Shown piece by piece: positions 1 through 64,000 of a stretch of 64,000 bases of DNA (positions are counted from its first letter, which is position 1; the number at the start of each line of letters is the position of its first letter). The notes below the pieces were generated by a model that was not told where the DNA came from, did no database searches, and saw nothing but the letters and a program-made list of their open reading frames with translations. The stretch comes from a bacterium (GTDB taxonomy: Bacteria; Patescibacteriota; Patescibacteriia; UBA2196), in the NCBI GenBank assembly GCA_035387885.1, contig DAOOOW010000001.1, positions 43,392 through 107,391 of the forward strand. The letters are read 5' to 3'. The position numbers were made by a program, and so were the translations under genes.

Positions 1-380
1 CGCTTTTTACATTTTCATTAAAGTAATTTGAATCTTTATTCGGATTCATTCGAAAAAAATTCGTAATAATTCGGAATTTATAATAAAAGATTTTTAAAAG
101 GATATTAGATTTAGTCATATTAGTACGGTCTAGGCTCAATCCCTTACGGGACTTACACCGGACCGCCTATCAACCTCATAGTCTCTGAAGTGACTATAAA
201 TCCTAATCTTGGAGACGGCTTCACGCTTATATGCTTTCAGCGTTTATCCAACCCGAACTTGACTACCCGGCGCTGCCACTGGCGTGACAACCGGCTGATC
301 AGAGGTTCGTCCTTCCCGGTCCTCTCGTACTAGGGAATGAGCTCCTCAAGATTTAACGCTCACAGTAGATAGGAGACCAA

Positions 381-1137
381 CAACTTTGTTACTATTTCTT
401 TTTGAGAAACGGACAAATATTTCTATTTATCTCTCTAATTCGCATTAGAGTTCGGACTATATCTTCCGCGCCTCCTCGGCGGGTCTAGCGTATAGTCTCT
501 GAGGATTTTAAAGATATAAATCTTGTTTTTTCGTTTTACGATACTTACCATTAACATTCATTTTATAAGCCAAATTAATAATTTTTTTAATTCCTGCTCT
601 ATTTGAATGAGCCCCACTTTGCATTAAAAAAACTATTTGCTTAAAAATTGTAAATGACTTTTGTTTGTCAGAAATAAAATTATATTTTTCAAAAAAAGGT
701 ATAATTTTATCAATTAAATCATCTCTATTTCTAACAACAAAAACATATGTATCGTCTTTCTTATTTTTAACATGGTTTTGTTTTAAATATCCGCAATCAA
801 AATATTTCTTTATAGTTTCCAAAATTTCTAATCGTAAATAACTTTGATTAATATGAAATTCTGGAATTACTTTTATTCCCTGTTTCATTTGCGGATCCTT
901 ATAGAAAGCGACATGAAAAGTTCCTTCACCTTCAGTAAAACCAACAATATACCATGGATTTATATGCTTTAATCTTTCCTGCTGATTGTCTGCGCTCAAC
1001 ACATTGTCACTATGTTTTATATTTTTCATCTATTTATTATAACATAGTAGTGTGAGATACTTCAACTCCTGTTCCTAAAAGGAGTTGGCCAGATTTTCCA
1101 GCATTTAGCTAGATTTATAGACAGCATGGATACTCCT
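381..1137 (-). mobile_element. Group I intron interrupting 23S rRNA, encoding a LAGLIDADG homing endonuclease
   Basis: 23S collinearity breaks after ...GAGACAGT (1138) and resumes at TTGGTCTCC (380). The minus-strand base before the 3' exon is G, consistent with the terminal guanosine of group I introns. The insertion point is near the E. coli 2593 region. Confidence 0.7.
508..1029 (-). CDS. LAGLIDADG homing endonuclease (intron-encoded, single-motif)
   Basis: Contains a LAGLIDADG-type motif (WYIVGFTEGEGTF). The ORF lies wholly inside the 23S intron. Confidence 0.85.
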   Translation of the reverse strand: MKNIKHSDNVLSADNQQERLKHINPWYIVGFTEGEGTFHVAFYKDPQMKQGIKVIPEFHINQSYLRLEILETIKKYFDCGYLKQNHVKNKKDDTYVFVVRNRDDLIDKIIPFFEKYNFISDKQKSFTIFKQIVFLMQSGAHSNRAGIKKIINLAYKMNVNGKYRKTKKQDLYL

Positions 1138-1171
1138 ACTGTCTCACGACGTTTTGAACCCAGCTCGCGTA

Positions 1172-1205
<34 letters not shown>

Positions 1206-1212
1206 GCTTCTA

Positions 1213-1248
<36 letters not shown>

Positions 1249-1475
1249 GAACTCCGCCGTCGCTATGGACGCTTGGGCGGAACTAGCCTGTTATCCCCGG
1301 AGTAGCTTTTATTCAATGATCTTTCAGCCACCTATATGGCATGATCGGTTCACTAACTTATGCTTTCGCAACTGCTCGTCTTGTTGGACTTGCAGTAAAG
1401 CAGGCTTAAGGGTTTGCCCTATCAATCCCGTTTCCATCGGGATCTAGCCTACCTTTGTAAATGCCTCCGTTACTT

Positions 1476-1507
<32 letters not shown>

Positions 1508-2889
1508 ACCAGATAATGTCCCCCTATAGGGGTTAGACTTACTAAATAACAAGGGTGGTATCTCACTATTGTCCCGATTGCTCGGGGCTCCCACCTATGC
1601 TGAACATGTTAATCAATAAATCAATATCAAGTTGTAGTAAAGCTTCACGGGGTCTTTTCGTCTAACTGTGAGAAGCCAGCATCTTTACTGGCATTGCAAT
1701 TTCACCGAGTCCCTTTTTAAGACAGTTTTCAGACCGTTATGCCATTCGTGCAGGACGGAACTTACCCGTCAAGGAATTTCGCTACCTTAGGACGATTATA
1801 GTTATCGCCGGCGTTCATCCGCGCTTCGGATCAGAGCTAGTCTCGATAAATCGATTTTCACCCCTCACGTTAACGTTCGGACACTGGCCAGGCATCAGCC
1901 CCTATACGTAGTCTTGCGACTTAGCAGGGACCTGTGTTTTTGGTAAACAGTCGCCTGAAACACGTTGGTTGCACCCCACATTGCTGTGGGGAGAGCTTAT
2001 CCCGAAGTTACGCTCGTTTTTTTGCCGAGTTCCTTAAAAAAGGGTTCTCTCGTTCACCTTAGTATACTCAACCCGCCTACCTGTGTCGGTTTACGGTACG
2101 GTTACTTTAATTCATGACTCTTGGTTTTTCTTGGCATTCAATCACATGAATTCGATCCAGCCGGAGCTTTCACTTCTACCAGCCGCGCCTCGTTAGACTC
2201 GGGCGGAAATCTCAAATTCCAAATCCTAAATTCCAAATAAATATCAAATTTAAAAAATCAAATTATAAATTATTTTAAAATTTAAAAATTTAATCATTAA
2301 AAATTATTTGGAAATTGAAAATTGAAAATTGGAAATTCCGTGCCGAATGCAATGAGGCACGGCCGGAACGTCATAGCCATAGGACGCTCATTCACTTGAA
2401 TACGTCGCCAAAAAGATAAAATTAAAGTAGGACAGGAATATTAACCTGTTCTTCCATCTTGTGTGACCCTTGGGCCATACAATTAGGATCGCCTAACCCT
2501 GGGATGACAGTCATTGCCCAGGAAACCTGAGGCTTTCGGTGGGCAGGATTCTCACCTGCCTTTTTGTTACTCATGCCAACATTCTTACTTCTGCTTCCTC
2601 CACACTCCCTCGCGGGATATGCTTCGCAGGTTAACAGAATACTCCTCTACCACATCACTGCTACGCAGTGGAAATCCGAAATCACAAATTCTAAATCCGA
2701 AACAATATCTAAATTCAAAAAAATAAAATATTAAAATTTTAAATTTAAATTTTTTAAATTTGTTTCGAATTTCGATATTCGAATTTCGTGCTTCCATTGC
2801 GAAGCAATGACATCCTCATCTTCGGTATTATATTTAGCCCCGAACATTTTTGGCGCATCTTCTCTTGACCAGTGAGCTATTACGCTATC

Positions 2890-2921
<32 letters not shown>

Positions 2922-3505
2922 TGGTTGTATGAGAAAAAACACCACCTTTAACACTTAATATAAATTTAGGGACCTTAGATAGAGATCTGGGCTGTTTCCC
3001 TTTTGACAATGAAGCTTAGCCCCCACTGTCTGACTACTGGAAATTTTAACCGGTATTCGGAGTTTGGTTGGGGAGGATATCTTGCGACTCCAGCCCCATC
3101 CAGTGCTCTACCCCCGGTTAAATATTAACCAGCGCTAGCCCTGAAGCTATTTCGAGGAGAACCAGCTATTACCAGGTTCGATTGGAATTTCACCCCTAAC
3201 CACAGCTCATCCCCGCGTGTTGTACGGCGCGTGAGTTCGGACCTCCTCCCACATTTCTGAGGGACTCATCCTGGCCATGGCTAGATCACCTGGTTTCGGG
3301 TCATACACATGCTGCCTTAAACGCCCATTTAAGACTTGGTTTCCCTATGCCTTAATCCGATTAACGGACTTAGACAAGCAACATAAGTATACTCGTTGGC
3401 TCATTCTTCAATAGGCACACCATTGTCCCGATTACTCGAGACTTTGATTCTTTGAAAACGTATGGTTTCAGAAACTATTTCATCCCCCTCACCGGGGTGC
3501 TTTTA

Positions 3506-3536
<31 letters not shown>

Positions 3537-4710
3537 ATCTTCGAAAGTATTTAGCCTTGGGGCATAGTCGCCCCTGCTTCAAACAGGATTTCACGTGTCC
3601 TGCCCTACTTAAGGTTCGTCATAATGAGATCTTTTCTTTTTGTATACTGGACTATCACCATCTGTGGTATTAGCTTTCCAGCTAATTTCTACTAAGAAAA
3701 AATTTTGTAACTCATTTTTTGTGTTATAAGCCACAAAAACTGACGCCTTGCAACACCTTAAACAGCAACGGCTCATACCTTTAAATACCGCTGCTCCGCA
3801 TCGGCATGCTAATTAATACAAATTATTTACGAATTATACAAATATAAATATTCGTAATAATTCGCAATTTTAATTCGCAAAATTCGCAGTCCAATGCGAA
3901 GCATTGGTAAAACACTGTTTAGGTTTAGGCTTTTCCCGGTTCGTTCGCCACTACTACGGGAATCATTATTATTTTATTTTCCTCCGCTTACTGAGATGTT
4001 TCACTTCAGCGGGTAAGCATCCCTCACTAACTTTTTGCTCCTTTAAAATTTAATCTTAAACATTTTTTGTTCATAAATATTTTATTTTTTATTTACAAAC
4101 ATTTTTATAAAAAAGATAAAATAATAAGCAGAAAGTTAGTGAGGGATAACGCAGGTTTACTACGTTGAGTTTCCTCATTCGGAAATCTCCGGATCAAAGT
4201 TTGCTTGGGAACTCCCCGGAGCTTATCGCACCCTGCCACGTCCTTCATCGCCTTTCGAAGTCTAGGCATCCACCATACGCCATAGTTCTAATATCCTTTT
4301 AAAAATCTTTTATTTTAAAATTTGAAACGTATTTATTACGTGCCTGCCCCGCATTTGCGGGGTAAAAAGATCACGCTTGTCCCGCGACTGCGGGATAAAT
4401 TCGCTTCGTTTTTACTCGATGTACATCCAGCACTAACTTTTTGCCAGTTTAAATATTTATTCTTAAAAACATTATTTAAAAAAATAATTTCTATTTTCCA
4501 TTAAACAAGGTCAATTAAAAAATAAATAAGCAAAAAGTTAGTGCTGGATAAATTGCTTTTACTTTATATATTGATTTCTCCTTTAATAAATTTTTAAAGT
4601 CCTATCCTTATCAACTAATTTCCATCTATTATATATAAACAAAAATTAACTGATAAATTTTTTCAAAATATTCGCATTTAATTCGCAATTTCAATTCGCA
4701 CAATTCGCAT

Positions 4711-4743
4711 AAAATAAAATACCCGCTCTTTCTTAAGCGGGCA
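4711..4743 (-). terminator. Rho-independent terminator after rpsR
   Basis: Hairpin GCCCGCTTAAGAAAGAGCGGGT followed by ATTTTATTTT on the minus strand. Confidence 0.5.
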
Positions 4744-4887
4744 AAAAACAAAGGTACACAAAATTAACCGCTTAAAGAAAATAAGATTAGTTTTTTAGTA
4801 TACATAAATAAATATAGTTGTGGATAAGTAAATTTTTATCTTTACCTATTATAGGATATAAAAAAAAGCTTGTCAAATGTTTAAAAG

Positions 4888-5112
4888 CTATTTTTTAATA
4901 AATGGCAAAAGACCCATAATACGGGCTCTTTTTATGGCCGTAGCAACTTTTCTTTGATGTTTCGCGCAAAGTCCAGAACGACGTCGAGGAACTATTCTGG
5001 CATAATGGGAGACAAATCGTTGTAATTCTAAAACATCCTTGAAATCAACAGGAATATTTTTATTGACGCAATAATAGCAATTTTTTTGTTCAGTAGTATT
5101 GGTTGACATCAT
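4888..5112 (-). CDS. rpsR: 30S ribosomal protein S18
   Basis: CYYC...RIVPRRRSGLCAKHQRKVATAIKRARIMGLLPF matches the S18 family. Confidence 0.9.
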   Translation of the reverse strand: MMSTNTTEQKNCYYCVNKNIPVDFKDVLELQRFVSHYARIVPRRRSGLCAKHQRKVATAIKRARIMGLLPFIKK

Positions 5113-5188
5113 ATATATATTCTAAAATTATTTTCTATTTTATTTTCCGCGTAGTTCAGCGTTATGTCCGTTTTAATCAGCATTTTTT

Positions 5189-5707
5189 TTAAAAAGGAAC
5201 AGTTTCTGAAGAAATATTATCAAAATTGACTTCTTCTAAAGGATTGCCAAATTCATCTAAATTAATGGTTTCTATTTTTTCAGTCACAGATTCGCTTATG
5301 GGCATATTTGGACTACTGGCTGATGTAAAAGTATTTTGAGCTGGTCGAGCTTGATAGGAAGAACTACCGTCACTTGGAGTTGTTCTCGGACCGAGTTGAA
5401 TGCTTTCAGCGACAATTTCTGTTTTATATTTAGTTGTACCATCTGGTGCTTTCCAATTTCTGGTTTGTAATCTGCCTTCTACTAAAAGGATACTACCTTT
5501 CCTAGAATATTGATTGACAATTTCGGCCAATCTAGACCAAGCTACAATATTATGAAATTCAGTGGACTCTTGTTTTTGTTTGGCATCATTATACCAGACG
5601 CGATTAGTGGCTAAACTTATTTGGGCCACGGTTTGTCCGGTGGTAGTAGTTCGAATTTCCGGATCTTTAGTTAAGCGTCCGATAAGATAAACTTTATTAA
5701 GATTCAT
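5189..5707 (-). CDS. ssb: Single-stranded DNA-binding protein
   Basis: OB-fold SSB N-terminal domain (VYLIGRLTKDPEIRTT..G..VAQISLATNR). Acidic C-terminal tail ending in F. Confidence 0.9.
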   Translation of the reverse strand: MNLNKVYLIGRLTKDPEIRTTTTGQTVAQISLATNRVWYNDAKQKQESTEFHNIVAWSRLAEIVNQYSRKGSILLVEGRLQTRNWKAPDGTTKYKTEIVAESIQLGPRTTPSDGSSSYQARPAQNTFTSASSPNMPISESVTEKIETINLDEFGNPLEEVNFDNISSETVPF

Positions 5708-5869
5708 ACAATTAGATAATAATTAAACTCGTGGTATTGAGTGATGTTATCGATTACGTGAAGTTGTGTTAAATTTGTTTTTATCGCCACTTTACGCCAT
5801 ATATTACGCCACTTTACGCCATAAGTTAAATTTTCTTAATTGATAAAATTATTTTTTAGGTTAAAATAA

Positions 5870-6418
5870 TTAAACATTTTCATTACTTAAGATATCATCC
5901 AATTTTTGATCTAATTCCTCCATGCTAATTTTATTTTCTTTTTTATGATTCTTGATTTCCAAATCTGGCTCTGCGACTGTTGGTTCCATTACTTTCTCGA
6001 CCACCTCTGGTTCTTTCCTAACATTTTCTCTGCGTTCACTGTTATTATATTGATTATTGGCACCATAAGGGGCTCGAACATCTTCTTCTCTGTAAACCAA
6101 TTTTGGTAACTCTGTTTTTTGGTCAACAAATTTGGAAACTTCAAATCTTAAAATATCTGGCAATAAACGCAACTCACGCCATAGTTTGTCGGCATCTTCT
6201 TTAAGTACATTTTCTAAATCTAAAATAAAATTGGTATAAAAAGCATGACGGACTTTCTTTATAGGGAAAGCCAATTTCCTTTTACCAATTTTATCTTCAG
6301 CAACAACAAGCACGCCAAATTTTTGGAGTAATGCGCTAATATTCTTACTCATTTCCACTAATTGTTCTTCTGTATTATTGGGTAGTAAGACAAATAAATT
6401 ATATTTATTCATAGTCAT
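5870..6418 (-). CDS. rpsF: 30S ribosomal protein S6 (with C-terminal extension)
   Basis: N-terminal S6 fold motifs (YNLFVLL...KRKLAFPIKK..HAFY). Operon context rpsF-ssb-rpsR. Confidence 0.85.
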   Translation of the reverse strand: MTMNKYNLFVLLPNNTEEQLVEMSKNISALLQKFGVLVVAEDKIGKRKLAFPIKKVRHAFYTNFILDLENVLKEDADKLWRELRLLPDILRFEVSKFVDQKTELPKLVYREEDVRAPYGANNQYNNSERRENVRKEPEVVEKVMEPTVAEPDLEIKNHKKENKISMEELDQKLDDILSNENV

Positions 6419-6534
6419 ATTTATAATTATTTAAATATTCGCCTGCCTGCCGGCGAGGCAGGTAATAATTCGGGTAATTATTTTATTCGGATTAATTCGT
6501 AGGTAATATAGATTGACTATAATTTATCATAAGT

Positions 6535-9129
6535 TTATTTTTTTGGCAAGGGGTGCCTCAATCGCCAAATTAAAATAACTAAAATTAAAATAATTAACCA
6601 AGAAAAAACCAACAAATATGGCCACCAAGTACTCAATTTCTTTTCTTGGCCAGAAATTGTTGGATTTTTTGTTTCTTGCGAGTTGTTGGTGATAATAATA
6701 TCTTCTTGGCTTCTTGGCAAAATCCTTAAACCACTTTCGGTGGGCGAAAAAATACCACTTACTGCAACTCTGGCAGCTAAAGTTAAATTAAGTTCAGACA
6801 TATTTAAATTAGTGCCGGACTTTAAAGTTACTTTGATTTCACCGCTCCCATCATCTAACCAAAAATAATCTTTACCAATGTCTGTAATTTCGCCAATTAT
6901 TTTTATTAAAGAACCTTTCCAGGAGTCATCTTCTTTTAATTCAACAATCTCAATTTGTTCGGCTTGAGGCAAATCTGCCAGAGCTATTTTTGTAATGGCC
7001 GATTGATCTTTAATTTTAATTCTTCTTTCACCATAAGCTGTGCTTAATTCCCCAACAATTTGCAGGCGCTCGCCAAGTTGTAATTCTGGCCAATCTTTTT
7101 TAGAAGAATATATTTGTATACCTTCAGTCCCGACCACATAAAAAATGTTTACACCCAAAACTCCAGGCAAAACCGCCACCACTCCCTCGATTTGTACGTT
7201 GGTGCCATCTGCCAATTCTTTAATATCGGCCAAGGTTGTTTTTGTCAAACTTGTACCTAAAACTTTTGTAGTAGTTTTTTTAGTTGTCGCAGTTGTAGCT
7301 GCTTTAGGAGTAGTATTTTCTTCTTCTTGCCACCAAAATTTTTCTGCCACTTCTGATTTAATAATTTCAGTTTTTTCATCAAACAAATTTTCTGAATCAA
7401 TAACTTTTAAACCAATTTTTAAAGGCAATTTATCTAATTTAATAGTTAAAAGCGGGGAAGAGGTCGAAAATGTGCTGGTGGCATTATTTAAAATACTAAC
7501 TGGATAATTAAAATGCCATTCGTAAATTAAATCTTCACCTTCAGGATCACTTGATTCGCTAGCATCTAATAAAATTTCTTGGCCCGAATTTATTTCCCCA
7601 CTGACTTCAAAATAGGCATCAGGGGCTAAATTATTTCTAGTGTATAAATTAATGGCTAAAGGTGTGGCAGTTTTAGACCAATAATATTGTCCATCAGCAG
7701 CCAACATATAGACTTCGCCTTCTAAAACATTTTTAGAATATTTAAGAGTATCGACAATTTTACCTGTTGGATCAAGCAATTGGATTTCTTCACCGCCAGT
7801 ATTTTTTAAATTCAAATTAGTAATATATTTTGGCAAAAGAAAAAAATGTCCAGCTTCCAAATAAGGCCACTTAAAATCTGTTTCTTTAATAATGTATTCA
7901 CCAAGTTCAGTTTTAATTTTCCAATCAACCAAAGGAAACATTTCGCCTTCTAAACTTTTTATTTCTATCCACTCGCCTAAATTTTCTGAATTTATTTCTT
8001 TATTTAAAATTTTTTTCTGATCAAAAGGCTTGTCTAGCTTTAAATTGCCAAAATCTGAGCCAATTGGATTAGCCATAATTTCATTAAGCTTAAATCTTTG
8101 GGCATAAGTTTTTATATAAGATGCGCCCGAACCACCGCCAGCGGTTTCTTTTTGTATTTCCGTAATAATATTATCATTATTTTGTGTTTGGCTAGTACTC
8201 CAATACCAAACACTAAACTCGTCTCTAGCCCAAACAACTTCTTCGGGCGCGCTTTCAATGTAACTAATTTCACAAACTAAATTATTTTGCTCATCAAATA
8301 GACGCACTGTTTCTCCACCTGTATTATTTAAAGATAAACCAGTAATATTTTTGGGTAGCACAAAAAAACCATTGTCCAAAATTGTAGTTGTAGCAAAATC
8401 CGCAATTTTAATAACATAACTGGTGTTAGCCAAATCACTAATTTTCCAATTAATCAAATCAATCGTTGTAGTGCTTAAATTTTTTAATTCAATCCATTCA
8501 TTATCATCAACTCCAGCTGGATTAGGCAGCAACTCATTAATAACGATTTTATGGTCAGAAGTTTCTACGGCTGGCGCGACAACCCCAGAACTATTTTGGG
8601 CTTGGGGTGTACCATTGGCCAGGGCGCTGTTTTGCCAATTCAAATCAGTTTTTCTTTCCATGGTTAATTTATTATCTTTATCACCGGCCAACCAGGCACT
8701 GCTATTATCAACCAGGTCAATAACCTGGCCTTCGCTGTCAATTAACTGCAATATTTCTCCTGTATCTTCCAGAGCACCAGAATAAATTTGATTAGCCACA
8801 ATTTCTGGCACAGTATTATCGTCTGTGCGTTCTAATAGATAATATTCGCCGGCAGCTAAAGTACTAGAAGCTAAGTGGATTAAGGGTGAGCCATCTTCAG
8901 CTTTAAGAATCCAGCCTGTTAAATCAATGCTTTGTGAACTAATATTTTTTAATTCTAACCATTCCTTACTGGATGAATCGCTATTACCCATCCAAGCAAT
9001 TTCATTAATTAAAACATCTTGGAAATTAACTGCTTGCGCTGGTTTTAAAAATAAAAAAATCCCGCTAAATAGCGAGACACCAAAACAAGCAAATATTATA
9101 ATAAATTTTAGCAGTTTACTTTGCATAAG
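6535..9129 (-). CDS. Large secreted/anchored surface protein with three lamin-tail-domain (LTD) repeats, a PKD-like domain, a Thr/Lys-rich linker and a C-terminal TM anchor
   Basis: Start chosen at MQSKLL (signal peptide), because the longer ORF overlaps tRNA-Leu. Repeated NE(I/L)..NP.G.D..EWIELKN.S...IDL..W motifs typical of LTD. C-terminal hydrophobic helix. Confidence 0.7.
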   Translation of the reverse strand, partial: LMQSKLLKFIIIFACFGVSLFSGIFLFLKPAQAVNFQDVLINEIAWMGNSDSSSKEWLELKNISSQSIDLTGWILKAEDGSPLIHLASSTLAAGEYYLLERTDDNTVPEIVANQIYSGALEDTGEILQLIDSEGQVIDLVDNSSAWLAGDKDNKLTMERKTDLNWQNSALANGTPQAQNSSGVVAPAVETSDHKIVINELLPNPAGVDDNEWIELKNLSTTTIDLINWKISDLANTSYVIKIADFATTTILDNGFFVLPKNITGLSLNNTGGETVRLFDEQNNLVCEISYIESAPEEVVWARDEFSVWYWSTSQTQNNDNIITEIQKETAGGGSGASYIKTYAQRFKLNEIMANPIGSDFGNLKLDKPFDQKKILNKEINSENLGEWIEIKSLEGEMFPLVDWKIKTELGEYIIKETDFKWPYLEAGHFFLLPKYITNLNLKNTGGEEIQLLDPTGKIVDTLKYSKNVLEGEVYMLAADGQYYWSKTATPLAINLYTRNNLAPDAYFEVSGEINSGQEILLDASESSDPEGEDLIYEWHFNYPVSILNNATSTFSTSSPLLTIKLDKLPLKIGLKVIDSENLFDEKTEIIKSEVAEKFWWQEEENTTPKAATTATTKKTTTKVLGTSLTKTTLADIKELADGTNVQIEGVVAVLPGVLGVNIFYVVGTEGIQIYSSKKDWPELQLGERLQIVGELSTAYGERRIKIKDQSAITKIALADLPQAEQIEIVELKEDDSWKGSLIKIIGEITDIGKDYFWLDDGSGEIKVTLKSGTNLNMSELNLTLAARVAVSGIFSPTESGLRILPRSQEDIIITNNSQETKNPTISGQEKKLSTWWPYLLVFSWLIILILVILIWRLRHPLPKK

Positions 9130-9210
9130 ATCATTTTTATTATAACACTTTTTAAAAACCGCCAAAAGACTATAAATAAAATTTAAATTAGTATATAATA
9201 AAATCATTAT

Positions 9211-9292
9211 GCCGATGTGGTGCAATTGGTAGACACGCATGGTTTAGGACCATGTGGGGCAACCCATGAGAGTTCGAGTCTCTCCATCGGCA
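9211..9292 (+). tRNA. tRNA-Leu (anticodon TAG)
   Basis: Cloverleaf folded by hand. Anticodon loop TTTAGGA, long variable arm, T-loop TTCGAGT. Confidence 0.85.
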
Positions 9293-9312
9293 AATTTACT
9301 TTAATTCTATAA

Positions 9313-9922
9313 ATGAATGCCTCTAAAAAACACAATAAATTAATAGCGATTTTAGAAATTATTTTAATCTTTATCCTGCCTGTTTTGTTTTTGCGTTTGA
9401 GTATCATACCTAGAAATTTTTATTTACAAGTCTTGACAATTTGTACATTTTTAGTAATTGGATTAATTTTTATAGAAAAAATATCTTCAAAAAATCTAAA
9501 CATTAGAATTGACAATTTTAAAAAAACAATTTTTCCGCACTTTATTATTACTTTTGTGGGGGGGGGTAACTTTAATAGTTATGGCTATAATTCTTCATAA
9601 AGAAAAAATCAGTCTAAACCTCTGGTCGTTATTTTTTTTCTGGTCAATACCCATAAGTTTTATACAAGAATTTTTATACCGAGGCTTTTTAATATACAAA
9701 TTAAAAAAAATATTTAGTTCTAGTATCTTAATAATTCTAATTAATGCCAGTCTGTTTGCTTTTATGCATATTATATATGAACCTCTGGCCTTAATTTTAT
9801 TATTAACTTTTGTTCCTGGGCTTTTCTTATCCTGGTTATCTCTTAAATTCCCCAATCTGTGGCTACTTTCTTTAAGTCATGGCATTCTTAATTTTTTTGC
9901 TATTTGGTATGCTTTTTTTTAA
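9313..9922 (+). pseudogene. CPBP/CAAX-type intramembrane metalloprotease, split by a +1 frameshift in a G7 homopolymer (9558-9564)
   Basis: Two overlapping ORFs (9313-9600 in frame 1, 9509-9922 in frame 2). Deleting one G joins them into a protein of about 200 aa. CPBP motifs EFLYRGF and FAFMHI are present. Confidence 0.6.
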
Positions 9923-9934
9923 CCTTAAATTCTT

Positions 9935-10375
9935 ATGAGAGCATTTAAATATTACACTGTAAGTATCTTAACCTTTTTAGGAAATATTTTTTTGGCTTGG
10001 CTACTCGTATATTATGGGGGAATTCAATATATTATTGCCACGACGCTTGGTTTTTTATTTCAAACCTTGATGGCATTTTTTGTAAATAAAAAATGGACTT
10101 TCCATAAAGTAAAATTCCCGATATTTAAACCAGTTATTAAATTTTTAATTAGTAAAAAAATAATTCATCCGAAAAACAATCTCCCCAAAAGTATTTTAAT
10201 TACTACAATTGTTCAAATACTGGTCTTTCTCTTTGTTATTGCAGGTACAACAATTGGGATTAATACGTTTCAGTGGTCGTTTATTTTTTCTCGAATTTTA
10301 GCAGGAATAATTGCTGGTTTTCTGAGTTATTGCATGGACTCATATTTTACATTTAAAACAATACCATTTCGTTAA
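9935..10375 (+). CDS. GtrA-family membrane protein
   Basis: Four TM helices and a conserved KKWTF motif typical of GtrA-like proteins. Confidence 0.65.
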   Translation: MRAFKYYTVSILTFLGNIFLAWLLVYYGGIQYIIATTLGFLFQTLMAFFVNKKWTFHKVKFPIFKPVIKFLISKKIIHPKNNLPKSILITTIVQILVFLFVIAGTTIGINTFQWSFIFSRILAGIIAGFLSYCMDSYFTFKTIPFR

Positions 10376-10510
10376 ATAGTTAAAATTAATATATTATTCT
10401 TTTCCTTAAAAATCTGTTATAATAAATTCATCTTAAATATTTTCGCGTTCTTCCGCGATTTCTGTCAGCGTCCAGTCCGCGTCCAGTCCGCGTTAGTCCG
10501 CGTTTATTAT

Positions 10511-11923
10511 ATGAAATCCAAACTTCTCATTTTATTTTTTCTTTTAACCATTACTTTAAGCACTGGTTTTGGTTGCAAGGGTGGTGACAAGGTCGCTCAA
10601 AAAGCTATTCTTGACCCAGTGGAAATAAATTTCTGGGGAGTTTTTGATTCTTCAGATAATTTTGAAACAATAATTGCTGCTTATCAATTAACGCATCCCA
10701 ATGTAACTATCAAATACAAAAAGATGCGTTATGAAGATTATGAACAACAAATGTTAGAAAGTTGGGCCAATGGCACTGGTCCAGATATTTTTGCTATTAA
10801 TAATACCTGGGTTGGAAAATATCAAAACAAAATTCTGCCTTTGCCAGCAACTGTAAAAATTCCAGTCATCGAAACAACCTCTGGATTTTTGAAAAAAGAA
10901 ACTAAGGCTGTGATCAAAGAATACAATACTTTAAACATCAATCAATTAAAAAATATTTTTCCAGATGTTGTCTATAAAGATGTCACTCGTCAAGAACAGA
11001 TCTATGCTCTGCCTTTATCCATTGATACTTTGGCGCTTTATTATAATAAAGATCTTTTTAATGCCGCCGGTATTGTGCAAGCCCCAACCACTTGGCAAGA
11101 ATTTTCCGAAGATGTAACTAAATTAATTAGACTTAATGCCAAAGGCGAATTTGAGCGCTCGGCAGCTGCCATTGGTGGAGCAAATAATATCAATCGTTCT
11201 AATGATATTTTAAGTTTACTCATGATGCAAAATGGCGCCACTATGGTTGATGGTAAAGACAAAATTGCTTTTGCTAAAAATCTAAATTCTGATAGTGATG
11301 TCAGACCAGGCGAACAAGCTTTGCAATTTTATGCCAGTTTTGCTCAACCATCCAAAGATGTTTATACTTGGAATAATACTTTACCAGAATCATTAGATAT
11401 GTTTTCATCTGGTAAATTGGCCATGTTTTTTGGCTATAATTATCAATTGCCTTTAATTAAAGCTCAAGCGCCAAGAATTAATTTTGCCCTAGCCAATATG
11501 CCTCATCTAAAAAATGACACTACTGATGCTTTTGGTTTGCCCATAAATTTTGCCAATTATTGGCTCTACACTGTTTTTAAAAAATCTGCTCATACTGATG
11601 AAGCTTGGGATTTTCTAGTTTTTTTAACCACTAAACAATACCAAGATGCCAATGGTAAACCTAGATACTATGCTGAAGACTATTTAGATACGGCAGCCAA
11701 TCCACCAGCCTTAAAAAGTTTAATCCAAAATTATCAAAATAAATATCCAGAATTAGCACCTTTTGCCAGTCAAATTTTAACTGCCGATTCTTGGTATCGG
11801 GGTAAAAATCCAGATGAAGCTAATAAAATTTTAAAACAATTAATTAATACGGCCGTGCTTGGCAATGAAGAACTTTATCGCGCAATTTCTGCTGCTGCTT
11901 CGGCTATTCAGCAATCATATTAA
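10511..11923 (+). CDS. Extracellular solute-binding protein (ABC transporter, family 1 SBP), lipoprotein
   Basis: Signal peptide plus lipobox-like TGFGC. Length and motifs (GPDIF..NN.W) fit sugar-type SBPs. Confidence 0.75.
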   Translation: MKSKLLILFFLLTITLSTGFGCKGGDKVAQKAILDPVEINFWGVFDSSDNFETIIAAYQLTHPNVTIKYKKMRYEDYEQQMLESWANGTGPDIFAINNTWVGKYQNKILPLPATVKIPVIETTSGFLKKETKAVIKEYNTLNINQLKNIFPDVVYKDVTRQEQIYALPLSIDTLALYYNKDLFNAAGIVQAPTTWQEFSEDVTKLIRLNAKGEFERSAAAIGGANNINRSNDILSLLMMQNGATMVDGKDKIAFAKNLNSDSDVRPGEQALQFYASFAQPSKDVYTWNNTLPESLDMFSSGKLAMFFGYNYQLPLIKAQAPRINFALANMPHLKNDTTDAFGLPINFANYWLYTVFKKSAHTDEAWDFLVFLTTKQYQDANGKPRYYAEDYLDTAANPPALKSLIQNYQNKYPELAPFASQILTADSWYRGKNPDEANKILKQLINTAVLGNEELYRAISAAASAIQQSY

Positions 11924-11940
11924 TAATTCTAAAAAATATT

Positions 11941-12507
11941 ATGAAGAAAAAATATCTGCTCCTATTTTTTTCTTGTTTAATAATTCTAAATGGTATTTTG
12001 TTAAATTTTCCAATTGCTAAAGCCTCTTGTCTTTGCATTTGTCAAGATACAGCCAGAAACAGTACTTGTTTTTTTGACCAAAAAGATTCGGCGAGTATTT
12101 GTAAGGACACTTGCACAAACAACAACCTTGAATACCTAGATTGTGATAGTAGCAGACCAGATGAATCAGGATTTTATTGTACTACCCCAGGAACTCCAGA
12201 ACCAGCAGACGCCGCTAACGGTTCCAGCGGCAGCTCTGAGACAGCCAGTTTTGACAATCCAGTACCGATTTTTAATAAAAAATCTTTAGCTGATGTTGTT
12301 GGCTTAATTATTAAAGGCCTACTGGGTTTAATGGGAATAGCAGCTTTAGTTATTTTTATTTATGCCGGATTTTTGTGGATGTTTGCCAAAGGCAACAGCG
12401 CCCAAATTAAAAAATCAATTGATGTCATGAAATATTGTGTTTTGGGCATAGCTGTCATCTATTTATCTTATGCTATGTTAAAATTTGTTTTTGGGATTAT
12501 TAAATAA
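11941..12507 (+). CDS. Pilin-like secreted two-TM protein (VirB2/TrbC-like architecture) with a Cys-rich N-terminal variable region
   Basis: Signal peptide. C-terminal core GLIIKGLLGLMGIAALVIFIYAGFLWMFAKGNSAQIKKSIDVMKYCVLGIAVIYLSYA. Paralogous to 12761, 13126, 13789 and 32681. Confidence 0.55.
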   Translation: MKKKYLLLFFSCLIILNGILLNFPIAKASCLCICQDTARNSTCFFDQKDSASICKDTCTNNNLEYLDCDSSRPDESGFYCTTPGTPEPADAANGSSGSSETASFDNPVPIFNKKSLADVVGLIIKGLLGLMGIAALVIFIYAGFLWMFAKGNSAQIKKSIDVMKYCVLGIAVIYLSYAMLKFVFGIIK

Positions 12508-12760
12508 TTTTTTTTAGTTTATCCCTTTTTAGTTTATCCCGAGCGAATTTACCTTCAGGCAAATGCGCTGAGGGATCTCATTTCTATTCTTGTGTTTTTA
12601 TGTTTTAATGTTTTCATGTTATAATAATTGTGGATAATTATTAGCACCATTCGCAATTTAAAATATTCGTATTAATTCGCAATTTCAATTCGCACAATTC
12701 GCATTAAATAAAAAAGGTCGACTATATAAATTTTTTATTAATTATTTTCTATAAAAAACT

Positions 12761-13126
12761 ATGAACAAAAAAACCTTACAAAAGATTTTCTTTTCCTTGG
12801 CTTTAATTGTTTTAATTGCCCCTATCATGGTGGCTGCCGACGATTTTGGCATAGACAAATTAGATCCTCTTCATTTACCTAATCAAACAGCAGATCCAGA
12901 ATCAATCATCGGCAATGTGATTAACCTAATTCTAGGTTTTTTAGCTTTAATTGCTGTAATTATTATTTTAATAGCTGGTTTTGAATGGATGACTGCTGGT
13001 GGCAATGATAAAAGAGTAGAAACTGCTCAAAAAAGATTAAAATATGGTTTAATTGGTTTAATCATTATTTTCTTAGCCTACGGCATTGTTACCTTTGTTT
13101 TATCAACTCTTACCGATATTGTCTAA
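12761..13126 (+). CDS. Pilin-like secreted two-TM protein (VirB2/TrbC-like), minimal paralog
   Basis: Signal peptide, then LIAGFEWMTAGGNDKRVETAQKRLKYGLIGLIIIFLAYGIV core. Confidence 0.55.
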   Translation: MNKKTLQKIFFSLALIVLIAPIMVAADDFGIDKLDPLHLPNQTADPESIIGNVINLILGFLALIAVIIILIAGFEWMTAGGNDKRVETAQKRLKYGLIGLIIIFLAYGIVTFVLSTLTDIV

Positions 13127-13782
13127 TGAAACATTTAAATTTTAAAAATTTATTCAGCCTTAAAAGGCATCTAAATTTAATGGTTATTGCAATAACTATT
13201 GTTTTTTTATTTTCGTTTGTCTCCCCCGCATTTTGCGGGGGAGCGCAAGCAGCAGACACCGGACTGAAAGAAACAGCCGAAAAGGCTGGTTTACCAATTA
13301 CTGGCGATTTAACTGCTATTATTGGACAAATAATTTACACTATTCTGGGTTTCTTGGGTGTAGCTTTTGTAATTTTAGTTTTATATGGTGGGGCTAAACG
13401 CATGTTTGCCAAAGGAGATAGTAAACAAATCACAGATTCCAATGGCATTATCACTTCTGCTGTGGTGGGTGTGGCTATAATTTTATTATCTTATATTATT
13501 ACTGCTTTTGTTATCAGCCAAGTAAAAAGTAATATTGGAGCTGGAAGTGATACTACTTATCCAGTAAGTGGAGAGCCACGAGGCGCAGAATTACCAAGTT
13601 CTGGGTGTACACAGGACTCTGATTGTTCATGTAGTACAAGATTGCAACTGCCCAAATGTATTATAAGTTCTGGGATGTGTGATGTGTGTCAAAGTGTTCA
13701 ATGTATAGATGCTAGTGATTGTACTGGCGAAAGTCCAATAGGTTGGACTTGTGTAAATCATACATGCACGCAAGGTAACTAG
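13126..13782 (+). CDS. Pilin-like two-TM protein (VirB2/TrbC-like) with a Cys-rich C-terminal domain
   Basis: Core LYGGAKRMFAKGDSKQITDSNGIITSAVVGVAIILLSYII. C-terminal 60 aa with 12 Cys. Carries an in-frame CCCCCGCATTTTGCGGGGG palindrome. Confidence 0.55.
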   Translation: MKHLNFKNLFSLKRHLNLMVIAITIVFLFSFVSPAFCGGAQAADTGLKETAEKAGLPITGDLTAIIGQIIYTILGFLGVAFVILVLYGGAKRMFAKGDSKQITDSNGIITSAVVGVAIILLSYIITAFVISQVKSNIGAGSDTTYPVSGEPRGAELPSSGCTQDSDCSCSTRLQLPKCIISSGMCDVCQSVQCIDASDCTGESPIGWTCVNHTCTQGN

Positions 13783-13788
13783 TTTAAT

Positions 13789-14193
13789 ATGCTTTATTCT
13801 CTTTCTAAAAAACCATTGCTAATTATCTTATTTATTGCTTTGTTTTTTTATTGTTTTATTCCTGTGCCCTCACAGGCTTCTATTTTTGATGCTATCACCA
13901 CTAATTTAGGCATTTTTAATCAAGGCGCTGAATTGCCAACTAGCAATGTTGGCCTTGAAGGCATTGTGATTAATATTATTAATACCGCTCTTTCATTTTT
14001 GGGTTTAATATTTGTTTGTCTGGTGCTCTATGCTGGTTTTCTCTATATGACAGCCGCTGGTGAAACAAAAAAAGTAGAAAAAGCTAATAATATTTTAAGA
14101 GATTCGGTTATTGGTTTAGCTATTATTTTTGCTTCCTACGTTCTGGTCAATTATGTAATTACCGAAGTTATTAAACTTATTAAAACTGCTTAA
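13789..14193 (+). CDS. Pilin-like secreted two-TM protein (VirB2/TrbC-like)
   Basis: Signal peptide, then LYAGFLYMTAAGETKKVEKANNILRDSVIGLAIIFASYVLV core. Confidence 0.55.
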   Translation: MLYSLSKKPLLIILFIALFFYCFIPVPSQASIFDAITTNLGIFNQGAELPTSNVGLEGIVINIINTALSFLGLIFVCLVLYAGFLYMTAAGETKKVEKANNILRDSVIGLAIIFASYVLVNYVITEVIKLIKTA

Positions 14194-14415
14194 AAAAATA
14201 ATTATTTTTCTTAACTCCGACCACCCAGTCGGTTTTTTGTTTACCATAAAGTATATTTTATTAAATTAATTTTGTCTTACTACTATAACCACCCCGCCCG
14301 ACTCCGTCGAGGCACCCCTCCTTGAAAAGGAGGGGATAAATTTTATTCCTCTATTTTAATAGAAAAGAATATTAAAAAATAAAAAACGGCACTCATTGAG
14401 CGCCGTTTGTGTCTG

Positions 14416-14793
14416 TCATCTTCGCGACTTGGGGTTTCGAACTGCCCCAGCCGAGTTTATATCTTCCTCTGCTTGTCTTTGTCTCTGAGGAGTCAGCGAA
14501 CGAGAAGATTTTTTTTCATCTCCAGCAGATCTATGACCGTACTCTTGCTTATAAATTTTAACCTGTTTAGTCTGGCCAACAACCCCCACCGGGGTCTGTT
14601 CTGTAATTATCTCGGCCACAGTCCCGGTGATTGACTCTGCCTCTCCAGATTTAATTTTTTCAGAGACAGCTTCATTCATAGCACTCAGGCTATTGTTGTA
14701 ATTTGCTAGCGACTTGTGAATCGGGCTATAACATCCCGAGGCCACATACGCTACTAACAAAAAAACAACTGTCAAAACAAGTAGTTTTTTCAT
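14416..14793 (-). CDS. Putative lipoprotein (hypothetical)
   Basis: MKKLLVLTVVFLLVAYVASGC lipoprotein signal preceded by GGGAGG RBS. Lies in a region of elevated GC. Confidence 0.5.
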   Translation of the reverse strand: MKKLLVLTVVFLLVAYVASGCYSPIHKSLANYNNSLSAMNEAVSEKIKSGEAESITGTVAEIITEQTPVGVVGQTKQVKIYKQEYGHRSAGDEKKSSRSLTPQRQRQAEEDINSAGAVRNPKSRR

Positions 14794-14809
14794 CTCAACC
14801 TCCCAATAT

Positions 14810-15067
14810 TTAAAACCAACTTTCCACAAAATTCACCACTATTGGCCAGAGAACAGTGTTGGTAATTCCTTTAATCAGAAGAACCAATACTGCCGCCCAG
14901 CAAATGGAATGTAAGGTGGCAAAAAATATGGCCAATGTTTTGCTACCTTCATCTTTGCAATCATCTGCTTTTTCGACAAACCACAAACCGGCCAGAAAAA
15001 ACAATACAGCTACCAAAAAATGCGTAGCAAAACCTTGCGTCCAGTTTTGTTTAATAAGTTCCCACAT
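14810..15067 (-). CDS. Small integral membrane protein (hypothetical)
   Basis: Two or three predicted TM helices. Start uncertain. Same operon as 14416 and 15079. Confidence 0.4.
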   Translation of the reverse strand: MWELIKQNWTQGFATHFLVAVLFFLAGLWFVEKADDCKDEGSKTLAIFFATLHSICWAAVLVLLIKGITNTVLWPIVVNFVESWF

Positions 15068-15078
15068 AGTACCTCCTG

Positions 15079-15357
15079 TTATCTGGCTGGAGCGTTGAGC
15101 ATAATCCACCAGCTATACCAATCAATATCAAAATAATTAAAAAGAGTTAAAAACATAAACACAATGCCAGCAAAGGCAATAACACCTTCAATTACATCAA
15201 TTAAAAAAACAACTTTTTTTCCTATCTTCTTTTTCTTTTCAAAAAAAATACTAAGGCGATCTATGGAAAAATACAGAGCGGCACACAGACCAAGTGCAAC
15301 CAAGGTTGCCAATTGATCACGTATAAGATGCAACAGTGAACTTTCCGGAATCGGCAT
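15079..15357 (-). CDS. Small integral membrane protein (hypothetical)
   Basis: Two TM helices. First gene of the minus-strand operon. Confidence 0.45.
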   Translation of the reverse strand: MPIPESSLLHLIRDQLATLVALGLCAALYFSIDRLSIFFEKKKKIGKKVVFLIDVIEGVIAFAGIVFMFLTLFNYFDIDWYSWWIMLNAPAR

Positions 15358-15431
15358 AACAACCTCCTGCTATTAAATGACCTGATTTGAAATTACTATT
15401 TAATAAATCAGCATACTTTATTTGTATATTT

Positions 15432-15447
15432 TTGTCAACCTTGACAA
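15432..15447. promoter_or_regulatory. Perfect palindrome TTGTCAACCTTGACAA in the divergent promoter region. A second TTGACA..TATATT lies at about 15494-15515
   Basis: Read directly from the sequence. Sits between the divergent operons 15357(-) and 15539/15889(+). Confidence 0.4.
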
Positions 15448-15888
15448 AATTTTCAATCTATGCTAAGCTTGTATATTCTAATAAAAACAGCTCGTTGACA
15501 AATATTAATATATTAAGGAAGGAAAAAGGTGATTACTTGTGGCAAAAACCATAGCCACTTTTGTATATCAAACAAGTATCCCTACTAAGGATGAAAGGGG
15601 CCCATTCGTGGCTGTTCATTCTAAAATGATAACGGGGGTTCTTGTTAAGAAAACAGCGGGATGTATATGGATAAAACCGGCTGTTTTAAATGAGCGCGGA
15701 TCTGTTGTTTCTATTAATAGATCAATTGCGCAATTTTCAATCTCAAAAATATCTGGCCCGATAAACTTCAAGCAATCAAGCTAACGAGCCAGTATTTTAT
15801 ATTAATAAACAGACCGCGAAAAATTAATAGCTTTTCGTTGGTCATAGTGTTGTTTAATTTCTTAACTCCCATGGTGGAGGAGGAAAAA

Positions 15889-16812
15889 ATGAAAAAGAGC
15901 GAAACTTTTATTCCGGGCGCCAACCAAATCAGTATTGGGTATGTAGCACTGTTCCCCGGAAAACTGACCCAGCTGAGAGACGACATCCCATGGGTAAAAA
16001 CCCGTGTGCTCAACGGCAATTTGCCGGGGACGGAAAAGGACTCGGGGATAACCGTGGTGCCGTGTCATTTGGATCACGGCAAAATCACCTTACCCGAGGA
16101 CATTGCCAACCACGCGTGTATCCAAAGATGGGAACGCGATGGTGTGACCCATCAAGAGGGCGGTCCGCTTCAACCGGTTTATGCCCTCAAGTCTGTTGAA
16201 AGACGCGGAAAGGATGAAAATGGCAATGGATTCGTCATCCTGCCGTGTCTTACAGATGGCAGTGCCCCCTATGGGTCATTTGTACCCGCCCAAGACGGCC
16301 AAAAAGATTACATCGTCGCCTATGTCAACAACATTGTGGACGGCATAACGGTTATGCTGATGGTGGAAGCCATTGAAAACGGAGTCTATCACGCCCACAT
16401 CTCGGTCGCGAATTTTACAGTCAATAGTATGACCGGGGAAGTTTTGCGTGAGAACGCCATCAACAGAGCGTTTGTGGTCGAAGGACGTCCGGATACTCTG
16501 CCGAATTTTTCTTCAAGAGTCGGCGAAAAGTATCTCGAAGCCTTTAAGGCGGCTATGGCCATTTTCAAAAGTATGGCGAAAGGCGAACGCCAGTGCGCCA
16601 TGTGGGTCAAGGACATTACCCGTCCGATCACTGCCCCCGTCCCCGATGCACCGTCTCCGGTTGAAGAACCGGCATCGGCGCCCGCTCCGGAAGCGAAAAG
16701 CAAAGGTGGCAAAGGCAAAAAGGCTGCCAAACAGCCCACGGCCGATGTCACGACCAATGGTGGCAACGGCCACACCGACACTGTGCCAGCCCCCAACGAA
16801 GTTGTTGCCTAG
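15889..16812 (+). CDS. Hypothetical protein, strongly GC-rich (about 50% GC against about 30% background), Pro/Ala/Lys-rich C-terminal tail
   Basis: GGAGGAGG RBS before ATG 15889. No family recognised. Confidence 0.6.
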   Translation: MKKSETFIPGANQISIGYVALFPGKLTQLRDDIPWVKTRVLNGNLPGTEKDSGITVVPCHLDHGKITLPEDIANHACIQRWERDGVTHQEGGPLQPVYALKSVERRGKDENGNGFVILPCLTDGSAPYGSFVPAQDGQKDYIVAYVNNIVDGITVMLMVEAIENGVYHAHISVANFTVNSMTGEVLRENAINRAFVVEGRPDTLPNFSSRVGEKYLEAFKAAMAIFKSMAKGERQCAMWVKDITRPITAPVPDAPSPVEEPASAPAPEAKSKGGKGKKAAKQPTADVTTNGGNGHTDTVPAPNEVVA

Positions 16813-16831
16813 TCCATCAGGACAAGGCAGA

Positions 16832-16863
16832 AGCTCGTCTCTTAGGAGACGGGCTTTTTTATT
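16832..16863 (+). terminator. Rho-independent terminator
   Basis: AGCTCGTCTCTTAGGAGACGGGCT followed by TTTTTTATTTT. Confidence 0.6.
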
Positions 16864-16963
16864 TTTATTTTTTTAAAACTTTTATTTAATCCACAACTTG
16901 ACCGTTCATAATAATTCTGATAGCCTATTAAAATAAAATATAAAATATTTGGAGGAAAAAATA

Positions 16964-17458
16964 ATGCCCAAGCATACCGTAGCGTCTCTTAAAGAAATAC
17001 CTTATGAATTCCATCCTGATTTAGAAAAAATAATAATTGCCTCGCAAACAAACAGAGGCGAAGAAAGTGTGCAAAAAGTACTCATTTCTTTGGCGAGTCT
17101 TAAGGGTGTGGTAACCGTCATTCCCACCACCACTTATTCTAAAAGAGATCGCTATGGTATTGATATGCAAATTACAATTACTACACACACAAAACAAGAA
17201 AACCGGTTTGGCAAAATCGTTGCTAAAAAAGTGATCCTGACATTCCCTTTGCAAATCAAAAGTTCTGTGATAACAGCCCAAAATTTTATTACTAAATACC
17301 CAGAAAGAGAAATTCCTGTTCTGGTACATTTGCCAGGTGCAACCACAAAAGAAATTATTAATGCCTTTGGCAGATTATTAGACAAATATAAATCACCAAC
17401 GCAAAGGAAAAACGGCATCATTGAGATAGCCGGAGAATATTCAAAAGACTCACCATAA
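16964..17458 (+). CDS. Hypothetical protein
   Basis: GGAGGAAAAAATAATG RBS. No domain recognised. Confidence 0.5.
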   Translation: MPKHTVASLKEIPYEFHPDLEKIIIASQTNRGEESVQKVLISLASLKGVVTVIPTTTYSKRDRYGIDMQITITTHTKQENRFGKIVAKKVILTFPLQIKSSVITAQNFITKYPEREIPVLVHLPGATTKEIINAFGRLLDKYKSPTQRKNGIIEIAGEYSKDSP

Positions 17459-17540
17459 AGCCGAGATTAATTTAATTTTGGCTTTTCTTTTTTCTAAAAA
17501 TAAAGTACAATAAAAACAGTTATTGAAAATAAAAAAACAT

Positions 17541-17626
17541 GGAAGGGTCGCATAGTTGGTCTAGTGCGCACGCTTGGAAAGCGTGTGTGGGGCAACTCAC
17601 CGCGAGTTCGAATCTCGCCCCTTCCG
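17541..17626 (+). tRNA. tRNA-Ser (anticodon GGA)
   Basis: Anticodon stem-loop CACGC-TTGGAAA-GCGTG, long variable arm, T-loop TTCGAAT, discriminator G. Confidence 0.85.
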
Positions 17627-17765
17627 AATAGATGTCCTCAAGCAGACAAATGAACTGCTTCATTTGTCGGTGCGATTCGAACAGTTTTTCCTTATCCCGA
17701 AAACTCGGGATGGAAAAACATTGAGAATCCCTGCCTACCGGCAGACAGGTCGCCCCTTCCGAATT
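17627..17765 (+). repeat. tRNA-adjacent hairpin-rich element ending in a duplicate of the tRNA-Ser 3' end (GTCGCCCCTTCCGAAT)
   Basis: Direct repeat of the tRNA 3' terminus at 17611-17628 and 17749-17765. Internal hairpins, including ATCCCGAAAACTCGGGAT and CCTGCCTACCGGCAGACAGG. Confidence 0.5.
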
Positions 17766-17794
17766 CTATATTTTAAAAACTAAAACCCAAATAT

Positions 17795-18271
17795 ATGACC
17801 CCTGAACACAATCTTTTGTCTTGGAATTTTCTAGAATATCCCAATCACCAAAGACAAAAATCTTGGTACATTTTTGCTACCTTAATTTTTTTAGCTTTTT
17901 TAGCTTATGCGATTTTAACTGCCAATTTTCTGTTTGGTTTAATTATCATTATGGTAGCCATTATTATATTTATTAATCATAACAAAGAACCAAGAGAATT
18001 AACTTTTAGTATTGTACGCAATGGCATTTTAATAGAAAATAATCTTTATCGTTTTAAAGAGATTAAAAAATTTTGGTTGCTTTACGAACCACCACAAATA
18101 AAAAATATTTATTTTGAATTACAATCTGGTCTCATGCCAATTTTAACCATTCCCTTGGCTGAGCAAAATCCACTAACAGTTAGAAAAATTTTAAAAGACC
18201 ATTTGCAAGAAGATTTAACTAAAGAAAATGAATCAACTGCTGATGCTTTGGCTAGATATTTAAAACTTTGA
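17795..18271 (+). CDS. Hypothetical membrane protein (two TM helices)
   Basis: ORF with good coding texture. No domain recognised. Confidence 0.5.
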   Translation: MTPEHNLLSWNFLEYPNHQRQKSWYIFATLIFLAFLAYAILTANFLFGLIIIMVAIIIFINHNKEPRELTFSIVRNGILIENNLYRFKEIKKFWLLYEPPQIKNIYFELQSGLMPILTIPLAEQNPLTVRKILKDHLQEDLTKENESTADALARYLKL

Positions 18272-18319
18272 TTTTTTAAATAATCTATTTCGGAATTATT
18301 ATTTTGTATTATTATCTTT

Positions 18320-18391
18320 GCCCTTGTCGTTCAATGGATAGGACATGAGCTTGCGGAGCTCACAATGTAGGTCCGATTCCTACCGAGGGCA
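18320..18391 (+). tRNA. tRNA-Arg (anticodon read as GCG, with an unusual TCCGATT T-loop)
   Basis: Hand-folded cloverleaf: acceptor GCCCTTG/CGAGGGC, anticodon arm TGAGC-TTGCGGA-GCTCA. C at position 55 is atypical. Confidence 0.55.
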
Positions 18392-18552
18392 AAGATGATC
18401 ATAAAAAAATCTGCCAGTAAAAGTAAAGGTATTTTGTAGGTCCGTGGGTTTCGCGGTGTCCCTAAAGGGACACATCACTCAACCCGTTGTGGCTATAAAA
18501 ACTAAAGCAGTTTAGTTTTTATTTAACGCCACAACTCCTACCGAGGGCAAAG
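18392..18552 (+). repeat. tRNA-adjacent repeat element with a GCAG-loop hairpin, ending in a duplicate of the tRNA-Arg 3' end (CTCCTACCGAGGGCAAAG)
   Basis: Repeat of GTAGGTCCG and of the tRNA 3' end. Hairpin ATAAAAACTAAA-GCAG-TTTAGTTTTTAT is homologous to copies at 52565 and 26290. Confidence 0.5.
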
Positions 18553-18659
18553 ATAATTATAAAAAATAATAAAAATAATGATAAAAAGATAAAATTGACA
18601 AAAAATATTTTCTGAAGTATAATGGCTTTAGAGACAAAAATCAACCTTTTTACCTTTAA

Positions 18660-19007
18660 GTGGTTGATTTTTTTCTACTCAAATTAAAGGTCGTTCATGT
18701 TCTTTTACAAACTAAGTGGCAAAAAAGCAGCCTAAATGAGAAATATATGATATTATTTTTTATTGGCATTTTAGAAATGCTTATTGTCACTGCCTGGACA
18801 AAGGTAGTAACAAAAAACCAAATTATTGCCAGTGGAACTATCACCATCATTAATATCCTTATTTGGTATTATGTTTTAGAAACGGTTGTCAATGATATTA
18901 ATAATTGGCAATTAATTTTACTTTATGCTTTTGGTTGTGCCTTGGGCACAATTCTGAGTACTCTTTATTTTAAAAATAAAGAAACTAACCATGAATCAAA
19001 AGCCTAA
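18660..19007 (+). CDS. Small hypothetical membrane protein
   Basis: Three hydrophobic helices. The start may be the internal Met (MILFFIG). Confidence 0.4.
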   Translation: MVDFFLLKLKVVHVLLQTKWQKSSLNEKYMILFFIGILEMLIVTAWTKVVTKNQIIASGTITIINILIWYYVLETVVNDINNWQLILLYAFGCALGTILSTLYFKNKETNHESKA

Positions 19008-19053
19008 AAATGCTTTATGAGCAATCAAGCAGATGAGGCTGAACCTCAACCTT

Positions 19054-19097
19054 AAAACACCTCGATAAGATTGATTTTATCGAGGTGTTTTATTTTT
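19054..19097 (+). terminator. Rho-independent terminator
   Basis: AAAACACCTCGATAAGATTGATTTTATCGAGGTGTTTT followed by ATTTTTG. Confidence 0.6.
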
Positions 19098-19133
19098 GCC
19101 TACAAGCCTAAATATTGTTAAAATGTAATTATT

Positions 19134-21224
19134 ATGTCTTGGCAATTAAATACTGAACTTAAAACTTTAAATAAAATGGGGGCAGATCTGGCTCCCAAAT
19201 TTAAAAAACTGGGTCTTTTAACCATTGAAGACCTGTTGTTTTATTTTCCTTTTCGTTATGATGATTATTCTAATTTAATTAAAATTGAAAAATTGGTGCC
19301 CAATATTTTAACCACACTTAGAGTTAAAGTCGAATTAATTAGCAGCAGACGTTCTTTTAAAAAACACATGTTAATTACCGAAGCTGTGGTGGCCGACGAA
19401 ACTGGCCAAATTAAAATTATTTGGTTTAATCAAAATTTTATTGCTAAAATTTTAAATATTGGCGATGAAATTTATTTGTCAGGCAAACCCATAATCACCG
19501 ATCATAGTGCGGAATTCCATAACCCTGTATTTGAAAAAATCGGCAAGTTTGAAAAAGCCACTATGCACACCAATCGTTTGGTGCCAGTCTATTCCAGCAC
19601 TGAAAAACTTTCTCAAAAACAAATTAGATTTTTATTAAAACAAATCTTACCAGTTAGCGCGCAAATTCAAGAATGGTTACCCCAAGAAATCATGCTCCAA
19701 GAAAAATTTTTGGCCTTGCAACAAGCTATTTATCAAATTCATTTTCCCAAAGACCAAGCAACTTTGGAATTAGCCAAAAACAGATTGAAATTTGATGAAA
19801 TATTTTTATTACAAATTCATTCTGGTTTAATTAAAAAAGAATTGGCTCAGTTGCAAAGCCCCAAAATTAATTTTTTTGCCACAGAAACTAAAGAATTTGT
19901 GGACCAGCTACCTTTTAAATTAACCGACTCGCAAAAAAAAGCTGCTTGGGAAATTATTAAAAATTTAAATCACGGCAAACCCATGAACCGTTTGCTCGAA
20001 GGTGATGTGGGTTCTGGCAAAACCATTGCCGTAGCCTTGGCGATTTTTAATGTGCTCTTAAATAAATTGCAGGTGGCCTGCATGGAACCTACGGAAATTT
20101 TAGCCCAGCAACAGTTTAATGTTTTTAAAAAAAATTTTCAAAAATATAATTTTAACATTGCCCTTTTAACCAGTTCTTTAACCTATTTTAACAATGAACA
20201 TCTAAGTAAAAAAGAACTACTTAAAAAAATAAAAGACCGCACGGTCGATTTAGTTATTGGCACGCATGCTTTAATTCAAGAAAAAGTTATTTTTAATAAT
20301 TTGGCTCTAGTGGTTATCGATGAACAACACCGCTTTGGGGTAAGTCAAAGAAAAATGCTTAAAGAAAAATCTCAGAGCAACAAAAATATTCAAACCATGC
20401 CCCATTTATTGTCGATGACCGCGACTCCCATTCCTCGCTCTTTAAGTCTGACCCTTTATGGCGATTTGGATTTATCTATTATTGATGAAATGCCCTTGGC
20501 CCGCATGGCTATTCAAACAGAAATTATTGGTCCAGAAAAAAGAGCTCAAGTTTATAATTTTATCAAAGAACAAATCCAAGCCGGCCATCAAATTTTTATT
20601 GTTTGTCCTTTGATTGATCCTTCGGATAAACTGGGTGTTAAAGCCGTGGTTGAAGAGTTTGAAAAATTGGATAAAAAAATATTCCCGGAAATTTCCGTGG
20701 GTTTATTACACGGACGGCTTAAGGTCGAAGAAAAAGAAAAAATAATGCAAGATTTTAAAGCCCAAAAAATTAAAATCCTCGTAGCTACCGCGGTGATTGA
20801 AGTGGGTATCGATATACCTAATGCCACAGTCATGATGATCGAATCAGCAGAAAGATTTGGGCTTTCGCAATTGCATCAACTTCGCGGTCGGGTTGGCAGA
20901 AGTGAATACCAATCATATTGTTTTTTAATGACTGAATCTGAAAGTCCAGAAACTATGCGTCGTATGCATGCTATGCTCACAGCCAAAAATGGTTTTGAAC
21001 TAGCAGAAAAAGATTTAGAGTTTAGAGGTCCTGGAGAAATTTATGGCATTAAACAATCGGGTTTTAATGATCTTTTAAAAATTGCTAAACTCACCGATTG
21101 GTTATTGATTAAAAAAGCCAAACCTTGGGTTGATAAAATTTTACACATAGATCCAACTTTAAACAAATTTCCACTCATTAAAGAGAAAATCAAGAATTTT
21201 GAAATGAATTTACATTTTGAATAA
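19134..21224 (+). CDS. recG: ATP-dependent DNA helicase RecG
   Basis: Wedge domain plus SF2 helicase motifs (GDVGSGKT, DEQHRFGV, TATPIPRS, QLRGRVGR). Confidence 0.9.
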   Translation: MSWQLNTELKTLNKMGADLAPKFKKLGLLTIEDLLFYFPFRYDDYSNLIKIEKLVPNILTTLRVKVELISSRRSFKKHMLITEAVVADETGQIKIIWFNQNFIAKILNIGDEIYLSGKPIITDHSAEFHNPVFEKIGKFEKATMHTNRLVPVYSSTEKLSQKQIRFLLKQILPVSAQIQEWLPQEIMLQEKFLALQQAIYQIHFPKDQATLELAKNRLKFDEIFLLQIHSGLIKKELAQLQSPKINFFATETKEFVDQLPFKLTDSQKKAAWEIIKNLNHGKPMNRLLEGDVGSGKTIAVALAIFNVLLNKLQVACMEPTEILAQQQFNVFKKNFQKYNFNIALLTSSLTYFNNEHLSKKELLKKIKDRTVDLVIGTHALIQEKVIFNNLALVVIDEQHRFGVSQRKMLKEKSQSNKNIQTMPHLLSMTATPIPRSLSLTLYGDLDLSIIDEMPLARMAIQTEIIGPEKRAQVYNFIKEQIQAGHQIFIVCPLIDPSDKLGVKAVVEEFEKLDKKIFPEISVGLLHGRLKVEEKEKIMQDFKAQKIKILVATAVIEVGIDIPNATVMMIESAERFGLSQLHQLRGRVGRSEYQSYCFLMTESESPETMRRMHAMLTAKNGFELAEKDLEFRGPGEIYGIKQSGFNDLLKIAKLTDWLLIKKAKPWVDKILHIDPTLNKFPLIKEKIKNFEMNLHFE

Positions 21225-21317
21225 AGAAATAAACTTAGTAGCTTGCCTACTTTTTTAAAAAATGATACTCTAATACTACTGTTAACAATTAACCAGAGCT
21301 TTGCTCTTACAAATATT

Positions 21318-21575
21318 ATGCCTGAAACAAAAATTACTATTTATTCCACCCCCTATTGTGGATATTGCAAAATGGTCAAACAATATTTAGATGAACACAA
21401 AATTGGCTACACTGATATTGATGTCATGGTCGATGAAAAAGCAGCCCAATATATGGTTGAAAAAACCAAGCAACAAGGCGTACCGGTCACCATTATTGAA
21501 AAAGACGGCCAAGAAAATATTATCATTGGTTTTAATAAAGCAGAATTAGCTAAAATTTTAAATATTAATAATTAA
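21318..21575 (+). CDS. Glutaredoxin/NrdH-like redoxin
   Basis: CGYC active site in a thioredoxin fold (ITIYSTPYCGYCKMVKQYL). Confidence 0.7.
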   Translation: MPETKITIYSTPYCGYCKMVKQYLDEHKIGYTDIDVMVDEKAAQYMVEKTKQQGVPVTIIEKDGQENIIIGFNKAELAKILNINN

Positions 21576-21614
21576 CAACCAGTTGTTTTTTAACAATGGT
21601 CAAATATATTTTAT

Positions 21615-22343
21615 ATGTCAGAAACAAAAAATGAATCCAAAAAATTTATCACTGATTCCCCTAAAACAAATTTTTTTATTGGTCTTGTTTTGGGTGTTGC
21701 TATCATCTCCACAATCGGTTTTGTAGGACTTGGTATAACCAAAAAAGATTCTACTAAAAACACTGCCACTAATTCTGAGAACTCTGGGCAACAAGTAGCT
21801 GGTGAACAGGCTGAAGCGAAAGAACCTGTTGTTGATTTAAAAATTACTGACAGCGACCATGTCTGGGGTGATAAAAATGCTCCAGTAAAAATATTCGAAT
21901 TTTCAGATTTTCAATGCCCTTACTGTGCCAAACATCATGAAACACTAAAAAAAATAGTTGAAGATTATGATGGTCAGGTGGCTTGGGTTTTTAAACAATT
22001 TCCTATTCAATCACATCCTTTGGGTATGCCAGGAGCTTTGGCTTCTGAATGTGCCAATGAGCAAGGAAAATTTTGGGAAATGTCTGATATGATTTTTTCT
22101 AATCAAAGCACTTTAACTGCCGAAAGTTTTGCCAGTTTTGCTAAAGACTTAGGTTTAGACACAGAAAAATTTAATACTTGTGTTAAAGACGCCAAATACA
22201 CCGAAAGAATTACTGCTGATTATAATTTAGGTATTGATTCTGGAGTGCAAGGCACACCATCTAACTTCATCAACAACAAATTAGTTCCTGGCGCTTTGCC
22301 ATACGAAAATATAAAAAGCGTGATTGATGACTTGTTAAAATAA
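21615..22343 (+). CDS. DsbA-family thiol:disulfide oxidoreductase with an N-terminal TM anchor
   Basis: CPYC active site. DsbA-like length and motifs. Confidence 0.75.
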   Translation: MSETKNESKKFITDSPKTNFFIGLVLGVAIISTIGFVGLGITKKDSTKNTATNSENSGQQVAGEQAEAKEPVVDLKITDSDHVWGDKNAPVKIFEFSDFQCPYCAKHHETLKKIVEDYDGQVAWVFKQFPIQSHPLGMPGALASECANEQGKFWEMSDMIFSNQSTLTAESFASFAKDLGLDTEKFNTCVKDAKYTERITADYNLGIDSGVQGTPSNFINNKLVPGALPYENIKSVIDDLLK

Positions 22344-22429
22344 TCACTTGCTAATTAGAGCGAATTAATTGCTAATTTTACGAATATTTTAAAAGACCGT
22401 TATAAACGGTCTTTTAAAATTTTAAATTA

Positions 22430-23275
22430 TTATTTTACTTTAGACAGTTTAATTAAATTTTTAAAAAGATAAGCTACAGTTAATGGTCCAACCCCACCAG
22501 GCACAGGAGAAATATATTTTGTTTTAATTAAGCAACTTGGGTCAACGTCCCCAAATATTTTTTTGCCAACTCGATTTATACCTACATCAATTATGATAGC
22601 ATCTTTTTTTAGCATAGCTGGCTTTAAAAAATTTTTCTTACCAAGAGCGATAATAACAATACGGTAATTGGTAATTGGTAATTGGTAATTGGTAAATTGA
22701 CTTTTTGATTTTATAAAAACTTTAATTTTTTCTTTGGCTAATTCTTTTTTTAGAGATTCAGCAAATTCTTGACTATGACACAAGATGACGGCTTTTTTAT
22801 TAATTAATTTTTGTTTAGATAATTTAATCAAATGTAAAATACTCTGGATGGTTGGAGAAATTATCTCTGGTGACCTCTCCCCAACCCTCTCCTTATAAAG
22901 GAGAGGGGGATGCAGCCCGTCTACATCCTTTTTTTTGTCAATCAAAGAAATAATCTTATTAGTCTTAAATTTTTTAGGTAATGGTAGTTGCACCATTAGG
23001 CCAGTTATTTTTTTATCATTATTTAATTTTTTAATTAAGTTAACTATTTTTTGCTCGCTAACAGTTTCTGATAAATGATATTTAAAAAAATTAACACCAA
23101 TTTCTTTGGCGCGTTTTTCTTTGATAGCCACATAAATTTTTGAGGCCGGATCATGCCCAACTAAAATCACCGCCAAAGTTGGTTTAAATTTTAATTTCGC
23201 GATTTGTTTTTTCAAATCTAAAAATATTTTTTCTGCTTCTTTGGAACCATCAAGCAAAATTTGACTGTTGAGCAT
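22430..23275 (-). CDS. folD: Bifunctional methylenetetrahydrofolate dehydrogenase/cyclohydrolase FolD
   Basis: KDVDG.HP and GGVGP.T motifs. Carries an in-frame palindromic repeat (22885-22908) encoding PPLLYKERVGE. Confidence 0.85.
   Translation of the reverse strand: MLNSQILLDGSKEAEKIFLDLKKQIAKLKFKPTLAVILVGHDPASKIYVAIKEKRAKEIGVNFFKYHLSETVSEQKIVNLIKKLNNDKKITGLMVQLPLPKKFKTNKIISLIDKKKDVDGLHPPLLYKERVGERSPEIISPTIQSILHLIKLSKQKLINKKAVILCHSQEFAESLKKELAKEKIKVFIKSKSQFTNYQLPITNYRIVIIALGKKNFLKPAMLKKDAIIIDVGINRVGKKIFGDVDPSCLIKTKYISPVPGGVGPLTVAYLFKNLIKLSKVK
22885..22908. repeat. Palindromic element CCCTCTCC-TTATAAA-GGAGAGGG embedded in-frame in folD
   Basis: Identical 24-mer at the intergenic site 24575-24598. 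Half copy at 60826-60840. Related G/C variant at 24150-24174. Confidence 0.7.
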
Positions 23276-23836
23276 ATTTTTAGTAAGGTTAGGTTATTAA
23301 ATTAACCTTATTACTCGGAGGAAAAATGAACTTTTTTATCTTTTCAATACTCACCACAAGTGCTTTATTAATCATGGGTATATGGGTTGGTGTTTCTATT
23401 TTTCGTGGCACCACCAATGGAACATGGCGTTATTTGACAAAAAGCGTGTTTCACAGAATATTCACACGAAAGGAGTAAACTAATGTAATCATTAACAGGG
23501 GATTTTCTACCGGTTATCCACCATTGGAAAATTTCAGGAACTGCTTTTTTAATCAAATTATTAAAAGAAGCATATGACGCAGACCCTCTAATTATTCCAA
23601 TACATGTTTGTATGACTCGCAATCTATTTTTTGAAAAAAGAATCGCTACCCATGACTTCCGTCTTGGAAAATACTTGTTACGTCTGCCCATGTGGACAGG
23701 CAAAGAAGCACGGGAGGAGCTTGAGTGTAATCAAATGCTTCATTTTAAAATTACTGAAATTTCTCATCAAGAATAATAACAAAAAACGCAAAATACAATA
23801 TTTTCAACTACTCAGCAGCACTCCCAAGGAGGCACT

Positions 23837-24040
23837 ATGACATTCCAAGAGGTAGCCATAAGACGTTACTTCATCTGCAAAAAAAATGGTGTTTTATATT
23901 TCAAGACGTCAGAAACAAATGCGCGATATTGGATTATGCATAAAGCAACGTGGGGCGAGGTTACAAATGAGGATCTTCCAAAGCTGGGGGATGTTTTCAT
24001 ACCCAGTGCTGAGGAACTCACAGAAAGACTGGACATCTGA
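23837..24040 (+). CDS. Small hypothetical protein (67 aa)
   Basis: GGAGG RBS 7 nt before ATG. Followed by a strong terminator. Locally elevated GC. Confidence 0.45.
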   Translation: MTFQEVAIRRYFICKKNGVLYFKTSETNARYWIMHKATWGEVTNEDLPKLGDVFIPSAEELTERLDI

Positions 24041-24058
24041 AAATAATTGTCTCTCCAT

Positions 24059-24090
24059 CTGCCAGTTGCAAAACTGGCAGTTTTTATTTT
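24059..24090 (+). terminator. Rho-independent terminator
   Basis: CTGCCAGTTGCAAAACTGGCAG followed by TTTTTATTTTTT. Confidence 0.65.
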
Positions 24091-24178
24091 TTAAATTTTA
24101 AATTTATTTAGTCTTGCAATTGTGAGTAGTTTAAAAAATGTCTCACCTGGCCCCCTCCCCTTAATAGGGGGGGTAGTA

Positions 24179-24565
24179 TTATTTTTTATTATTTTTTATC
24201 TCTTCACCAGTAATCCATATTTTTTCCACAACCGAATCAATATTGTCAAAAATTTCTTTACTATTAAATCTTTCAACAATTATACCTATTGATTCTAAAT
24301 ATTTTTGTCTTCTATTATCATACTCCGCTTGATCATCATACTCATGGGTACGCCCATCAATTTCAATACATAATTTAAGAGTTGGTGCGTAAAAATCTAC
24401 TATGTAAGATCCAATACTGTATTGTCTTTTGAATTTATATCCCAATTGATTGGCTTTAAGTTTTGACCATAATAATCTTTCACCTTTAGGCATGGATTGT
24501 CTTAACAATCTTCTAACGCTTTTCTTCTCTTCTGTGTTATAGAGTGTGGTGAGCATAGAATACAC
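24179..24565 (-). CDS. DUF559 (Vsr/restriction-endonuclease-like fold) domain protein
   Basis: LLWSKLKANQLGYKFKRQYSIGSYIVDFY..KLCIEIDG.TH matches the DUF559 signature. Confidence 0.7.
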   Translation of the reverse strand: MYSMLTTLYNTEEKKSVRRLLRQSMPKGERLLWSKLKANQLGYKFKRQYSIGSYIVDFYAPTLKLCIEIDGRTHEYDDQAEYDNRRQKYLESIGIIVERFNSKEIFDNIDSVVEKIWITGEEIKNNKK

Positions 24566-24604
24566 CTCTCCCTACCCTCTCCTTATAAAGGAGAGGGGAA
24601 ATAA

Positions 24605-25837
24605 TTAAACTTTAAATCTCTTGGTTAATTGTCCAACTTCCCTTAAAATTTGTTCTGGATTTCTTTTTTCAATTAAATCCTCATAAATCCATTTGGCAAT
24701 CATTTTCATTTCTTTTTCTCGCATCCCGCGAGTGGTACAAGCTGGTGTGCCGAGACGAATGCCGGATGGTTTAAAAGGCGAACCTGTTTCATATGGAACA
24801 GCATTTTTATTGCAAACTATGCCTGCTTTGTCTAACAAAACAGCAGCGTCGTGGCCATTAATATTTTTATCACGTAAATCAATTAATAATAAATGTTTGT
24901 CTGTGCCACCAGAAATAATTCTAAAACCATATTTTTTTAGCTCACTGGCCAAAACTTTGGCATTTTTAAGCACTTGTCTGGCGTATTTTTTGAATTTCAA
25001 ACTTTCAACTTCTTGCAAGCATACACCAATAGCCGCAACTACACTATTAAATGGTCCACCTTGTAAACTAGGAAAAATTCCTCGATCAATTTTATCTTTT
25101 AATTCTTGTCTACAAATAATTATGGCGCCTCTTGGCCCTCTTAAAGTTTTTTGTGTGGACATGGTTACCACGTCAGCGTCTGGAAAAGGTGAGCCCAAAG
25201 CTTTACCAGCCACTAAGCCGGCTTCGTGGGCAATGTCAGCTAAATAATAAGCTCCAACTTTTTTAGCGATTTCTGACATTTTCTTGTAATTAATTTCTCG
25301 CGCATAAGCCGTGCCACCAGAAATAATTAAATTAGGTTTTTCTTTTTTAGCCAGTTTTAAAATTTTATTATAATCAAAAACTTCAGTGTTTTTTTCCACA
25401 CCATAATAAGCAACATTAAAAATTTTTGAAGATAAAGAAATGGGTTTGCCAGACGGTAGTTTCCAACCATGCGATAGATGCCCGCCGTCGGTTAAATTCA
25501 TGGCTAATATTTTTTGTCCGGGCTCTAACAAACCGCTGATTACAGCTAAGTTGGCAATCGAAGCCGAAACTGCTTTGCAATTTACATGCCAATTTTTTTC
25601 TTTTAAACCAAAAACTTTTAAAGCTCTTTTATTGGTTAGATTTTCAATTTCATCAATAATTTCATTGCCCTGATAATATCTTTTACCAGGTTCGCCTTCA
25701 GAATATTTATTAGCTAAAACAGAACTCAAAACTCCCCGAACATTTGGGGAGGCATAATTTTCCGAAGCAATCAAAGTAATTTTTTCTTGTTGTCTCTTTG
25801 CTTCTTTTTTAATTAAATTATTAATTTCTTGATCCAT
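24605..25837 (-). CDS. glyA: Serine hydroxymethyltransferase
   Basis: SHMT family: PLP site TTHKTLRGPRGA-like (STQKTLRGPRGA), length 410 aa. Confidence 0.9.
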   Translation of the reverse strand: MDQEINNLIKKEAKRQQEKITLIASENYASPNVRGVLSSVLANKYSEGEPGKRYYQGNEIIDEIENLTNKRALKVFGLKEKNWHVNCKAVSASIANLAVISGLLEPGQKILAMNLTDGGHLSHGWKLPSGKPISLSSKIFNVAYYGVEKNTEVFDYNKILKLAKKEKPNLIISGGTAYAREINYKKMSEIAKKVGAYYLADIAHEAGLVAGKALGSPFPDADVVTMSTQKTLRGPRGAIIICRQELKDKIDRGIFPSLQGGPFNSVVAAIGVCLQEVESLKFKKYARQVLKNAKVLASELKKYGFRIISGGTDKHLLLIDLRDKNINGHDAAVLLDKAGIVCNKNAVPYETGSPFKPSGIRLGTPACTTRGMREKEMKMIAKWIYEDLIEKRNPEQILREVGQLTKRFKV

Positions 25838-25861
25838 TTTTTAAATTATAAATATTTAAAT

Positions 25862-25990
25862 TTTATTTCCCATACCCTTAGTAGGAGTTGAAGCTTCAAT
25901 TGAAAAGTAAACTGCTTTACTTTTAATTAGCCAAAACTGGCGAAGCGTTATCCCGAACACTCGGGATCGCTGAGCCCTCGGACCTACAAA
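25862..25990. repeat. Copy of the tRNA-associated repeat family (CCCTNGTAGGAGTTG end motif, CTGC-loop hairpin)
   Basis: Sequence similarity to the 26100-26340 and 18392-18552 elements. Hairpin AAAAGTAAA-CTGC-TTTACTTTT. Confidence 0.4.
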
Positions 25991-26004
25991 AATTTTATTA
26001 ATCT

Positions 26005-26076
26005 TACCCCCGGTAGGAATCGGACCTACATAACCAGCTTAGAAGGCTGGTGTTCTATCCATTGAACTACAGGGGC
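26005..26076 (-). tRNA. tRNA-Arg (anticodon TCT)
   Basis: Hand-folded: acceptor GCCCCTG, anticodon arm CCAGC-CTTCTAA-GCTGG. Shares the TCCGATT T-loop with the 18320 tRNA. Confidence 0.6.
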
Positions 26077-26099
26077 ATAAGTAATAAAATTTATAAAAA

Positions 26100-26340
26100 T
26101 TATTTTTAACATTACCCTCGGTAGGAGTTGCGGCGTTAAACCCCGCAAAATGCGGGGTAGTCACAAAGGGTTGAGCTTTATGCCGACAGGCATAGCGAAA
26201 CCTTCGAACCTTTATAAATAGCTTAGAAGGCTACTGCACTTGGGTTTGTTGATTCCTTCGGCATAACAACAAACCCGTTCTCGCACCAAAGCACTTAAAG
26301 CAGTTTAAGTGCTTTGGTCAGCTCGAACTCCATTGTGCTA
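26100..26340. repeat. MITE-like repeat element with imperfect terminal inverted repeats and an internal GCAG-loop hairpin
   Basis: Left end CCCTCGGTAGGAGTTGCGGCGTT is the reverse complement of the AACGCCACAACTCCTACCGAGGG tRNA-3'-like motif. Contains a TCT anticodon-arm-like segment and a CCCCGCAAAATGCGGGG hairpin. Confidence 0.45.
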
Positions 26341-26526
26341 CAGGTCAGCAAGAAATAAAATTTATAAAAACCAGTTTTATTCTATCCTATTTCTCCTAAT
26401 CTTGCAAGATTTTAAAACTTATGTTAATATAAAAATATTATTTTATAATTATTATTAATGACGTTTTTCTTGGCTTAAGGTCAAGTCTAACACACCTAAA
26501 GCTCGGATAAACGCCAAATTAAAACT

Positions 26527-26868
26527 ATGTTAGACAAAAAAATAAAAGAAGCCCTTATCAAAAAATTTCGTATCCACGAAACAGATTCTGGTTCGACTGA
26601 AGTTCAAATTGCTATTTTAAGTGAAGAAATTAAAGAATTGGCTGATCATTTAAAATCTCATAAAAAAGATTTTTCTTCCAGAAGAGGTTTGCTTAGAAAA
26701 ATTGGCCAACGCAGAAAATTATTAAAATTTTTAGAAAAAGATAATCCTCAGAGTTTTGAAACTCTGGCTAAAAAGTTAAAATTAAAAAAGATTGAAGAAC
26801 CCGAAGAAGAAAAAATTGGCCTTGAAGATGACCTTATTAAAATCGATGAGGAAGAATCTTTGGCTTAA
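26527..26868 (+). CDS. rpsO: 30S ribosomal protein S15 (with C-terminal extension)
   Basis: HETDSGSTEVQIAILSEEI..HLK.HKKD..SRRGLL..IGQRRKLL matches S15. Confidence 0.85.
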   Translation: MLDKKIKEALIKKFRIHETDSGSTEVQIAILSEEIKELADHLKSHKKDFSSRRGLLRKIGQRRKLLKFLEKDNPQSFETLAKKLKLKKIEEPEEEKIGLEDDLIKIDEEESLA

Positions 26869-26880
26869 AAACAAAAAAAT

Positions 26881-27570
26881 ATGCAAGAAACAAATTTATT
26901 TGAAGAAATTTTAAAAATTAAATTCAATAATCAAGATCTTTTAAAACAAGCCCTCATCCATCGTTCCTATCTTAATGAGCATGCAGATTTTGCTTTAGGA
27001 CACAACGAAAGATTAGAATTTCTTGGTGATGCTGTTTTGGAATTAATTGTGACTGAAAATCTTTACCAAAATTACCCTAATCCCGAAGGCGAAATGACCA
27101 ACTGGCGGGCTTCTTTAGTTAATGCCAAAATGCTAGCTGAAATTGCCCATTCTTTAAATGTGGAAAAATTTCTTTTCCTGTCCAAGGGTGAGGCTAAAGA
27201 TAAAAATCCTAAAGCTAGAAACTATATTTTAGCCAATGCCATGGAAGCAGTAATTGGAGCTATCTATTTAGATCAAGGTTTTGAAGTTGTTAAAAAATTT
27301 ATTTTAGAAAATATTGTCATAAAATTACCAGCCATTTTGGCCAACAAATCTTATGTGGATGCTAAATCTAGATTTCAAGAAATGGCTCAGGAAGAAACCG
27401 GAGTCACCCCTTCTTATATTGTTTTAGAAGAATCTGGACCTGATCATAATAAAAAATTTATAATTGGAGTTTATTTGGAAGATGAATTGATTGCCAAAGG
27501 TGAAGGCACTTCCAAACAAGAAGCTCAAATGGCAGCGGCCGAAGAGGGTTTAAAAGTTAAAAATTGGTAA
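26881..27570 (+). CDS. rnc: Ribonuclease III
   Basis: ERLEFLGDAVLELIV catalytic signature plus C-terminal dsRBD. Confidence 0.9.
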   Translation: MQETNLFEEILKIKFNNQDLLKQALIHRSYLNEHADFALGHNERLEFLGDAVLELIVTENLYQNYPNPEGEMTNWRASLVNAKMLAEIAHSLNVEKFLFLSKGEAKDKNPKARNYILANAMEAVIGAIYLDQGFEVVKKFILENIVIKLPAILANKSYVDAKSRFQEMAQEETGVTPSYIVLEESGPDHNKKFIIGVYLEDELIAKGEGTSKQEAQMAAAEEGLKVKNW

Positions 27571-27838
27571 AACGAATTCACATATAATTAAATCTATTTT
27601 ACAACCTAAAAATGGAGGTTAAATGATTTTATTAAAAAAAATAAAAATATCAGCCATCATAAAATTAATTTTTCATTTCTTGAAATTAATTTTTGATTTT
27701 TTGTGGGTTCATATTTTTTTTGTTTGTTATGTTTTTTACAAAACACCAATTATTGTGTTTAAATATCACTATAAACAAAGGAGCATAATTAATGGCTGAG
27801 CCAAATACTGAAGAAATTGTTCTAAATAAAAAAAAATT

Positions 27839-28042
27839 TTGAATATGCTCCATCGGGTCATTGTTGAGCATGGCGATAAAAGCAGAGAAAAACCTGTTTT
27901 GTTTCGCTTAAATAATGGGGTGTGGCAATTTGTCTGCACCATGGCGCATTTGGGGCATATTGGAAATCTTGAGTATGTCAAAATTTGCAACAAAAAAATA
28001 GAACTTCTTGAAAGAGAAATCAGAAAAAAAATGAAAAAATAA
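27839..28042 (+). CDS. Small hypothetical protein
   Basis: ORF following a tiny RBS-preceded upstream ORF. Probable start is ATG 27845. Confidence 0.3.
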   Translation: MNMLHRVIVEHGDKSREKPVLFRLNNGVWQFVCTMAHLGHIGNLEYVKICNKKIELLEREIRKKMKK

Positions 28043-28055
28043 TAAGGAGGGCTAT

Positions 28056-28253
28056 ATGGAATTCGAAAAAAAAACACTGAAAAAAATTAGAGACATGAAA
28101 AAAGAATGGTCGAAACAAGGAATACCAGTAATTGATGTTGGAGAACCACAACAAGATTGCACCTGTAATCATCCGCGCGCTAATCGCACTTTTGGCAAAA
28201 GATCTGCTGAATCTCCTATGCTTTTTTTACACCACGAGGAGACAGCTTGCTAG
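28056..28253 (+). CDS. Small hypothetical protein (65 aa)
   Basis: AGGAGG RBS 6 nt upstream. Terminator at about 28280-28315. Confidence 0.45.
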   Translation: MEFEKKTLKKIRDMKKEWSKQGIPVIDVGEPQQDCTCNHPRANRTFGKRSAESPMLFLHHEETAC

Positions 28254-28376
28254 AAGCAAAGAGTACTCTTCAACTTATACCTTGGCCCTTTTGGGTCCAA
28301 GGTTTTTTATTTTCCCAACTTATTTATTACTATTACCCCTTATTAATCTTTACTTATTACTTATTACTTATTCATC

Positions 28377-28405
28377 TTGACCTCAGCTCAAATTAGCTGT
28401 ATAAT
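28377..28405 (+). promoter_or_regulatory. Sigma70-type promoter for uvrA (TTGACC-17-TATAAT)
   Basis: Hexamers read directly from the sequence with 17-nt spacing. Preceded by three TTACTTA tandem repeats. Confidence 0.55.
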
Positions 28406-28449
28406 TGTGTTAAATATAGACACTTCGTAATTATCTCTTTTACAAAAAT

Positions 28450-31326
28450 ATGGCGCTAAAAAACAATAAAATTTCTCTTCTTAAAAATGATAAAATAATT
28501 TTAAAAGGTGTGCGCGTTAATAATTTAAAAAATATTAACGTGGAAATTCCTAAAAATAAATTTGTGGTTATCACTGGGCTGTCTGGATCTGGCAAGTCTT
28601 CTTTGGCTTTTGACACTATTTTTGCCGAGGGCCAAAGATTGTATTTAGAAAGTTTGTCGACTTATGCCAGACAGTTCGCCAACATTCAATCAAAGCCGGA
28701 TTTTGATTTTATTAGTGGTCTCTCGCCAGCTATTGCCATTGATCAAAAAAATATTGCCAACAATCCCCGTTCCACTGTGGCCACTATGACAGAAATTTAT
28801 GATCATTTGCGTTTACTCTATGCCCGAATCGGAAAAATTTATTGCCCTCACTGCGGCTCATTAATTCAAAAACAATCTGCAGAAAAAATTATTGAAAAAG
28901 TGGCTATGCTTTATGCTGATCAAGACATATATTTATTAGCTCCGGTCATTAAAAATAAAATTGGTCTTAACAAAAAAATTCTTAACGAAATTGCTACGGC
29001 CGGTTTTAAAAAAATACGTCTTAATAATGAATTTATTTTTTTAACAGGTAATGACGATCTGCGTTTTAATGAACAAGAAAAAAATACTCTAGAAATTCTA
29101 GTTAGTGAACTTAGAGCGCCAAAAAAAATTAATTTAATCAGACAAAATTTAGCTCCACAAAAAAATAATTGGCAAGACGATAGTCTTAATAGCAACTTTA
29201 TCAAAAATGTTAAATTAAGTTTGGATCTGGGCAATGGTTTTATCAATATCTACAATCCTAAAAATAAAAAAGAAAATTTATTTTCTGAATTTTTAGCTTG
29301 TCCTAAATGCGATTTTACTTTAAGTGAAATTGAACCGCGTCTTTTTTCTTTTAATTCTCCATATGGTGCTTGCGAAAATTGCGCTGGCCTCGGAGTTAAA
29401 GAAGAATTTGATCCAAATTTAATCATTCCTAACAAAAAATTAACCTTGCTTCAAGGCGCCATCAGACCATTCGTCAGATCCTTGGCCAAGAATCAAAATA
29501 AGTTTATTGAAGAATTAAAAAAGGTGGCTGAAAAAAATAATTTTAACCTCAACACTCCTTTAACAAATTTTACTAAAAAACAATTAGAAATTTTATTATA
29601 TGGCAAAGAAGATTTTGAAGGCGTTATAAAAAATCTGCACAAAAAATATTTGGAAAGTGATTCTGATTATCTTAAGAGTGAATTTACTAAATATATGCGT
29701 GTTTTTACTTGCCCAACTTGCGCTGGTAAAAGACTTAACAAAACCGCTTTGGCTGTTAAAGTAGCAGGAAAATCCATTGCCGAAATTACGGCCCAAAACA
29801 TTGCCAATTCTTTAGAATTTTTTCAAAAACTACCCAAACTTTTAAGTGCAGAAGAAAATGTTATTGCCGAGCAAATTGTTAAAGAAATTAACAAGCGTTT
29901 AGAATTTTTGCAAGAAGTTGGTTTGGAATACTTAACTTTAAACCGATCAGCTCAAACTCTTTCTGGAGGTGAAGCCCAAAGAATAAAATTAGCCACCCAA
30001 ACCAGCGCTGGCTTAACTGGTATTATTTATATTCTGGACGAACCTTCTATTGGTTTACATCCCAAAGATAATGCCAAACTTATTCAAACACTTAAAGCCA
30101 TGCGCGATCTTGGTAATTCTATTCTAGTGGTCGAACATGACAAAGAAACCATGCTACTGGCTGACTATATTTTAGACATTGGGCCAGGCGCTGGTAAATA
30201 TGGTGGTGAAGTGGTGGCCGTGGGCACACCTGAAGAAATCAAAAAAAATAAAAATTCTTTAACTGGTGCGTACTTGGCCAATAAAAATATTATCTCTTTT
30301 AAGACTAGACCAATCTTAAAAAATAAAAAAGAAAAAATTTTAATCATAAAAAAAGCAGCTGAATTTAATTTAAAAAATATTGATGTTAAAATACCTTTAG
30401 GCCAACTGGTTTGTTTAACCGGGGTATCTGGTTCTGGAAAATCAACTTTGGTGACCGAAATTTTAAGCAAAGCTCTGGCTCATCATTTTTATCAAAGTAA
30501 AGATTTACCCGGCAAACATGAAAAAATAATTGGCTTAGAATATCTTGATAAAATAATTGCTGTCGATCAAGACCCAATTGGACGCACGCCACGCTCCAAT
30601 CCGGCCACCTATACTGGAGTTTTTACAGCCATCAGAGAAATTTTTGCCACAACTAACGAAGCTAAAATTAAAAGATTTGATGTGGGTAGTTTTTCTTTTA
30701 ATGTGGTTGGTGGCCGTTGTGAAACTTGCGGTGGTGATGGTTATAAAAAAATAGAAATGAATTTTTTGCCAGATGTTTTTGTAAAATGTGAAGACTGCGC
30801 TGGTAAAAGATTTCGTCAGGAAATTTTAGCTATTCATTATAAAAATAAAAATATTGCCGATGTTTTAGCCATGACAGTTAGTGAAGCTATGGATTTTTTT
30901 GCCGAAACACCGACTATTTACCAAAAATTAAAAGTACTTTTTGAAGTTGGTTTAGAATATTTAACTTTAGGCCAACCGGCCAATACTCTTTCTGGAGGTG
31001 AAGCCCAAAGAATAAAATTAGCCACCGAATTAATGCGTCGTTCCACTGGCAAAACTCTTTATATTTTGGACGAACCGACCACTGGTTTACATTTTGAAGA
31101 TATTAAAAAATTATTACATGTTTTATATAAATTAGTAGCCACTGGCAATACGGTTTTAGTAGTGGAACACAATTTGGATGTTATAAAAAATGCCGACTGG
31201 GTGATTGATTTAGGACCAGAAGGTGGTGACAAAGGTGGTTATATTGTGGCCGAAGGCACGCCTGAAGAAATTGCTAACAATAAAAAAAGTTGGACTGGAA
31301 AATATTTAAAAAAAGTATTGAAATAA
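28450..31326 (+). CDS. uvrA: Excinuclease ABC subunit A
   Basis: Two ABC ATPase modules ([20 protein letters not shown]; two LSGGE signatures) and zinc-finger Cys clusters. Confidence 0.95.
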
Positions 31327-31385
31327 AAAAAATAAAATAAATTTTAATTTGATTATTTTAAATTTTATGTTAAAATTTTATTAAT

Positions 31386-31459
31386 GCGCCCGTAGCTCAA
31401 CTGGATAGAGCGCTTGGCTTCGGACCAAGAGGTTGAGGGTTCGAATCCTTCCGAGCGCA
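31386..31459 (+). tRNA. tRNA-Arg (anticodon TCG)
   Basis: Anticodon arm CTTGG-CTTCGGA-CCAAG, T-loop TTCGAAT. One C-A mismatch in the acceptor stem. Confidence 0.7.
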
Positions 31460-31474
31460 TTTTAAAAAAATAAC

Positions 31475-31547
31475 GCCTCGTTAGCTCAGTTGGTAGAGCA
31501 AGTGCCTCTTAAGCACGTGGTCGTAGGTTCGAATCCTACACGGGGCA
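31475..31547 (+). tRNA. tRNA-Lys (anticodon CTT)
   Basis: Acceptor GCCTCGT/ACGGGGC, anticodon loop CTCTTAA, T-loop TTCGAAT. Confidence 0.75.
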
Positions 31548-31550
31548 ATT

Positions 31551-31585
31551 AAAAAATCCTATTTCTTTAATAGGATTTTTTATTT
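31551..31585. terminator. Bidirectional rho-independent terminator (tRNA operon / pilT)
   Basis: AAAAAATCCTATTTCTTTAATAGGATTTTTTATTTT. Confidence 0.6.
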
Positions 31586-31592
31586 TATTCTA

Positions 31593-32627
31593 TTATATTT
31601 TACCATCGGCCATATATAAATTAGCAACCTCTTTAGTAATTAAGCCTTCTTCCACTTTCTTTTCCAAATCTTGATCTAAAGACATCATTCCAACATCAGC
31701 CGAAGTTTGCATAACGGTTCTTAATTGATTAGTTTTACCTTCTCTGATTAAATTGGCAACAGCTGAATCATTAATTAAAATTTCTCTCACCGCTAAACGA
31801 TTGCCGCTTTTACCAATTATTAATTGTTGTGAAATAACCCCATTTAAAACCATAGCCAATTGGACTTTAATTTGATCTTGTTGATGTGGCGGGAAGACAT
31901 CAATAATACGATCTATGGATTGGGCCGCACTATTAGTGTGCAAAGTAGATAAAACTAAATGTCCTGTTTCAGCTAAAGTCAAAGTAGCCGCAATGCTTTC
32001 CAAATCGCGCATTTCCCCAACCATAATTACATTAGGGTCTTGGCGAACAACATGTTTTAAGCCTTCAGCAAAAGAAACAGTGTCTATTTCAACCTGACGT
32101 TGTTTAATAATGGATTTAATAGGTGTAAAAACAAATTCAATTGGATCTTCCAAAGTTACAATATGCGCTGATCTTTCTTTATTAATTAAATCAATCATAG
32201 CCGCTAAACTAGTTGATTTACCGCAACCAGTTGGACCAGTTAATAAAATTAAACCCTGTTTCCTGCGAGTTAATTCAAAAACAACTTCTGGTAAACCCAA
32301 CTCTTCCATAGAAGGAATTTGAGAAGGTATGATACGGGCTACTAATCCTAAATAGCCTTTTTCAAAATGACAATTAACCCTGAAACGGGTTTTATCCACT
32401 GTCTCTTCAGAAAAATCTAATTCTCTAATATTAATTAATCTTTCCTTTTGTACGGGCGTTAAAATTTCATAAATTAAATTTTCCACTGCTTTAGCATTTA
32501 ATTCTGGCACGCCTTTAACTGCTTTTAATTCACCATTAACACGAAAAATTGGCGGCTTGCCAACAATAATATGCACATCAGAGGCTCCTTTATTAGCTGC
32601 TTCTTGAAAAATTTCTTTAAGATTCAT
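31593..32627 (-). CDS. pilT: Type IV pilus retraction ATPase PilT (twitching motility)
   Basis: Walker A LLTGPTGCGKST. PilT-type motifs (VGEMRD, SIDRIIDVF). Length 344 aa. Confidence 0.85.
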   Translation of the reverse strand: MNLKEIFQEAANKGASDVHIIVGKPPIFRVNGELKAVKGVPELNAKAVENLIYEILTPVQKERLINIRELDFSEETVDKTRFRVNCHFEKGYLGLVARIIPSQIPSMEELGLPEVVFELTRRKQGLILLTGPTGCGKSTSLAAMIDLINKERSAHIVTLEDPIEFVFTPIKSIIKQRQVEIDTVSFAEGLKHVVRQDPNVIMVGEMRDLESIAATLTLAETGHLVLSTLHTNSAAQSIDRIIDVFPPHQQDQIKVQLAMVLNGVISQQLIIGKSGNRLAVREILINDSAVANLIREGKTNQLRTVMQTSADVGMMSLDQDLEKKVEEGLITKEVANLYMADGKI

Positions 32628-32680
32628 AATTTATTTTTTATTTTAATTTAAAATTTTTATTTTTATTATGGTAATTTCAC

Positions 32681-33670
32681 CTATTGCCCACCGCAATAGT
32701 CCGACACACTTGCATGATAATGTGGATTAACGTCTTTTCTGTTGGTTTCATCTCTAAAGGTACATCCTGCTTTTTCTACCAACTGTTTCAAAAGAGCGGC
32801 TTGATCTGCAGATTGAAAATATTGGCTCCTAATATCTACCGCATATGACTGTGGTGGTGTAGTTGGCGTAGAGCCACCATAGTGACATGAATTTTTAGCA
32901 TGTGCACATTTTGGATCAGTCCAAGCTGCACCACTACAATTTTCTATCCCAGCAGAATCACTAATAGAAGTGATATAAATATCTGAGGATTTTAAAACCA
33001 TACCACCGGCGCCAGCATCTAGAGTATCTTTCATACAGGTAAGCGCCCTTTGGAGTGCGGGAGAAACATCCTTTGCCTGATCATGCCTTCCGTTAGGAAA
33101 TGGATTAACACCTCCTGAATAATCTGTAACTGCTCTTGTGCACGAAGCTATGGCAGAAACAGGTAACAAAACTGCAGTACTCGTTTCCCACCCCCCGCCA
33201 TTACCAGAATTGGTAACTTCTACATCTCTCCAAATAATATCGCCTGCGGTTGGTTTTTTCTCACAAGTAAATGTTTGCCATGATTGTTTAAAAACGGTCG
33301 ACACACCTTTACCAGTTTGTTTGCCGTCTGTCAAAGTATAGATTAAATAATTCACTCCAGCCCAAGCAATATAGATAACAAACATGCCAATTACTGCATT
33401 AATCATAATTTTGGTGGCACTAGATATTTTAGCAGAATTACCTTTACTAGTAATTAAAGTCAAGCCAGCATATAAGAACATAAGCAAGGCGGCCACTCCA
33501 GAAAGACCAATAATATAATTGGCAATTTTGGTAACCAAATTTAAGGCATCACAAAAACCGCAATTACCTGTGGCATAACAGTCCATTACCAAACTGGCCC
33601 CTTGAGCTATAAAGGGAATTAACAAAATGCTTAAAGAAAAAATTAAAATTTTAGATTTATTTTTCAACAT
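32681..33670 (-). CDS. Large pilin-like protein: signal peptide, VirB2/TrbC-like two-TM core, and a Cys-containing C-terminal domain of about 200 aa
   Basis: Core LMFLYAGLTLITSKGNSAKISSATKIMINAVIGMFVIYIAWAG is paralogous to the 11.9-14.2 kb cluster. Adjacent to pilT. Confidence 0.55.
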   Translation of the reverse strand: MLKNKSKILIFSLSILLIPFIAQGASLVMDCYATGNCGFCDALNLVTKIANYIIGLSGVAALLMFLYAGLTLITSKGNSAKISSATKIMINAVIGMFVIYIAWAGVNYLIYTLTDGKQTGKGVSTVFKQSWQTFTCEKKPTAGDIIWRDVEVTNSGNGGGWETSTAVLLPVSAIASCTRAVTDYSGGVNPFPNGRHDQAKDVSPALQRALTCMKDTLDAGAGGMVLKSSDIYITSISDSAGIENCSGAAWTDPKCAHAKNSCHYGGSTPTTPPQSYAVDIRSQYFQSADQAALLKQLVEKAGCTFRDETNRKDVNPHYHASVSDYCGGQ

Positions 33671-33822
33671 AGATTAATTATAACAAAAAATAAAAATAAA
33701 AACAAAATTATTAACTAATTTAAAAAACCGCTTTGCAGCAAAACGGTCTTTGGTGTAGCAAAATTAAGAAAAATGTTCACGTTCTTAACATACCTAAAAA
33801 CTTTTTAAAAATAAAAAGAACC

Positions 33823-34581
33823 TTATTTAGTCCCCAAAACAGTTGCTTTGCAACGATTAATTATATAATCATCTTCTGGATAAGGCAAAGAGCAAATACT
33901 GACATCTTTTTTTACGAGCGCAAAAGCTGTATAACAATCAGACTTGTTATACATGCTATCAGTACTAACACTATCACAGATTTTTAAATCATTGTTTATA
34001 ATGGCTAATTTTGTGTAACAAGTTGTTTGATAATAGTAATTACCAGGGTAGATAAGCATATCACAGATGCTTAAGGAATTGTTTTTAATTGCCAGTTGTA
34101 GATAACAATCTGTATCACTTAAGCCAGCTTTGCTACAAAGTTTTGCATCATTATTTTTAATTGCCAACTTAAAATAACAATCATCTCTGTCGCCATTATT
34201 ATCAGTGGCCACCTGACAGACAGAACTACTCGGAAATATTTTAAAAACCATTAATGAATGTCTTAGAGTAAAAGGATAAATTAAAATTAATAATAATATA
34301 ATAACAATAAAACTAATAAATACTTTTTTGTTATTAGACAATATTTTTCTTTGCACTCTTGCTAATATTGAACCTATAAACCAATTTAATATAATTGTAA
34401 TTGGCCAAGCAAAGATTGCCGCAATTGGGGCCGTATAAAAAATAATAAAAGGAAAACTTATAAATCCGCCAGTATAGACAAGTGAAGATAAATAAACAAA
34501 AAACAAAGTTAAAATTATAATATAAATAAGCACTTCTTTAAAGGGCAGAAATAATTTTTTTAAGAAAATTTTAGAATTCAT
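33823..34581 (-). CDS. Membrane protein with four tandem Cys-containing repeats of about 28 aa (C[YF]xxLAIxNNDxx[LI]C)
   Basis: Four N-terminal TM helices. The C-terminal repeats were read from the translation. Confidence 0.5.
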   Translation of the reverse strand: MNSKIFLKKLFLPFKEVLIYIIILTLFFVYLSSLVYTGGFISFPFIIFYTAPIAAIFAWPITIILNWFIGSILARVQRKILSNNKKVFISFIVIILLLILIYPFTLRHSLMVFKIFPSSSVCQVATDNNGDRDDCYFKLAIKNNDAKLCSKAGLSDTDCYLQLAIKNNSLSICDMLIYPGNYYYQTTCYTKLAIINNDLKICDSVSTDSMYNKSDCYTAFALVKKDVSICSLPYPEDDYIINRCKATVLGTK

Positions 34582-34713
34582 ATACCAATATTATAACAAT
34601 TAGAAAAAGACTTGTCTAAAAAATAAAAATGTCTTTTAATAAAAAGCACCTCTCGTTTCTGAGAGATGTTTTTCCCTTTAGCCTCGAACTAAAAAGTTCA
34701 GCACTAAAGACTG

Positions 34714-34788
34714 GGTGAGTGATGGGACTTGAACCCACAACCGCTAGATCCACAATCTAGTGCTCTAACCAATTGAGCTACACTCACC
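34714..34788 (-). tRNA. tRNA-His (anticodon GTG) with encoded G-1
   Basis: G-1 plus acceptor GTGAGTG/CACTCAC, discriminator C, anticodon loop TTGTGGA, T-loop TTCAAGT. Confidence 0.85.
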
Positions 34789-34800
34789 ATAATAAATTAT

Positions 34801-35243
34801 TTAAATTATAATTCTCCTAGCATAACCAAAATCAATGCCTAACTTTTTGCCAATTTGTCTATAAGTTTTGCCTTTGTCTCTTAATTGTTTTGTTTTTTTG
34901 ATATTATTTTTTTTTCGCAATCTTTTTTCTTTTTGTTTCTTCACTAGTTCATATAACTCTGGCATTATCTTAATAGCTAAACTTTTTTTGACTATTAAAT
35001 AAGGTAAAACTTTTATTAAAAAAAATATGAACATCTTTTGGGCTGGCTATATAATAAACCCAACAATCTTTCCAGTGTGGTTTTCTTTTTGTAATTTCCA
35101 TAACACCCCCCCAATTGAATAAATTTTTTGATCTCTTCCAGCACTTCCTTGTTTGTTTGAACAATAGTAATTCTAAAACCACTACCATTTTTAGTGATGG
35201 AACCTTCACCGTCAAAAAATCCGGCTACATAATTCCATGTCAT
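34801..35243 (-). pseudogene. Degenerate LAGLIDADG homing endonuclease gene (at least two frameshifts) immediately upstream of tRNA-His
   Basis: The N-terminal fragment has VAGFFDGEGSI. The C-terminal fragment has an HTH-like TYRQIGKKLGIDFGYARRI. Three overlapping frames. C7 homopolymer at 35106-35112. Confidence 0.6.
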
Positions 35244-35258
35244 AAAGGGTATTTTTTA

Positions 35259-35495
35259 TTATTTTTTATCCCCACAACAACACTTTTCATCAGCGCAACA
35301 CTTACCATTGGTTACTAGCAAATAAATAATTTCTGGTAGGCCAAGCAAATTAACAATTAAAAAAATCACAAACCAACTTTTTTCACCTCTTTGAGAAGCT
35401 CGCCACAAAGCCAAACCTTTCCAAACTAAACTCCAAGCTAAAATTAATAATAAAAGTGGTTGATTGTTTAATAATTGAGTCATTGTTTGTTCCAT
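35259..35495 (-). CDS. Small two-TM membrane protein with a Cys-rich C-terminus (CCADEKCCCGDKK)
   Basis: ORF with hydrophobic helices. No family assigned. Confidence 0.45.
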   Translation of the reverse strand: MEQTMTQLLNNQPLLLLILAWSLVWKGLALWRASQRGEKSWFVIFLIVNLLGLPEIIYLLVTNGKCCADEKCCCGDKK

Positions 35496-35602
35496 AAAAT
35501 TTAAGATTAATATTTTTAAACTAAACTTATTCTATCATAACTATAAAATATTTCAAGTAAAAAGCCCCGCTAATTGCGAGGCTTAAATTTTGCCTTAAAT
35601 TG

Positions 35603-36091
35603 TTATTTTAAATACATTTCTTTGCATTTTTTAATAATCGGTGCCACATTGGGCGCGCAATCTTTTGGCAAATTATCAATATCAAACCAAGCCATGGCTT
35701 TAATTTCTTCTCCTTGAACTGGCTCTTGATCTATTTCAACATAATAGTGAATTAATAAAATTACCTGCGGTTTTTCTGCGCCAGACTCTGGAATTTCTTG
35801 CCATAAAACCACATCACCCAAAGGCCCAATAATTTTTACTTCCACACCAATTTCTTCTTTGGCTTCTCGCACAGCATTTTCTTCTAAACCAGAATTCTTA
35901 ATTAACTTTCCACCACAAAATTTCCATTTTAATTCGGCAACTGGTTTATCGCCATGTTTAACTAAAAGAGTTTTTAAAACTCCATCACGTTTTTGTACGA
36001 TCACTGGGCCAGAGGCAATCATGGTTTGGAAAACACCAATTTCACCAGCTTTAACTTCATTAATTGAATTTGTCTGTTTTTGGTCTGACAT
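35603..36091 (-). CDS. NUDIX hydrolase
   Basis: Nudix box GGKL..GE...AV.REAKEEIGVEV. Confidence 0.75.
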   Translation of the reverse strand: MSDQKQTNSINEVKAGEIGVFQTMIASGPVIVQKRDGVLKTLLVKHGDKPVAELKWKFCGGKLIKNSGLEENAVREAKEEIGVEVKIIGPLGDVVLWQEIPESGAEKPQVILLIHYYVEIDQEPVQGEEIKAMAWFDIDNLPKDCAPNVAPIIKKCKEMYLK

Positions 36092-36116
36092 AAATTTATT
36101 TCTCCTTTTTTAAATT

Positions 36117-37751
36117 TTATTTTAATTTTTTAATTAGATATGTTTGTCTTAATTCTGTGTAGCCAAGTTTTTTATAATATTCTCTGACACCAATGCCAGC
36201 AATGACAGCTATTTCTTGAAAACCATTTTTCTGGGCAATTTTTTCTGCCTCAATTAAAAGCTTTTTGCCCAAACCTTTGTGCTGACTTGATAATTTTATT
36301 TTACTACCAATGGGGGTCAGTTGTCCATAGGAATGCAGTTCACGAATAATAGCGATTTTATCCGCCTGCACTCCTAATGATCCATTTTTTGCTCCGGCGG
36401 ATAAATTTATACTTTTAGGCAAGCGTAATCTACAGAAGGCGTACAAAATTTTTCTATCTTCTGATTCCATACTCAAAAAATATTCTGTACCACCATTAGC
36501 GTTATATTTTTCTATAAACATTTTGGTTCCCATTTTTTGCCTTTTACCTTTTGCCTTTTGCCTTTCTATTTGGTGTCCTACCTCCCTACATCTTATACAT
36601 TTACATTCTACTTTCAATAAATGTCTGAGGTTAGTAATTTTGTTACCGGCCGCGATAGATTCTTCAGGAATATCGCGAATAACTCGAATAATGCGCACAT
36701 AATAAGGAATTATTTTTTTAATTTTTATCAAAAGCATGGTTAATTTCTTAGTAGTATAGGGTTTATATTGGCCTTTTTTCCACCAATTATATAATTCAGC
36801 ATATTCATTAACCACACAAGGATAAATTTTAATTTGATCTGGTTGAAAATTATAATCTGAAAAAAGTTTTTTAAACATTAAAAAATCTTTATCCGGATTA
36901 GAACCCGGCAAATTAAGCATTAAATGATAAGTAATTTTAAAACCTAAATCGCGTAGGATTTTAGTAGCTTTAATAGTTTCTTTCACACCATGCCCACGTT
37001 TATTTAATTTTAAAATCTGGTCATCAATATGTTGCACACCTAATTCCACCCGCGTGCAACCAAGTTCGCGCATGGCCCAAGCAGATTTTTCTGTAATATA
37101 ATCTGGCCGAGTTTCCAAAGTTAAACCCACAATTCGATGTTTAGCTGTTTCGTTTTTCTTTTGTTCTGTATATAAATCGTCCCAAGTTATTTTATTAACA
37201 AGTTTTGATATTTTATTTTTTTTATAATTATTAGCAGCCAAAAAACAATTATAAACAAAACATAAGCGATATTTTTCTGGCAAATAGTCCCAAGTACCGC
37301 CCATAATAATTAATTCTATTTTATCAGTCTCGTGGCCGTTATTTTCCAAAGCTCTAATTCTTAAGGCCACTTGTTTAAAAGGATCAAATTGACACAAAAC
37401 CGCGCGCATGACGGCTGGTTCATTGGAAAGATAACTTTTGGGCATGTTCTTTTCGGTTGGACAATACACACAATTGCCTGGACATTTATATGGTTTGATT
37501 AAAACTGCCACCGGCGCCACACCAGAAAGTGTGCGAATGTGACGTTTTTTAAAAAGTTCTTCCAAATTTTTATCTGATTTTATTTTTTTACTTTTTACTA
37601 ATCCACGATATGCTTTTAACAGTTCTGCATTGGTTAATAAATTGGTTTTATTTTGCTTGGCAAATTTTCTTTTGAGCACAGCTAATTCGGCCTCATTTTT
37701 CGGAAGTTTAGTAAATATTTTTTTGATATTTTTGTTATACTCTTGAAACAT
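36117..37751 (-). CDS. Elp3-like radical SAM / GNAT acetyltransferase (bacterial Elp3 homolog, probable tRNA wobble-uridine modification)
   Basis: Radical-SAM Cys cluster CPGNCVYCP. C-terminal GNAT acetyl-CoA motif (Q.KGLGKKLL.EAEKIA). Length 544 aa. Confidence 0.75.
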   Translation of the reverse strand: MFQEYNKNIKKIFTKLPKNEAELAVLKRKFAKQNKTNLLTNAELLKAYRGLVKSKKIKSDKNLEELFKKRHIRTLSGVAPVAVLIKPYKCPGNCVYCPTEKNMPKSYLSNEPAVMRAVLCQFDPFKQVALRIRALENNGHETDKIELIIMGGTWDYLPEKYRLCFVYNCFLAANNYKKNKISKLVNKITWDDLYTEQKKNETAKHRIVGLTLETRPDYITEKSAWAMRELGCTRVELGVQHIDDQILKLNKRGHGVKETIKATKILRDLGFKITYHLMLNLPGSNPDKDFLMFKKLFSDYNFQPDQIKIYPCVVNEYAELYNWWKKGQYKPYTTKKLTMLLIKIKKIIPYYVRIIRVIRDIPEESIAAGNKITNLRHLLKVECKCIRCREVGHQIERQKAKGKRQKMGTKMFIEKYNANGGTEYFLSMESEDRKILYAFCRLRLPKSINLSAGAKNGSLGVQADKIAIIRELHSYGQLTPIGSKIKLSSQHKGLGKKLLIEAEKIAQKNGFQEIAVIAGIGVREYYKKLGYTELRQTYLIKKLK

Positions 37752-38008
37752 AACCCATGTTTGTCATCCCGACCGCAGTCCCGAGGATACGGGACGTAGT
37801 GGAGGGATCTATATTTTTATTAATTTTAGATTCCCTGCCTACCGGACAGGCAGGCTCCATTCCTAACGACTAAAAAAGCCAGTCGGAATGACAAAAAAAT
37901 ATTTTTTAAAAAAACAGAGCGGAAATTTGTCTCCGCTCCAATATATTTCTCTATCACTTGAACCATATTTCTATTCCAATAAGGCCTAACAAAAATCTTT
38001 CTGATTTT

Positions 38009-38209
38009 TTATTTAAACGGAGGGCTTTGACGTATAGCTTCATCTACACCAATTTCAATTTTATGTTTTTGAGCCACGGCCTCATAAATACTTCTACACC
38101 GGCTACAATATTCTAAATGTTGTCTTAACTCTTTAAATTTAGAAGAAAATTTATTTCTAGATAAAACAAAAGACTCTATAAACCTTTTTGAATAGACCTC
38201 CCATTTCAT
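38009..38209 (-). CDS. Small hypothetical protein (CxxC...)
   Basis: AGGAGG-like RBS. Terminator hairpin GAGCGGAGACAAATTTCCGCTC downstream. Confidence 0.4.
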   Translation of the reverse strand: MKWEVYSKRFIESFVLSRNKFSSKFKELRQHLEYCSRCRSIYEAVAQKHKIEIGVDEAIRQSPPFK

Positions 38210-38316
38210 CAGGGCCTCCTATATCTAAAGTAAATTTTGTTTACTCTAAAAATATCATGAAATTGTTTTTTTATCAAGTCCTTTATATTTTCTAGCAAGT
38301 GTGTTAAATTTGTTTT

Positions 38317-39141
38317 ATGAACCAAACTACTGCAGAAAATTTAATGAAAATTACCCAAGAATCCTATCAAAAAATTGCGTCTAGTTTTTCTGAAACCAGA
38401 AATTTTTCTTGGGTAGAAATTGATTTAGCCATTGAAAAATATTTGAAAAATAATTGCAAAATTTTAGATTTAGGTTGCGGTAATGGACGTCTGTTATTAT
38501 CTCTAAAAAAATATTTAGAAAATTTTGATTATACTGGTGTGGATAGTTGCCTAGAGTTAATTAAAAAAGCACAATTATCTTTTGCTTCATCGCAATTATC
38601 ACCTTTGTCATTCCCGCGAAAGCGGGAATCCAGAAACATTGCTTTTGAGCGTGGTGATATTTTAAACTTAACTAACTTTGCAGATAATTCCTTTGATTGT
38701 GTCTTTATGATCGCTAGTTTTAACCATGTTGCCAGTGTTGAACTACGCGAAAAATTATTATTAGATGTTAAAAGAGTCTTAAAACCAAATGGATTTTTAA
38801 TTATGACCAACTGGAATTTGTGGAATGTGTATAACAAAAAATCAGTCTGGTCTTATATACTGTCATCCCGAGTGGAGTTCCAACGAAGTCTGGGCGGAAC
38901 CGAGGGATCTCATATTTTTTCTGGATTCCCGATTAGATCGGGAATGACAATAAAAGATGTTCTCACTTTCTGGCAAAATCAATCCCCTATTTATTATCAC
39001 GCCTTCACCTTACGAGAATTAAAAAAACTTTTGCCAAAAACAAATTTTAAAATTTTAGCCAATTATTATGTTAAGGACGGTCAAAAATCTTTTTGGTTTA
39101 ATGGTAAAAATATTTTAACTATTGGCCAAAAAATAATATAA
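38317..39141 (+). CDS. Class I SAM-dependent methyltransferase carrying two in-frame palindromic repeat insertions
   Basis: Motif I ILDLGCGNGRLL. Inserted segments at about 38601-38640 (GTCATTCCCGCGAAAGCGGGAATCC) and about 38864-38960 (GTCATCCCGAG...GGATTCCCGATTAGATCGGGAATGAC) are translated in-frame. Confidence 0.8.
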   Translation: MNQTTAENLMKITQESYQKIASSFSETRNFSWVEIDLAIEKYLKNNCKILDLGCGNGRLLLSLKKYLENFDYTGVDSCLELIKKAQLSFASSQLSPLSFPRKRESRNIAFERGDILNLTNFADNSFDCVFMIASFNHVASVELREKLLLDVKRVLKPNGFLIMTNWNLWNVYNKKSVWSYILSSRVEFQRSLGGTEGSHIFSGFPIRSGMTIKDVLTFWQNQSPIYYHAFTLRELKKLLPKTNFKILANYYVKDGQKSFWFNGKNILTIGQKII

Positions 39142-39204
39142 ACTAATTGATTTATTTTACTATAAATAAAAAACCCGCGGCGTAGTTCAACCGCGGGAAT
39201 TTTT

Positions 39205-39531
39205 CTACCAAAGACACTTCTCAGTGTCTTTGGAAGGAGGAACTGCTTCGAGAGGTATGACTACCTCTCGAATCTCTCTGGGGCCTTCAACCCCAGAGGA
39301 GAGTATGTGCAACGCAAGCGAAACGGTTGCGTTGCACATACTTAGTGGTTTAATTACCAAAACTTTTTTTTCTCCGTCACAACTGACGGAGAAAAAATTT
39401 TTTGTCTCCTCCTCTTCTGTCGCGAGGAGGAATATTACAACCTGGGCCACCCACTTGAGGCCCTCAGAGTAAGGGGGCTTGCCGCCCTCCTCTCTGAATC
39501 GAGCAACCATTTCGCGTGCTGCCTGAATCAT
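39205..39531 (-). ncRNA. GC-rich array of eight consecutive, unrelated perfect hairpins (stems 5-13 bp) ending in a terminator. Candidate structured RNA. The nominal 109-aa ORF is probably not a real protein
   Basis: About 52% GC against about 30% background. The hairpins are listed in findings. Preceded by the shared leader element and an RBS-ATG. Confidence 0.35.
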
Positions 39532-39565
39532 GCTATTTCTCCTTTTTTCTCCCACCAGCCCCATG

Positions 39566-39652
39566 CCAGTAGGCTACTGCCTTAAAGTTATCGAGCAAAT
39601 AAGACCAAAAGATTTTATCCGCTCTTAGTTTTTAAGGCATAAGTCTACTGGC
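39566..39652 (-). promoter_or_regulatory. Conserved structured leader/operator, copy 1 (CCAGTAGACTTATGCCTTAA ...45 nt... TTAAGGCAGTAGCCTACTGG)
   Basis: About 90 nt nearly identical to the inverted copy at 61317-61406. Related to 41275-41360. Confidence 0.6.
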
Positions 39653-39821
39653 AAATAAATTTTAAAGGTGCTCTTTTTATTTAAATTAATTATCAAAATT
39701 TTTACTGCTTTATCTAACACTATAATTATCACATTTTTATCAAAAAGTGTCATTTCTGTCGACAAAATTATTAACTTGCTATTTTATTTTGCTTATATTA
39801 TAATAAAAATGAATAAATTTT

Positions 39822-39840
39822 TTGTCGAAATTTTCGACAA
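39822..39840. promoter_or_regulatory. Perfect 19-bp palindrome TTGTCGAAATTTTCGACAA upstream of the TrmB-like gene. A second TGTCGACA lies at about 39757
   Basis: Read directly. Candidate operator. Confidence 0.4.
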
Positions 39841-39862
39841 AAAACCCTAAAAACTAAAATTT

Positions 39863-40606
39863 ATGTTAGATAAAAAACTTATCCACACCCTTATTAAAAT
39901 TGGTTTAAATGAAAAAGAAGCCGAAATCTATCTGTCCTCTTTAGCTTTAGGTCCTAGCACAGTCGCTAAAATTAGCCAATCCTCTCAAATAAAACGCACT
40001 ACTGTGTATTCAGTAATTGAATCTCTAAAAGAAAAAGGGCTAATGTCTATCCAATTAAAAGGTTTCAAACAATTCTATGTGGCTGAAAAACCAGATAAAT
40101 TAGCAGATTTTTTAGAAGAAAGAAAAAAAACCCTTAAAAACGCTCTACCACAATTCGAATCTCTATATCAAATGAAAGGCATAGAAAGCGTTATTAAGCA
40201 TTATGAAGGTCTAAACAACATTAAAAGCTTATACAACAGCGTTTTAGCTGATTTAAAATTTAAAGATGATTATTTAACCATCTCTGATACTAAACGTTGG
40301 CTAGCTCAAGATGAAGAATTTTTTAATGATTTTATTAAAAAAAGAGCTAAACACAGAGCCAGAGTTCGTTTGCTTTTACAAGACAATGAAGTGGCTCAAA
40401 ACTTTAAACAATTTCAAAGAAACTATGGTATTGAAGTCAAAATATTGCCTATGGACACAGAGTTAAACACTAATTTGCTGGTTGTTCCTAAACAACTAAT
40501 TATTCAGCAATTAACCATACCCTATGAAGCTGTGGCTATAGAAAATCAAAATATAATTAATATGGGCAAGCAACTGTTTGAAATTATTTGGTCAACCTGC
40601 AAATAA
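39863..40606 (+). CDS. TrmB-family transcriptional regulator
   Basis: N-terminal wHTH (LNEKEAEIYLSSLALGPSTVAKISQSSQIKRTTVYSVIESLKEKGL). Length 247 aa. Paralog of 41662. Confidence 0.75.
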   Translation: MLDKKLIHTLIKIGLNEKEAEIYLSSLALGPSTVAKISQSSQIKRTTVYSVIESLKEKGLMSIQLKGFKQFYVAEKPDKLADFLEERKKTLKNALPQFESLYQMKGIESVIKHYEGLNNIKSLYNSVLADLKFKDDYLTISDTKRWLAQDEEFFNDFIKKRAKHRARVRLLLQDNEVAQNFKQFQRNYGIEVKILPMDTELNTNLLVVPKQLIIQQLTIPYEAVAIENQNIINMGKQLFEIIWSTCK

Positions 40607-40653
40607 AAAAGCCGAGATGTTGCCACCTCGGCCGTACTGCTGACTCGTCATCA

Positions 40654-41235
40654 TTAGAATGTGTGTTTCAACGCTGCCATGAATAACGGCGTTTTTTTAT
40701 CTAGGTTATAGGTTGCCGACAAAATAATTTTTTCATTACCACAAGGCAAAGAATAATTTATCGTCGGCATATGCGCTGGTTTTTCATCCAGGTAGTGCAA
40801 CACAGAGAAACCTGCACCAAAATTACCAGCTACAACATCCACAGAATGATATGCAAAACAGAAATTCGCCTTCCAAGTCGGTTTCAATACTTCACCAGCC
40901 ATTACACCAAACCAGCTGGTGAACGTTACAAACTTGGCAAAGTTTGGGGTGTAACCGACAAATGGCCCAGCCCAGACCGTTTTATAATAGACCCCAAAGC
41001 TAGGACCTACTGAAATCCCTGAGGGCAGATTTTTTAAAAAAATAAATTGCCCCAAGGTGCTGTTGAACTCGGCCATTAAAAGTATACTTTTTGCCGAATC
41101 AAGAACAGTTACTGCTCCACCCAGGCCAGAGCTAAGAGCGCTTTGGCCAGATGAAACTTTTATGTCAGTGACTTTTTGGGCCATCACCATGGTGGCAACG
41201 GCCAATACCAGCATCGCGATCATCATCTTTTCCAT
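40654..41235 (-). CDS. Secreted beta-barrel-like protein (OmpW/OmpA-like outer-membrane-protein texture) ending in a C-terminal Phe
   Basis: Signal peptide MEKMMIAMLVLAVATMVMAQ. Alternating hydrophobic beta-strand pattern. C-terminal ...LKHTF. Elevated GC. Preceded by leader copy 3. Confidence 0.5.
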   Translation of the reverse strand: MEKMMIAMLVLAVATMVMAQKVTDIKVSSGQSALSSGLGGAVTVLDSAKSILLMAEFNSTLGQFIFLKNLPSGISVGPSFGVYYKTVWAGPFVGYTPNFAKFVTFTSWFGVMAGEVLKPTWKANFCFAYHSVDVVAGNFGAGFSVLHYLDEKPAHMPTINYSLPCGNEKIILSATYNLDKKTPLFMAALKHTF

Positions 41236-41274
41236 AACCACCTCGTATTTTAGTGAATACTCCTGCCGGACTTT

Positions 41275-41360
41275 CCAGCAGAATAGTGCCTTAATTATTG
41301 TCAAACGATCAAAAGCAATCATACTTTGGTCGTTCTTAGTTTTTAAGGCATAAGTCTGCT
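41275..41360 (-). promoter_or_regulatory. Conserved structured leader/operator, copy 3 (compensatory T-to-C change in both arms)
   Basis: Arms CCAGCAGACTTATGCCTTAA / TTAAGGCACTATTCTGCTGG, against CCAGTAG.../...CTACTGG in copies 1 and 2. Confidence 0.5.
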
Positions 41361-41615
41361 GGAAATAAATTTTTAAAGTGCTGTATATCTTTTTATTTGC
41401 CATTCAAAAACTCTTCCTTGTTGTGAGAAGAGTTGAGAGTTATAAATCTAATATCTGGTGCTTTTGAGGAAATTAATCCTCTTGGCACTTTTTCTCTCTT
41501 CTCATTCTCTATTACTAGAATAGCATTTTAAAGGTATTTGTCAATAATTATGCCACATTTAAAAATGTTCTAATGGCTTAAGTTAGGCAATAATACCTTA
41601 TTTAATAAGACATGT

Positions 41616-41632
41616 TGTCAGAATTATTGACA
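41616..41632. promoter_or_regulatory. Palindrome TGTCAGAATTATTGACA upstream of the second TrmB-like gene
   Basis: Read directly. A similar TGTCAATAATTA lies at about 41549. Confidence 0.35.
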
Positions 41633-41661
41633 CATTTAAGAAAATTTGCTATACTTTATAT

Positions 41662-42393
41662 ATGGAAATAGAAGAAAAATTATTAGTTGATTTGGGGCTT
41701 TCCCCAACCGAAAGCAGAGTGTACCTAGCTGTTTTAGAGTTAAATAGCAGTACAGTCTTAAACATTGCCAAAAAAGCAGGCATCAAAAGACCAACCTGCT
41801 ATTTAAATTTGGATAATTTAGTAATCAAAGGCTATGTCACGAGAATTGAAAAACACAGTACCACTTTGTATACAGCAGAAAAACCAAGTTTTATTTTAAA
41901 TAAATATAAGGAAAAAATAGAAAACTTTAAAGATTTACTGCCTTTTTATGAAGCGAAATTTAATCGCGGTCCCAAGCCAAAGATTAGATATTATGAGGGT
42001 AAAGAAGAAATTTGGAATATTTATACAAAAATCATTTTTCCCTCTGAAGAACTGTATTTTTTTGGCACCGACATACAAAAAATAGAGAAAAACTTTCCCA
42101 ACCTGCTTGATTATTGGTTAAAGAAATTTTCTTCTAAAAATAAAAAAATGATGGAAATTGTTTCTTTTAATGAAGCCGGCTTTAAATACATGACCAAATA
42201 TAAAAAAAATCACCTCATAAAAATTATGCCAGCCAATCTGCCGGTTTTTGCTGATTCGGTTATTACAGAAAATAAAATTTTTATTATTTCTCTGAAAAAT
42301 CTTTTTGGGGTTTTGATTGAATCAGAAGACTTGGCCAAGACTTATAAAAATTTTTTCTTACTGGCTTGGCAAGCGGCTAAAAAAATGAAATAA
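41662..42393 (+). CDS. TrmB-family transcriptional regulator (paralog)
   Basis: wHTH LGLSPTESRVYLAVLELNSSTVLNIAKKAGIKRPTCYLNLDNLVIKGYV. Length 243 aa. Confidence 0.75.
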   Translation: MEIEEKLLVDLGLSPTESRVYLAVLELNSSTVLNIAKKAGIKRPTCYLNLDNLVIKGYVTRIEKHSTTLYTAEKPSFILNKYKEKIENFKDLLPFYEAKFNRGPKPKIRYYEGKEEIWNIYTKIIFPSEELYFFGTDIQKIEKNFPNLLDYWLKKFSSKNKKMMEIVSFNEAGFKYMTKYKKNHLIKIMPANLPVFADSVITENKIFIISLKNLFGVLIESEDLAKTYKNFFLLAWQAAKKMK

Positions 42394-42399
42394 ATTTTT

Positions 42400-43060
42400 G
42401 TTCCATATAGAACATTTAAAATAAAGTTTTCCACCAAAAATCTCTATTTAAGGCACTTTTCCACAAATTGTCTACACTAGTGTAGACAATTTTTATTTTA
42501 GCAAAAATAAGCCTTTAAATGTTCCATGTAGAACATTTAAAATAAAGTTTTCCACCAAAATGGCTTTTTTTTACCACTTATACACATTTTGTCTACACAC
42601 GTCTAGACATTTTATTAATTTTCACTCAATCACAACCAGTTTTTACTCTTGTCAGCTAGTTCTTTTTTTTTAAGATAATATTATTTAAAAAAATAAAGTT
42701 TACCCATCGGGGTTTAATTTTATTGTTAAATAATTGCAGTATGATAAACATTTTGTTCCATGTAGAACAATTTTAATTATTTTGGCAGATATTTATTCTA
42801 AATTAGGCATTTTCATAAAAATTGAATTTTTATGAAAAAATGCCTTTTTTTAGTCTTTTTGTTTATTATTAGCCAAAATCACCATTTTTCCAAAAAAAAT
42901 TGAATTTTTATGAAAAAAGAGTGTTTTTTACTTAAATTAGCCATTTTAGTCATTTTTCCAAAAAAATCCATCGTTTGACAAAATTAAATAAATATTTTTT
43001 TATTTAAAAAATGTCTACACAGGTCTAGACATTTTATTTTTTAATATTTTTTATCTAAAA
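42400..43060. repeat. Non-coding cluster of three iteron-like repeat families
   Basis: TGTTCCATGTAGAACATTTAAAATAAAGTTTTCCACCAAAA at 42400, 42522, and partially at about 42753. Palindrome TGTCTACAC..GTCTAGACA at about 42468, 42588 and 43012. AAAATTGAATTTTTATGAAAAAA at 42818 and 42897. Confidence 0.55.
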
Positions 43061-43120
43061 TTTTTTAAACCACCAACAAGTGGTGGTTTAAAATAAAAAA
43101 TAATTATTTATAATCAACTT

Positions 43121-43194
43121 TGGTGGACTTAGGCAGAATTGAACTGCCGTCTCCGCAATGCGAATGCGATGTATTACCACTATACGATAAGCCC
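43121..43194 (-). tRNA. tRNA-Ala (anticodon CGC), CCA encoded
   Basis: Acceptor GGGCTTA, anticodon loop TTCGCAT, T-loop TTCAATT, 3' ACCA. Confidence 0.75.
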
Positions 43195-43232
43195 GGTTTA
43201 ATAAAATTGTTGGAAAATTAACTCTAAAAAAT

Positions 43233-43304
43233 TGTCCTCGGAGGGAATCGAACCCCCATCTGTCCCTTAGGACGGGATTATTCTATCCATTGAACTACAA
43301 GGAC
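43233..43304 (-). tRNA. tRNA-Arg (anticodon CCT)
   Basis: Acceptor GTCCTTG/CGAGGAC, anticodon loop GTCCTAA, T-loop TTCGATT. Confidence 0.65.
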
Positions 43305-43471
43305 ATACACAAATATTAAAAAATAATATTATTATATTATCATTTGCTTTACAAAAAATCAAAAAAAACATAAGATAAAATTGATTATTTATAATTTAAA
43401 AAATATTTTTTAACCTCTAAATATTAAAAATTTACTTTTAGTTCTTAAGTAAGAACTAAAACCATAAAATT

Positions 43472-43846
43472 ATGTCAAAAGAAAATTTTAAAGATGTGGA
43501 AACAATTATTGGTCCATCTGTTAAAGTAGAAGGCGATTTTAATGCTGATGGTAATGTAATTATTGAAGGACAAATGCTGGGCTCTTTTAAAACTCAAAAA
43601 TCTTTGCGCGTGGGTGAAGAAGCAATTATTAAAGCTGCTATAGAGGCAGAAAATGCTTGGGTGGGAGGACAAATTGAAGGCAACTTAATTATTAAAAACC
43701 ATTTGGAATTATCCAGTAAAGCCAGAATTAGGGGTGATATTCAAGCACAAATTTTAACCATGGAAACAGGCGCTCAAATTAATGGTCAAATAAAAATGAA
43801 TGGCGAAGATACTGTGTTTAAAACAATGAATGAGGAAGAAGAGTAG
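43472..43846 (+). CDS. Bactofilin family cytoskeletal protein
   Basis: Beta-helical G-rich repeats (V.G.F.ADGNVIIEG...G..I.G.L.I) typical of bactofilin/DUF583. Confidence 0.7.
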   Translation: MSKENFKDVETIIGPSVKVEGDFNADGNVIIEGQMLGSFKTQKSLRVGEEAIIKAAIEAENAWVGGQIEGNLIIKNHLELSSKARIRGDIQAQILTMETGAQINGQIKMNGEDTVFKTMNEEEE

Positions 43847-43897
43847 TTACAAATGCTAAATATCAAATTTCCAACTACCAATTAAAAAAATATTTTT

Positions 43898-44728
43898 TTG
43901 AAATTTGTCATTTGGATTTTGACGTTTATTTCTATGTATTATTATATCTACGATCAATTTTTAAGCCAAAAAAAATACGATAAAATTTTGACTCAAATAG
44001 AAAGTAAAATTACAGACTTGGGTATTAAAGACAGAATAATTAAAATGTCCATTTTAAAAAGCGTTAAAGAACTAGTGACAGATGCCATTAGAAAAGGAGC
44101 TAAAAATATTATCGCTGTGGGCAATGATCAAACCATCAACCAAGTGGTTAATTTAGTTGCCAATCAAGAGGTTATAGTAGGCATAATTCCTATTGATAAA
44201 ATCAATAATCGTATTGCCAATTTTTTGGGTATTGATGATCCGCTAGAGGCCTGTGAAATTATCGCCGCCAGAAAAGTTGAGACTATTAATTTGGGCGAGG
44301 TTAATAATGATTATTTTATTAATTCCATTAAAATCCATGACAATAATTTAACTTTAAACTGCGACGAAAAATTCAAACTTTCTTTAACCAATAAAAATAA
44401 TTTAATTAGTATTTATAATTTTTCACCGGAATTTAATACTAATTTAAATGACCAAAATTTTTTTAACCCCAAGGATGTTTTTTTAGAAGTAATTGTGGAG
44501 CGTAAACCCAATGCTTCTTTGGATAAATTTTTTCAATCTTTATTAAAAACAGAAAAAAAACAACTCCCGGAAAGTATTTTTAGAGTTAAAAAAATAAATA
44601 TTAAAAATCCACTTAATAAAAGTGGATCCGTCTTGGTTGATAATTTTAAAATTCTTAAAACACCCTTAGATATTAAAATATCGACTAAAAAACTTAAAAT
44701 AATTGTGGGGAAAAAAAGAAAATTCTAA
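43898..44728 (+). CDS. Diacylglycerol-kinase catalytic-domain (YegS/DgkA-like) lipid kinase, divergent
   Basis: NIIAVGNDQTINQVVN...GIIPIDKINN resembles the DAGK_cat GGDGT..G..PLG motifs. Confidence 0.5.
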   Translation: MKFVIWILTFISMYYYIYDQFLSQKKYDKILTQIESKITDLGIKDRIIKMSILKSVKELVTDAIRKGAKNIIAVGNDQTINQVVNLVANQEVIVGIIPIDKINNRIANFLGIDDPLEACEIIAARKVETINLGEVNNDYFINSIKIHDNNLTLNCDEKFKLSLTNKNNLISIYNFSPEFNTNLNDQNFFNPKDVFLEVIVERKPNASLDKFFQSLLKTEKKQLPESIFRVKKINIKNPLNKSGSVLVDNFKILKTPLDIKISTKKLKIIVGKKRKF

Positions 44729-44786
44729 CTATTGTTTAATCTGCTCAACTCACCTTCGCCTGTTATTAAAAATTTTTTATTAAAAT

Positions 44787-45095
44787 TTATTTTTTCTTCA
44801 TTAAAGCCCCGGCCACAGCTTTTTTCTTAAGAGGATTTTTAATCCTCTCTTTTATTTCCTCGGTAAGACTATTATCATCAACAATCATTTTTTCTAAACT
44901 AATATCTACCACCTGTCCTCGACTAATTATTAATTCTTCAGTAATTAAACCCCTAATTAAACCTTCTGGTTTAATAGTATATTCCACAACGCTTTGTGAA
45001 TCTATTTGAATATTAAAACTTTGAATAGTGCCTAATTTTTGGCCACTTTGTGTTTCCACTTTAAGTCCAATCAATTGTTTATTAGTAATTTTCAT
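44787..45095 (-). CDS. PRC-barrel domain protein
   Basis: Size about 100 aa. L.G..V....G..LG.I..... pattern. Confidence 0.45.
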   Translation of the reverse strand: MKITNKQLIGLKVETQSGQKLGTIQSFNIQIDSQSVVEYTIKPEGLIRGLITEELIISRGQVVDISLEKMIVDDNSLTEEIKERIKNPLKKKAVAGALMKKK

Positions 45096-45098
45096 ATT

Positions 45099-45836
45099 TT
45101 ATTTTTTATCAATAATTTCTAGCGTTACTTTTTTCTTAAACAGATATAGTTGTTGGATACCCGTCAAAAGTGTACTCACAAACCAATAAAGGGTTAAACC
45201 AGCTGGTAAGGAAAAACCAATAAAAATAGTCATTAGAGGCATAAAATAAAGCATTTGTTTATTCATTTTGGCTGCCATATCTTCATCTTTAGCTGTGGCT
45301 ACAGCGGGTTGTTTTTTAGTAATCAACATTTTAGACACCCAATATTGAGCCAAGCCAGCCAAGACCGCCAAAATTATATTAGCTTTAGCCAGATCAATTA
45401 AACCAATAAACCAGGTGTTAATTTGACCAGGATTTTGGACAAAACTATATAAAATATCTAAATTTTGATTATTAGTTAAACCTTTACGAAAAACACTGTA
45501 GACAGCAACAAAAAACGGTAATTGGATAATTAAAGGCAAACACGAAGAAAAAGGAGAAATTTTCTCTTGTTTATATAAAGCCATGGTGGCCTTGGTCATT
45601 TCTTGGGGATTATCTTTAAACTTTTGGCGAATTTCTTCCATTTTTGGTTGAAGTTCTTGTAAAGCTTTTTGGGCTTTAATACTTTTAACTGAAAATGGAT
45701 AAAGGACTATTTTAATAACAATAGTAATTAAAATAATAGCAATACCAATATCATGCAAGGGAATAATATTGTAAAACCAAACCAAAAGATTAAAAATTGG
45801 TTGGTAAAGTATGGTATGATAAAGTTGGGTGAACAT
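45099..45836 (-). CDS. yidC: Membrane protein insertase YidC (short form)
   Basis: Five TM helices and conserved YidC/Oxa1 core. Operon rpmH-rnpA-yidD-yidC. Confidence 0.85.
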   Translation of the reverse strand: MFTQLYHTILYQPIFNLLVWFYNIIPLHDIGIAIILITIVIKIVLYPFSVKSIKAQKALQELQPKMEEIRQKFKDNPQEMTKATMALYKQEKISPFSSCLPLIIQLPFFVAVYSVFRKGLTNNQNLDILYSFVQNPGQINTWFIGLIDLAKANIILAVLAGLAQYWVSKMLITKKQPAVATAKDEDMAAKMNKQMLYFMPLMTIFIGFSLPAGLTLYWFVSTLLTGIQQLYLFKKKVTLEIIDKK

Positions 45837-45900
45837 ATAGAATTTATTATAACATTATTTATTTCTTTAAACAATTATTTGCTAATATTAGCTGTCTAAA

Positions 45901-46134
45901 TTACTTAATTGGATCATAACCACCTTTAGAAAAGGGGTGGCAGCGCAAAATTCTTTTAATCCCTTTAATACCACCCAATATAACACCATATTTGTCAATA
46001 GCTAAATACATATATTCAGAGCAAGTTGGCCTAAATTTACAAAATCCATAAGGTTTAAGAAATTTTAAAAATCCATGATCTAAAGACAAGGTTGTTTGAT
46101 ACAGAAGAATTAGTTTAAGAATGACGTATTTCAC
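45901..46134 (-). CDS. yidD: Membrane protein insertion efficiency factor YidD
   Basis: CKF.PTCSEY...A...G...G.......[15 protein letters not shown] signature. Confidence 0.85.
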
Positions 46135-46294
46135 AAAAAAATTTAATTTTAAATTTTAAAAAATTTATTCTAATTTTAGCCAAATAATAATCAAAATCGC
46201 CTATCAACGATTAATTAACCGCCCTCTCCGAGCCCGTAAGCTATCGGGCTCTAGATGCCCCGCCTTCAAAAGTCGGGAATTAAAAAAAGCCAAA

Positions 46295-46624
46295 TTATAG
46301 CCACAAATTGGATTTTTTATATAAAAAATCTATTTTTTGTGCTATTTCTTGAAAATTAAGTTTTTTAAGACTTTCTTTAGTTAAAAACATTAAATCATAG
46401 CCTTGTTTAATTTTTTGCTCATTTTTTTGAATAATATTTTTAATTTGTCTTCTTAATTTGTTTCTAACCACAGCTTTTTTATCTACTTGCAAAGATATAA
46501 CTATACCATAGCGATTTTTTCCAAGATTATTTTTAATTAGTTTAAAGCCAAATTCGCTCACAAAAAAGGGTTGGCCAAATTTTGCCACCCTTTCAAAATC
46601 ATTTTTTTTTCTTAAAGTAAGCAT
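46295..46624 (-). CDS. rnpA: Ribonuclease P protein component
   Basis: RNR motif region (KAVVRNKLRRQIKN). Position between rpmH and yidD. Confidence 0.8.
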   Translation of the reverse strand: MLTLRKKNDFERVAKFGQPFFVSEFGFKLIKNNLGKNRYGIVISLQVDKKAVVRNKLRRQIKNIIQKNEQKIKQGYDLMFLTKESLKKLNFQEIAQKIDFLYKKSNLWL

Positions 46625-46639
46625 AATATTATAGCTAAA

Positions 46640-46780
46640 CTATTGGACAGCCAATCTTTTTCTGCCTTTAGCTCGACGACGATTAATAACATTACGCCCG
46701 TTTTTAGTGGACATTCTTTCTAAAAATCCATGTTCTCTTTGACGTTTAATTTTTGAAGGTTGATAGGTTCTTTTAGACAT
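46640..46780 (-). CDS. rpmH: 50S ribosomal protein L34
   Basis: Translation [46 protein letters not shown], done by hand. ORF below the size cut-off of the supplied track. Confidence 0.9.
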
Positions 46781-46988
46781 ATTTTTTTTAGTTTAAATAT
46801 TTTAAATATTAATTATAATAACATGTTTTAATCTTTTATGTCAATTAATTTTAAAAATCTTGTTTTATACACACTCCTTCCACAAGCTGTTAACTTTTAG
46901 GCATATTGCGCCTATTATCTATTACTGATAAAATATAAGTAACAAAATAAATTTTATTTATTTACTCTGCTTAAGCGGAATTAATTTT

Positions 46989-48359
46989 ATGAATAATGAG
47001 CAACTTTGGCAAGCTATTTTAGGAGAACTAGAAGTTTCTATTTCTAAAGCTAACTTTACTACTTGGTTTAAAAATACTTTTGTTTTAGAACAAGAAGATA
47101 ATAAGCTTATTGTAGCCGTACCCAACACATTTACCAAAACTTGGCTAGAAAATAAATACAATAAAGCTATTATTTCGGCTCTTAAAAAAATAACCCAAAA
47201 CAAACTCAATGAAATATATTATAAAGTTTCTTTGGTGCCTGAAAAAACCACTAATTCCGTGCATAATTTAAAAAATATTATTAAAAATGATTTAGAATTA
47301 AAAAATACCGAAAACCTTAAAACCGATAATCATGGATTAAATCCTAAATATGTGTTTGAAACTTTTATTGTAGGTAAAAGCAACGAACTAGCCTTTGCAG
47401 CTGCTCAAGCAGTGGCTAAAAACCCAGGCAAATCCTATAATCCACTCTACATTTATGGCGGTGTGGGTTTAGGTAAAACTCATTTATTACAAGCTATTGG
47501 TCATGAAATAGTTAAAAAAAATCCGCAAGCCAAACTTTTATATGCAACCAGTGAATATTTTACCAATCAATTCGTTTTTGCTATTCGTTCTAATAAAACC
47601 AAGGAATTTCAAAACAAATTTAGAGATATTGATGTTTTAATTATTGATGATATTCAATTTATTTCCGGCAAAGAACAAACTCAGGAACAATTATTTCATA
47701 CTTTTAACGATTTACATCAAAATAATAAACAAATAATTTTTTCCTCTGATAGAATTCCTAAGGCTATTGCTGGTTTAGAATCAAGATTAGAATCACGTTT
47801 TGAATGGGGTATGATTGTCGATATTGCTGAACCAGACACAGAAACTAAAATTGCTATTATTGAGGCTAAATTAATTGAAAAAGGCTTTTCTTTAGATAAA
47901 AACATTGTTTTATTTTTGGCTACCAATTCCGGTCGCAATGTTAGAGAAATAGAAGGTATTATTAATCGTATTATAGCCCATTGTGATTTAATTAGTCATG
48001 ACAAAGAAGTCACTCTGGAAGACGTTAAAAATATTTTACAGACCATTAATCAACATTTACCTCAAAGTGCTATTACAATCAAAAAAATTATTAAAATTGT
48101 AGCAGAATTTTATGATGTATCATTGGATGATATTCTTAGTGAATCTAGAAAAAAAGAATTAGTTGAACCAAGACAAATTACCATGTATTTAATTAGAGAA
48201 GAAATTGGTTCATCATTTCCCAATATTGGTCAAGAACTTGGCGGTAGAGACCACACCACTGCCATGCACGCTTATGAAAAAGTTAAAAAGTTAGTTTTAG
48301 AAAATGATAAAATTAAACAGGATATTTTTTTACTCAAACAAAAACTTTATAATGATTAA
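46989..48359 (+). CDS. dnaA: Chromosomal replication initiator DnaA
   Basis: AAA+ Walker A GGVGLGKTHL. C-terminal DNA-binding domain (MYLIREE...LGGRDHTT). Confidence 0.95.
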   Translation: MNNEQLWQAILGELEVSISKANFTTWFKNTFVLEQEDNKLIVAVPNTFTKTWLENKYNKAIISALKKITQNKLNEIYYKVSLVPEKTTNSVHNLKNIIKNDLELKNTENLKTDNHGLNPKYVFETFIVGKSNELAFAAAQAVAKNPGKSYNPLYIYGGVGLGKTHLLQAIGHEIVKKNPQAKLLYATSEYFTNQFVFAIRSNKTKEFQNKFRDIDVLIIDDIQFISGKEQTQEQLFHTFNDLHQNNKQIIFSSDRIPKAIAGLESRLESRFEWGMIVDIAEPDTETKIAIIEAKLIEKGFSLDKNIVLFLATNSGRNVREIEGIINRIIAHCDLISHDKEVTLEDVKNILQTINQHLPQSAITIKKIIKIVAEFYDVSLDDILSESRKKELVEPRQITMYLIREEIGSSFPNIGQELGGRDHTTAMHAYEKVKKLVLENDKIKQDIFLLKQKLYND

Positions 48360-48611
48360 AAATTGTGTACAAATATGTTGATAAAATTATAAATAACGTG
48401 CTTAAAAATATTATTTTATTTTACAACATATTTTATTAACATAATTTTATTTTTTTTACACTTATTTGTTAATATTTTATCAACAAGTCTAAAATTCAAA
48501 TTTAAGACAATTAAAAAGTTTATACAGCATATTTTAAAAAAAATTATTGGTTATCCACTGGGCTTATTATTATCATTAAATTATATTTAAATATTAATTA
48601 ATAATAACAAT
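48360..48611. promoter_or_regulatory. Candidate oriC / DnaA-box region in the dnaA-dnaN spacer
   Basis: AT-rich, with TTATCCACT (48551-48559) and degenerate boxes. rpmH-dnaA-dnaN synteny. Confidence 0.4.
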
Positions 48612-49724
48612 ATGAAATTTACTTGTGTAAAAGAAAATTTAATTAAAGGCATCAATACTGTGGCTAGGATTTCTGGAAAAAATATTAGTTTGCCAATTTT
48701 AAATAATATTTTAATTGCTACTGCGGATGATGGAGTGGAATTTGTGGGTACTAACTTAGAAATTGGCATTAAAAATAAAATTAGAGCCAAAATTGAAGAC
48801 AAAGGCAAAATAACTGTCCCAGCCAAAACATTGGCTAGTTTTGTAAATTTTTTACCAGATGAAAAAGTAAGCTTTGAGTTAATAAAAAATAGCAACGAAA
48901 TACAAATAAAATCTGGTACTTGGGAAACAAAAATTAAAACTCAATCAGCAGAAGATTATCCATTAATTCCGGAAGTAGAAAGAAAAAATGGTTTTAAAAT
49001 TAAAGCTAAAAAATTTAAAGAAGCACTAGAACAAGTGATTTTTGCAGCGCTTTCCAATGAGGCCAGGCCAGAATTATCTGGTGGGTATATTTCATTTAAT
49101 GAAAAACAACTTACAATTGTGGCTACAGATAGTTATCGTTTAGCTGAAAAACATATAGAGTTAAGTGAAAGCATTAAAAAAGCTGGTAGTTTTATTGTGC
49201 CTATAAAAACTTTACAGGAAATTGAAAAAATAATTAGTGAAAATGATAATAACGAAGATTTGGAAATTTATTTTGAAGAAAATCAAATTATATTTTTAAT
49301 TGCTGGGGTGGAAATTAATTCCAGACTAATTAATGGACAGTATCCAGATTATAAACAAATAATTCCTACTAAAAGCAATACTCAAATTATAATTAATAAA
49401 AATGAAATTTTAAATGCAGTTAAAGCAGCTAGTGTTTTTACCAAAATTGGCATCAATGATGTTATGTTTGAATTTAAAAAACCGGCCAGTGTAATAATTA
49501 AAGCTGTTAATAATCAATTGGGTGAAAATCAAGCTGTTATTAATGGGGAGATTAATGGTGATGATAATAATATTACTTTTAATTATCATTATATTTTGGA
49601 AGGCCTAGCTAATTTAAAAGAAGAAAAATTTGTTTTAGAAATTTCTAATGCTAACAATCCTGCAATTCTTAAACCTTTAGAAAAAAAAGATTATTTGTAT
49701 TTAATAATGCCCATTCGTCAATAA
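48612..49724 (+). CDS. dnaN: DNA polymerase III beta sliding clamp
   Basis: Three-domain beta clamp, 370 aa. N-terminal MKF.C.K..L. Confidence 0.9.
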   Translation: MKFTCVKENLIKGINTVARISGKNISLPILNNILIATADDGVEFVGTNLEIGIKNKIRAKIEDKGKITVPAKTLASFVNFLPDEKVSFELIKNSNEIQIKSGTWETKIKTQSAEDYPLIPEVERKNGFKIKAKKFKEALEQVIFAALSNEARPELSGGYISFNEKQLTIVATDSYRLAEKHIELSESIKKAGSFIVPIKTLQEIEKIISENDNNEDLEIYFEENQIIFLIAGVEINSRLINGQYPDYKQIIPTKSNTQIIINKNEILNAVKAASVFTKIGINDVMFEFKKPASVIIKAVNNQLGENQAVINGEINGDDNNITFNYHYILEGLANLKEEKFVLEISNANNPAILKPLEKKDYLYLIMPIRQ

Positions 49725-49769
49725 AACATTTTAATATATTAACATTTAAACATATTAACATTTAAAAAA

Positions 49770-50300
49770 ATGCAAATTGAATTTAAAAAATATATTCGCG
49801 AAATACAAAATTGGCCAAAGACAGGAGTAAATTTTAAAGATATTACTACAGCGTTGGAAAATAAAGAAATTTTTCAGGAAATTATTAATCAATTGTGTGA
49901 GCCTTATAATGATAAAAAAATAGATAAAATTGTGGGTATTGATGCTAGAGGATTTTTATTAGCTGGGGCTATGGCTTATAAATTAAATACAGGATTGTCT
50001 GTGGTGAGAAAAAAAGGTAAATTGCCATATAAAACCAAATTCAAAGAATATAATTTGGAATATGCCTCGGCCATAATTGAAATGCACGAAGATACAATTA
50101 AACCTCAAGAAAAAGTGATTATAGTTGATGATTTGATAGCTACTGGCGGCACAATTTTGGCTACTATAGATTTAGTAAAAGAATTTGCTGGAGAAATTGT
50201 GGGGGTGAGTGTGGTAATTGATTTACCTTTTTTGGGCGGATCAGAAAAAATAAAAAATAAATATAATTTTAATTATTTAATTAGCTATGATTGTGAATAA
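49770..50300 (+). CDS. apt: Adenine phosphoribosyltransferase
   Basis: PRPP-binding motif VIIVDDLIATGGT. Confidence 0.85.
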   Translation: MQIEFKKYIREIQNWPKTGVNFKDITTALENKEIFQEIINQLCEPYNDKKIDKIVGIDARGFLLAGAMAYKLNTGLSVVRKKGKLPYKTKFKEYNLEYASAIIEMHEDTIKPQEKVIIVDDLIATGGTILATIDLVKEFAGEIVGVSVVIDLPFLGGSEKIKNKYNFNYLISYDCE

Positions 50301-50342
50301 AAAATAAAAATATTAATAAATATTTAATCGTGCTTAATAAAA

Positions 50343-51206
50343 ATGTTAGATACTAGCGACGCTAATAATCAAGAAATAAAGATAGGAATTTTTGGCGGTT
50401 CTGGATTTTATAATTTAATGGATAATATGCAAGAAATTGAAATGGAAACACCTTTTGGTAAACCGTCAGACAAAATTATGATAGGAAAAATTGTGGGTAA
50501 AAAAGTGGCTTTTTTACCGAGACATGGAAAAAATCATCAATTTCCTCCACATAAAATTCCCTACAAGGCTAATTTGTGGGCCATGAAAAGTTTGGGAGTA
50601 CAAAAAATAATTTCACCTATAGCTGTGGGAAGTTTACAAGCTAATATAAAACCAGGAGATTTTGTAGTTTGTGATCAATACATAAATTGGACTGGTAACA
50701 GAGGGTTAAATCAAAGAGATGATACATATTATCATGGTGAGTTGATTGACGGAATTCATAAATCAGAGAGGGTAGCCCATTTTACTAATGCTTTACCTTA
50801 TTGTGAAGAGACAAGAAAAATAATAAACAATATTTTGGATGAAGAAAACATAAGTTACCACAAAACTGGCACAGTAGTGGTTATAGAAGGCCCAAGGTTT
50901 TCAACCCAAGCAGAATCAAAATTTTTTAGCAATCAAGGTTGGCATATTATTAACATGACAGCTTATCCAGAAATACCTTTAGCAAGAGAATTGGGTATGT
51001 GTTATGTTAATATTGGTTTAGTCACAGATTATGATGCGGGTTTAGAAAATGATCCCTCTATCCAGCCAGTTACCTCAGAGGAAATTATAAAAGTTTTTAA
51101 TAATAATAATCAAAAAATAAAAGAATTAATATTTAAAATTATTGAACGCATACCTCAAGAAATAAAATGTAATTGTGAAAAACATATTGAAAGTGCAATA
51201 ATATAA
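50343..51206 (+). CDS. Purine nucleoside / 5'-methylthioadenosine phosphorylase (PNP/MTAP family)
   Basis: GIFGGSGFY N-terminal motif and PNP-UDP fold length. Confidence 0.75.
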   Translation: MLDTSDANNQEIKIGIFGGSGFYNLMDNMQEIEMETPFGKPSDKIMIGKIVGKKVAFLPRHGKNHQFPPHKIPYKANLWAMKSLGVQKIISPIAVGSLQANIKPGDFVVCDQYINWTGNRGLNQRDDTYYHGELIDGIHKSERVAHFTNALPYCEETRKIINNILDEENISYHKTGTVVVIEGPRFSTQAESKFFSNQGWHIINMTAYPEIPLARELGMCYVNIGLVTDYDAGLENDPSIQPVTSEEIIKVFNNNNQKIKELIFKIIERIPQEIKCNCEKHIESAII

Positions 51207-51365
51207 AAGTAACAAGTAAATAATTTTAAAAATCAAATTTTAAAATTCAAAATAAATCAAAAATTAAAATTTTAAAACTTAAACTAAAAGGCTTAATATT
51301 TTAAAAATTAAATATTTAAAATTATTTTAAAATTTGATTTTTAAAATTTAAAATTTATTTATGTT

Positions 51366-51923
51366 ATGTCTACACTAACAGATATAAAAAAGGGTGTCAT
51401 ATTAAAATTTAACGGTGAGCCATGCATGGTGCAGGAAGCTAATTTTTTAAGAATGCAACAAAGAAAACCAGTTATGCAAACTAAAATGAAAAATATAAAA
51501 ACTGGTCAAGTGGTGGAATATAGTTTTAAGCAAGGAGAATCGATTGAATTAGCAGATATGGGGCGTAAGAAAGCTAGCTTTTTATATAAAGAAAAAGATA
51601 AATATTGTTTTATGGACGATGATTATGAACAAATTGCTTTAGCCGAAGATTTAATAGGTGAGGCAGTAAAATTTTTAAAAGAAACTCAAGAAGTGGATTT
51701 GGTTTTATATGAAGAATCTATTATTGGAGTGCGATTACCACCCAAAGTCGATTTAAAAGTCGTCCAAGCCCCTCCTGGGGTTAAAGGAGACACTGCCACG
51801 GGCGGTAAGAAGCCAGTCACGCTCGAAACTGGCGCCGTTATTAATGTACCTTTGTTTATTAACGAAGGTGAAATAATTAGAGTTAATACAGAAACAGAGG
51901 AGTATGTGGAAAGAGTGAGTTGA
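51366..51923 (+). CDS. efp: Elongation factor P
   Basis: KGV.L.F.GEP..V.E..F...QQRKP motif. Three-domain EF-P, 185 aa. Confidence 0.9.
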   Translation: MSTLTDIKKGVILKFNGEPCMVQEANFLRMQQRKPVMQTKMKNIKTGQVVEYSFKQGESIELADMGRKKASFLYKEKDKYCFMDDDYEQIALAEDLIGEAVKFLKETQEVDLVLYEESIIGVRLPPKVDLKVVQAPPGVKGDTATGGKKPVTLETGAVINVPLFINEGEIIRVNTETEEYVERVS

Positions 51924-51969
51924 GGAAAACAGCAAAAGGTAAAAGTAAAATATATATAAAATAAATTAT

Positions 51970-52242
51970 ATGTTTAATCCAGACCGAGAACCAAAACAAG
52001 AAAATAGATTAGAGAAAATTGAACTTACTGAGGAAGAAAAATTTTTAATAACTTTAATTAAAGCAAGGGGTATTGAAGATCTAGAAATTAATAAAATGTT
52101 CATAGATTGGTATAATAAGCAACAAACAATAATTGATAAATCAGAAAATTTTAATTTAGCAAATATTAATTTTTTAAGACGCAAAGCATATATATTTTTA
52201 GAGGTTGGATATTTTGATGAAATGGAGGATGAATTTGAGTAA
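51970..52242 (+). CDS. Hypothetical acidic protein
   Basis: ORF with coding texture. No family assigned. Confidence 0.4.
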   Translation: MFNPDREPKQENRLEKIELTEEEKFLITLIKARGIEDLEINKMFIDWYNKQQTIIDKSENFNLANINFLRRKAYIFLEVGYFDEMEDEFE

Positions 52243-52539
52243 GCAATTAATTTAGCGAAGAATCTTGGTTGGGATGATTTAAAAAATGAGATTAGAGGCG
52301 AAGTAGATGGTATGATTAATAGATGGACAATAAAAAATAAAGAATAAAATTTATAAAAAATAAACCCCCTGAGAATATCAAGGGGTTTTACAATTAAAGT
52401 AGGGGCACAAAATTTTGTGCCCCTACAAAAAATACTCCGCAGCTACAAGCGTGGGGTTAATTTTAACTTCGTTCACTGTTAGTTAAAAAACTAGATCCCT
52501 CCGCTCGTTCTTACAGTGGGTTTCACAATGCCTGTCGAC

Positions 52540-52760
52540 ATAATGCTTCACCCATTGTGGCTATAAAAATTAAAGCAGTTTAATTTTTATTTAACGCCAC
52601 AACTGGTCGAGATAAACTGCAGGAAAAAATAATGAGCTACCCCGCATCTAAAAGTGCGGGGTTAATTTTAACTTTGTTCGCGGGTGGTTTTGCCGTCATT
52701 CCATTCGGCAAAACCTGGCTCACTTCGTTAAAATTAAAAAGCCCCGAGCAGGCGGAGCTA
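52540..52760. repeat. Cluster of repeat-family copies (GCAG-loop hairpin, CCCCGCA..TGCGGGG hairpin, GTCATTCC element)
   Basis: CTATAAAAATTAAA-GCAG-TTTAATTTTTAT with compensatory changes relative to 18495. GGGGTTAATTTTAACTT occurs twice. Confidence 0.5.
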
Positions 52761-52946
52761 AATACAAGAATTAAGAATAATGAATAAAGAATTATGAATA
52801 AAAAATGAATTAATTTTTTCTACTCGGCTTTAGCCGAGGTTGGTGGTACTTTAGTACAACATTAAAAAGAAAATTATTTATAGTTTAGTGGTAAACTAAA
52901 GTTTACCAAACCCCCACTAAAGTGGGGTAGAAAAAATAAATTAACT

Positions 52947-53963
52947 TTATTTTTCTTTTTCCTTAATAAAATTCCAGATTTCTTTTTTAATTTCTTGGGT
53001 TAATTTTTTATCTTCTTTTAAAGTTTTTTTAGCATTTTCGCGACCAACACCAAGTTTAATGTCTTTGCAAGAAAAAGTGGTGCCAGATTTTTTGACTAGA
53101 CCATAGGTCATACCCAAATCAATAATATCTCCAGAAAGCGAGATGCCTTCATTATACATAATATCAAATTCCGCAGTTTTAAAAGGGGCGGCCACTTTAT
53201 TTTTAACTATTTTGGCTTTTACCCGATTGCCCACAATTTCTTCCCCCATTTTAATTTGAGCGGCACGGCGTAATTCAATACGCACAGAAGAATAAAATTT
53301 TAAAGCCAAGCCACCGGGAGTAGTTTCTGGATTACCAAAGAAAACCCCAATTTTATGTCTAATTTGATTGATAAAAATAACACAGGTTTTAGTTTTGGAA
53401 ACAATAGCAGTGAGTTTTCTTAGAGCTTGACTCATTAATCTGGCTTGCAGAGCCATATGAGTATCACCCATCTCACCCTCAATTTCCGCTTTGGGAGTCA
53501 GGGCAGCCACGGAGTCCACAATAATTACATCAACACTATTTGATCTAACCAAAGTTTCTACAATGTCCAAAGCTTGTTCGCCAGAATCTGGTTGGGAAAA
53601 TAATAACTCATTAATATTAACACCTATTTTTTTAGCATATTCAGGATCTAGGGCGTGTTCAGCATCAACGAAAGCTACAAGGCCACCCATTTTTTGAGTT
53701 TCAGCAGCAATGTGTTGGGCAATGGTGGTTTTACCAGAGGCTTCTGCTCCATAAATTTCAATAATTCTGCCACGAGGCACACCACCAACAACAAGAGCAA
53801 TATCTAAAGACAAACAACCCGTAGGAATTACAGAAACTTCCATGGCTTTAGCTTCACCAAATTTCATAATAGCCCCCTCGCCAAACTTTTCCTTAATTTG
53901 ATCAATGGCTGATTGAGTATTTTCTTGTTTAGTTTCCTTTTCGGTTTTTTGTTCTTCTTTCAT
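52947..53963 (-). CDS. recA: Recombinase RecA
   Basis: Walker [10 protein letters not shown]. RecA L1/L2 regions. Length 338 aa. Confidence 0.95.
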
Positions 53964-54071
53964 GTGGTTAGAAGTGTTTAAAGGCGAATAATATTAGACG
54001 CGCATAAACGCTAAATAGTGTGTGGATAACTATCATTATCTTAGCAAATGCTTGGGGAGTGTCAAATAATT

Positions 54072-54731
54072 TTATGGTGCTGGTTCAAAAATTATTTTTC
54101 TTTCAATTGTTCTGGTTTTAGAATATTTTGTTTTACCTTCAATAAGTAAATTGTTAATACCAGGAATTAAATTAATAACTTGAGCAAAAGAATTGTCTGG
54201 TAGAAGTATTACATCTTCTTGATTAATTTTAATTTTAACTTCAGAGTTGGCTTTGCCAGAAACTGTAATAACGTTATTATTAGAGATTAGATTTGTTTGC
54301 GGATAAAAAATTTCAATTATTGGCGGCGCAGTTATTTGATTTATTTGCCAGACAATATAGACCAAAAAAATAAGGGTGAAAAAAATAAAAAAAGAAAGTT
54401 TAATTGTTTTAGGGAGATTAAATAAATCGGAAAGTTTAATTTTTTGAGTAAATATTTTTTTATGATAATTTTCTTCAGAGACCATATAAAATTTAATATT
54501 TTTAATGTCTGGTATTTTTATTTTTAAAAAATTACAATAGTCTTTTAAAAAATTTTTAGCATAAATTTCTCCTGGTAATTTAGACCAATCATTTTTTTCC
54601 AAAGCTTCTAAAAATTTATAATTAATGTGAATATGTTTGCTAATTATTTTTAAAGAAAGCCCAGTACGATAACGGGCTTCTTTAAGAATTTGACCAATAT
54701 TTTGTTGTTGAAATTTTTTAGTAAAAAACAT
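54072..54731 (-). CDS. RodZ-like protein (N-terminal XRE HTH, a TM helix and a C-terminal domain)
   Basis: HTH GQILKEARYRTGLSLKIISKHIHINYKFLEALE followed by one TM helix. Confidence 0.55.
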   Translation of the reverse strand: MFFTKKFQQQNIGQILKEARYRTGLSLKIISKHIHINYKFLEALEKNDWSKLPGEIYAKNFLKDYCNFLKIKIPDIKNIKFYMVSEENYHKKIFTQKIKLSDLFNLPKTIKLSFFIFFTLIFLVYIVWQINQITAPPIIEIFYPQTNLISNNNVITVSGKANSEVKIKINQEDVILLPDNSFAQVINLIPGINNLLIEGKTKYSKTRTIERKIIFEPAP

Positions 54732-54772
54732 ATTGTTGATATCTGGTAACTAGTAAAAGGTAATAGAAAAAA

Positions 54773-56977
54773 TTAAAAATTTTCAAAAGTGTCATTAGAA
54801 TTTTCTGTAGGTAAAATTTCTTCTAATTCTTCGTGAGCTTTTTCTAATTCGTGCAAGGCTTCATCTTGTTTAAAATCTTCATGGCCAACTAAAACTTCTC
54901 TAGGTTTTGCACCATTAGCATGGCCAACAATTCCCATGCTTTCCAGAGTGTCTAAAATTCTGGCCGCTCTAGCATAACCAATACTTAGGCGTCTTTGTAA
55001 ATATGAAGCAGAAGCTTTGCCAGATTTAATCACAATTTCTTTGGCTTCCTCAAGCATAGTATCATCTTCATCAATTTTTAAAGGTGCACCATCAACTCCC
55101 AAAATTTCTGTTTTTTTAGTTATTTCTTCGTTATAATCTGGTTCGCCAAAATTAGTTTTTAAGTAACTAACTACATTATCTATTTCTTTATCAGACAAAT
55201 AGGCGCCTTGAATTCTTTTGGGTTTTGATAAATCAGCAGAGATAAAAAGCATATCTCCTCTACCAAGTAATTTATCAGCTCCAGAATGATCTAAAATTGT
55301 TCTAGAATCTCCAGAAGAAGCCACAGAGAAAGCAATTCTTGAAGTAATATTAGCTTTAATTAAACCAGTGATTACATTAACCGAGGGTCTTTGAGTGGCT
55401 ACAATTAAATGAATGCCAACAGCTCTGGCTTTTTGGGCCAAGCGGATAATAGCTGGTTCTATATCAATTGCCGCTAAAGACATTAAATCTGCCAATTCAT
55501 CAACGACAATAATTAAATAAGGCATAGGTTCTTGGGCAGTTTCATTGTAATTATCAATATTTCTTTTATGAGCGACTGATAAAATCTTAAACCTGTCTTC
55601 CATTTCTTTGACAGCCCACTTAAGTGCTTGGACAGTTTCTTTAATACTGGTAATTACCGGACAACTTAAATGAGGAATATCATTGTATTGAGTCATTTCC
55701 ACTTGTTTTGGGTCGATTAAAATAAATTTTAAACGATCTGGTTGATTTTGATATAAAAGAGAAATAATTAAAGTATTAAGACAAACGGTTTTGCCAGAAT
55801 TAGTCGCGCCGGCCACTAGTAAATGGGGCATTTTTTCTAAATTAGCTAATTGAGGTTTACCTGCTACATCCTTGCCTAGGGCAATCATTAAATTGCCATT
55901 TCTTTTTCTAAATTCTTCAGTATTAAGAATTTCTTTTAAGCCAACTAAAGCAATTTTAGTGTTAGGAACTTCTACACCAATTAATGATTTGCCAGGGATT
56001 GGCGCTTCTAGGCGAATTGGATGAGCTGCTAGGGCTAAGGCTAAATCATTAGATAGAGCGGTAATTTGGGCCACTTTAACTCCAGCCATGGGCTTAAAAG
56101 TATATTGAGTAACTGTAGGACCAACAGCAACTTCACCCATTTCAACATCAATGTTAAAATGACTTAAAGTTTTTTTAATGATTTCTTGATTGGCTTTGAT
56201 ATCGCCAGCTGAAGGTTTGGAAGATTTATCTTCCAAAAGATCAAACGGAACATCAATTTTAGGATAATGTTTTTTATTTTTTTTAGGTGTATTTAATAAT
56301 TCTTCATCGTTTGATATTAATCCTCCTGTGTCGGAAATTTCTTTAGGTGCGAAATTAATTTCTTTTTGTTCAAAACCAATTTCTTCAGCTGTAAGCTCCT
56401 CAAGAGCAGCAGTTGATTGTTTTTGTTCTAATTTATTTTTAATTTTATTGAATAAAACAAATTCCGGCCAATGTAATTTTAAAATTAAATTTTTAATGGA
56501 TGTTTCAAAGTAAAATAATAAACCAATTAAAAATAAAGCAATTAAAATTATTAAGGCTCCAGCAAAATTAGCTACTTTTTCTAAGGGGTTAGTTAAAAAA
56601 AAGCCTAAAATTCCGCCACCCGTGCCTTGGTTATAAAAAGTAAAAGATTTATCATGGGCAAATAATTGTAAAAGTCCTAAAAAACTTAGAGTCATAATAA
56701 TTAACCCTAAAGATTTAAGTGTAGAAGATTCGTATTTTTCTTTATTGATAATTAGATAGCCACTAATTATTAGAATTATAGGGGCTAGCCAATTGGCCCA
56801 ACCAAAAGAAAACAGCCAAAATGAATTAATGGCTTGACCAGCCTTGCCTGCCAAATCAAAATTTCCCAATAAACTTAAAAAAGCAATGGCAAAAATAACA
56901 ATCACTAAAACGTCTTTTTTAGTGTCAGAAGAGATATTTATTGAAGCTAACAAAGATGATTTTTTTGTCTTTTTCAT
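54773..56977 (-). CDS. ftsK: DNA translocase FtsK/SpoIIIE
   Basis: N-terminal TM domain. Motor domain Walker A GATNSGKT. C-terminal gamma wHTH. Confidence 0.9.
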   Translation of the reverse strand: MKKTKKSSLLASINISSDTKKDVLVIVIFAIAFLSLLGNFDLAGKAGQAINSFWLFSFGWANWLAPIILIISGYLIINKEKYESSTLKSLGLIIMTLSFLGLLQLFAHDKSFTFYNQGTGGGILGFFLTNPLEKVANFAGALIILIALFLIGLLFYFETSIKNLILKLHWPEFVLFNKIKNKLEQKQSTAALEELTAEEIGFEQKEINFAPKEISDTGGLISNDEELLNTPKKNKKHYPKIDVPFDLLEDKSSKPSAGDIKANQEIIKKTLSHFNIDVEMGEVAVGPTVTQYTFKPMAGVKVAQITALSNDLALALAAHPIRLEAPIPGKSLIGVEVPNTKIALVGLKEILNTEEFRKRNGNLMIALGKDVAGKPQLANLEKMPHLLVAGATNSGKTVCLNTLIISLLYQNQPDRLKFILIDPKQVEMTQYNDIPHLSCPVITSIKETVQALKWAVKEMEDRFKILSVAHKRNIDNYNETAQEPMPYLIIVVDELADLMSLAAIDIEPAIIRLAQKARAVGIHLIVATQRPSVNVITGLIKANITSRIAFSVASSGDSRTILDHSGADKLLGRGDMLFISADLSKPKRIQGAYLSDKEIDNVVSYLKTNFGEPDYNEEITKKTEILGVDGAPLKIDEDDTMLEEAKEIVIKSGKASASYLQRRLSIGYARAARILDTLESMGIVGHANGAKPREVLVGHEDFKQDEALHELEKAHEELEEILPTENSNDTFENF

Positions 56978-57069
56978 ATTGATATTTTAACACTATTATC
57001 AAACCTTGCCAAGAAATAAATTGTATCCTATAATATAAACATTATTAAAAATAAATTAAGATCAATCGT

Positions 57070-57267
57070 ATGGCATTACAATCAAAAGGACATTCCAAAA
57101 CAGCTAAAAGAACTAGACGTGGCGCTATTAAACTTAAAAAAATTTCTTTAACATCTTGTCCTAAATGTAAAGAACCTGTTAAACCGCACACAGTTTGCCA
57201 TAAATGCGGTAGTTATAAAGGTAAAGAGGTGGTAAAGATTAGGATTAAGAAGGCAAAGAAGAAATAA
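57070..57267 (+). CDS. rpmF: 50S ribosomal protein L32
   Basis: N-terminal MA.Q.K.SK..RRG. Zinc-ribbon CPKC...VCHKCGSYKG. Confidence 0.75.
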   Translation: MALQSKGHSKTAKRTRRGAIKLKKISLTSCPKCKEPVKPHTVCHKCGSYKGKEVVKIRIKKAKKK

Positions 57268-57390
57268 AAAAATTACAAATTCAAAATTACAAATACCAAA
57301 TAAATTCCAAATTACAATTTTTAAAATTTTAAATTTTGTTTTTAATTTTGGTATTGGTGCTTGTTTGGAATTTGATTAAAGTTTGCCGTT

Positions 57391-57882
57391 GTGGCAAACA
57401 TTAATTTGGAACTTGGAATTTTAAATTTTATGTCTAATAGACATTTATCAAGAACTATTGCCATGCAAACGCTCTATGAGTGGGATTTTAATCATCGCTC
57501 ACAAAAATTGGATAAACTAATTACTGATAATATAGGTCAATATGCCCAAGGATTAGAAGATACGGAATTTATCATTAGATTGGTTAAAGGCGTGGTTAAA
57601 CATATTGCAGAAATTGATGAAAAAATTATTAAATATGCGCCCGAATGGCCTTTAGATAAGATTACTATTTTAGATCGCAATGTTTTGCGTTTGGGAATTT
57701 ATGAATTGACTTTAGAAAAAAATGAAGTGCCACCCAAAGTAATTATTAATGAAGCCATTGAAATGGCCAAAACTTTTAGTGGGATGACTTCGGGGAAATT
57801 TGTGAATGGAGTACTTGGAACCGTGTACACAGAATTAGAGAATAGAAATGTTAAAGAAGTTTCTGTAGTTGATTCTTTATAA
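57391..57882 (+). CDS. nusB: Transcription antitermination factor NusB
   Basis: SRTIAMQTLYEWDF...ILRLGIYEL......PPKVIINEAIEMAK.F....FVNGVL. Confidence 0.8.
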   Translation: MANINLELGILNFMSNRHLSRTIAMQTLYEWDFNHRSQKLDKLITDNIGQYAQGLEDTEFIIRLVKGVVKHIAEIDEKIIKYAPEWPLDKITILDRNVLRLGIYELTLEKNEVPPKVIINEAIEMAKTFSGMTSGKFVNGVLGTVYTELENRNVKEVSVVDSL

Positions 57883-58102
57883 TATGAAAATTACAAATTC
57901 AAAATTACAAATATCAAATAAATTTCAAATAACAAAAAATCTAATTGAATAATGAATTATGGTTTTGAATTTTAATTTTGGTGCTTATTTGGGATTTGGT
58001 GCTTTGAATTTGGAATTTAAAATTAACTTAACTTTCTTGGCCGTTAGACAGCCAGACAATAAAAAGTCTGTAGTGTAATGGTCAAGATACAAAAGGAATA
58101 AT

Positions 58103-60355
58103 ATGAAACATGAAAAACAAGTTTTTTCCGCGGAAATTGGCGGAAAAAGTTTAATTATTGAAACAGGAAAATTGGCCCAACAAACTAATGCCTCTTGCAC
58201 CATCCAATATGGTGACACAGTGGTTTTGGCCACTGCCTGTATGTCAAAAAAAATCCGTGAAGGCATGGATTTTTTTCCTTTATTGGTAGATTTTGATGAA
58301 AAACTTTACGCCGCAGGAAAAATTAAAGGTTCGAGATTTATTAAAAGAGAAGGCAAGGCATCTGATGAAGCAATTTTATCCGGTCGTTTAGTAGATCGTT
58401 CTATCAGACCACTTTTTTCTGAAACAATGAGAAATGATGTGCAAGTGGTTTTAAGCGTTTTGTCTTTTGACTCTGAAAATGATCCAGATGTTATAGGATT
58501 AAATGCCGCATCCATGGCTTTATTTATGTCAGATATTCCTTGGGCTGGACCAGTGGCAGCTGTTAGAGTCGGGATGATTGAATCTTCAACAGAGGCTGGA
58601 AAATATGAAATGGTTTTAAATCCTAGTTATGAAGCTAGAAAAAAATCGGTTTTAGATTTGGTGGTAGCTGGTACAAAAGATGAAATTGTCATGCTCGAAG
58701 CTGGAGCTAATATTATTTCCGATACTCAGATGCAAGAAGCAATAGAATTTGGACATAAACATTTGAAAAAAATAATTGATTTAATGGAGAGTATCAGAGC
58801 TAAAATTGGTTTAGCTAAAATAAATTTAGAATTAGAAATAGAAAAAACTGCTGAAGAATTAGCTTCAATCGCTAAATTAGAAGAGAAAGTTAGCGCTTTG
58901 GTAAAAGCTAAAATTGAAGAAATTTTTAGTTCTAAATCCAAAGATGAATATCATAATAATATTGATAAATTATATTTGCATACAGAAGAAACTTTAAAGG
59001 CAGATAATGATGTTTCTAAAGAAGAAAAAATAGTTGGTTTAAAAATGATTGAAAAGTTTTTAGATATTCACGCCAGAAAATTAGTTTTAGAAAAAAATAT
59101 TCGTGTTGATGGCCGAGCCATTGATGAAATTAGACCTTTAACTGCGGAAGTTGGAGTCTTACCACGAATTCATGGTTCTGGTTTATTTCAAAGAGGTGAA
59201 ACACAGGTTTTATCAGTTGTTACTCTTGGCGCGCCATCTGATGAACAGACGTTGGATACTATGGAAGAATCTAGTAAGAAACGCTATATGCATCATTATA
59301 ATTTTCCTAATTTTTCAGTAGGTGAAATTGGCCCAATGAGAGGGCCAGGTAGAAGAGAAATTGGACATGGGGCACTCGCAGAAAAAGCTTTAGTGCCGGT
59401 GATTCCAGAAAAAGAAGTTTTTCCATACACCATTCGAGTTGTTTCAGAAGTTTTAGGATCAAATGGCTCATCTTCCCAAGCTTCCATTTGCGGTTCTTCT
59501 TTGTCCTTAATGGATGCTGGGGTGCCAATTAAAGATACGGTAGCGGGTATTGCTATGGGCATGATGAGTGATTATAATAATAAAAATAATTATAAAATTT
59601 TAACAGATATTCAAGGAGTGGAAGATCATTCAGGGGACATGGATTTTAAAATTGCTGGCACAAAAGATGGAATTACCGCTTTGCAATTAGATATTAAACT
59701 TGGGGGTATTGGCTTAAATATTGTTAAAGAAACTTTGGCTAGAGCTTACGAAGCCAGATTAAAAATTTTAGAAGTTATGAAGAGCGCCATTGCCGAACCA
59801 AGAGCAGATTTATCTCCTTACGCGCCAAGAATTTATACTTTACAAATTAATCCAGATAAAATTCGTGATGTGATTGGCCCAGGTGGTAAAGTGATTAACG
59901 AAATTATTGATACCACTGGCGTAGCCATTGATATTGAAGATTCTGGTTTGGTGTTTATTACTGCGCCTAATGGCGCCTCAGCTGAAAGAGCTATGGAATG
60001 GGTGAAAAATTTAACTCGCGAAGTGCAACCGGGTGAATTCTTCACTGGTAAAGTTACTAGGCTGATGACTTTTGGAGCTTTTGTAGAAGTTTTACCAAAA
60101 CAAGAAGGTTTGGTGCATATTTCTGAAATGGCTCCATTTAGAGTTGACCGAGTTGAAGATGTGGTTAATGTGGGTGATTCAATTCCAGTTATTGTTAAAG
60201 AAATTGATGATCAAGGCCGAATAAATTTAACTATGATTGGCACAGATTTTGATTTTTCTAAGATTAAACAGTCAGCTCCGTCAGATCCACACCATGGAGG
60301 ATTTAATAGAGGGGGAAGAAGAGATGATCGAAGGGGTGGTGGATTTAGAAGGTAA
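58103..60355 (+). CDS. pnp: Polyribonucleotide nucleotidyltransferase (PNPase)
   Basis: Two RNase PH domains, KH (VIGPGGKVINEI) and S1 domains. Gly/Arg-rich C-terminal tail. Confidence 0.95.
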   Translation: MKHEKQVFSAEIGGKSLIIETGKLAQQTNASCTIQYGDTVVLATACMSKKIREGMDFFPLLVDFDEKLYAAGKIKGSRFIKREGKASDEAILSGRLVDRSIRPLFSETMRNDVQVVLSVLSFDSENDPDVIGLNAASMALFMSDIPWAGPVAAVRVGMIESSTEAGKYEMVLNPSYEARKKSVLDLVVAGTKDEIVMLEAGANIISDTQMQEAIEFGHKHLKKIIDLMESIRAKIGLAKINLELEIEKTAEELASIAKLEEKVSALVKAKIEEIFSSKSKDEYHNNIDKLYLHTEETLKADNDVSKEEKIVGLKMIEKFLDIHARKLVLEKNIRVDGRAIDEIRPLTAEVGVLPRIHGSGLFQRGETQVLSVVTLGAPSDEQTLDTMEESSKKRYMHHYNFPNFSVGEIGPMRGPGRREIGHGALAEKALVPVIPEKEVFPYTIRVVSEVLGSNGSSSQASICGSSLSLMDAGVPIKDTVAGIAMGMMSDYNNKNNYKILTDIQGVEDHSGDMDFKIAGTKDGITALQLDIKLGGIGLNIVKETLARAYEARLKILEVMKSAIAEPRADLSPYAPRIYTLQINPDKIRDVIGPGGKVINEIIDTTGVAIDIEDSGLVFITAPNGASAERAMEWVKNLTREVQPGEFFTGKVTRLMTFGAFVEVLPKQEGLVHISEMAPFRVDRVEDVVNVGDSIPVIVKEIDDQGRINLTMIGTDFDFSKIKQSAPSDPHHGGFNRGGRRDDRRGGGFRR

Positions 60356-60564
60356 AATTAAAATGTCTAATGTCTAATTAATAATGTCTAATGAATGATA
60401 AAATGTAACTCTGGCCTTTAGACCGGAATTACTGTAGGGGCGGGTTTTAAACCCGCCAATAAAAACCAGTCTGAAAGGGCTGGTTTTTGGTTGGGATTGA
60501 TTTTTTAATAAAGAGTGGTATAATAGAAACATAATTAAGGCATTAACTATTTAGCAAAAAAAAT

Positions 60565-60759
60565 ATGAAAAATTTAAACTATAATATTATTTTAAAACCA
60601 GAAAAGCAAGGCGGTTTTACTGTGGTTGTGCCATCTTTACCTGGTTGTGTAACATATGGCAGAGATTTAGCAGAAGCCAAGAAAATGGCTAAAGATGCTA
60701 TTAAAGTTTATGTGGCAAGTTTGGTTAAACACAAAGAATGCGCTTTCTGTAAAATTTAA
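60565..60759 (+). CDS. HicB-family antitoxin-like protein (UPF0150), apparently orphan
   Basis: ILKPEKQGGFTVVVPSLPGCVTYGRDLAEAKKMAKDAIKVY matches the HicB N-terminal domain. TATAAT at about 60521. No hicA seen. Confidence 0.65.
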   Translation: MKNLNYNIILKPEKQGGFTVVVPSLPGCVTYGRDLAEAKKMAKDAIKVYVASLVKHKECAFCKI

Positions 60760-61007
60760 TTAAATAGGATTTTATTCGTAGGGACAGGTTTGAAACCTGT
60801 CCTTTTGGTTTGGTTGGGTTTTTATCCTCTCCTTATAAAACAGGTACCTATTTTTGTTGGCTCCAATCTCCTGATTGGAGCCTTAGTGCTTCATTAGTGT
60901 AATTAAAATATAAAAAATATAATAAAGAGGCATTGTGTCTCCAGTCAGGAGACTGGAGACAACCAACAACGGCAAACTTTAATTTGAAAAGGCGGGGACT
61001 AATTACT

Positions 61008-61039
61008 TGTGGATAAAATTTATTAATGGTTGTGGATAA
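61008..61039. promoter_or_regulatory. Two consensus DnaA boxes (TGTGGATAA) in direct orientation
   Basis: Exact 9-mers at 61008-61016 and 61031-61039. Confidence 0.45.
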
Positions 61040-61138
61040 AACCTTACTTTTGTTATAAAACTATAACTTTAAATATGATTAATTTTGGCTTAATTTAGCA
61101 TAAAATAGCATTAAAAAAGCTAATTTTGATATAAATAC

Positions 61139-61167
61139 TTGACAAATATTTTAATCTGTGCTATAAT
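61139..61167 (+). promoter_or_regulatory. Perfect consensus sigma70 promoter (TTGACA-17-TATAAT)
   Basis: Read directly. Followed by a transcript of about 100 nt ending at terminator CCCCTGCTCTTCTCTAAGAACGCGGGGTTTTT (61243-61275). Confidence 0.6.
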
Positions 61168-61316
61168 GACTGCAGAGAATGAGAGGAGAAAAAAGTCTAG
61201 AAAGAATTAATTCTTTTAAGGCGTTGAAATTAGTTTTTAATTCCCCTGCTCTTCTCTAAGAACGCGGGGTTTTTAAATCGAAAAATATAAAAATAGTACT
61301 TTGATAATAAAAATAT

Positions 61317-61406
61317 TGCCAGTAGACTTATGCCTTAAAAACTAAGAGCGGATAAAATCTTTTGGTCTTATTTGCTCGATAACTTTAAGGCAGTAGCCTA
61401 CTGGCA
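61317..61406 (+). promoter_or_regulatory. Conserved structured leader/operator, copy 2 (inverted duplicate of 39566-39652)
   Basis: About 90 nt near-identical to the reverse complement of copy 1. Precedes the receiver-like ORF. Confidence 0.6.
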
Positions 61407-61449
61407 ATGAGGCTGGTTGGAAAAAAATAAAAAAAGAAAAGAGGAAACA

Positions 61450-62004
61450 ATGAAGGTTTTGATCGTTGAAGACCAGCTTAGGCTGGGTGGAAGAGGTGGC
61501 CGCTGGTTGGAATCAGAGGAGTTTTGCTCTCTACTCGAGCAAGCTACGGGTTATGAAATTTTTCACTGCCAGGATGTATTTTCGGCAGTGGAAATTTTAA
61601 GGAAGGAAAAAATTGATTTTGTGGTAACAGATATGGGGTTGCCACAAAAGGCAGGAGAAGAGCCTTCTCCTGTTGCGGGACTGCAGATAGTAGAAATCCT
61701 TAAGAGTGAAAAAATTCCTTTTAAGGTTTTTACAAGTGTCACTCACTGCGCACATGCTTTAACTGCTGCAGCAGAGGCTGGTCTGATAACAGCAGAATGG
61801 GCCATGTGGGTGCAAGATCACCATGTGGAAATGGAATACGCGGCTTCGGCCGAGGACGACCCACGGTTTCCTCCCAAGTTAGATAGAATCGGGGAATGGA
61901 AACACGGCGGGATGGTGATCTTCGGATGTTTCGTTGTTGGAGGAAAAAGACCTGTTTTTTTGGAGGATTTTATAAAAAAATGGGTCAAAGTAATATCAAT
62001 GTAG
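61450..62004 (+). CDS. Receiver-domain-like (CheY-like) protein with a C-terminal extension, GC-rich
   Basis: MKVLIVEDQ...GYEI....DVFSAVEIL...KIDFVVTDMGLP...GLQIVEIL......KVFTSV. Phosphoacceptor-like Asp in VVTDMGLP. About 50% GC. Confidence 0.55.
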   Translation: MKVLIVEDQLRLGGRGGRWLESEEFCSLLEQATGYEIFHCQDVFSAVEILRKEKIDFVVTDMGLPQKAGEEPSPVAGLQIVEILKSEKIPFKVFTSVTHCAHALTAAAEAGLITAEWAMWVQDHHVEMEYAASAEDDPRFPPKLDRIGEWKHGGMVIFGCFVVGGKRPVFLEDFIKKWVKVISM

Positions 62005-62360
62005 AAATCTCCCTCACTTACGCAAAGCACCGTGTAAGTGAGGGACTACTGCCCTTGCCGCAAAACAGCGCGGCAAGGGCTTTTTATTTTTTTAAAAAAT
62101 ATGTTATGCTTAAGGTATAAAATTGTTAAAATTGATTTTTAGTGATAAAATATAGCTGTAAGAAACTTAATTAAATCATTAACTTCAGCGCATCTATTTT
62201 TTTAAAAGGAAATTCAATAAAGGCTTCTGTGGTAATTAGAAAAAGCAGGGGCTTTTTATTTTTTTTAAATTTGCTATAATTAATTTGAATTATTCTATAA
62301 TCTATGATACATTAAAGTTATCAATTTTGTTAACTTTCGTGTATTATTAATTTTTAGCCT

Positions 62361-63053
62361 ATGACTCCAGAATATCTGTTAGAATTAAAAAAGAGCTTAA
62401 AAATTTCAGTTGACCAGATTTTGCGCGAGGAGGCAGAAATGATTTTTTTAGAGGCTTTAGCTAAAGACCAGCTTGGTGCCAAAGTCATTTTTTATGGCGG
62501 AACTTCCCTGCGGCTGGTGTATGGTTCACCAAGATTTTCTGAAGATATTGATTTGATTAAGATTAAACCATTTAGCTTGGCTGAATTTAAAAAATTTGCT
62601 AATAAAGTAGCCAAAAATAATTCTTGGGAATTAAGAGACCTTAGGGGTAAAAGGCAGACTTTATTTGCTTTATATTTTATTAAAGATGAAAAATTAAAAC
62701 ATCCATTTTCTATAAAAATTGAAATTCATACACCCAAAAAAAAGCCCATGATTGATGAAAAAATAGCTTTAATTAAAAGCCCAGTTTCTGTTTTAGAACC
62801 ACTACTCTTGGTGCCAAGCTTAACAAAATTAAAAGAATTAAAAATAGCGGCTTTATTAGATAGAAAAAAAGCCAGAGATATTTTTGATTTATGGTATATT
62901 GCTCAAACGCTAAGAGAAGAGTTTGTCTTGCCAAAAAAAATAACCCCATATAACAAAAGAGAGTTTAAGAATGAATTACAAGTTTTTTTGCCAACTAAAT
63001 ATTATTCAATTATTGAACAATTATATGAACAAGTTGCTAATTCAAATAAATAA
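62361..63053 (+). CDS. Nucleotidyltransferase toxin, AbiEii/AbiGii (DUF1814) family
   Basis: FYGGTSLRLVYGSPRFSEDIDL matches the AbiEii GGTAL..YG..R.SEDLD signature. Confidence 0.75.
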   Translation: MTPEYLLELKKSLKISVDQILREEAEMIFLEALAKDQLGAKVIFYGGTSLRLVYGSPRFSEDIDLIKIKPFSLAEFKKFANKVAKNNSWELRDLRGKRQTLFALYFIKDEKLKHPFSIKIEIHTPKKKPMIDEKIALIKSPVSVLEPLLLVPSLTKLKELKIAALLDRKKARDIFDLWYIAQTLREEFVLPKKITPYNKREFKNELQVFLPTKYYSIIEQLYEQVANSNK

Positions 63054-63597
63054 AATTCCTAAAAAATATTATTCATTGACTGATCTTAAAAAAGTAAGTC
63101 AGTTGGGTGGAGAGAGTTTAAAAGTAGCACTTAGCCGTTTGATAAAAAATAATTTACTTTTTAAACTAGCGCCCGCGATGTTTACTGTTGATCCATCTTT
63201 GGTTGACTGGGAAAAATTTGCCTTAGAGGCCTATGGACCGAGTTATTTATCTTGCGAGTGGATATTGGCCAAAAATGGTATTTTAAGTCAAAAAACTTAT
63301 AGTCCAACCATGGTGACATCTAAAAGAAGTAGGGTTATAAAAAATGAAAATATGGTTTTAATTTACCATCACCTCAAACCAGAATTGTTTTTTGGATATA
63401 CACTTGAGCAGGGGTTATTAGAAGCTGAACAAGAAAAAGCTTTTTTGGATTTATTGTATTTGTCTCTTCGTGGTTATGCTAAATTTGACCAAGAAGAAAT
63501 GAATTTGGATTTGCTGGATAAGATTAAATTAAAGAAATATTTAAAGAGGTTTGAAAATAAAAAAATGGAAAACATGGTGGCAAAAATTTTTAAATAA
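63025..63597 (+). CDS. AbiEi-like antitoxin/transcriptional regulator (putative)
   Basis: N-terminal wHTH-like segment YSLTDLKKVSQLGGESLKVALSRLIKNNLLFKLAPAMFTV. Overlaps the end of the AbiEii gene. Gene order is atypical (toxin first). Confidence 0.45.
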   Translation: MNKLLIQINKIPKKYYSLTDLKKVSQLGGESLKVALSRLIKNNLLFKLAPAMFTVDPSLVDWEKFALEAYGPSYLSCEWILAKNGILSQKTYSPTMVTSKRSRVIKNENMVLIYHHLKPELFFGYTLEQGLLEAEQEKAFLDLLYLSLRGYAKFDQEEMNLDLLDKIKLKKYLKRFENKKMENMVAKIFK

Positions 63598-63610
63598 GTA
63601 AATTAAACAT

Positions 63611-64000
63611 ATGCATACTGGAGAATTTTTTAAGAGAAAAAAGTTAGAACCAGAAGAAAGAGGCGAGCCTAATGAGCAGACAGAATTTTTAGATTTGTTA
63701 TCAAACAAAGAAAAAGAAGAATTATTAAGACAGCTCCAAGAAAGAGGTTTAAAAAGTATATTGAAAATCAAAACCGAAGATATAAAAATTGAATCAGTAA
63801 ATAAAAAATCCCCAGAAAAACAAGATGTCTTATACAATGAGAGTATTTTAGAAATAAATGGGACAATTAAATTAGATAATTTTTTGTTAACCGAAGGAGC
63901 GGAGGAATTTAATTGGCAGACGGTGGTTAATTGGGCAAACGCAGATCATACTGGACTTAATAAAATAGCTTTTCTTAATAAAATACATAATATTGATTTT
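63611..64000 (+). CDS. Hypothetical protein, 5' portion (runs off the window)
   Basis: Open frame from ATG 63611 to the window end. Confidence 0.35.
   Translation, partial: MHTGEFFKRKKLEPEERGEPNEQTEFLDLLSNKEKEELLRQLQERGLKSILKIKTEDIKIESVNKKSPEKQDVLYNESILEINGTIKLDNFLLTEGAEEFNWQTVVNWANADHTGLNKIAFLNKIHNIDF

Follow-up and report, generated by a model that had tools for sequence, protein, structure and literature searches.

The window (the whole 64,000-nt stretch of DNA that we analysed) contains a 23S rRNA gene on the minus strand with an expanded domain I hairpin (Table 1). Two further insertions in the gene are a hairpin of 104 nt and a group I intron of 765 nt, which holds a LAGLIDADG gene. 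The sequence leading up to the 23S gene on the same strand comprises, from 5ʹ to 3ʹ, rpsR, a perfect TTGACA-17-TATAAT promoter (4876-4848), a terminator (4743-4720), an array of ATTCGCA heptads that we call module B, and a second promoter-like site (TTATCA-17-TATAAT, 4656-4628), which is the putative 23S promoter P2. RNase III is also encoded in the window. The source contig (JGI 3300025855 Ga0209717_1000183) comes from a Patescibacterium, and the nearest matches of its S18 protein carry the labels Patescibacteria, Kuenenbacteria and Falkowbacteria.

Of the 14 occurrences of the heptad ATTCGCA in the window, 11 fall in three tight clusters on the plus strand. A first-pass annotation of this DNA had proposed three near-identical modules, inside a ~150-nt domain I expansion of the 23S gene, between the rpsR terminator and the 23S 5ʹ end, and upstream of a pilin cluster. 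All three are where it placed them, and alignment to the Rfam LSU model gives 152 nt for the expansion. Module A has ATTCGTA at 3850 and ATTCGCA at 3860, 3873 and 3882 (start-to-start distances of 10, 13 and 9); module B has ATTCGCA at 4670, 4681, 4694 and 4703 (11, 13 and 9); and module C has ATTCGTA at 12665 followed by heptads at 12675, 12688 and 12697 (10, 13 and 9), with additional heptads at 12640 and 12649. Modules B and C are identical over ~31 nt, spacers included, and modules A and B are 94% identical. Beyond the arrays, the three copies do not align. The proposed spacings of about 10, 13 and 9 bp are thus correct, but the distances, which range over 8-13 bp, alternate short, long and short and are not strictly phased on the helix.

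Three looser arrays had also been proposed and are equally real, the last of them on the opposite strand. The first (26-75) lies 38 nt beyond the 23S 3ʹ end; its place just past the gene follows from the group I intron, through which the 23S gene extends to position 113. The second, a variant with an embedded GC hairpin that we call type 2, lies between two minus-strand genes, after the stop codon of one that encodes an LTD-domain protein and before the start of rpsF. The third lies between convergent genes, immediately before a bidirectional terminator hairpin. Module C is 15 nt 3ʹ of TGTTATAAT (12617-12625) and 57 nt 5ʹ of the ATG at 12761; the pilins that follow can be specified as TrbC/VirB2 (type IV secretion) type. 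The window holds six copies in 64 kb, all of them non-coding, comprising a two-arm palindrome and solo arms. Separately, a DnaA-box-like sequence, TTATCCACA, adjoins two arrays; since its orientation and distance are inconsistent, we treat it apart from them.

Table 1. Positions of the 23S rRNA gene, its expansion and the heptad elements in the window
Feature	Positions	Strand	Remarks
23S rRNA gene	113-4296	-	Rfam
152-nt expansion hosting an element	3763-3914	-	Domain I hairpin, Rfam LSU model ~274-296 (cmscan)
Two-arm element	3807-3888	no strand	Inside the 23S expansion; right arm, 3850-3888, is module A
One-arm module B, 4x ATTCGCA	4670-4709	+	Between the terminator and the -35 of putative 23S P2
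One-arm module C, six heptads, last four match B	12640-12703	+	5ʹ of the first TrbC-type pilin gene
Variant module (type 2)	6437-6501	+	ATTCGCC, hairpin, then ATTCGGG, ATTCGGA, ATTCGTA
Looser one-arm array	26-75	+	ATTTGAA, ATTCGGA, ATTCGAA, ATTCGTA, ATTCGGA
Degenerate one-arm array	22349-22385	-	Plus strand: TGCTAAT, AGCGAAT, TGCTAAT, TACGAAT

Chance does not account for this clustering. With an array defined as at least three ATTCG cores at 7-17 nt spacing, the window has five arrays, whereas 300 block-shuffled versions have 0.01 on average; when up to one mismatch is allowed, there are six arrays and 0.08 are expected. We therefore consider the ATTCGCA module to be real. Single ATTCGCA heptads outside arrays show no excess over background in the window.

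The copy inside the 23S gene is a complete two-arm palindrome of four plus four heptads. On the plus strand, the left arm reads TGCTAAT, TACAAAT, TACGAAT and TACAAAT, and is followed by a 6-nt loop and a right arm of ATTCGTA, ATTCGCA, ATTCGCA and ATTCGCA. On the rRNA strand, this becomes TGCGAAT-TGCGAAT-TGCGAAT-TACGAAT, the loop, and ATTTGTA-ATTCGTA-ATTTGTA-ATTAGCA. In the rRNA sense, the whole expansion is predicted to fold into one long hairpin (-67.3 kcal/mol, z = -9), as compared with -40.3 kcal/mol for the antisense strand. Most of the departures of the decayed arm from the consensus are C-to-T changes, and these preserve pairing as G.U when read as rRNA. The difference between the two strands, together with these changes, indicates that the evolution of the 23S copy is that of an rRNA helix. 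Both the palindrome and its fold were overlooked in the first-pass annotation, which described the right arm.

Relatives differ in whether their 23S genes carry this insert. In a syntenic relative (L123; 79% S18 identity, with the shared gene order LTD gene, rpsF, ssb, rpsR, 23S), the same expansion is present but shorter, lacking ~90 nt (window ~3814-3903) that hold the element. All three same-species strains compared (L250-L252) have the insert, one of them with a single substitution. A second organism (L223) has an independent 23S insertion of ~131 nt with a two-arm element, at LSU model position ~1890, in a hairpin that holds 144 nt as compared with 13 in the loop of the model. This insertion also folds better in the sense than in the antisense direction (-86.0 vs -72.6 kcal/mol). 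The RNA-type G.U signature is limited to copies inside rRNA. These predicted folds suggest that two-arm copies can survive inside rRNA by folding into a helix.

Other sites also vary among relatives. In strains L120 and L252, the place of module B is taken, between identical flanks, by the hairpin-containing type 2 variant that is otherwise located 5ʹ of rpsF. At the same site, L123 has TACGGATTACGAAT-N7-ATTCGTAATTCGTA, which abuts the -35 of the equivalent promoter; heptads therefore abut the P2 -35 both in the window and in L123, in different arrangements. Module C is kept in strain L120 with 57 extra nt that bear more heptads, and the array at 26-75 is absent from the equivalent place in strain L252. 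Hence, two sites are known in both filled and empty states: that of the 23S insert (empty in L123) and that of the array at 26-75 (empty in L252). More distant relatives (72-81% S18 identity) have no arrays within 35 kb. At the level of sequence comparison, the shared spacers, module swaps, expansions and two 23S insertions show that the elements are copied and inserted. The first-pass annotation had offered a small mobile module as one of two options; the copy-and-paste behaviour agrees with that option, but the other, recognition by a protein, also finds support below.

To place the module in a wider context, we scanned representative genomes with the pattern ATTCGCA-N1-8-ATTCGCA-N1-8-ATTCGCA. 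This returned mostly simple tandem repeats, along with about a dozen useful loci from Patescibacteria (CPR). Among the matches listed, the four-heptad arm occurs in metagenome-assembled genomes of Parcubacteria, Saccharibacteria, Roizmanbacteria, Levyibacteria, Kuenenbacteria, Falkowbacteria, Torokbacteria and Liptonbacteria, and a few irregular heptad arrays come from other phyla. A second scan, of metagenome contigs, used a pattern built to exclude regular tandem repeats and gave at least 120 loci with the four-heptad arm, with GC contents from 0.27 to 0.66; their taxonomy was inferred from the named genome matches. The exact module of the window has no match in this contig collection, which excludes the source sample. 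A search of 2.9 million viral contigs gave one match, which is unrelated, and there is thus no phage association. At gathering thresholds, no Rfam family matches the elements of the window, and a permissive Rfam search of seven element-bearing loci gave chance-level matches only. We found no published description of the heptad or of such a promoter, repeat or palindrome element in CPR.

The arms found in this way share a common architecture, H1-2-H2-3..5-H3-1..2-H4 (H, heptad; spacers in nt), ending in TTAT or TCGC among the metagenome matches listed. The H1 heptad (ATTCGYR) was not part of the query and is nevertheless exactly 2 nt 5ʹ of H2 in most matches listed. An inverted arm lies directly upstream in 52 of the 124 matches listed. 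When two arms are present, they almost always point outwards (52, or 54 with a wider flank, vs 2 convergent pairs among the matches listed), giving the consensus ataATGCGAATcTACGAAT..aTGCGAAT.cTACGAAT-loop-ATTCGCGgcATTCGCAt.a.ATTCGCAt.ATTCGCAttat, with defined outer ends (ATAA-TGCGAAT ... ATTCGCA-TTAT). One-arm copies are also common in this set. Among the matches listed, the heptads are conserved, whereas the spacers differ in sequence and those of one arm do not complement those of the other. Heptad periods in these wider CPR elements are irregular, ~8-12 bp with a mean of ~9.5 bp, and an inward-facing TATAAT/GCGAAT junction is found at the outer end of 51 of the 178 arms listed. Around each match listed, there are ~0.4 further elements per 10 kb, as compared with ~0.9 in the window. 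The heptad module thus belongs to an apparently undescribed family of short intergenic repeats that extends across Patescibacteria.

Which genes lie beside these elements? For the matches listed, we collected 94 open reading frames that start with M and begin no more than 70 nt from an element, and checked them against Pfam. Sixteen of the 94 are confirmed ribosomal proteins: L13, L7/L12 and L10 (twice each), and S2, L1, S7, L6, L29, S12, L31, L21, L2 and S5. Ribosomal-protein genes make up roughly 6% of genes in such genomes. Hence, there is a moderate enrichment, which is approximate because our calling of reading frames was crude and the ~6% background is assumed. Other flanking genes encode EF-G (twice), RRF, SecY, ATP synthase B (twice) and alpha, TsaD, PheT and envelope functions. 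The genes rplJ, rplL, rplM, fusA and atpF recur beside elements although the genomes concerned differ greatly in GC content; in two genomes of different GC content, there is an element 5ʹ of rplJ and another 5ʹ of rplL. Arrays of a Saccharibacterium (L083) lie before secY and map. In one further case (L185), a two-arm element lies ~160 nt 5ʹ of the 23S gene. No candidate regulator gene recurs beside the elements, and there is no transposase among the Pfam-annotated neighbours. The flanks are A/T-rich and continue the palindrome, and no direct target-site duplication could be defined.

Single arms among the matches listed face towards and away from gene starts equally often (15 vs 14 and 62 vs 60), and arrays are also found in convergent intergenic regions. 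Together, these observations weaken the case for a simple promoter or operator role. We considered three specific versions of such a role, none of which was fully borne out. An apparent preference of ~70% for arms pointing at start codons is an artefact of the outward two-arm architecture, as single arms do not show it. The TTAT tail as a functional inward -10 is based on a real TATAAT/GCGAAT junction, but the junction does not predict the side on which the gene lies. Lastly, TTCGCA as a -35 and CATTAT as a -10 of leaderless mRNAs would have suitable spacings at some loci but not at others.

What, then, is this element? We propose, with about an even chance of being right, that it is a dispersed, low-copy CPR repeat whose heptads are read by a putative DNA-binding protein, and that the 23S copy is kept as an RNA helix. 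The unit would be the heptad ATTCG(C/T)A, with four units per arm in a short-long-short arrangement and two outward arms forming a palindrome of ~80-90 bp. The conservation of the heptad and of the four-per-arm geometry, but not of the spacers, in genomes of 27-66% GC leads us to infer recognition by a protein, and, as the elements show no bias to one strand, the molecule recognised is more likely to be DNA than RNA. The putative protein would be conserved and sequence-specific, and may cover roughly one helical face in the form of a small oligomer. Elements would be duplicated, converted and occasionally inserted at new places. Many copies would land at promoters or leaders of highly expressed genes, where the bound protein may modulate transcription; in the window, the candidate targets are the pilin operon, the rpsF-ssb-rpsR operon and 23S rRNA, the last through P2. 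The element at 3807-3888 would be a two-arm copy inserted in an already variable 23S hairpin, tolerated because its two arms pair, and now probably kept either as an expansion segment or as an intervening sequence excised by RNase III. Several observations count against this proposal. Retention of a 7-nt unit across a whole superphylum is unusual for a selfish repeat; single arms have no preferred orientation to gene starts, and convergent intergenic regions also hold arrays; rpsO, rpmF, rpmH and efp of the window have no array, and neither do the relatives at 72-81% S18 identity within 35 kb; and no regulator gene recurs beside the elements.

An alternative explanation is that the arrays are purely the operators of a conserved global transcription factor, whose regulon would take in rRNA, ribosomal proteins, translation factors and other functions of growth, that they are immobile, and that the rRNA copies are accidents of recombination. 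The retention of the heptad across CPR lineages and the low copy number (~0.4 extra elements per 10 kb around the matches listed) agree with this idea, as do the elements 5ʹ of orthologous genes in divergent genomes (rplJ/rplL, rplM, fusA, atpF and 23S). It also accommodates the heptads beside the P2 -35 in both L123 and the window, and module C, which is just 3ʹ of an extended -10, a typical position for a repressor. However, immobile operators would not explain why spacers are identical between copies, why whole modules have been swapped at one site, or why arrays lie between convergent genes and inside the 23S genes of two organisms. Single arms have no preference of orientation or side relative to gene starts, and most translation genes of the window, among them rpsO, rpmF, rpmH and efp, have no array. 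We consider this explanation rather unlikely.

A second alternative is that the element acts as RNA, either as a leader or intercistronic hairpin for the stabilisation or processing of mRNA and pre-rRNA, such as an RNase III site, or as single-stranded sites for a multimeric TRAP- or CsrA-like protein. Two-arm copies can form long hairpins; many are inside ribosomal-protein operons, 3-20 nt before starts that have no obvious Shine-Dalgarno sequence; and the pre-23S transcript would include three arrays, all in one sense. A protein that reads a single strand could also accommodate the irregular spacing of 8-13 nt. However, a comparison of sense and antisense folding gave no sign of selection for an RNA hairpin in the intergenic two-arm copies listed, of which 13 of 24 fold better in the sense of the gene. 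Moreover, the spacers between paired heptads are neither complementary nor covarying, solo arms are common and may face either way relative to transcription, Rfam has no matching family, and the G.U signature is confined to the rRNA copies. An RNA function for the family as a whole is thus improbable, and more so than the pure operator reading.

The other option of the first-pass annotation was a phased protein-binding array, such as an UP element or nucleoid-protein site, co-opted into rRNA. Sequence-specific recognition is the part of that proposal that we retain; the UP element and strict phasing are not. A helix-phased UP element or nucleoid-associated protein site that boosts rRNA promoters would be consistent with module B, at roughly -38 to -80 of putative P2, and with a mean heptad spacing of ~10.7 bp in the window. 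UP elements are A/T-rich tracts of ~20 bp at about -40 to -60 that have no conserved G/C core. The conserved unit here, however, has an invariant CG core in ATTCG(C/T)A and no A/T tract. A position upstream of a -35 is seen only for module B; module C is 3ʹ of a -10, and other copies are past 3ʹ ends, between convergent genes or inside the 23S gene. The irregular, shorter periods of the wider CPR elements are also at odds with helical phasing. Composition and position therefore largely refute the UP-element reading, which we regard as very unlikely. Pairing between UGCGAAU arrays in 23S or pre-rRNA and AUUCGCA arrays in leaders such as that of the pilin operon, which would couple messages to ribosomes or rRNA synthesis, is hardly credible. 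In its favour, 36 of 39 positions of the rRNA-sense arm complement module C, and the heptads are spaced alike. Against it, this arm is predicted to be engaged by the other arm of the palindrome, only a single clade at the species level has the insert, and CPR leader arrays occur in both orientations.

The dispersed, putatively protein-read repeat that we favour fits none of the known classes fully, whether REP/BIME, MITE, 23S intervening sequence (IVS) or heptad operator array. Like REP/BIME, Correia, ERIC, RUP and BOX elements, it is short, non-coding, imperfectly palindromic, intergenic and often co-transcribed with its neighbours. As for REP/BIME-type repeats, copies within a genome are near-identical and their presence varies between close strains; some REP/BIME-type repeats carry sites for host proteins or promoter-like ends, to which the TATAAT/GCGAAT junction may be compared. 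In contrast to the simple GC-rich stem of REP/BIME, each arm has four spaced 7-nt direct repeats. Copy number is low, at tens per genome by extrapolation (~0.4-0.9 per 10 kb for the matches listed and the window), rather than hundreds, and the unit is shared by an entire superphylum, in contrast to the sequences of REPs and MITEs, which are particular to a species. We found no RAYT (IS200/IS605-like) transposase among the Pfam-annotated neighbours. Terminal inverted repeats and paired filled and empty sites, both typical of MITEs, are present.

Classical 23S IVSs occupy helices 9, 25 and 45. The rRNA copies described here resemble IVSs and expansion segments in adding ~90-150 nt to a variable hairpin, in their sporadic occurrence and in their long stem. 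However, their hairpins belong to domain I (model ~280) and domain IV (model ~1890), and the inserted sequence is a member of an otherwise intergenic repeat family. Known operator arrays of heptads or other short repeats, to which small oligomeric regulators bind cooperatively, include the WATCACW repeats of the omega repressor of inc18 plasmids, MraZ boxes, the 0A boxes of Spo0A, and the centromere and operator repeats of ParR or ParG. These share with our elements units of ~7 bp in 3-10 direct and inverted repeats at or near promoters, with a mean period near one helical turn. In contrast to the contiguous heptads of omega and the fixed 10 bp of MraZ, the spacers here vary from 1 to 6 nt; the heptad sequence is unrelated, and copies are also found away from promoters and inside rRNA genes. 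We also considered TIGR and CRISPR arrays and rejected both, given a period of 8-13 nt, spacers of 1-6 nt and four units per arm; TIGR arrays encode 36-nt tigRNAs (10.64898/2026.09.09.750476, PMC12045711). Annotated neighbours of the elements include no Nop, Tas or Cas domain.

Patescibacteria account for a large share of bacterial diversity, and their gene regulation is almost wholly uncharted. A 7-nt unit that is kept from Saccharibacteria to Parcubacteria could be used as bait for the protein that reads it, and the four-heptad arm could serve as a marker to annotate regulatory and leader regions in thousands of uncultured genomes. Genetic tools for a tractable Patescibacterium are reported (PMC10633639). 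The presence of the element inside the 23S genes of two organisms suggests where some of the hitherto unexplained rRNA insertions of CPR come from. It is conceivable, if rather doubtful, that the heptad arrays are the operator code of a putative global regulator conserved across Patescibacteria, and that duplication has spread this code into rRNA genes. Such a regulator would co-ordinate genes for rRNA, ribosomal proteins, translation factors, ATP synthase and surface appendages, and could replace control circuits of better-known bacteria. If the element is only a selfish repeat, it would still represent a family of repeats that is new and whose distribution is unusually deep.

Immediately 3ʹ of rpsR lies a promoter that matches TTGACA-17-TATAAT perfectly. 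It is followed on the way to the 23S rRNA gene by a copy of the DnaA-box-like sequence TTATCCACA, a mini-ORF and an intrinsic terminator (see table). The promoter, the box and the mini-ORF are all kept in L123, a relative with 79% S18 identity and the same gene order around 23S, where the peptide reads MQKNILTLFFSSG. The arrangement may be that of a leader peptide or an attenuator; alternatively, it may be a small RNA.

Features of the window discussed here, in window positions
Feature	Position	Strand	Details
Group I intron in 23S	433-1150	minus	765 nt; LSU model position ~2620
LAGLIDADG homing endonuclease ORF	508..1029	minus	within the group I intron
Second-family palindrome, copy in 23S	4019-4147		104-nt insertion in a 23S hairpin, model position ~167
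Second-family palindrome, copy in 23S leader	4425-4549		
Region upstream of 23S	4876-4720	minus	promoter, box, mini-ORF and terminator, in that order
TTATCCACA box	4827-4819	minus	downstream of the post-rpsR promoter
Mini-ORF	4805-4764	minus	13 codons; MYTKKLILFSLSG
Intrinsic terminator	4743-4720	minus	after the mini-ORF
TrbC/VirB2-type pilin-like genes	12761-14193		type IV secretion; PF04956, PF18895
dnaA	46989-48359		
dnaN	48612-49724		

Perfect TTATCCACA boxes occur six times in the 64 kb (at 4819, 12629, 39879, 54021, 61008 and 61031), the last two as a pair, and matches with at most one mismatch are also more frequent in the window than expected by chance. Two of the six perfect boxes adjoin arrays of the heptad ATTCGCA. 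The cumulative GC skew of the window reaches its minimum at ~48 kb, at dnaA-dnaN, and this region is likely to be the replication origin. Separately, the genes that the first-pass annotation called a pilin cluster are pilin-like genes of the TrbC/VirB2 type rather than type IV pilins.

The window also holds a second palindromic repeat family besides the heptad elements, in which ATCCNNCACTAACTTTTTGC ... GCANAAAGTTAGTGNNGGAT flank an A/T-rich loop. The copy in the 23S leader is present in L123 too, and the palindrome resembles an IVS or else a processing stem. Contigs of several other samples encode the same LAGLIDADG protein as the 23S intron. The rRNA genes of this organism appear to be unlinked, since neither a 16S nor a 5S gene adjoins the 23S gene within the window (region 1-4300); in L123, a 5S gene lies immediately 3ʹ of 23S (L123 11509-11617).

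Heptad elements occur beside or within 23S in other organisms as well. Another organism's 23S carries an independently inserted two-arm element in a hairpin of domain IV (L223 1419-1565), and in a third organism a further two-arm element lies ~160 nt upstream of 23S (L185 3700-3812). On some metagenome contigs (L162, L217, L156 and L180), the four-heptad arm and a ~20-nt tail together form a unit of ~56 nt that recurs several times in tandem. Among the matches listed, a few 3+3 or 4+4 TGCGAAT/ATTCGCA palindromes come from metagenome-assembled genomes labelled Bacteroidota, Acidobacteriota and Proteobacteria (L015, L057, L115). Either these contigs are mis-binned or the family extends outside Patescibacteria.

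Follow-up and report, generated by a model that had tools for sequence, protein, structure and literature searches.

A tandem array of VirB2-like pilin paralogs and a fifth paralog with a predicted zinc-hydrolase domain in a Patescibacteria chromosome

Four consecutive small genes (A to D) on a Patescibacteria chromosome, together with a separate fifth copy, encode what an initial annotation read as VirB2/TrbC-like pilins, raising the question of what such proteins build at the cell surface and what the domains appended to some of them do. We addressed this question in the window, the whole 64,000-nt stretch of DNA analysed here, which lies near dnaA. As pilin arrays in Patescibacteria are already published (PMC12102498, PMC10633639, PMC12857230), with 441 arrays of 2-11 VirB2-like pilins in 383 assemblies (PMC12102498), the array in the window is not itself new. 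VirB4 has been reported in 2,417 of 3,035 Patescibacteria assemblies, and the phylum's T4SS is the only monoderm system with pilin genes (PMC10633639, PMC12857230), monoderm T4SS classes normally being without VirB2 (PMC12102498, PMC12857230). In S. epibionticum, the one species tested, the T4SS is essential: the cluster SEML1_0006-0019, which includes PF18895 pilins, was found to be so by Tn-seq, as was its six-gene pilin array (PMC10633639). As far as literature searches show, what is new here relative to PMC10633639 and PMC12102498 is the member fused to a peptidase and the variation of cassettes between strains. The linkage of the fusion to T4SS genes in relatives is also new.

Family and shared layout of the five proteins

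A Pfam profile search matched PF18895 (T4SS_pilin) to all five ORFs, which were confirmed at their given coordinates: those starting at 11941, 12761, 13126 and 13789 on the plus strand and that at 32681 on the minus strand. Relative to the gathering score of 26.6 bits, B (45.1 bits), the fifth paralog (31.9 bits) and D (29.7 bits) score above and A (21.3 bits) and C (17.3 bits) below; though sub-threshold, A and C align across the entire core, with 30-43% identity to B and D. The TrbC/VirB2 family PF04956, suggested initially as a check on each core, was confirmed for B only (33.3 bits, gathering score 27.9), with A at 21.3 bits, below threshold, and no match for C, D or the fifth paralog. B also passes NCBIfam NF045849 (42.4 bits, gathering score 40). 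The profile results support placing the cores in the VirB2/TrbC-like superfamily, specifically in the Patescibacteria family PF18895. An HMM built from the five cores and run against the 509 stop-to-stop ORFs of the window found no sixth copy, the next best ORF having E = 0.045.

The 74-aa two-helix membrane cores are 27-45% identical in pairwise comparisons. Hydropathy analysis shows in every copy an N-terminal hydrophobic signal-like stretch with an A-x-A-like site at its end, then two hydrophobic helices separated by a short, K/R-rich loop, and places the appended segments of the paralogs outside the cytoplasm; the common layout of signal peptide and conserved two-helix core claimed at the outset is thus present in all five. 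Agrobacterium VirB2, RP4 TrbC and F TraA (PF04956) have the same long signal peptide, two helices, short basic loop and outside termini. The present set differs from these canonical pilins in that only B passes PF04956, the organism is monoderm, and the large appended domains are foreign to canonical members. VirB2 and TrbC pilins undergo head-to-tail cyclisation.

Two other classes of protein were considered at this level. A regular-expression search found the G-F-T-L-I-E prepilin motif neither in the five proteins nor in any window ORF, bearing out the initial annotation, and the prepilin-peptidase class III signal, G/(F,M)-T-L-(I,V)-E ahead of a hydrophobic helix, is absent from all five; these results support the view that the five ORFs are not type IV pilins. 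Small two-helix proteins encoded in tandem, some with Cys-rich tails, also resemble membrane-active peptides such as holins or bacteriocins with their immunity proteins, an assignment that the initial annotation had named as incompatible with its pilin reading. Yet no holin or bacteriocin family among the Pfam and NCBIfam profiles matched even at E <= 1, exporter, immunity and lysis genes are missing nearby, and the genes show 1:1 orthology in a housekeeping context, which makes this explanation extremely improbable.

Table 1. Features of the pilin array, the fifth paralog and their neighbours (positions in the window)
Feature	Position	Strand	Remarks
Solute-binding lipoprotein (SBP_bac_1/8)	10511..11923	+	470 aa; Pfam PF01547, 117 bits
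Pilin paralog A	11941..12507	+	188 aa; signal peptide, Cys-rich module, Gly/Ser/Pro linker, core residues 115-188
Promoter-like segment ATGTTATAATAATTGTGGATAATTATT	12611..12645	+	TATAAT/GATAAT and perfect DnaA-box 9-mer; promoter scan match 12611-12638
Strain-variable segment	12648..16623		pilins B-D 89.5% identical in DNA to strains L001-3
Block of 4x ATTCGCA and one ATTCGTA	12649..12703	+	one copy of a 50-nt dispersed repeat
Pilin paralog B	12761..13126	+	121 aa; no Cys, no appended domain
Pilin paralog C	13126..13782	+	218 aa; long signal region, core residues 61-136, C-terminal Cys-rich tail
Pilin paralog D	13789..14193	+	134 aa; no appended domain
Two terminator-like hairpins after D	14217..14335	+	consensus scan only
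PilT-like T2SSE ATPase	31593..32627	-	PF00437, 152 bits
Fifth paralog	32681..33670	-	329 aa; signal peptide, core residues 41-114 (33329-33550), linker, C-terminal zinc-hydrolase domain
Hedgehog/DD-peptidase (LAS) type zinc-hydrolase domain	32684..33103	-	residues 190-329 of the fifth paralog

Organisation and strain variation of the array

The array lies ~35 kb from dnaA in a cassette surrounded by housekeeping genes. Only 17 nt separate A from the end of the solute-binding protein (SBP) gene, whose product has an N-terminus (LSTGFGC) that looks lipoprotein-signal-like on inspection. A homolog of this gene stands immediately before the pilin array in L001-L004; in L019, L029 and L031 (E 1e-31 to 1e-66) one stands before an array together with a pilin-peptidase fusion. 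The SBP gene is conserved next to the pilin cassette. The start codon of C overlaps the stop codon of B, and the terminator-like hairpins predicted by consensus scan at 14217-14232 and 14315-14335 (the latter with 9 pairs including 6 G-C) may close a B-C-D transcription unit.

Of the paralogs, B matches the family best and is the most strongly conserved. Its 93 homologs, from Kuenenbacteria, Komeilibacteria and other Patescibacteria, all belong to PF18895, and some are named 'pilin' or 'VirB2 component'; its AF2 model (pLDDT 82.6) has helices at residues 46-77 and 83-120. We propose that B is the main (bulk) subunit. The Cys-rich segments are indeed N-terminal in A (8 Cys in residues 30-80, 12028-12180) and C-terminal in C, where the tail holds 10 Cys in residues 161-214 (13606-13767) and not the 12 in 60 aa counted initially. 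Neither module matches Pfam. C has only 3 homologs among 5.8 billion proteins, too few for structure prediction of its tail to be of much use, and P0262 and L004 bear different Cys tails. A DsbA-like oxidoreductase gene is also found in the window, at 21615-22343.

L004, from a lineage 44-59% identical, has 1:1 orthologs of all four array genes in the same order (B 59%, D 50%). Its ortholog of A (117 aa) is without the N-terminal Cys module, and the Cys tail of its third gene cannot be aligned to that of C. By this comparison the array is old and stable and the Cys modules are lineage-specific additions, and the earlier idea that Cys-rich domains had been swapped among the paralogs was abandoned.

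Between close strains, the exposed parts change abruptly. Identity to other strains falls from 99.7% to 89.5% at 12643/12648, the ATTCGCA block marking the left breakpoint of the strain-variable segment. The part from 14270 to 16623 has no DNA similarity to strains L001-3, the encoded proteins being 34-52% identical over aligned parts. The flanks of variable segments are 96-99.9% identical (98-99.9% to L001 for the segment in Table 1). The peptidase-coding segment of the fifth paralog likewise has no detectable DNA similarity between closely related strains. A differs from L001-3 by three nonsynonymous and no synonymous changes, and pN in the C tail is ~7-fold that of the core (0.080 vs 0.011). 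Near-identical genomes thus differ in the exposed parts of these proteins, a pattern expected of host-range or evasion determinants.

Positive selection was considered as a source of this variation. In a Nei-Gojobori comparison of the window with strain L002, pN/pS was below 1 in every segment, at 0.24 in the C tail and 0.04-0.12 in the cores. Variation of the surface parts, which the initial annotation had suggested, is therefore real, but it resembles allele replacement, and diversifying selection (dN/dS > 1) finds no evidence in these segments.

Both elements described initially upstream of B are in place. The perfect DnaA-box 9-mer (TTATCCACA) lies on the minus strand at 12629-12637, and ATTCGCA starts at 12649, 12675, 12688 and 12697, with ATTCGTA at about 12666. 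The 50-nt dispersed repeat containing the ATTCGCA block occurs in three copies in the window, and the block precedes B in L001-3 and not in L004. Six copies of TTATCCACA occur in the window where 0.6 are expected, and nearly the same 27 nt lie upstream of the B ortholog in L004. Despite this enrichment and retention we did not interpret the DnaA box as a signal for replication or regulation, as promoter conservation accounts for the 9-mer equally well because it overlaps the -10-like GATAAT.

The fifth paralog and its genomic neighbourhood

The C-terminal appendage of the fifth paralog, described initially as a Cys-rich domain of about 200 aa, is present and has a different make-up: the AF2 model contains a low-confidence linker of ~75 aa (about residues 115-189) followed by a folded domain of ~140 aa that is not merely Cys-rich and has a zinc-hydrolase fold of the Hedgehog/DD-peptidase type. 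NCBI lists a 100% identical protein under the name 'pilin', and three further Cys lie at residues 31, 37 and 40. Alignment to Shh recovers the H-x-H motif and the catalytic Glu, with E308, H317 and H319, invariant in 18 of 18 homologs, aligning to Shh E177, H181 and H183. The canonical H-x(6)-D zinc-ligand motif is lacking; in its place an invariant His and Asp align to Shh H141 and D148 with a spacing of x15 in the window protein and x12 in the shortest homologs, a motif variant in which the greater length is due to a Cys-containing insert. From this alignment H263, D279 and H319 are putative zinc ligands and E308 a putative base; H257, S235, S237 and D238 and the Cys at 245, 255, 262 and 326 are also invariant. 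Compared with known LAS hydrolases (ShhN, bacterial Hh-like proteins, MEROPS M15; PMC6027127), the domain is set apart by its x12-15 rather than x6 spacing and the insert, by the four extra Cys and the invariant S-x-S-D, and by its fusion to a pilin-like hairpin. No Pfam Peptidase_M15 family or HH_signal matched the window protein or 17 homologs at E <= 1, and the best Foldseek match to an M15 peptidase was weak (ChiX, E 0.88).

Judged by fold and motifs, the domain probably cuts the cell wall. Since the Hedgehog fold can lose catalysis, as Drosophila Hh shows (PMC6027127), it might instead be a non-catalytic binding module, an adhesin whose ligand is a host glycan or peptidoglycan, as in animal Hedgehog signalling. 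The non-canonical H-x12-15-D spacing would fit such a role, as would the rapid allele replacement between strains, which is typical of adhesins. However, H263, D279, E308, H317 and H319 are kept in homologs only 27-69% identical to the window protein, and it is exactly those zinc and catalytic residues that a Drosophila-type loss removes. We therefore regard a pure binding function as quite unlikely and retain the hydrolase assignment. The domain forms at least 457 clusters at 50% identity, covered by no Pfam model, and a pilin core is present in 130 of its 150 best matches, so that the combined architecture is a family trait. Fusions also occur in Saccharibacteria, as in L028.

The initial annotation placed this gene beside the retraction ATPase gene pilT, which indeed lies 54 nt downstream on the same strand. 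The adjacency is kept in L007-9, L018 (58% identical protein) and L037 and is absent in L019-L035, where the fusion stands beside PF18895 arrays, an SBP gene or a gene for a VirB4-like ATPase. Being confined to the near clade, it provides no evidence of a link to pilus retraction. The fifth gene could still be co-transcribed with pilT and serve type IV pili, for instance by making an opening in the wall, with its pilin similarity irrelevant to T4SS; the short same-strand gap, kept in L018 and L037, is in keeping with this, as is a PilM, PilO and PilB-like cluster ~8 kb left of the window. But the prepilin motif is missing, and none of the more distant loci has pilT as a neighbour, making a type IV pilus function very unlikely.

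Pfam scans of large ORFs in the window and 10 kb on either side (~84 kb in total) found no VirB4, VirB6, PrgI or VirD4, so the T4SS ATPase that the initial annotation had proposed to look for is not encoded around the array; the only related ATPases there are FtsK (54773-56977), PilT and a PilB-like protein. Co-encoding with VirB4 is seen in the relatives L027 and L033 and in published genomes. In L027 a VirB4-like gene lies 4.6 kb upstream of the fusion on the same strand, and in L033 the same ATPase (PF19044; 96-100 bits for the two) lies 1.6 kb upstream of a 1,238-aa protein with the hydrolase domain, in which the pilin core was not detected. Pilin arrays are headed by the fusion in L019, L029 and L031, and one of the neighbouring genes in L020 encodes a pilin core joined to a lysozyme-like SLT_3 domain, each scoring below threshold.

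Wall-hydrolase domains genetically tied to T4SS parts are known from VirB1, PrgK, TraG of pIP501 and SEML1_0006/0007. The first three have lytic transglycosylase and CHAP domains, not carried on a pilin core. SEML1_0007, which contains an ECOD Hedgehog/DD-peptidase domain, adjoins VirB4 and is essential in S. epibionticum; it has 1,113 aa against 280-450 aa in the pilin fusions. In L027 the fusion and the VirB4-like gene upstream of it share one orientation. Most Patescibacteria genomes seem to be without a VirB1-type wall hydrolase (PMC12102498); the widespread family fusing a pilin core to a zinc hydrolase is a candidate for this missing activity and offers a testable lead on the role of the T4SS apparatus at the host surface.

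A proposed T4SS surface structure and its alternatives

Profile matches, topology, the hydrolase fold and motifs, synteny and strain comparison establish the family, layout and variation of the five proteins. On this basis we consider it slightly better than an even bet that they are VirB2-like pilins building a T4SS surface filament or conduit, the fifth bearing a wall hydrolase; that they polymerise, depend on a T4SS, act on a particular substrate or have any role in host contact is what we infer. Four of the genes form an old cassette of fixed order: the SBP gene runs into A, while B, C and D follow a conserved promoter-like segment and end at a terminator-like hairpin. After cleavage of the signal peptide, each Sec-exported protein would span the membrane as a hairpin whose two termini face outward and whose short basic loop lies inside. 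A monoderm-type, VirB4-driven T4SS encoded elsewhere in the genome would then build the filament or conduit from these proteins, with B, plain and best conserved, as bulk subunit, A and C as accessory subunits with outward disulfide-rich modules, and D as a further plain variant. In the fifth paralog the same hairpin would hold the LAS zinc hydrolase outside the cell on its flexible linker, most likely to cleave peptide bonds of peptidoglycan and so do the job of VirB1-type hydrolases in other T4SSs; the target could be the cell's own wall, the host wall at the contact site, or both. Recombination between strains would exchange the exposed parts. The fusion itself may never polymerise, because a 200-aa appendage on every subunit would be hard to fit into tight pilus packing.

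The most substantial alternative, which we hold to be rather less probable, treats the PF18895 hairpin as an all-purpose anchor of two membrane helices that presents extracytoplasmic domains, such as wall hydrolases and Cys-rich binding modules, on the cell surface without polymerisation or a T4SS. The fusion would then remodel the cell's own wall as the cell grows or divides or as pili pass through. Large C-terminal domains are found on many family members (248-747 aa in total), as a display anchor would have them, and the window cassette sits among housekeeping genes. Arrays are often far from VirB4: the nine-gene PF18895 arrays of L010 and L011 have none within 10 kb, and published pilins lie near virB4 in 1,135 of 1,948 assemblies (PMC12102498). 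The hairpin fold is generic: no Foldseek match had an E value under 0.6, subunit c of ATP synthase being one of the best, and a PDB profile search with the hairpin turned up no pilin. The literature examined on the phylum reports no observed VirB2-type filament, stating only a 'potential to elaborate conjugative pili' (PMC12857230). Against an anchor, however, the profile similarity is specifically to TrbC/VirB2 and to mycoplasma ICE pilin-like proteins, arrays are dominated by plain members of the B and D type that have nothing to display, and the pilin arrays within the S. epibionticum T4SS cluster are essential. Cassette-like replacement of exposed domains is also more readily explained by an interaction surface than by routine turnover of the wall.

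A bolder version of the T4SS reading, speculative and on balance unlikely, would make the PF18895 hairpin a modular carrier by which enzymes and binding modules are mounted on the filament. Pilin-peptidase fusions, and pilin-lysozyme-like ones such as that of L020, would co-polymerise with plain subunits, the armed filament would breach host peptidoglycan where the cells touch, the SBP would capture released material or recognise the host, and cassette swapping would tune the system to host wall chemistry. If true, it would give the essential Patescibacteria T4SS its first function and reveal a novel means by which an epibiont opens a host cell.

Set beside published Patescibacteria arrays such as SEML1_0014-0019, the window array has the same PF18895 membership, the same layout of signal peptide and two helices and a chromosomal location in a replication-origin-proximal region, and its paralog identities of 27-45% compare with a mean of 25% and a maximum of 54% in PMC12102498. 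Unlike those arrays, it is not beside virB4 within ~84 kb and forms a conserved unit with an SBP lipoprotein gene, and two of its members carry Cys-rich extracellular modules. The VirB2 arrays of Bartonella and Anaplasma, as cited in PMC12102498, are likewise tandem divergent copies read as exposed-surface variation; these organisms are diderm intracellular pathogens with complete VirB systems. A further difference is that the window paralogs are ancient and stable in position, varying by allele replacement between strains and not by recent duplication.

Five pilin-like genes and their family

The four tandem genes A-D and their distant paralog, the fifth gene, were all recovered where the initial annotation had placed them, and the five proteins have in common a 74-residue core with 27-45% pairwise identity (MAFFT alignment). 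Hydropathy analysis bore out the proposed signal peptide and two-helix layout: in each protein an N-terminal signal-like stretch leads to an A-x-A-like site and two hydrophobic helices separated by a short Lys/Arg-rich loop. When the 509 stop-to-stop ORFs of the window were searched with an HMM built on these cores, no sixth copy came up, and no window ORF carries a type IV prepilin motif, in line with the earlier claim for these genes. The Cys-rich N-terminal segment ascribed to A holds 8 Cys at residues 30-80. The C-terminal tail of C is Cys-rich as described, but with 10 Cys in residues 161-214 rather than 12 in 60, and the fifth protein has 3 Cys before the first helix and 8 after the second. 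The appended modules are all extracytoplasmic by topology, and a DsbA-like oxidoreductase is encoded within the window.

Coordinates of features in and around the pilin cassette
Feature	Position (nt)	Strand	Description
LAGLIDADG_1 ORF	508-1029	-	homing endonuclease, just 3' of 23S rRNA
23S rRNA	1053-4296	-	span 3,244 nt vs 2,925-nt model
50-nt repeat AAAATATTCGTA-TTAATTCGCAATTTCAATTCGCACAATTCGCA	3839-3888, 4660-4709, 12654-12703	+	within 23S rRNA span, upstream of 23S gene, upstream of B
AT-rich insertions	4019-4147, 4425-4549		about 125 nt each
LTD protein	6535-9240	-	901 aa, three Lamin Tail Domains + C-terminal OB-fold
SBP	10511-11923	+	SBP_bac_1 solute-binding lipoprotein
A	11941-12507	+	188 aa ORF
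DnaA box TTATCCACA	12629-12637	-	perfect match, upstream of B
ATTCGCA copies	12649, 12675, 12688, 12697		upstream of B
B	12761-13126	+	121 aa ORF
C	13126-13782	+	218 aa ORF
D	13789-14193	+	134 aa ORF
Hypervariable island	14270-16623 and 15838-17458		directly 3' of pilin cassette
tRNA-Ser	17540-17627		end of GC-rich region
pilT	31593-32627		beside fifth gene
Fifth gene	32681-33670	-	329 aa ORF
Repeat membrane protein	33823-34581	-	252 aa, adjoins fifth gene
LAGLIDADG fragment	35016-35243	-	near tRNA-His
DUF5652 protein	35259-35495	-	78 aa, near fifth gene; C-terminal end CCADEKCCCGDKK
dnaA	46989-48359
AbiEii-type toxin gene	62361-63053	+	nucleotidyltransferase

In Pfam, PF18895 (T4SS_pilin, a VirB2-like family of Patescibacteria) was the top match for all five proteins. 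The match clears the gathering threshold in B (45.1 bits), the fifth protein (31.9) and D (29.7) and stays under it in A (21.3) and C (17.3). Two further profiles are passed by B: PF04956 (TrbC/VirB2, 33.3 bits) and the mycoplasma ICE pilin-like family NF045849 of NCBIfam (42.4 bits). The PF18895 and PF04956 matches support the VirB2/TrbC-like assignment; no holin or bacteriocin family was among the profile matches of the five. B is the most conserved paralog, has the top family match and lacks an appended domain. Its 93 homologs in a 5.8-billion-protein collection are all PF18895, the named ones being called 'pilin' or 'VirB2 component' and assigned to Kuenenbacteria, Komeilibacteria or 'Patescibacteria group'. 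The NCBI entry 'pilin [bacterium]' matches the fifth protein at 100% identity.

Quinonero-Coronel et al. (2025) applied PF04956 and PF18895 to 3,035 Patescibacteria genomes. Of these assemblies they reported 2,417 with VirB4 and 1,948 with both VirB4 and VirB2-like pilins, the pilins being near virB4 in 1,135 of the 1,948, and they counted 441 arrays of 2-11 pilin genes each, with a mean identity of 25% and a maximum of 54% (PMC12102498). By Tn-seq, the T4SS cluster of S. epibionticum was found to be essential, a series of pilin genes included (Wang et al. 2023, PMC10633639). The observation on the window is confirmed and its family assignment supported; given these papers, the tandem array is one more example of a known phenomenon. 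No account was found in the literature of the pilin-peptidase fusion, its linkage to the solute-binding protein (SBP) or the strain-level cassette replacement.

Cassette order and strain variation

Relatives were retrieved by exact-protein look-up. Three close strains (L001-L003), in which B is 93% identical, have the gene order of the window: S18-SSB-S6, the LTD protein, SBP, A-B-C-D and, further on, RecG. The same order is kept in the much more distant L004 (GCA_035397205.1), with 1:1 orthologs of A (46% identity), B (59%), C (44%) and D (50%) and flanking genes diverged to a like degree (SBP 56%, RecG 69%, S6 41%). By this comparison of gene order, the cassette is old and stable. The A ortholog in L004 is a 117-aa protein without the N-terminal Cys module and the C ortholog has a Cys-containing tail that is unalignable, so the modules are lineage-specific additions to fixed paralogs. 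The idea that Cys-rich domains were swapped among paralogs does not hold, as L004 has fixed 1:1 orthologs with differing modules.

Only 17 nt separate the SBP gene from the start of A, and terminator-like hairpins follow D. The four ATTCGCA copies and the DnaA box noted upstream of B are both present; a 27-nt promoter-like segment with the DnaA-box 9-mer is kept upstream of B in L004, while the ATTCGCA block is not. The window holds 6 copies of TTATCCACA against 0.6 expected (4819, 12629, 39879, 54021, 61008 and 61031), which are scattered with no cluster at dnaA, the last two 23 nt apart. SBP is an 'orphan' with no ABC permease nearby, and several Patescibacteria lineages keep it directly 5' of pilin arrays or of the pilin-peptidase fusion. 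The LTD gene lies two genes upstream of SBP in the opposite orientation, and its synteny with the cassette holds in L001-L004.

DNA identity between the window and L001-L003 is 99.4-99.9% at 5781-12643 and 89.5% at 12648-14269 (B, C and D), the left breakpoint coinciding with the ATTCGCA block. No DNA similarity is detectable at 14270-16623, where the encoded proteins are only 34-52% identical to their counterparts over the aligned parts; from 16624, identity is back to 98% in L001. Between the window and these strains, A has three nonsynonymous substitutions, all in the signal peptide or Cys-rich module, and no synonymous ones. For B-D, pS was 0.07-0.58 by segment (cores 0.22-0.39). The suggested diversifying selection was not borne out by the strain comparison: pN/pS was below 1 everywhere, with its maximum in the Cys-rich tail of C. 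The fifth gene was compared with strains L036 and L037, in which the flanks are 96-97% and the first 165 codons 90-97% identical. The linker end and whole hydrolase domain (33173-32652) have no DNA similarity to either strain, with 49% protein identity, and similarity returns directly after the stop codon. The exposed parts thus appear to change through replacement of whole alleles by divergent ones, and positive selection on point mutations was not detected.

The hypervariable island contains three minus-strand genes for small membrane proteins or lipoproteins and a 324-aa ORF without Pfam match, between strain flanks that are 98-99.9% identical. The 324-aa gene and a 169-aa island gene are absent from L004. 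GC content in the 16-18 kb region is 0.43, compared to about 0.32 elsewhere.

A putative zinc hydrolase fused to a pilin core

Eighteen homologs of the fifth protein, 27-69% identical to it, were aligned. Invariant in the C-terminal part (C-domain) are Q198, S235, S237, D238, C245, C255, H257, S261-C-H-Y-G265, S275, A277, D279, E308, H317, H319, S321 and C326. With this alignment, AlphaFold2 gave a pLDDT of 81-90 at residues 190-329, behind a low-confidence linker (about 115-189). Independently, all PDB sequences were searched with an HMM made from 15 C-domains; Hedgehog N-domains were the sole matches (22 sequences, E 4.7e-4 to 5e-3), aligning 'SCHYGG...SYAVDI' with 'SLHYEGRA(V/L)DI' and 'E.NH.HVS' with 'ES..H.H.SV'. 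In Hedgehog, zinc is bound by H141, D148 and H183 and E177 is catalytic (PMC6027127). From the alignment, H263, D279 and H319 are the putative zinc ligands corresponding to H141, D148 and H183, and E308 would correspond to E177. The C-domain departs from the Hedgehog/DD-peptidase family definition in its His-to-Asp spacing (x15, or x12 in the shortest homologs, versus x6) and its additional invariant Cys. Neither the Pfam M15 nor the HH_signal model matched the fifth protein, and with Foldseek the M15 peptidase ChiX came up only as a weak match.

Run with HMMER against the complete set of 1.84 billion cluster representatives, the C-domain profile yielded 693 proteins at E <= 1e-3 (457 at E <= 1e-10), with the domain almost always C-terminal. 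A pilin core precedes it in 130 of the 150 best matches, and several of the remaining 20 appear fragmentary. Thirteen genome loci belong to Moranbacteria/Moraniibacteriota, Gribaldobacteria, Saccharibacteria, Paceibacterota and others, with one record labelled Bdellovibrionales. In most of the loci whose context was analysed, another PF18895 protein adjoins. L019, L029 and L031 run from an SBP homologous to that of the window through the fusion to pilin genes. In the complete Moraniibacteriota genome L027 (CP064994.1), a VirB4-like ATPase (PF19044, 96-100 bits; AAA_10) lies 4.6 kb upstream of the fusion on the same strand. The same ATPase is found in L033, where a C-domain protein of 1,238 aa with no detected pilin core follows 1.6 kb downstream. 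SEML1_0007 of S. epibionticum (1,113 aa), scored essential, adjoins VirB4-like SEML1_0008 and has an ECOD 'Hedgehog/DD-peptidase' domain at 951-1105 (Wang et al. Table S2, PMC10633639). Fusions of this kind are widespread and associated with pilin arrays and T4SS genes.

In the reading with the best support, the five proteins serve as structural units and accessory subunits of the Patescibacteria T4SS surface structure, and one specialised subunit type would display a zinc peptidase that cuts the wall on the cell's outer side; filament formation, T4SS dependence, the substrate and any host role are matters that we infer. The main rival is that the PF18895 hairpin is a mere membrane anchor. No T4SS ATPase was found in the ~84 kb examined (window plus flanks). 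Other PF18895-core proteins bear large C-terminal extensions (284-747 aa in total; L020 3831-4685, L025 2321-4564, L026 37-1902, L029 8498-10348, L031 8183-10363), a lysozyme-like SLT_3 domain included, which suggests that extracellular domains are commonly carried on this hairpin in the phylum. In the L020 neighbour gene, pilin core and SLT_3 domain both score just under threshold.

Neighbouring genes and repeats

The window is chromosomal and near the replication origin, with dnaA, dnaN, recA, ftsK, uvrA, ribosomal protein genes and nine tRNAs. The adjacency of pilT to the fifth gene is true of the window; elsewhere it is restricted to a near clade (L007-9, L018, L037). A type IV pilus cluster (PilM, PilO-like, PilB-like T2SSE) with an 894-aa CARDB-like protein lies 7-10 kb left of the window start (L012-L014), so pilT is about 40 kb from its partners. 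The 252-aa membrane protein has four 'CY.KLAIKNN..C' repeats and no Pfam match, and is conserved in L036. A 208-aa ORF without family match overlaps the toxin gene downstream.

The third copy of the 50-nt repeat marks the strain-variation breakpoint; L001 has a clear copy upstream of B only and a degraded one upstream of the 23S gene. Inverted repeats (ATCC.CACTAACTTTTTGC / GCA.AAAGTTAGTG.GGAT) flank the AT-rich insertions, the first of which lies within the 23S rRNA gene, in its 5' part. Both are missing in L001, which is otherwise 96-99% identical, and they look like miniature mobile hairpin elements.

Follow-up and report, generated by a model that had tools for sequence, protein, structure and literature searches.

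GC-rich genes upstream of tRNA-Ser(GGA) belong to a hypervariable locus with recombination-exchanged alleles in near-clonal bacterial strains

Introduction

Genes that are conspicuously GC-rich within an AT-rich genome raise the question of whether they were acquired from a foreign source. The 64,000 nucleotides analyzed here (the window) have a GC content of 33.1% and derive from what is probably a candidate-phyla-radiation (CPR) bacterium. In the original prediction, several GC-rich blocks were described as foreign, including a block next to tRNA-Ser and a gene for an outer membrane protein-like (OMP-like) product. Our results favor a different answer, in which the region at 14.3-17.5 kb represents an ancient, lineage-specific hypervariable locus of the replacement type and not a foreign island. 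Beyond the view initially taken, the main result is that hypervariable alleles are exchanged by recombination in near-clonal strains, and that the GC-rich outliers mark this exchanged part of the genome.

Results

We first determined which genes are compositional outliers, defined by a GC3 z≥3 relative to the median of the 57 ORFs of the window (0.244, robust sd 0.045). Six ORFs were found. The gene encoding the 307-aa protein is the strongest outlier (GC 0.53, GC3 0.58, z=7.5), in agreement with the predicted GC content of about 50%, followed by the gene for the 108-aa protein (GC 0.49, GC3 0.50, z 5.8), which was absent from the initial list of GC-rich blocks. The OMP-like gene (GC 0.43, GC3 0.44, z 4.3) and the receiver-like gene (GC 0.45, GC3 0.42, z 3.8) are GC-rich as proposed. 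In the operon 14416-15357, this holds true for the lipoprotein gene (GC 0.44) and the gene for the 85-aa membrane protein, both with moderately raised GC3 (0.38, z about 3), but not for the first gene (GC 0.35, GC3 0.30). The gene for the 164-aa protein, also described as GC-rich, is not an outlier either (GC 0.37, GC3 0.31, z 1.4). The islands are therefore real but narrower than claimed, and the 3-kb block comes down to a single ∼0.9-kb gene at 50-60% GC and a weakly raised stretch of 0.65 kb. Its position beside tRNA-Ser(GGA) was correctly recognized, since the block ends about 80 bp (82 bp) before the tRNA gene. The GC excess of the 307-aa gene touches all synonymous classes and ends at the limits of the coding sequence, the flanking intergenic DNA having a GC content of 0.26-0.39. 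Neither paralogs of the GC-rich genes nor silent cassettes were found within the window. GC3 is ordinary in the ribosomal protein genes of the window, and outside the island the kilobase windows with the highest GC (1-4 kb) correspond to the 23S rRNA gene.

Table 1. Features of the tRNA-Ser locus and of the other GC-rich loci in the window
Feature	Position	Strand	Basis or remark
TrbC/VirB2-like "T4SS pilin" small membrane protein genes, three (121, 218, 134 aa)	12761..14193	+	Pfam PF04956/PF18895 on neighbour annotation
Hypervariable core	14270..16660		blastn and MAFFT sliding identity vs sister strain GCA_964498445.1
Terminator-like hairpin of minus-strand operon	14384..14408	-	Terminator scan; within left conserved junction 14361-14466
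Lipoprotein gene, 125 aa from ATG 14793	14416..14793	-	Translation
Small two-helix membrane protein, 85 aa	14810..15067	-	Translation
Small two-helix membrane protein, 92 aa, first gene of minus-strand operon	15079..15357	-	Translation
AT-rich divergent promoter region, GC 0.26	15358..15538		Promoter-like sites, both strands
Small ORF, 81 aa, upstream of 307-aa gene	15539..15784	+	Alignment
307-aa orphan protein (large gene), GC-rich	15889..16812	+	
Right conserved junction	16624..16963	+	Tail-coding 3' end of 307-aa gene, terminator 16829-16858, next gene's promoter region
164-aa protein, third exchangeable module	16964..17458	+	Weak sub-threshold DUF4365 (PD-(D/E)xK-like) match, Pfam E 0.0067, below cutoff
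tRNA-Ser(GGA)	17540..17627	+	ARAGORN and Rfam
108-aa orphan ORF, GC-rich	39205..39531	-	No family matches
"OMP-like" secreted beta-rich orphan, 193 aa, ending HTF	40654..41235	-	Between two paralogous TrmB-family regulator genes (39863-40606, 41662-42393)
Receiver-like protein, 184 aa, GC-rich	61450..62004	+	Pfam PF00072 25.7 bits, below 30.2 cutoff

We subsequently compared the window with the sister strain. Over about 30 kb compared, the backbone is 99-100% identical, with a dS of 0.002-0.01. The hypervariable core cannot be aligned: its sliding identity is 53-69%, which is the random level, relative to 0.99-1.00 outside. The encoded proteins nevertheless share 25-44% aa identity with their counterparts in the sister strain, and dS is saturated. 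Hence, these near-clonal strains carry deeply diverged homologous alleles in the core. Beside the core, the pilin-like genes make up a shoulder of moderate divergence (81-94% nt and 89-95% aa identity, dS 0.29-0.47, dN/dS 0.05-0.18); their GC3 is ordinary (0.22-0.25).

In a third haplotype, the same modules are found in a different combination, joined at conserved intergenic junctions. The large gene of L005 is 100% identical to that of L002 while the left operon differs (37-50% aa identity), and the 164-aa allele is 96% identical between the window and L002, with a different one in L005 (about 45-46%). The breakpoints map to 14370-14466, 15386-15482, about 16870, and about 17466. At the left junction, identity among the three haplotypes is 81-86%, compared with about 45% in the adjoining coding sequence. 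The second breakpoint, in the center of the promoter region, is a junction of 89-94% identity among all three haplotypes, where L002 and L005 change from diverged on the left to 88-100% identical on the right. In the right junction, identity to L002 restarts and climbs from 74% to 100%. At least three modules are thus inherited: the lipoprotein operon, the pair of small and large genes, and the 164-aa gene. This re-assortment shows that alleles are replaced by homologous recombination rather than changed by local hypermutation. The sampling comprises three haplotypes and six lineages, scans of genome collections having returned nothing; every haplotype was seen in at least two independent assemblies, and that of the window was found again in five. 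RecA is encoded in the window.

The variable products putatively include a lipoprotein, membrane proteins, and a secreted protein. The lipoprotein begins with a signal peptide and the lipobox ...VASG/C and ends with a conserved charged C-terminal segment (...NPKSRR), the part in between being variable; the alleles of L002 and L005 are 30-44% identical to it, the lipobox Cys is kept in L002, L005, L014, and L019, and family searches gave no match. The 85-aa membrane protein shares 34-53% identity among haplotypes, with a conserved C-terminal motif (NTVLWP..N.V.S.F) and a variable remainder. For the 92-aa membrane protein (31-45% identity), YabQ and holin-like matches were sub-threshold only. 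The 307-aa protein has a beta-rich core (residues 1-244), two C-terminal helices, and, as predicted, a Pro/Ala/Lys-rich tail, which is disordered and ends in the conserved NGHTDTVPAPNEVVA. It has no signal peptide, so that surface exposure is unsupported.

Next, we asked where else these genes occur. None of the six outlier products, including the 307-aa protein, gave a family, fold, or donor match. A profile search among 1.84 billion representative proteins identified seven relatives of the 307-aa protein, and none were found in 2.9 million viral contigs or as a BFVD fold match. Searches of 5.8 billion clustered proteins with the 307-aa, OMP-like, and receiver-like products gave 1-3 matches each, all at syntenic sites in the same lineage and none outside this narrow lineage. 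Wherever the flanks of a relative could be read, the 307-aa homolog is located directly upstream of tRNA-Ser(GGA), with a small ORF preceding the homologs P0006, P0007, and P0011. This partner gene is present in L002, L005, L014, L017, L019, and L020. In most relatives it encodes a zinc ribbon protein (104-157 aa, N-terminal CPxC...CxC), as in L014 and L019, which likewise possess the minus-strand lipoprotein gene; the ribbon is missing in the window, whose 81-aa product is 25% identical to the L002 allele.

The locus, complete from tRNA-Leu to RecG in L014, has the order tRNA-Leu, solute-binding protein, TrbC/VirB2-like pilin genes, lipoprotein operon (minus strand), small ORF, large gene (300 aa, disordered tail), tRNA-Ser(GGA), 158-aa membrane protein, tRNA-Arg, and RecG. 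The tRNA-Ser(GGA) gene is the conserved right anchor in all lineages: it comes right after the large gene in L014, and in L019 and L020 its 5' part can be read where the contigs end. In L014, L019, and L020, the 164-aa gene is missing and the large gene borders directly on the tRNA. Lineages keeping the same gene order and site differ down to 54% identity in the neighboring 158-aa protein.

The GC3 of the large gene always exceeds that of its neighbors, by +0.16 to +0.40 in the relatives: 0.58 vs 0.24 in the window, 0.35 vs 0.19 in L014, 0.78 vs 0.40 in L017, 0.42 vs 0.18-0.23 in L019, and 0.59 vs 0.13-0.19 in L020 (L002, 0.56). Its absolute GC content varies from 0.40 to 0.60 across lineages. 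The GC excess is therefore a stable trait of these gene families, limited to coding sequence, in every lineage sampled.

The OMP-like gene was analyzed separately. Its product indeed starts with a signal-peptide-like segment and has ...ALKHTF as its last residues. It has only three homologs, with 100, 80, and 71% identity. The divergence (71-82% nt identity, dS 0.83, dN/dS 0.14) is limited to 40629-41228, with flanks that are 100% identical, demonstrating a coding sequence-confined allelic replacement on a smaller scale than that of the tRNA-Ser core. GC3 is 0.44-0.52 in all three alleles. In a parsimony test on saturated sequences, whose alleles may partly have evolved in other genomic backgrounds, third-position changes (S>W 45, W>S 35 at GC3 about 0.5) gave an equilibrium near 0.44, compared with 0.20 for the TrmB gene about 430 bp away (S>W 27, W>S 17 at GC3 0.28), implying that the GC excess of the OMP-like gene is not decaying. 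Both flanking genes encode TrmB-family regulators, which is compatible with the dedicated regulation initially suggested.

The same product had been read as carrying the BAM-recognition signature of a beta-barrel. With a mature protein of about 174 aa, a signal peptide, a C-terminal Phe, a Gly-, Ser-, and aromatic-rich composition, and many short predicted beta-strands, it resembles OmpX/OmpA/OmpW-class barrels. Unlike these, it matches no OMP family in Pfam and no PDB structure, its AlphaFold model is unusable (pLDDT 33), and its dyad hydrophobic (beta-amphipathic) periodicity is no higher than in shuffles (z 0.3). A C-terminal Phe is by itself no BAM signal. A BAM-dependent barrel is thus unsupported, and the product could equally be a secreted beta-sandwich. 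The window shows no sign of outer membrane assembly machinery.

The remaining two GC-rich genes are local divergence peaks as well. The receiver-like gene accounts for 28 of 36 mismatches found over 6.6 kb relative to the sister strain. Immediately behind this gene, the sister strain has 1.4 kb of additional sequence, including a second GC-rich receiver-like ORF. The 108-aa gene has a dS of 0.10, compared with 0-0.006 in the flanking genes, and is missing from the more distant L013 lineage.

Discussion

Saturated dS together with dN/dS below 1 indicates that the alleles are old, in line with the earlier view of the GC-rich genes as old rather than recent. On balance, we consider a replacement-type hypervariable locus the probable explanation, in which otherwise near-identical strains would exchange deeply diverged old alleles by homologous recombination. 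Replacement flexible genomic islands, known from Alteromonas, Prochlorococcus, and others, harbor divergent versions at one locus with recombining flanks and exposed products (PMC4898812). As in these islands, the locus occupies the same chromosomal site in all strains, its versions are unalignable between near-identical flanks, divergence and recombination are raised in the shoulders (here the pilin-like genes), and versions with envelope-associated products are swapped between clonal frames without an integrase. In contrast to the classical examples, which are 10-40 kb glycosylation clusters (O-chain, capsule) of unrelated gene content and usually lower GC, the locus described here comprises 2.4-3.2 kb without glycosyltransferases, its versions are homologous gene for gene (25-45% aa), its modules re-assort at conserved intergenic linkers, and its genes are GC-richer than the genome. 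Because it follows this pattern, the polymorphism may be maintained by negative frequency-dependent selection acting on determinants of the envelope or of partner interaction, for example phage receptors or, in an episymbiont, host-cell recognition.

Alternatively, the block could be a degenerate mobile element or defense island at a tRNA hot spot, that is, an additive island left by a small prophage, satellite, or plasmid, with modules shuffled as in phage mosaicism and a GC content reflecting time in a mobile gene pool. Like tRNA-linked additive islands and integrative elements, it is tRNA-adjacent, with atypical composition and strain-specific content reaching to about 80 bp from tRNA-Ser, and 135 bp downstream the 3' end of the tRNA recurs as a 15-bp copy. 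Modular exchange at conserved linkers, an IS30-like transposase inserted in the homologous locus of L019, unrelated genes upstream of the tRNA-Ser genes of the more distant relative L018, the weak holin-like and DUF4365 (nuclease-fold) hints, and a likeness of the lipoprotein and two small membrane proteins to a lysis-cassette layout point in the same direction. However, the scanned ORFs and neighbor annotations, which together cover most window ORFs, contained no member of an integrase, transposase, reverse transcriptase, or phage structural family, confirming the predicted absence of mobility genes from the GC-rich blocks. Replication and packaging genes are likewise absent, PADLOC and PHROG gave nothing above noise, and the viral searches described above were negative. 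Moreover, the island lies 5' of the tRNA and is not bracketed by the repeat, strains share homologous contents, and no common external pool is reflected in the absolute GC of the large gene. Above all, gene order is held at one site in distant lineages, which is not expected for a mobile element, making this explanation unlikely.

Import from GC-richer donors, be it diderm bacteria or the host of the symbiont, and including a BAM-dependent barrel, was the initial proposal. The atypical GC and codon usage in all synonymous classes is what foreign DNA would show, the genes are orphans within the genome, and the OMP-like product shows predicted beta hairpins alongside the signal peptide and terminal Phe described above. 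But protein searches with the 307-aa, OMP-like, and receiver-like products recovered homologs from the same lineage only, the profile search added only relatives of the same kind, and no donor was found. In all relatives found, homologs occupying this chromosomal position show the GC excess too, without amelioration, and the barrel prediction failed. We therefore regard a foreign origin as very unlikely.

CPR genomes are rich in diversity-generating retroelements, and the very sharp divergence boundaries match the coding sequence of the OMP-like gene, as might be expected from targeted in situ hypermutation (retroelement-like or by error-prone repair) with GC-richness as a mutational by-product. 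But neither a reverse transcriptase nor template/variable repeat pairs or paralogous cassettes were found in the window, the divergence spans whole genes of 0.6-0.9 kb and several neighbors, and saturated synonymous sites with dN/dS of 0.14-0.44 are characteristic of alleles that are old and under purifying selection. The presence of identical alleles in different module combinations requires exchange, not mutation, and renders this scenario highly improbable. A comparable case is the vls locus of Borrelia, which is markedly GC-richer than the rest of its genome and varies by gene conversion. It also is a hypervariable lipoprotein/surface-protein locus in a very AT-rich genome, but shares no sequence or fold similarity with the locus studied here, and its conversion occurs within one cell from an array of silent cassettes, in contrast to the exchange between strains described here. 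The vlsE/silent-cassette system and its variability at the strain level are covered in PMC5193363.

A chimeric assembly or binning contamination joining foreign GC-rich DNA to an AT-rich contig, conceivable for metagenome-assembled data in which contigs of the sister MAG break near the variable loci (that of the OMP-like locus is only 4.9 kb long), has a negligible probability, given identical junctions and haplotype in assemblies that JGI, ENA, NCBI, and Logan provide for different samples, backbone on both sides of the GC-rich genes within single contigs of 65-120 kb, and homologous GC-rich genes at the same site in other lineages.

The GC excess may be maintained by a gene-specific fixation bias, either GC-biased gene conversion (gBGC) where genes are prone to recombination, or selection on the composition of coding sequence or mRNA, or a combination of the two. 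A positive association of gene GC content with recombination across bacteria, attributed to gBGC, has been reported (Lassalle et al. 2015, PMC4450053). Recombination alone is no source of the GC excess, since the pilin-like shoulder is also recombinant and not GC-rich. In our judgment, the coding sequence-restricted excess is also far larger and sharper than expected from bacterial gBGC. In agreement with the reported association, all synonymous-site classes are affected independently of optimal-codon usage, and the GC-richest genes are those with evidence of recombination: genes with higher GC3 show lower amino acid identity between the window and the sister strain (Spearman rho -0.61, p 4e-4, n=30 genes).

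Composition and anatomy of the locus

Comparison with a sister strain (GCA_964498445.1) and with more distant relatives showed that the core of the island at 14.3-17.5 kb consists of modular alleles, old and homologous to each other, which near-clonal strains exchange at conserved linkers. As judged from the aligned loci, the site is an ancient fixture of the lineage, and the GC excess of its variable genes is a stable trait that is limited to the coding sequences (CDS). The original prediction had described the anatomy correctly: a minus-strand operon encodes a lipoprotein and two small two-helix membrane proteins, the 307-aa product of the large gene carries a Pro/Ala/Lys tail, and the product of a gene outside the island, termed OMP-like, has a signal peptide and ends in HTF.

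The GC content of the window is 33.1%, and the median GC3 of its 57 ORFs is 0.244 (robust sd 0.045). Six ORFs qualified as outliers at a GC3 z of at least 3. Most of the GC-rich blocks named earlier thereby stood, but the 164-aa gene and the ORF at 15079-15357 turned out to be ordinary, and the 108-aa gene had been overlooked. The GC-rich kilobases at 1-4 kb represent the 23S rRNA gene. From the end of the block to tRNA-Ser(GGA) the distance is 82 bp.

Table. Positions, nucleotide identity to the sister strain and base composition of the features discussed in the text.
Feature	Position	Strand	Identity	GC	GC3	GC3 z
Backbone	6060-12459 and 16860-26804		99-100%			
Pilin-like genes	12460-14259		81-94%			
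Island core	14260-16660		53-69%, unalignable			
Tail and terminator	16660-16859		83%			
Intergenic pieces	14361-14453 and 15347-15520		83-90%			
Large gene (307 aa)	15889-16812			0.53	0.58	7.5
108-aa gene	39205-39531	-		0.49	0.50	5.8
OMP-like gene	40654-41235	-	71-82%	0.43	0.44	4.3
Receiver-like gene	61450-62004	+		0.45	0.42	3.8
Lipoprotein-operon ORF	14810-15067	-		0.39	0.38	3.1
Lipoprotein-operon ORF	14416-14793	-		0.44	0.38	3.0
ORF with ordinary GC3	15079-15357				0.30	
164-aa gene	16964-17458				0.31	
Module switches	14370-14466, 15386-15482, ~16870, ~17466					
tRNA-Ser(GGA)	17540-17627					
15-bp direct repeat	17615-17629 and 17750-17764					
Tract in RecG N-terminus	19260-19459					
Tract in 164-aa gene	17260-17459					
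Tract in TrmB gene 3' end	42229-42428					
LAGLIDADG ORF	508-1029	-				
23S rRNA match	1053-4296	-				
PilT/T2SSE-type ATPase gene	31593-32627	-				
T4SS_pilin-domain gene (329 aa)	32681-33670	-		0.39		
dnaA and dnaN	46989-49724					
Hairpins before recA	52362-52426 and 52686-52715					
Hairpins before receiver-like gene	60782-60961					
AbiEii-family gene	62361-63053					

The locus keeps its place in distant relatives

A cassette beside a tRNA gene could be what is left of a mobile or defence element at a tRNA hot spot. We consider this unlikely, since integrase, recombinase and transposase genes are absent from the island: neither its ORFs nor their neighbors gave matches to rve, Phage_integrase, recombinases or transposases. 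The more distant locus L014 keeps the whole order, from tRNA-Leu(TAG), the solute-binding protein, five pilin-like genes and the minus-strand lipoprotein gene through a zinc-ribbon ORF, the large gene, tRNA-Ser(GGA), the 158-aa protein and tRNA-Arg(GCG) to RecG. The loci L019 and L020 show a small ORF, then the large gene and then the 5' part of tRNA-Ser(GGA). The 164-aa gene is missing from all three and is therefore a later addition. Homologous genes fill the site in every relative of the 307-aa family with readable flanks, only the 164-aa gene being lineage-specific; among these relatives we found neither the patchy presence nor the empty site of a tRNA-integrated island. Its geometry was not found either, the island lying 5' of tRNA-Ser and the repeat bracketing only 120 bp downstream.

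In the exact 15-bp direct repeat, TCGCCCCTTCCGAAT, the first copy corresponds to the tRNA-Ser(GGA) 3' end, and the second follows 135 bp further downstream. The repeat resembles an att-type footprint that an earlier integration or excision could have left, and the sister strain has the interval unchanged (100% identity). In L019, an IS30-like transposase gene (HTH_38 and rve; 1180-2181) separates the zinc-ribbon ORF from the lipoprotein gene; the site therefore tolerates insertions.

The GC excess is conserved and restricted to coding sequences

Horizontal acquisition from foreign donors, including a true outer-membrane protein (OMP), had been proposed for the GC-rich genes. This is very unlikely because the homologs of the large gene are GC-rich relative to their neighbors in the relatives as well, the outcome which the original prediction had itself named as contrary. 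The GC3 of the large gene exceeds that of its neighbors in the window (neighbors about 0.24), in the sister-strain locus L002 (0.56 vs 0.19-0.39) and in the more distant loci L014 (0.35 vs about 0.19), L017 (0.78 vs 0.40), L019 (0.42 vs 0.18-0.23) and L020 (0.59 vs 0.13-0.19). In every lineage, the excess ends at the CDS ends, with 0.26-0.39 GC in the flanking spacers. All synonymous classes are affected (C-ending two-fold codons 0.47 vs 0.16, G-ending 0.29 vs 0.10, four-fold boxes too). Translational selection for high GC3 was rejected, as G- and C-ending codons rise together, and selection for translational efficiency is unlikely because the genes for ribosomal protein, EF-P, PNPase and DnaN have ordinary GC3.

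We counted third-position changes by three-allele parsimony in the OMP-like gene and in its TrmB neighbor, about 430 bp away. The OMP-like gene (GC3 about 0.5) gave 45 S>W and 35 W>S changes and an implied equilibrium GC3 of about 0.44, the TrmB gene (GC3 0.28) 27 and 17 changes and about 0.20. This suggests that the GC excess of the OMP-like gene is at equilibrium and not decaying, the test being only indicative on such saturated sequences. An old acquisition left to ameliorate would therefore be an insufficient explanation, and by the same indicative count the high GC is kept by something gene-specific. The GC-rich genes outside the island are likewise diverged locally between the strains. 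Over 30 genes, GC3 correlated negatively with the amino-acid identity between the strains (rho -0.61, p 4e-4); the exception is the pilin-like genes, which are recombinant and not GC-rich.

GC-biased gene conversion, which has been linked to recombination across bacteria (PMC4450053), may underlie the GC excess. A pure account of this kind is weakened by the CDS restriction, by the size of the effect and by the pilin genes, whose GC is ordinary although they are recombinant, and selection on coding or mRNA composition may replace or add to it.

The OMP-like gene

The divergence of the OMP-like gene between the strains extends exactly over 40629-41228 (dS 0.83, dN/dS 0.14); its flanks, including both TrmB genes, are 100% identical except where identity drops over a short stretch at the end (3') of the gene at 41662-42393. 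Of the BAM-type barrel claimed for its product, the signal peptide MEKMMIAMLVLAVATMVMA (followed by QK...) and the C-terminal Phe in ...KHTF were confirmed and are conserved in three homologs, but OMP family, fold and amphipathicity were not. No OMP match was found in Pfam or NCBIfam even at E<=10, sequence and profile searches of the PDB gave nothing credible, and the AlphaFold model was unusable (pLDDT 33, pTM 0.29). In a crude test, the mean beta hydrophobic moment was 0.84 vs 0.81 +/- 0.09 for 500 shuffles (z 0.3). Omp85, Lpt, Lpx or other outer-membrane biogenesis genes were not found within the 64-kb window. The product may be secreted and rich in beta structure, with any topology.

A segment of ~65 bp upstream of the OMP-like gene (41331-41398) recurs inverted (39620-39682) upstream of the TrmB gene at 39863-40606, which suggests a duplication of the TrmB regulator together with its promoter. 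The L013 lineage, which is more distant, has neither this TrmB paralog nor the 108-aa ORF (39147-40600 region). The 108-aa gene shows a local divergence dip (dS 0.10).

Island genes are diverged alleles

A 40%-identical homolog of the 307-aa protein is encoded at the same site in the sister strain and in several Logan assemblies. Divergence from the sister strain is small in the backbone genes (dS 0.002-0.01) and larger in the pilin-like genes (dS 0.29-0.47, dN/dS 0.05-0.18); the island genes have a saturated dS and dN values of 0.56-0.82. The island proteins are homologous gene for gene (25-44% identity over aligned residues), and the alleles share the lipoprotein terminus ...NPKSRR, the membrane-protein terminus ...NTVLWP..N.V.S.F and the tail of the large protein, KGGKGKKAAKQP...NGHTDTVPAPNEVVA. 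The island versions are old alleles under purifying selection that did not arise by local hypermutation. Targeted hypermutation is highly improbable, and a diversity-generating retroelement (DGR) target was rejected with it: dN/dS values of 0.14-0.44 with saturated dS speak against both, and no reverse transcriptase, template/variable repeats or paralogs were found in the window.

In some genes whose remaining sequence matches the sister strain at 100%, identity falls to 82-91% over tracts of 100-200 bp; short imports by gene conversion from diverged relatives would fit this pattern.

Modules re-assort between haplotypes

A third haplotype (L005/L006) shares the large gene (100%) and the small upstream gene (95%) with L002, and differs in the lipoprotein operon (37-50% aa) and likewise in the 164-aa gene (46%). 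The window and L002 have the 164-aa allele in common (96%). In the three-way alignment, the modules switch at a terminator, a divergent promoter and two terminator/promoter spacers. Within the sample of three haplotypes and six lineages, this shows that the modules re-assort through homologous recombination at the conserved linkers. Every haplotype was found in at least two independent assemblies; chimeras are therefore ruled out and the chance of an assembly artefact is negligible.

The locus is of a kind already known, the replacement-type hypervariable island or balanced allelic polymorphism. In replacement flexible genomic islands, the shoulders are recombinant, integrases are lacking and the products are exposed structures (PMC4898812); the cassette resembles them in its shoulders and in the lack of an integrase. 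As three haplotypes, unalignable versions (53-69%) lie between flanks of 99-100% identity, and the same version occurs in different module backgrounds (large gene in L002 and L005, 164-aa allele in the window and L002). As for surface structures, the cassette encodes two membrane proteins and a lipoprotein and no glycosyltransferases; the 307-aa protein lacks a signal peptide. Unlike known replacement islands, the cassette is tiny, modular and homologous gene for gene, consists of orphan families without known folds in a CPR-like genome, and has an inverted (GC-rich) compositional polarity that is conserved across lineages. The replacement-island pattern (PMC4898812) suggests that the polymorphism is maintained by negative frequency-dependent selection, acting on determinants of the envelope or of partner interaction.

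Orphan families

The island ORFs gave no match over threshold in Pfam, PHROGs, NCBIfam or PADLOC, the sub-threshold noise comprising YabQ, holin, RDF, DUF4365 and HMW1_D2. The 164-aa product scored 16.9 bits against DUF4365 (PD-(D/E)xK-like; Pfam cutoff 24.3) in only one of its two alleles, support from PDB and PADLOC was absent, and a PDB profile search returned nothing credible. Among 5.8 billion clustered proteins, the 307-aa protein had two matches (itself and the 40%-identical protein), the OMP-like protein three (100, 80 and 71%) and the receiver-like protein one (96%). No match was obtained in a genome-contig collection scanned with the 307-aa alignment and the 158-aa anchor, where the sister MAG is evidently not a species representative. 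A metagenome scan with the 158-aa anchor retrieved a single distant locus (L018), a more distant relative with unrelated genes at the island position, and two scans of viral contigs found no island relatives. The fold predicted for the 307-aa family with moderate confidence had no match in PDB or BFVD.

Implications

It is possible, though less likely than not, that an active gene-specific process holds orphan families in AT-rich Patescibacteria-like genomes 15-40 points above genomic GC3 and that these GC-rich genes are hypervariable alleles exchanged between clonal strains. If so, the agent acting on genes for the envelope or for partner interaction would be either local GC-biased gene conversion of unusual strength or a dedicated recombination/diversification device, and the system would be the CPR counterpart of GC-rich antigenic-variation loci such as Borrelia vls. 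None of the proteins concerned would have a known fold, and one of them might be a membrane beta-barrel, in a lineage presumed to have no outer membrane.

Most CPR/Patescibacteria are episymbionts without cultured representatives, and little is known about the determinants by which they recognize hosts and interact with phages. The three-module orphan cassette beside the TrbC-like pilin cluster is a compact and well-delimited candidate for such determinants; it is what chiefly distinguishes strains that are otherwise clonal, and even distant relatives have kept it at a single chromosomal site. A "GC-rich" gene of such a genome need not be "recently imported": compositional detectors of horizontal transfer (IslandViewer-type) would call these loci foreign, although their GC excess appears to be a maintained trait of flexible genes. 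The locus also offers a clean natural system for telling the effects of GC-biased gene conversion apart from those of selection on coding composition.

Genomic setting and further loci

The window contains dnaA/dnaN, recA, recG, uvrA, a PilT-like ATPase gene and several small TrbC/VirB2-like "T4SS_pilin" genes, a content from which we infer an assignment to Patescibacteria/CPR. The "monoderm" status depends on this assignment and is therefore equally conditional. The 23S rRNA match spans 3244 nt vs a 2925-nt model, corresponding to ~320 nt of insertions, and is adjoined by a LAGLIDADG homing-endonuclease ORF, a pattern typical of CPR rRNA genes. The cumulative GC-skew minimum is at ~47 kb, close to dnaA and dnaN; the replication origin is therefore located inside the window, with the variable loci ~6, 14 and 30 kb away from it.

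A second pilin-related locus consists of the T4SS_pilin-domain gene and the adjoining PilT/T2SSE-type ATPase gene. Short perfect GC-rich hairpins form clusters in intergenic DNA: one separates the receiver-like gene from a HicB-like ORF, and others occupy a 700-bp ORF-free stretch before recA. These clusters, for which no Rfam match above threshold was found, probably are the "hairpin array" of the original prediction.

The receiver-like gene contains 28 of the 36 mismatches to the sister strain in 6.6 kb. Its product matched PF00072 with 25.7 bits (cutoff 30.2) over residues 38-114 only, and the match is weak in the precomputed annotation. Directly after this gene, the sister strain carries a 1.4-kb insertion (62049-62248 vs L024 6600-8060) with a second receiver-like ORF (164 aa, GC 0.51) and a 222-aa ORF. 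In the window, the region is followed by an AbiEii-family gene.
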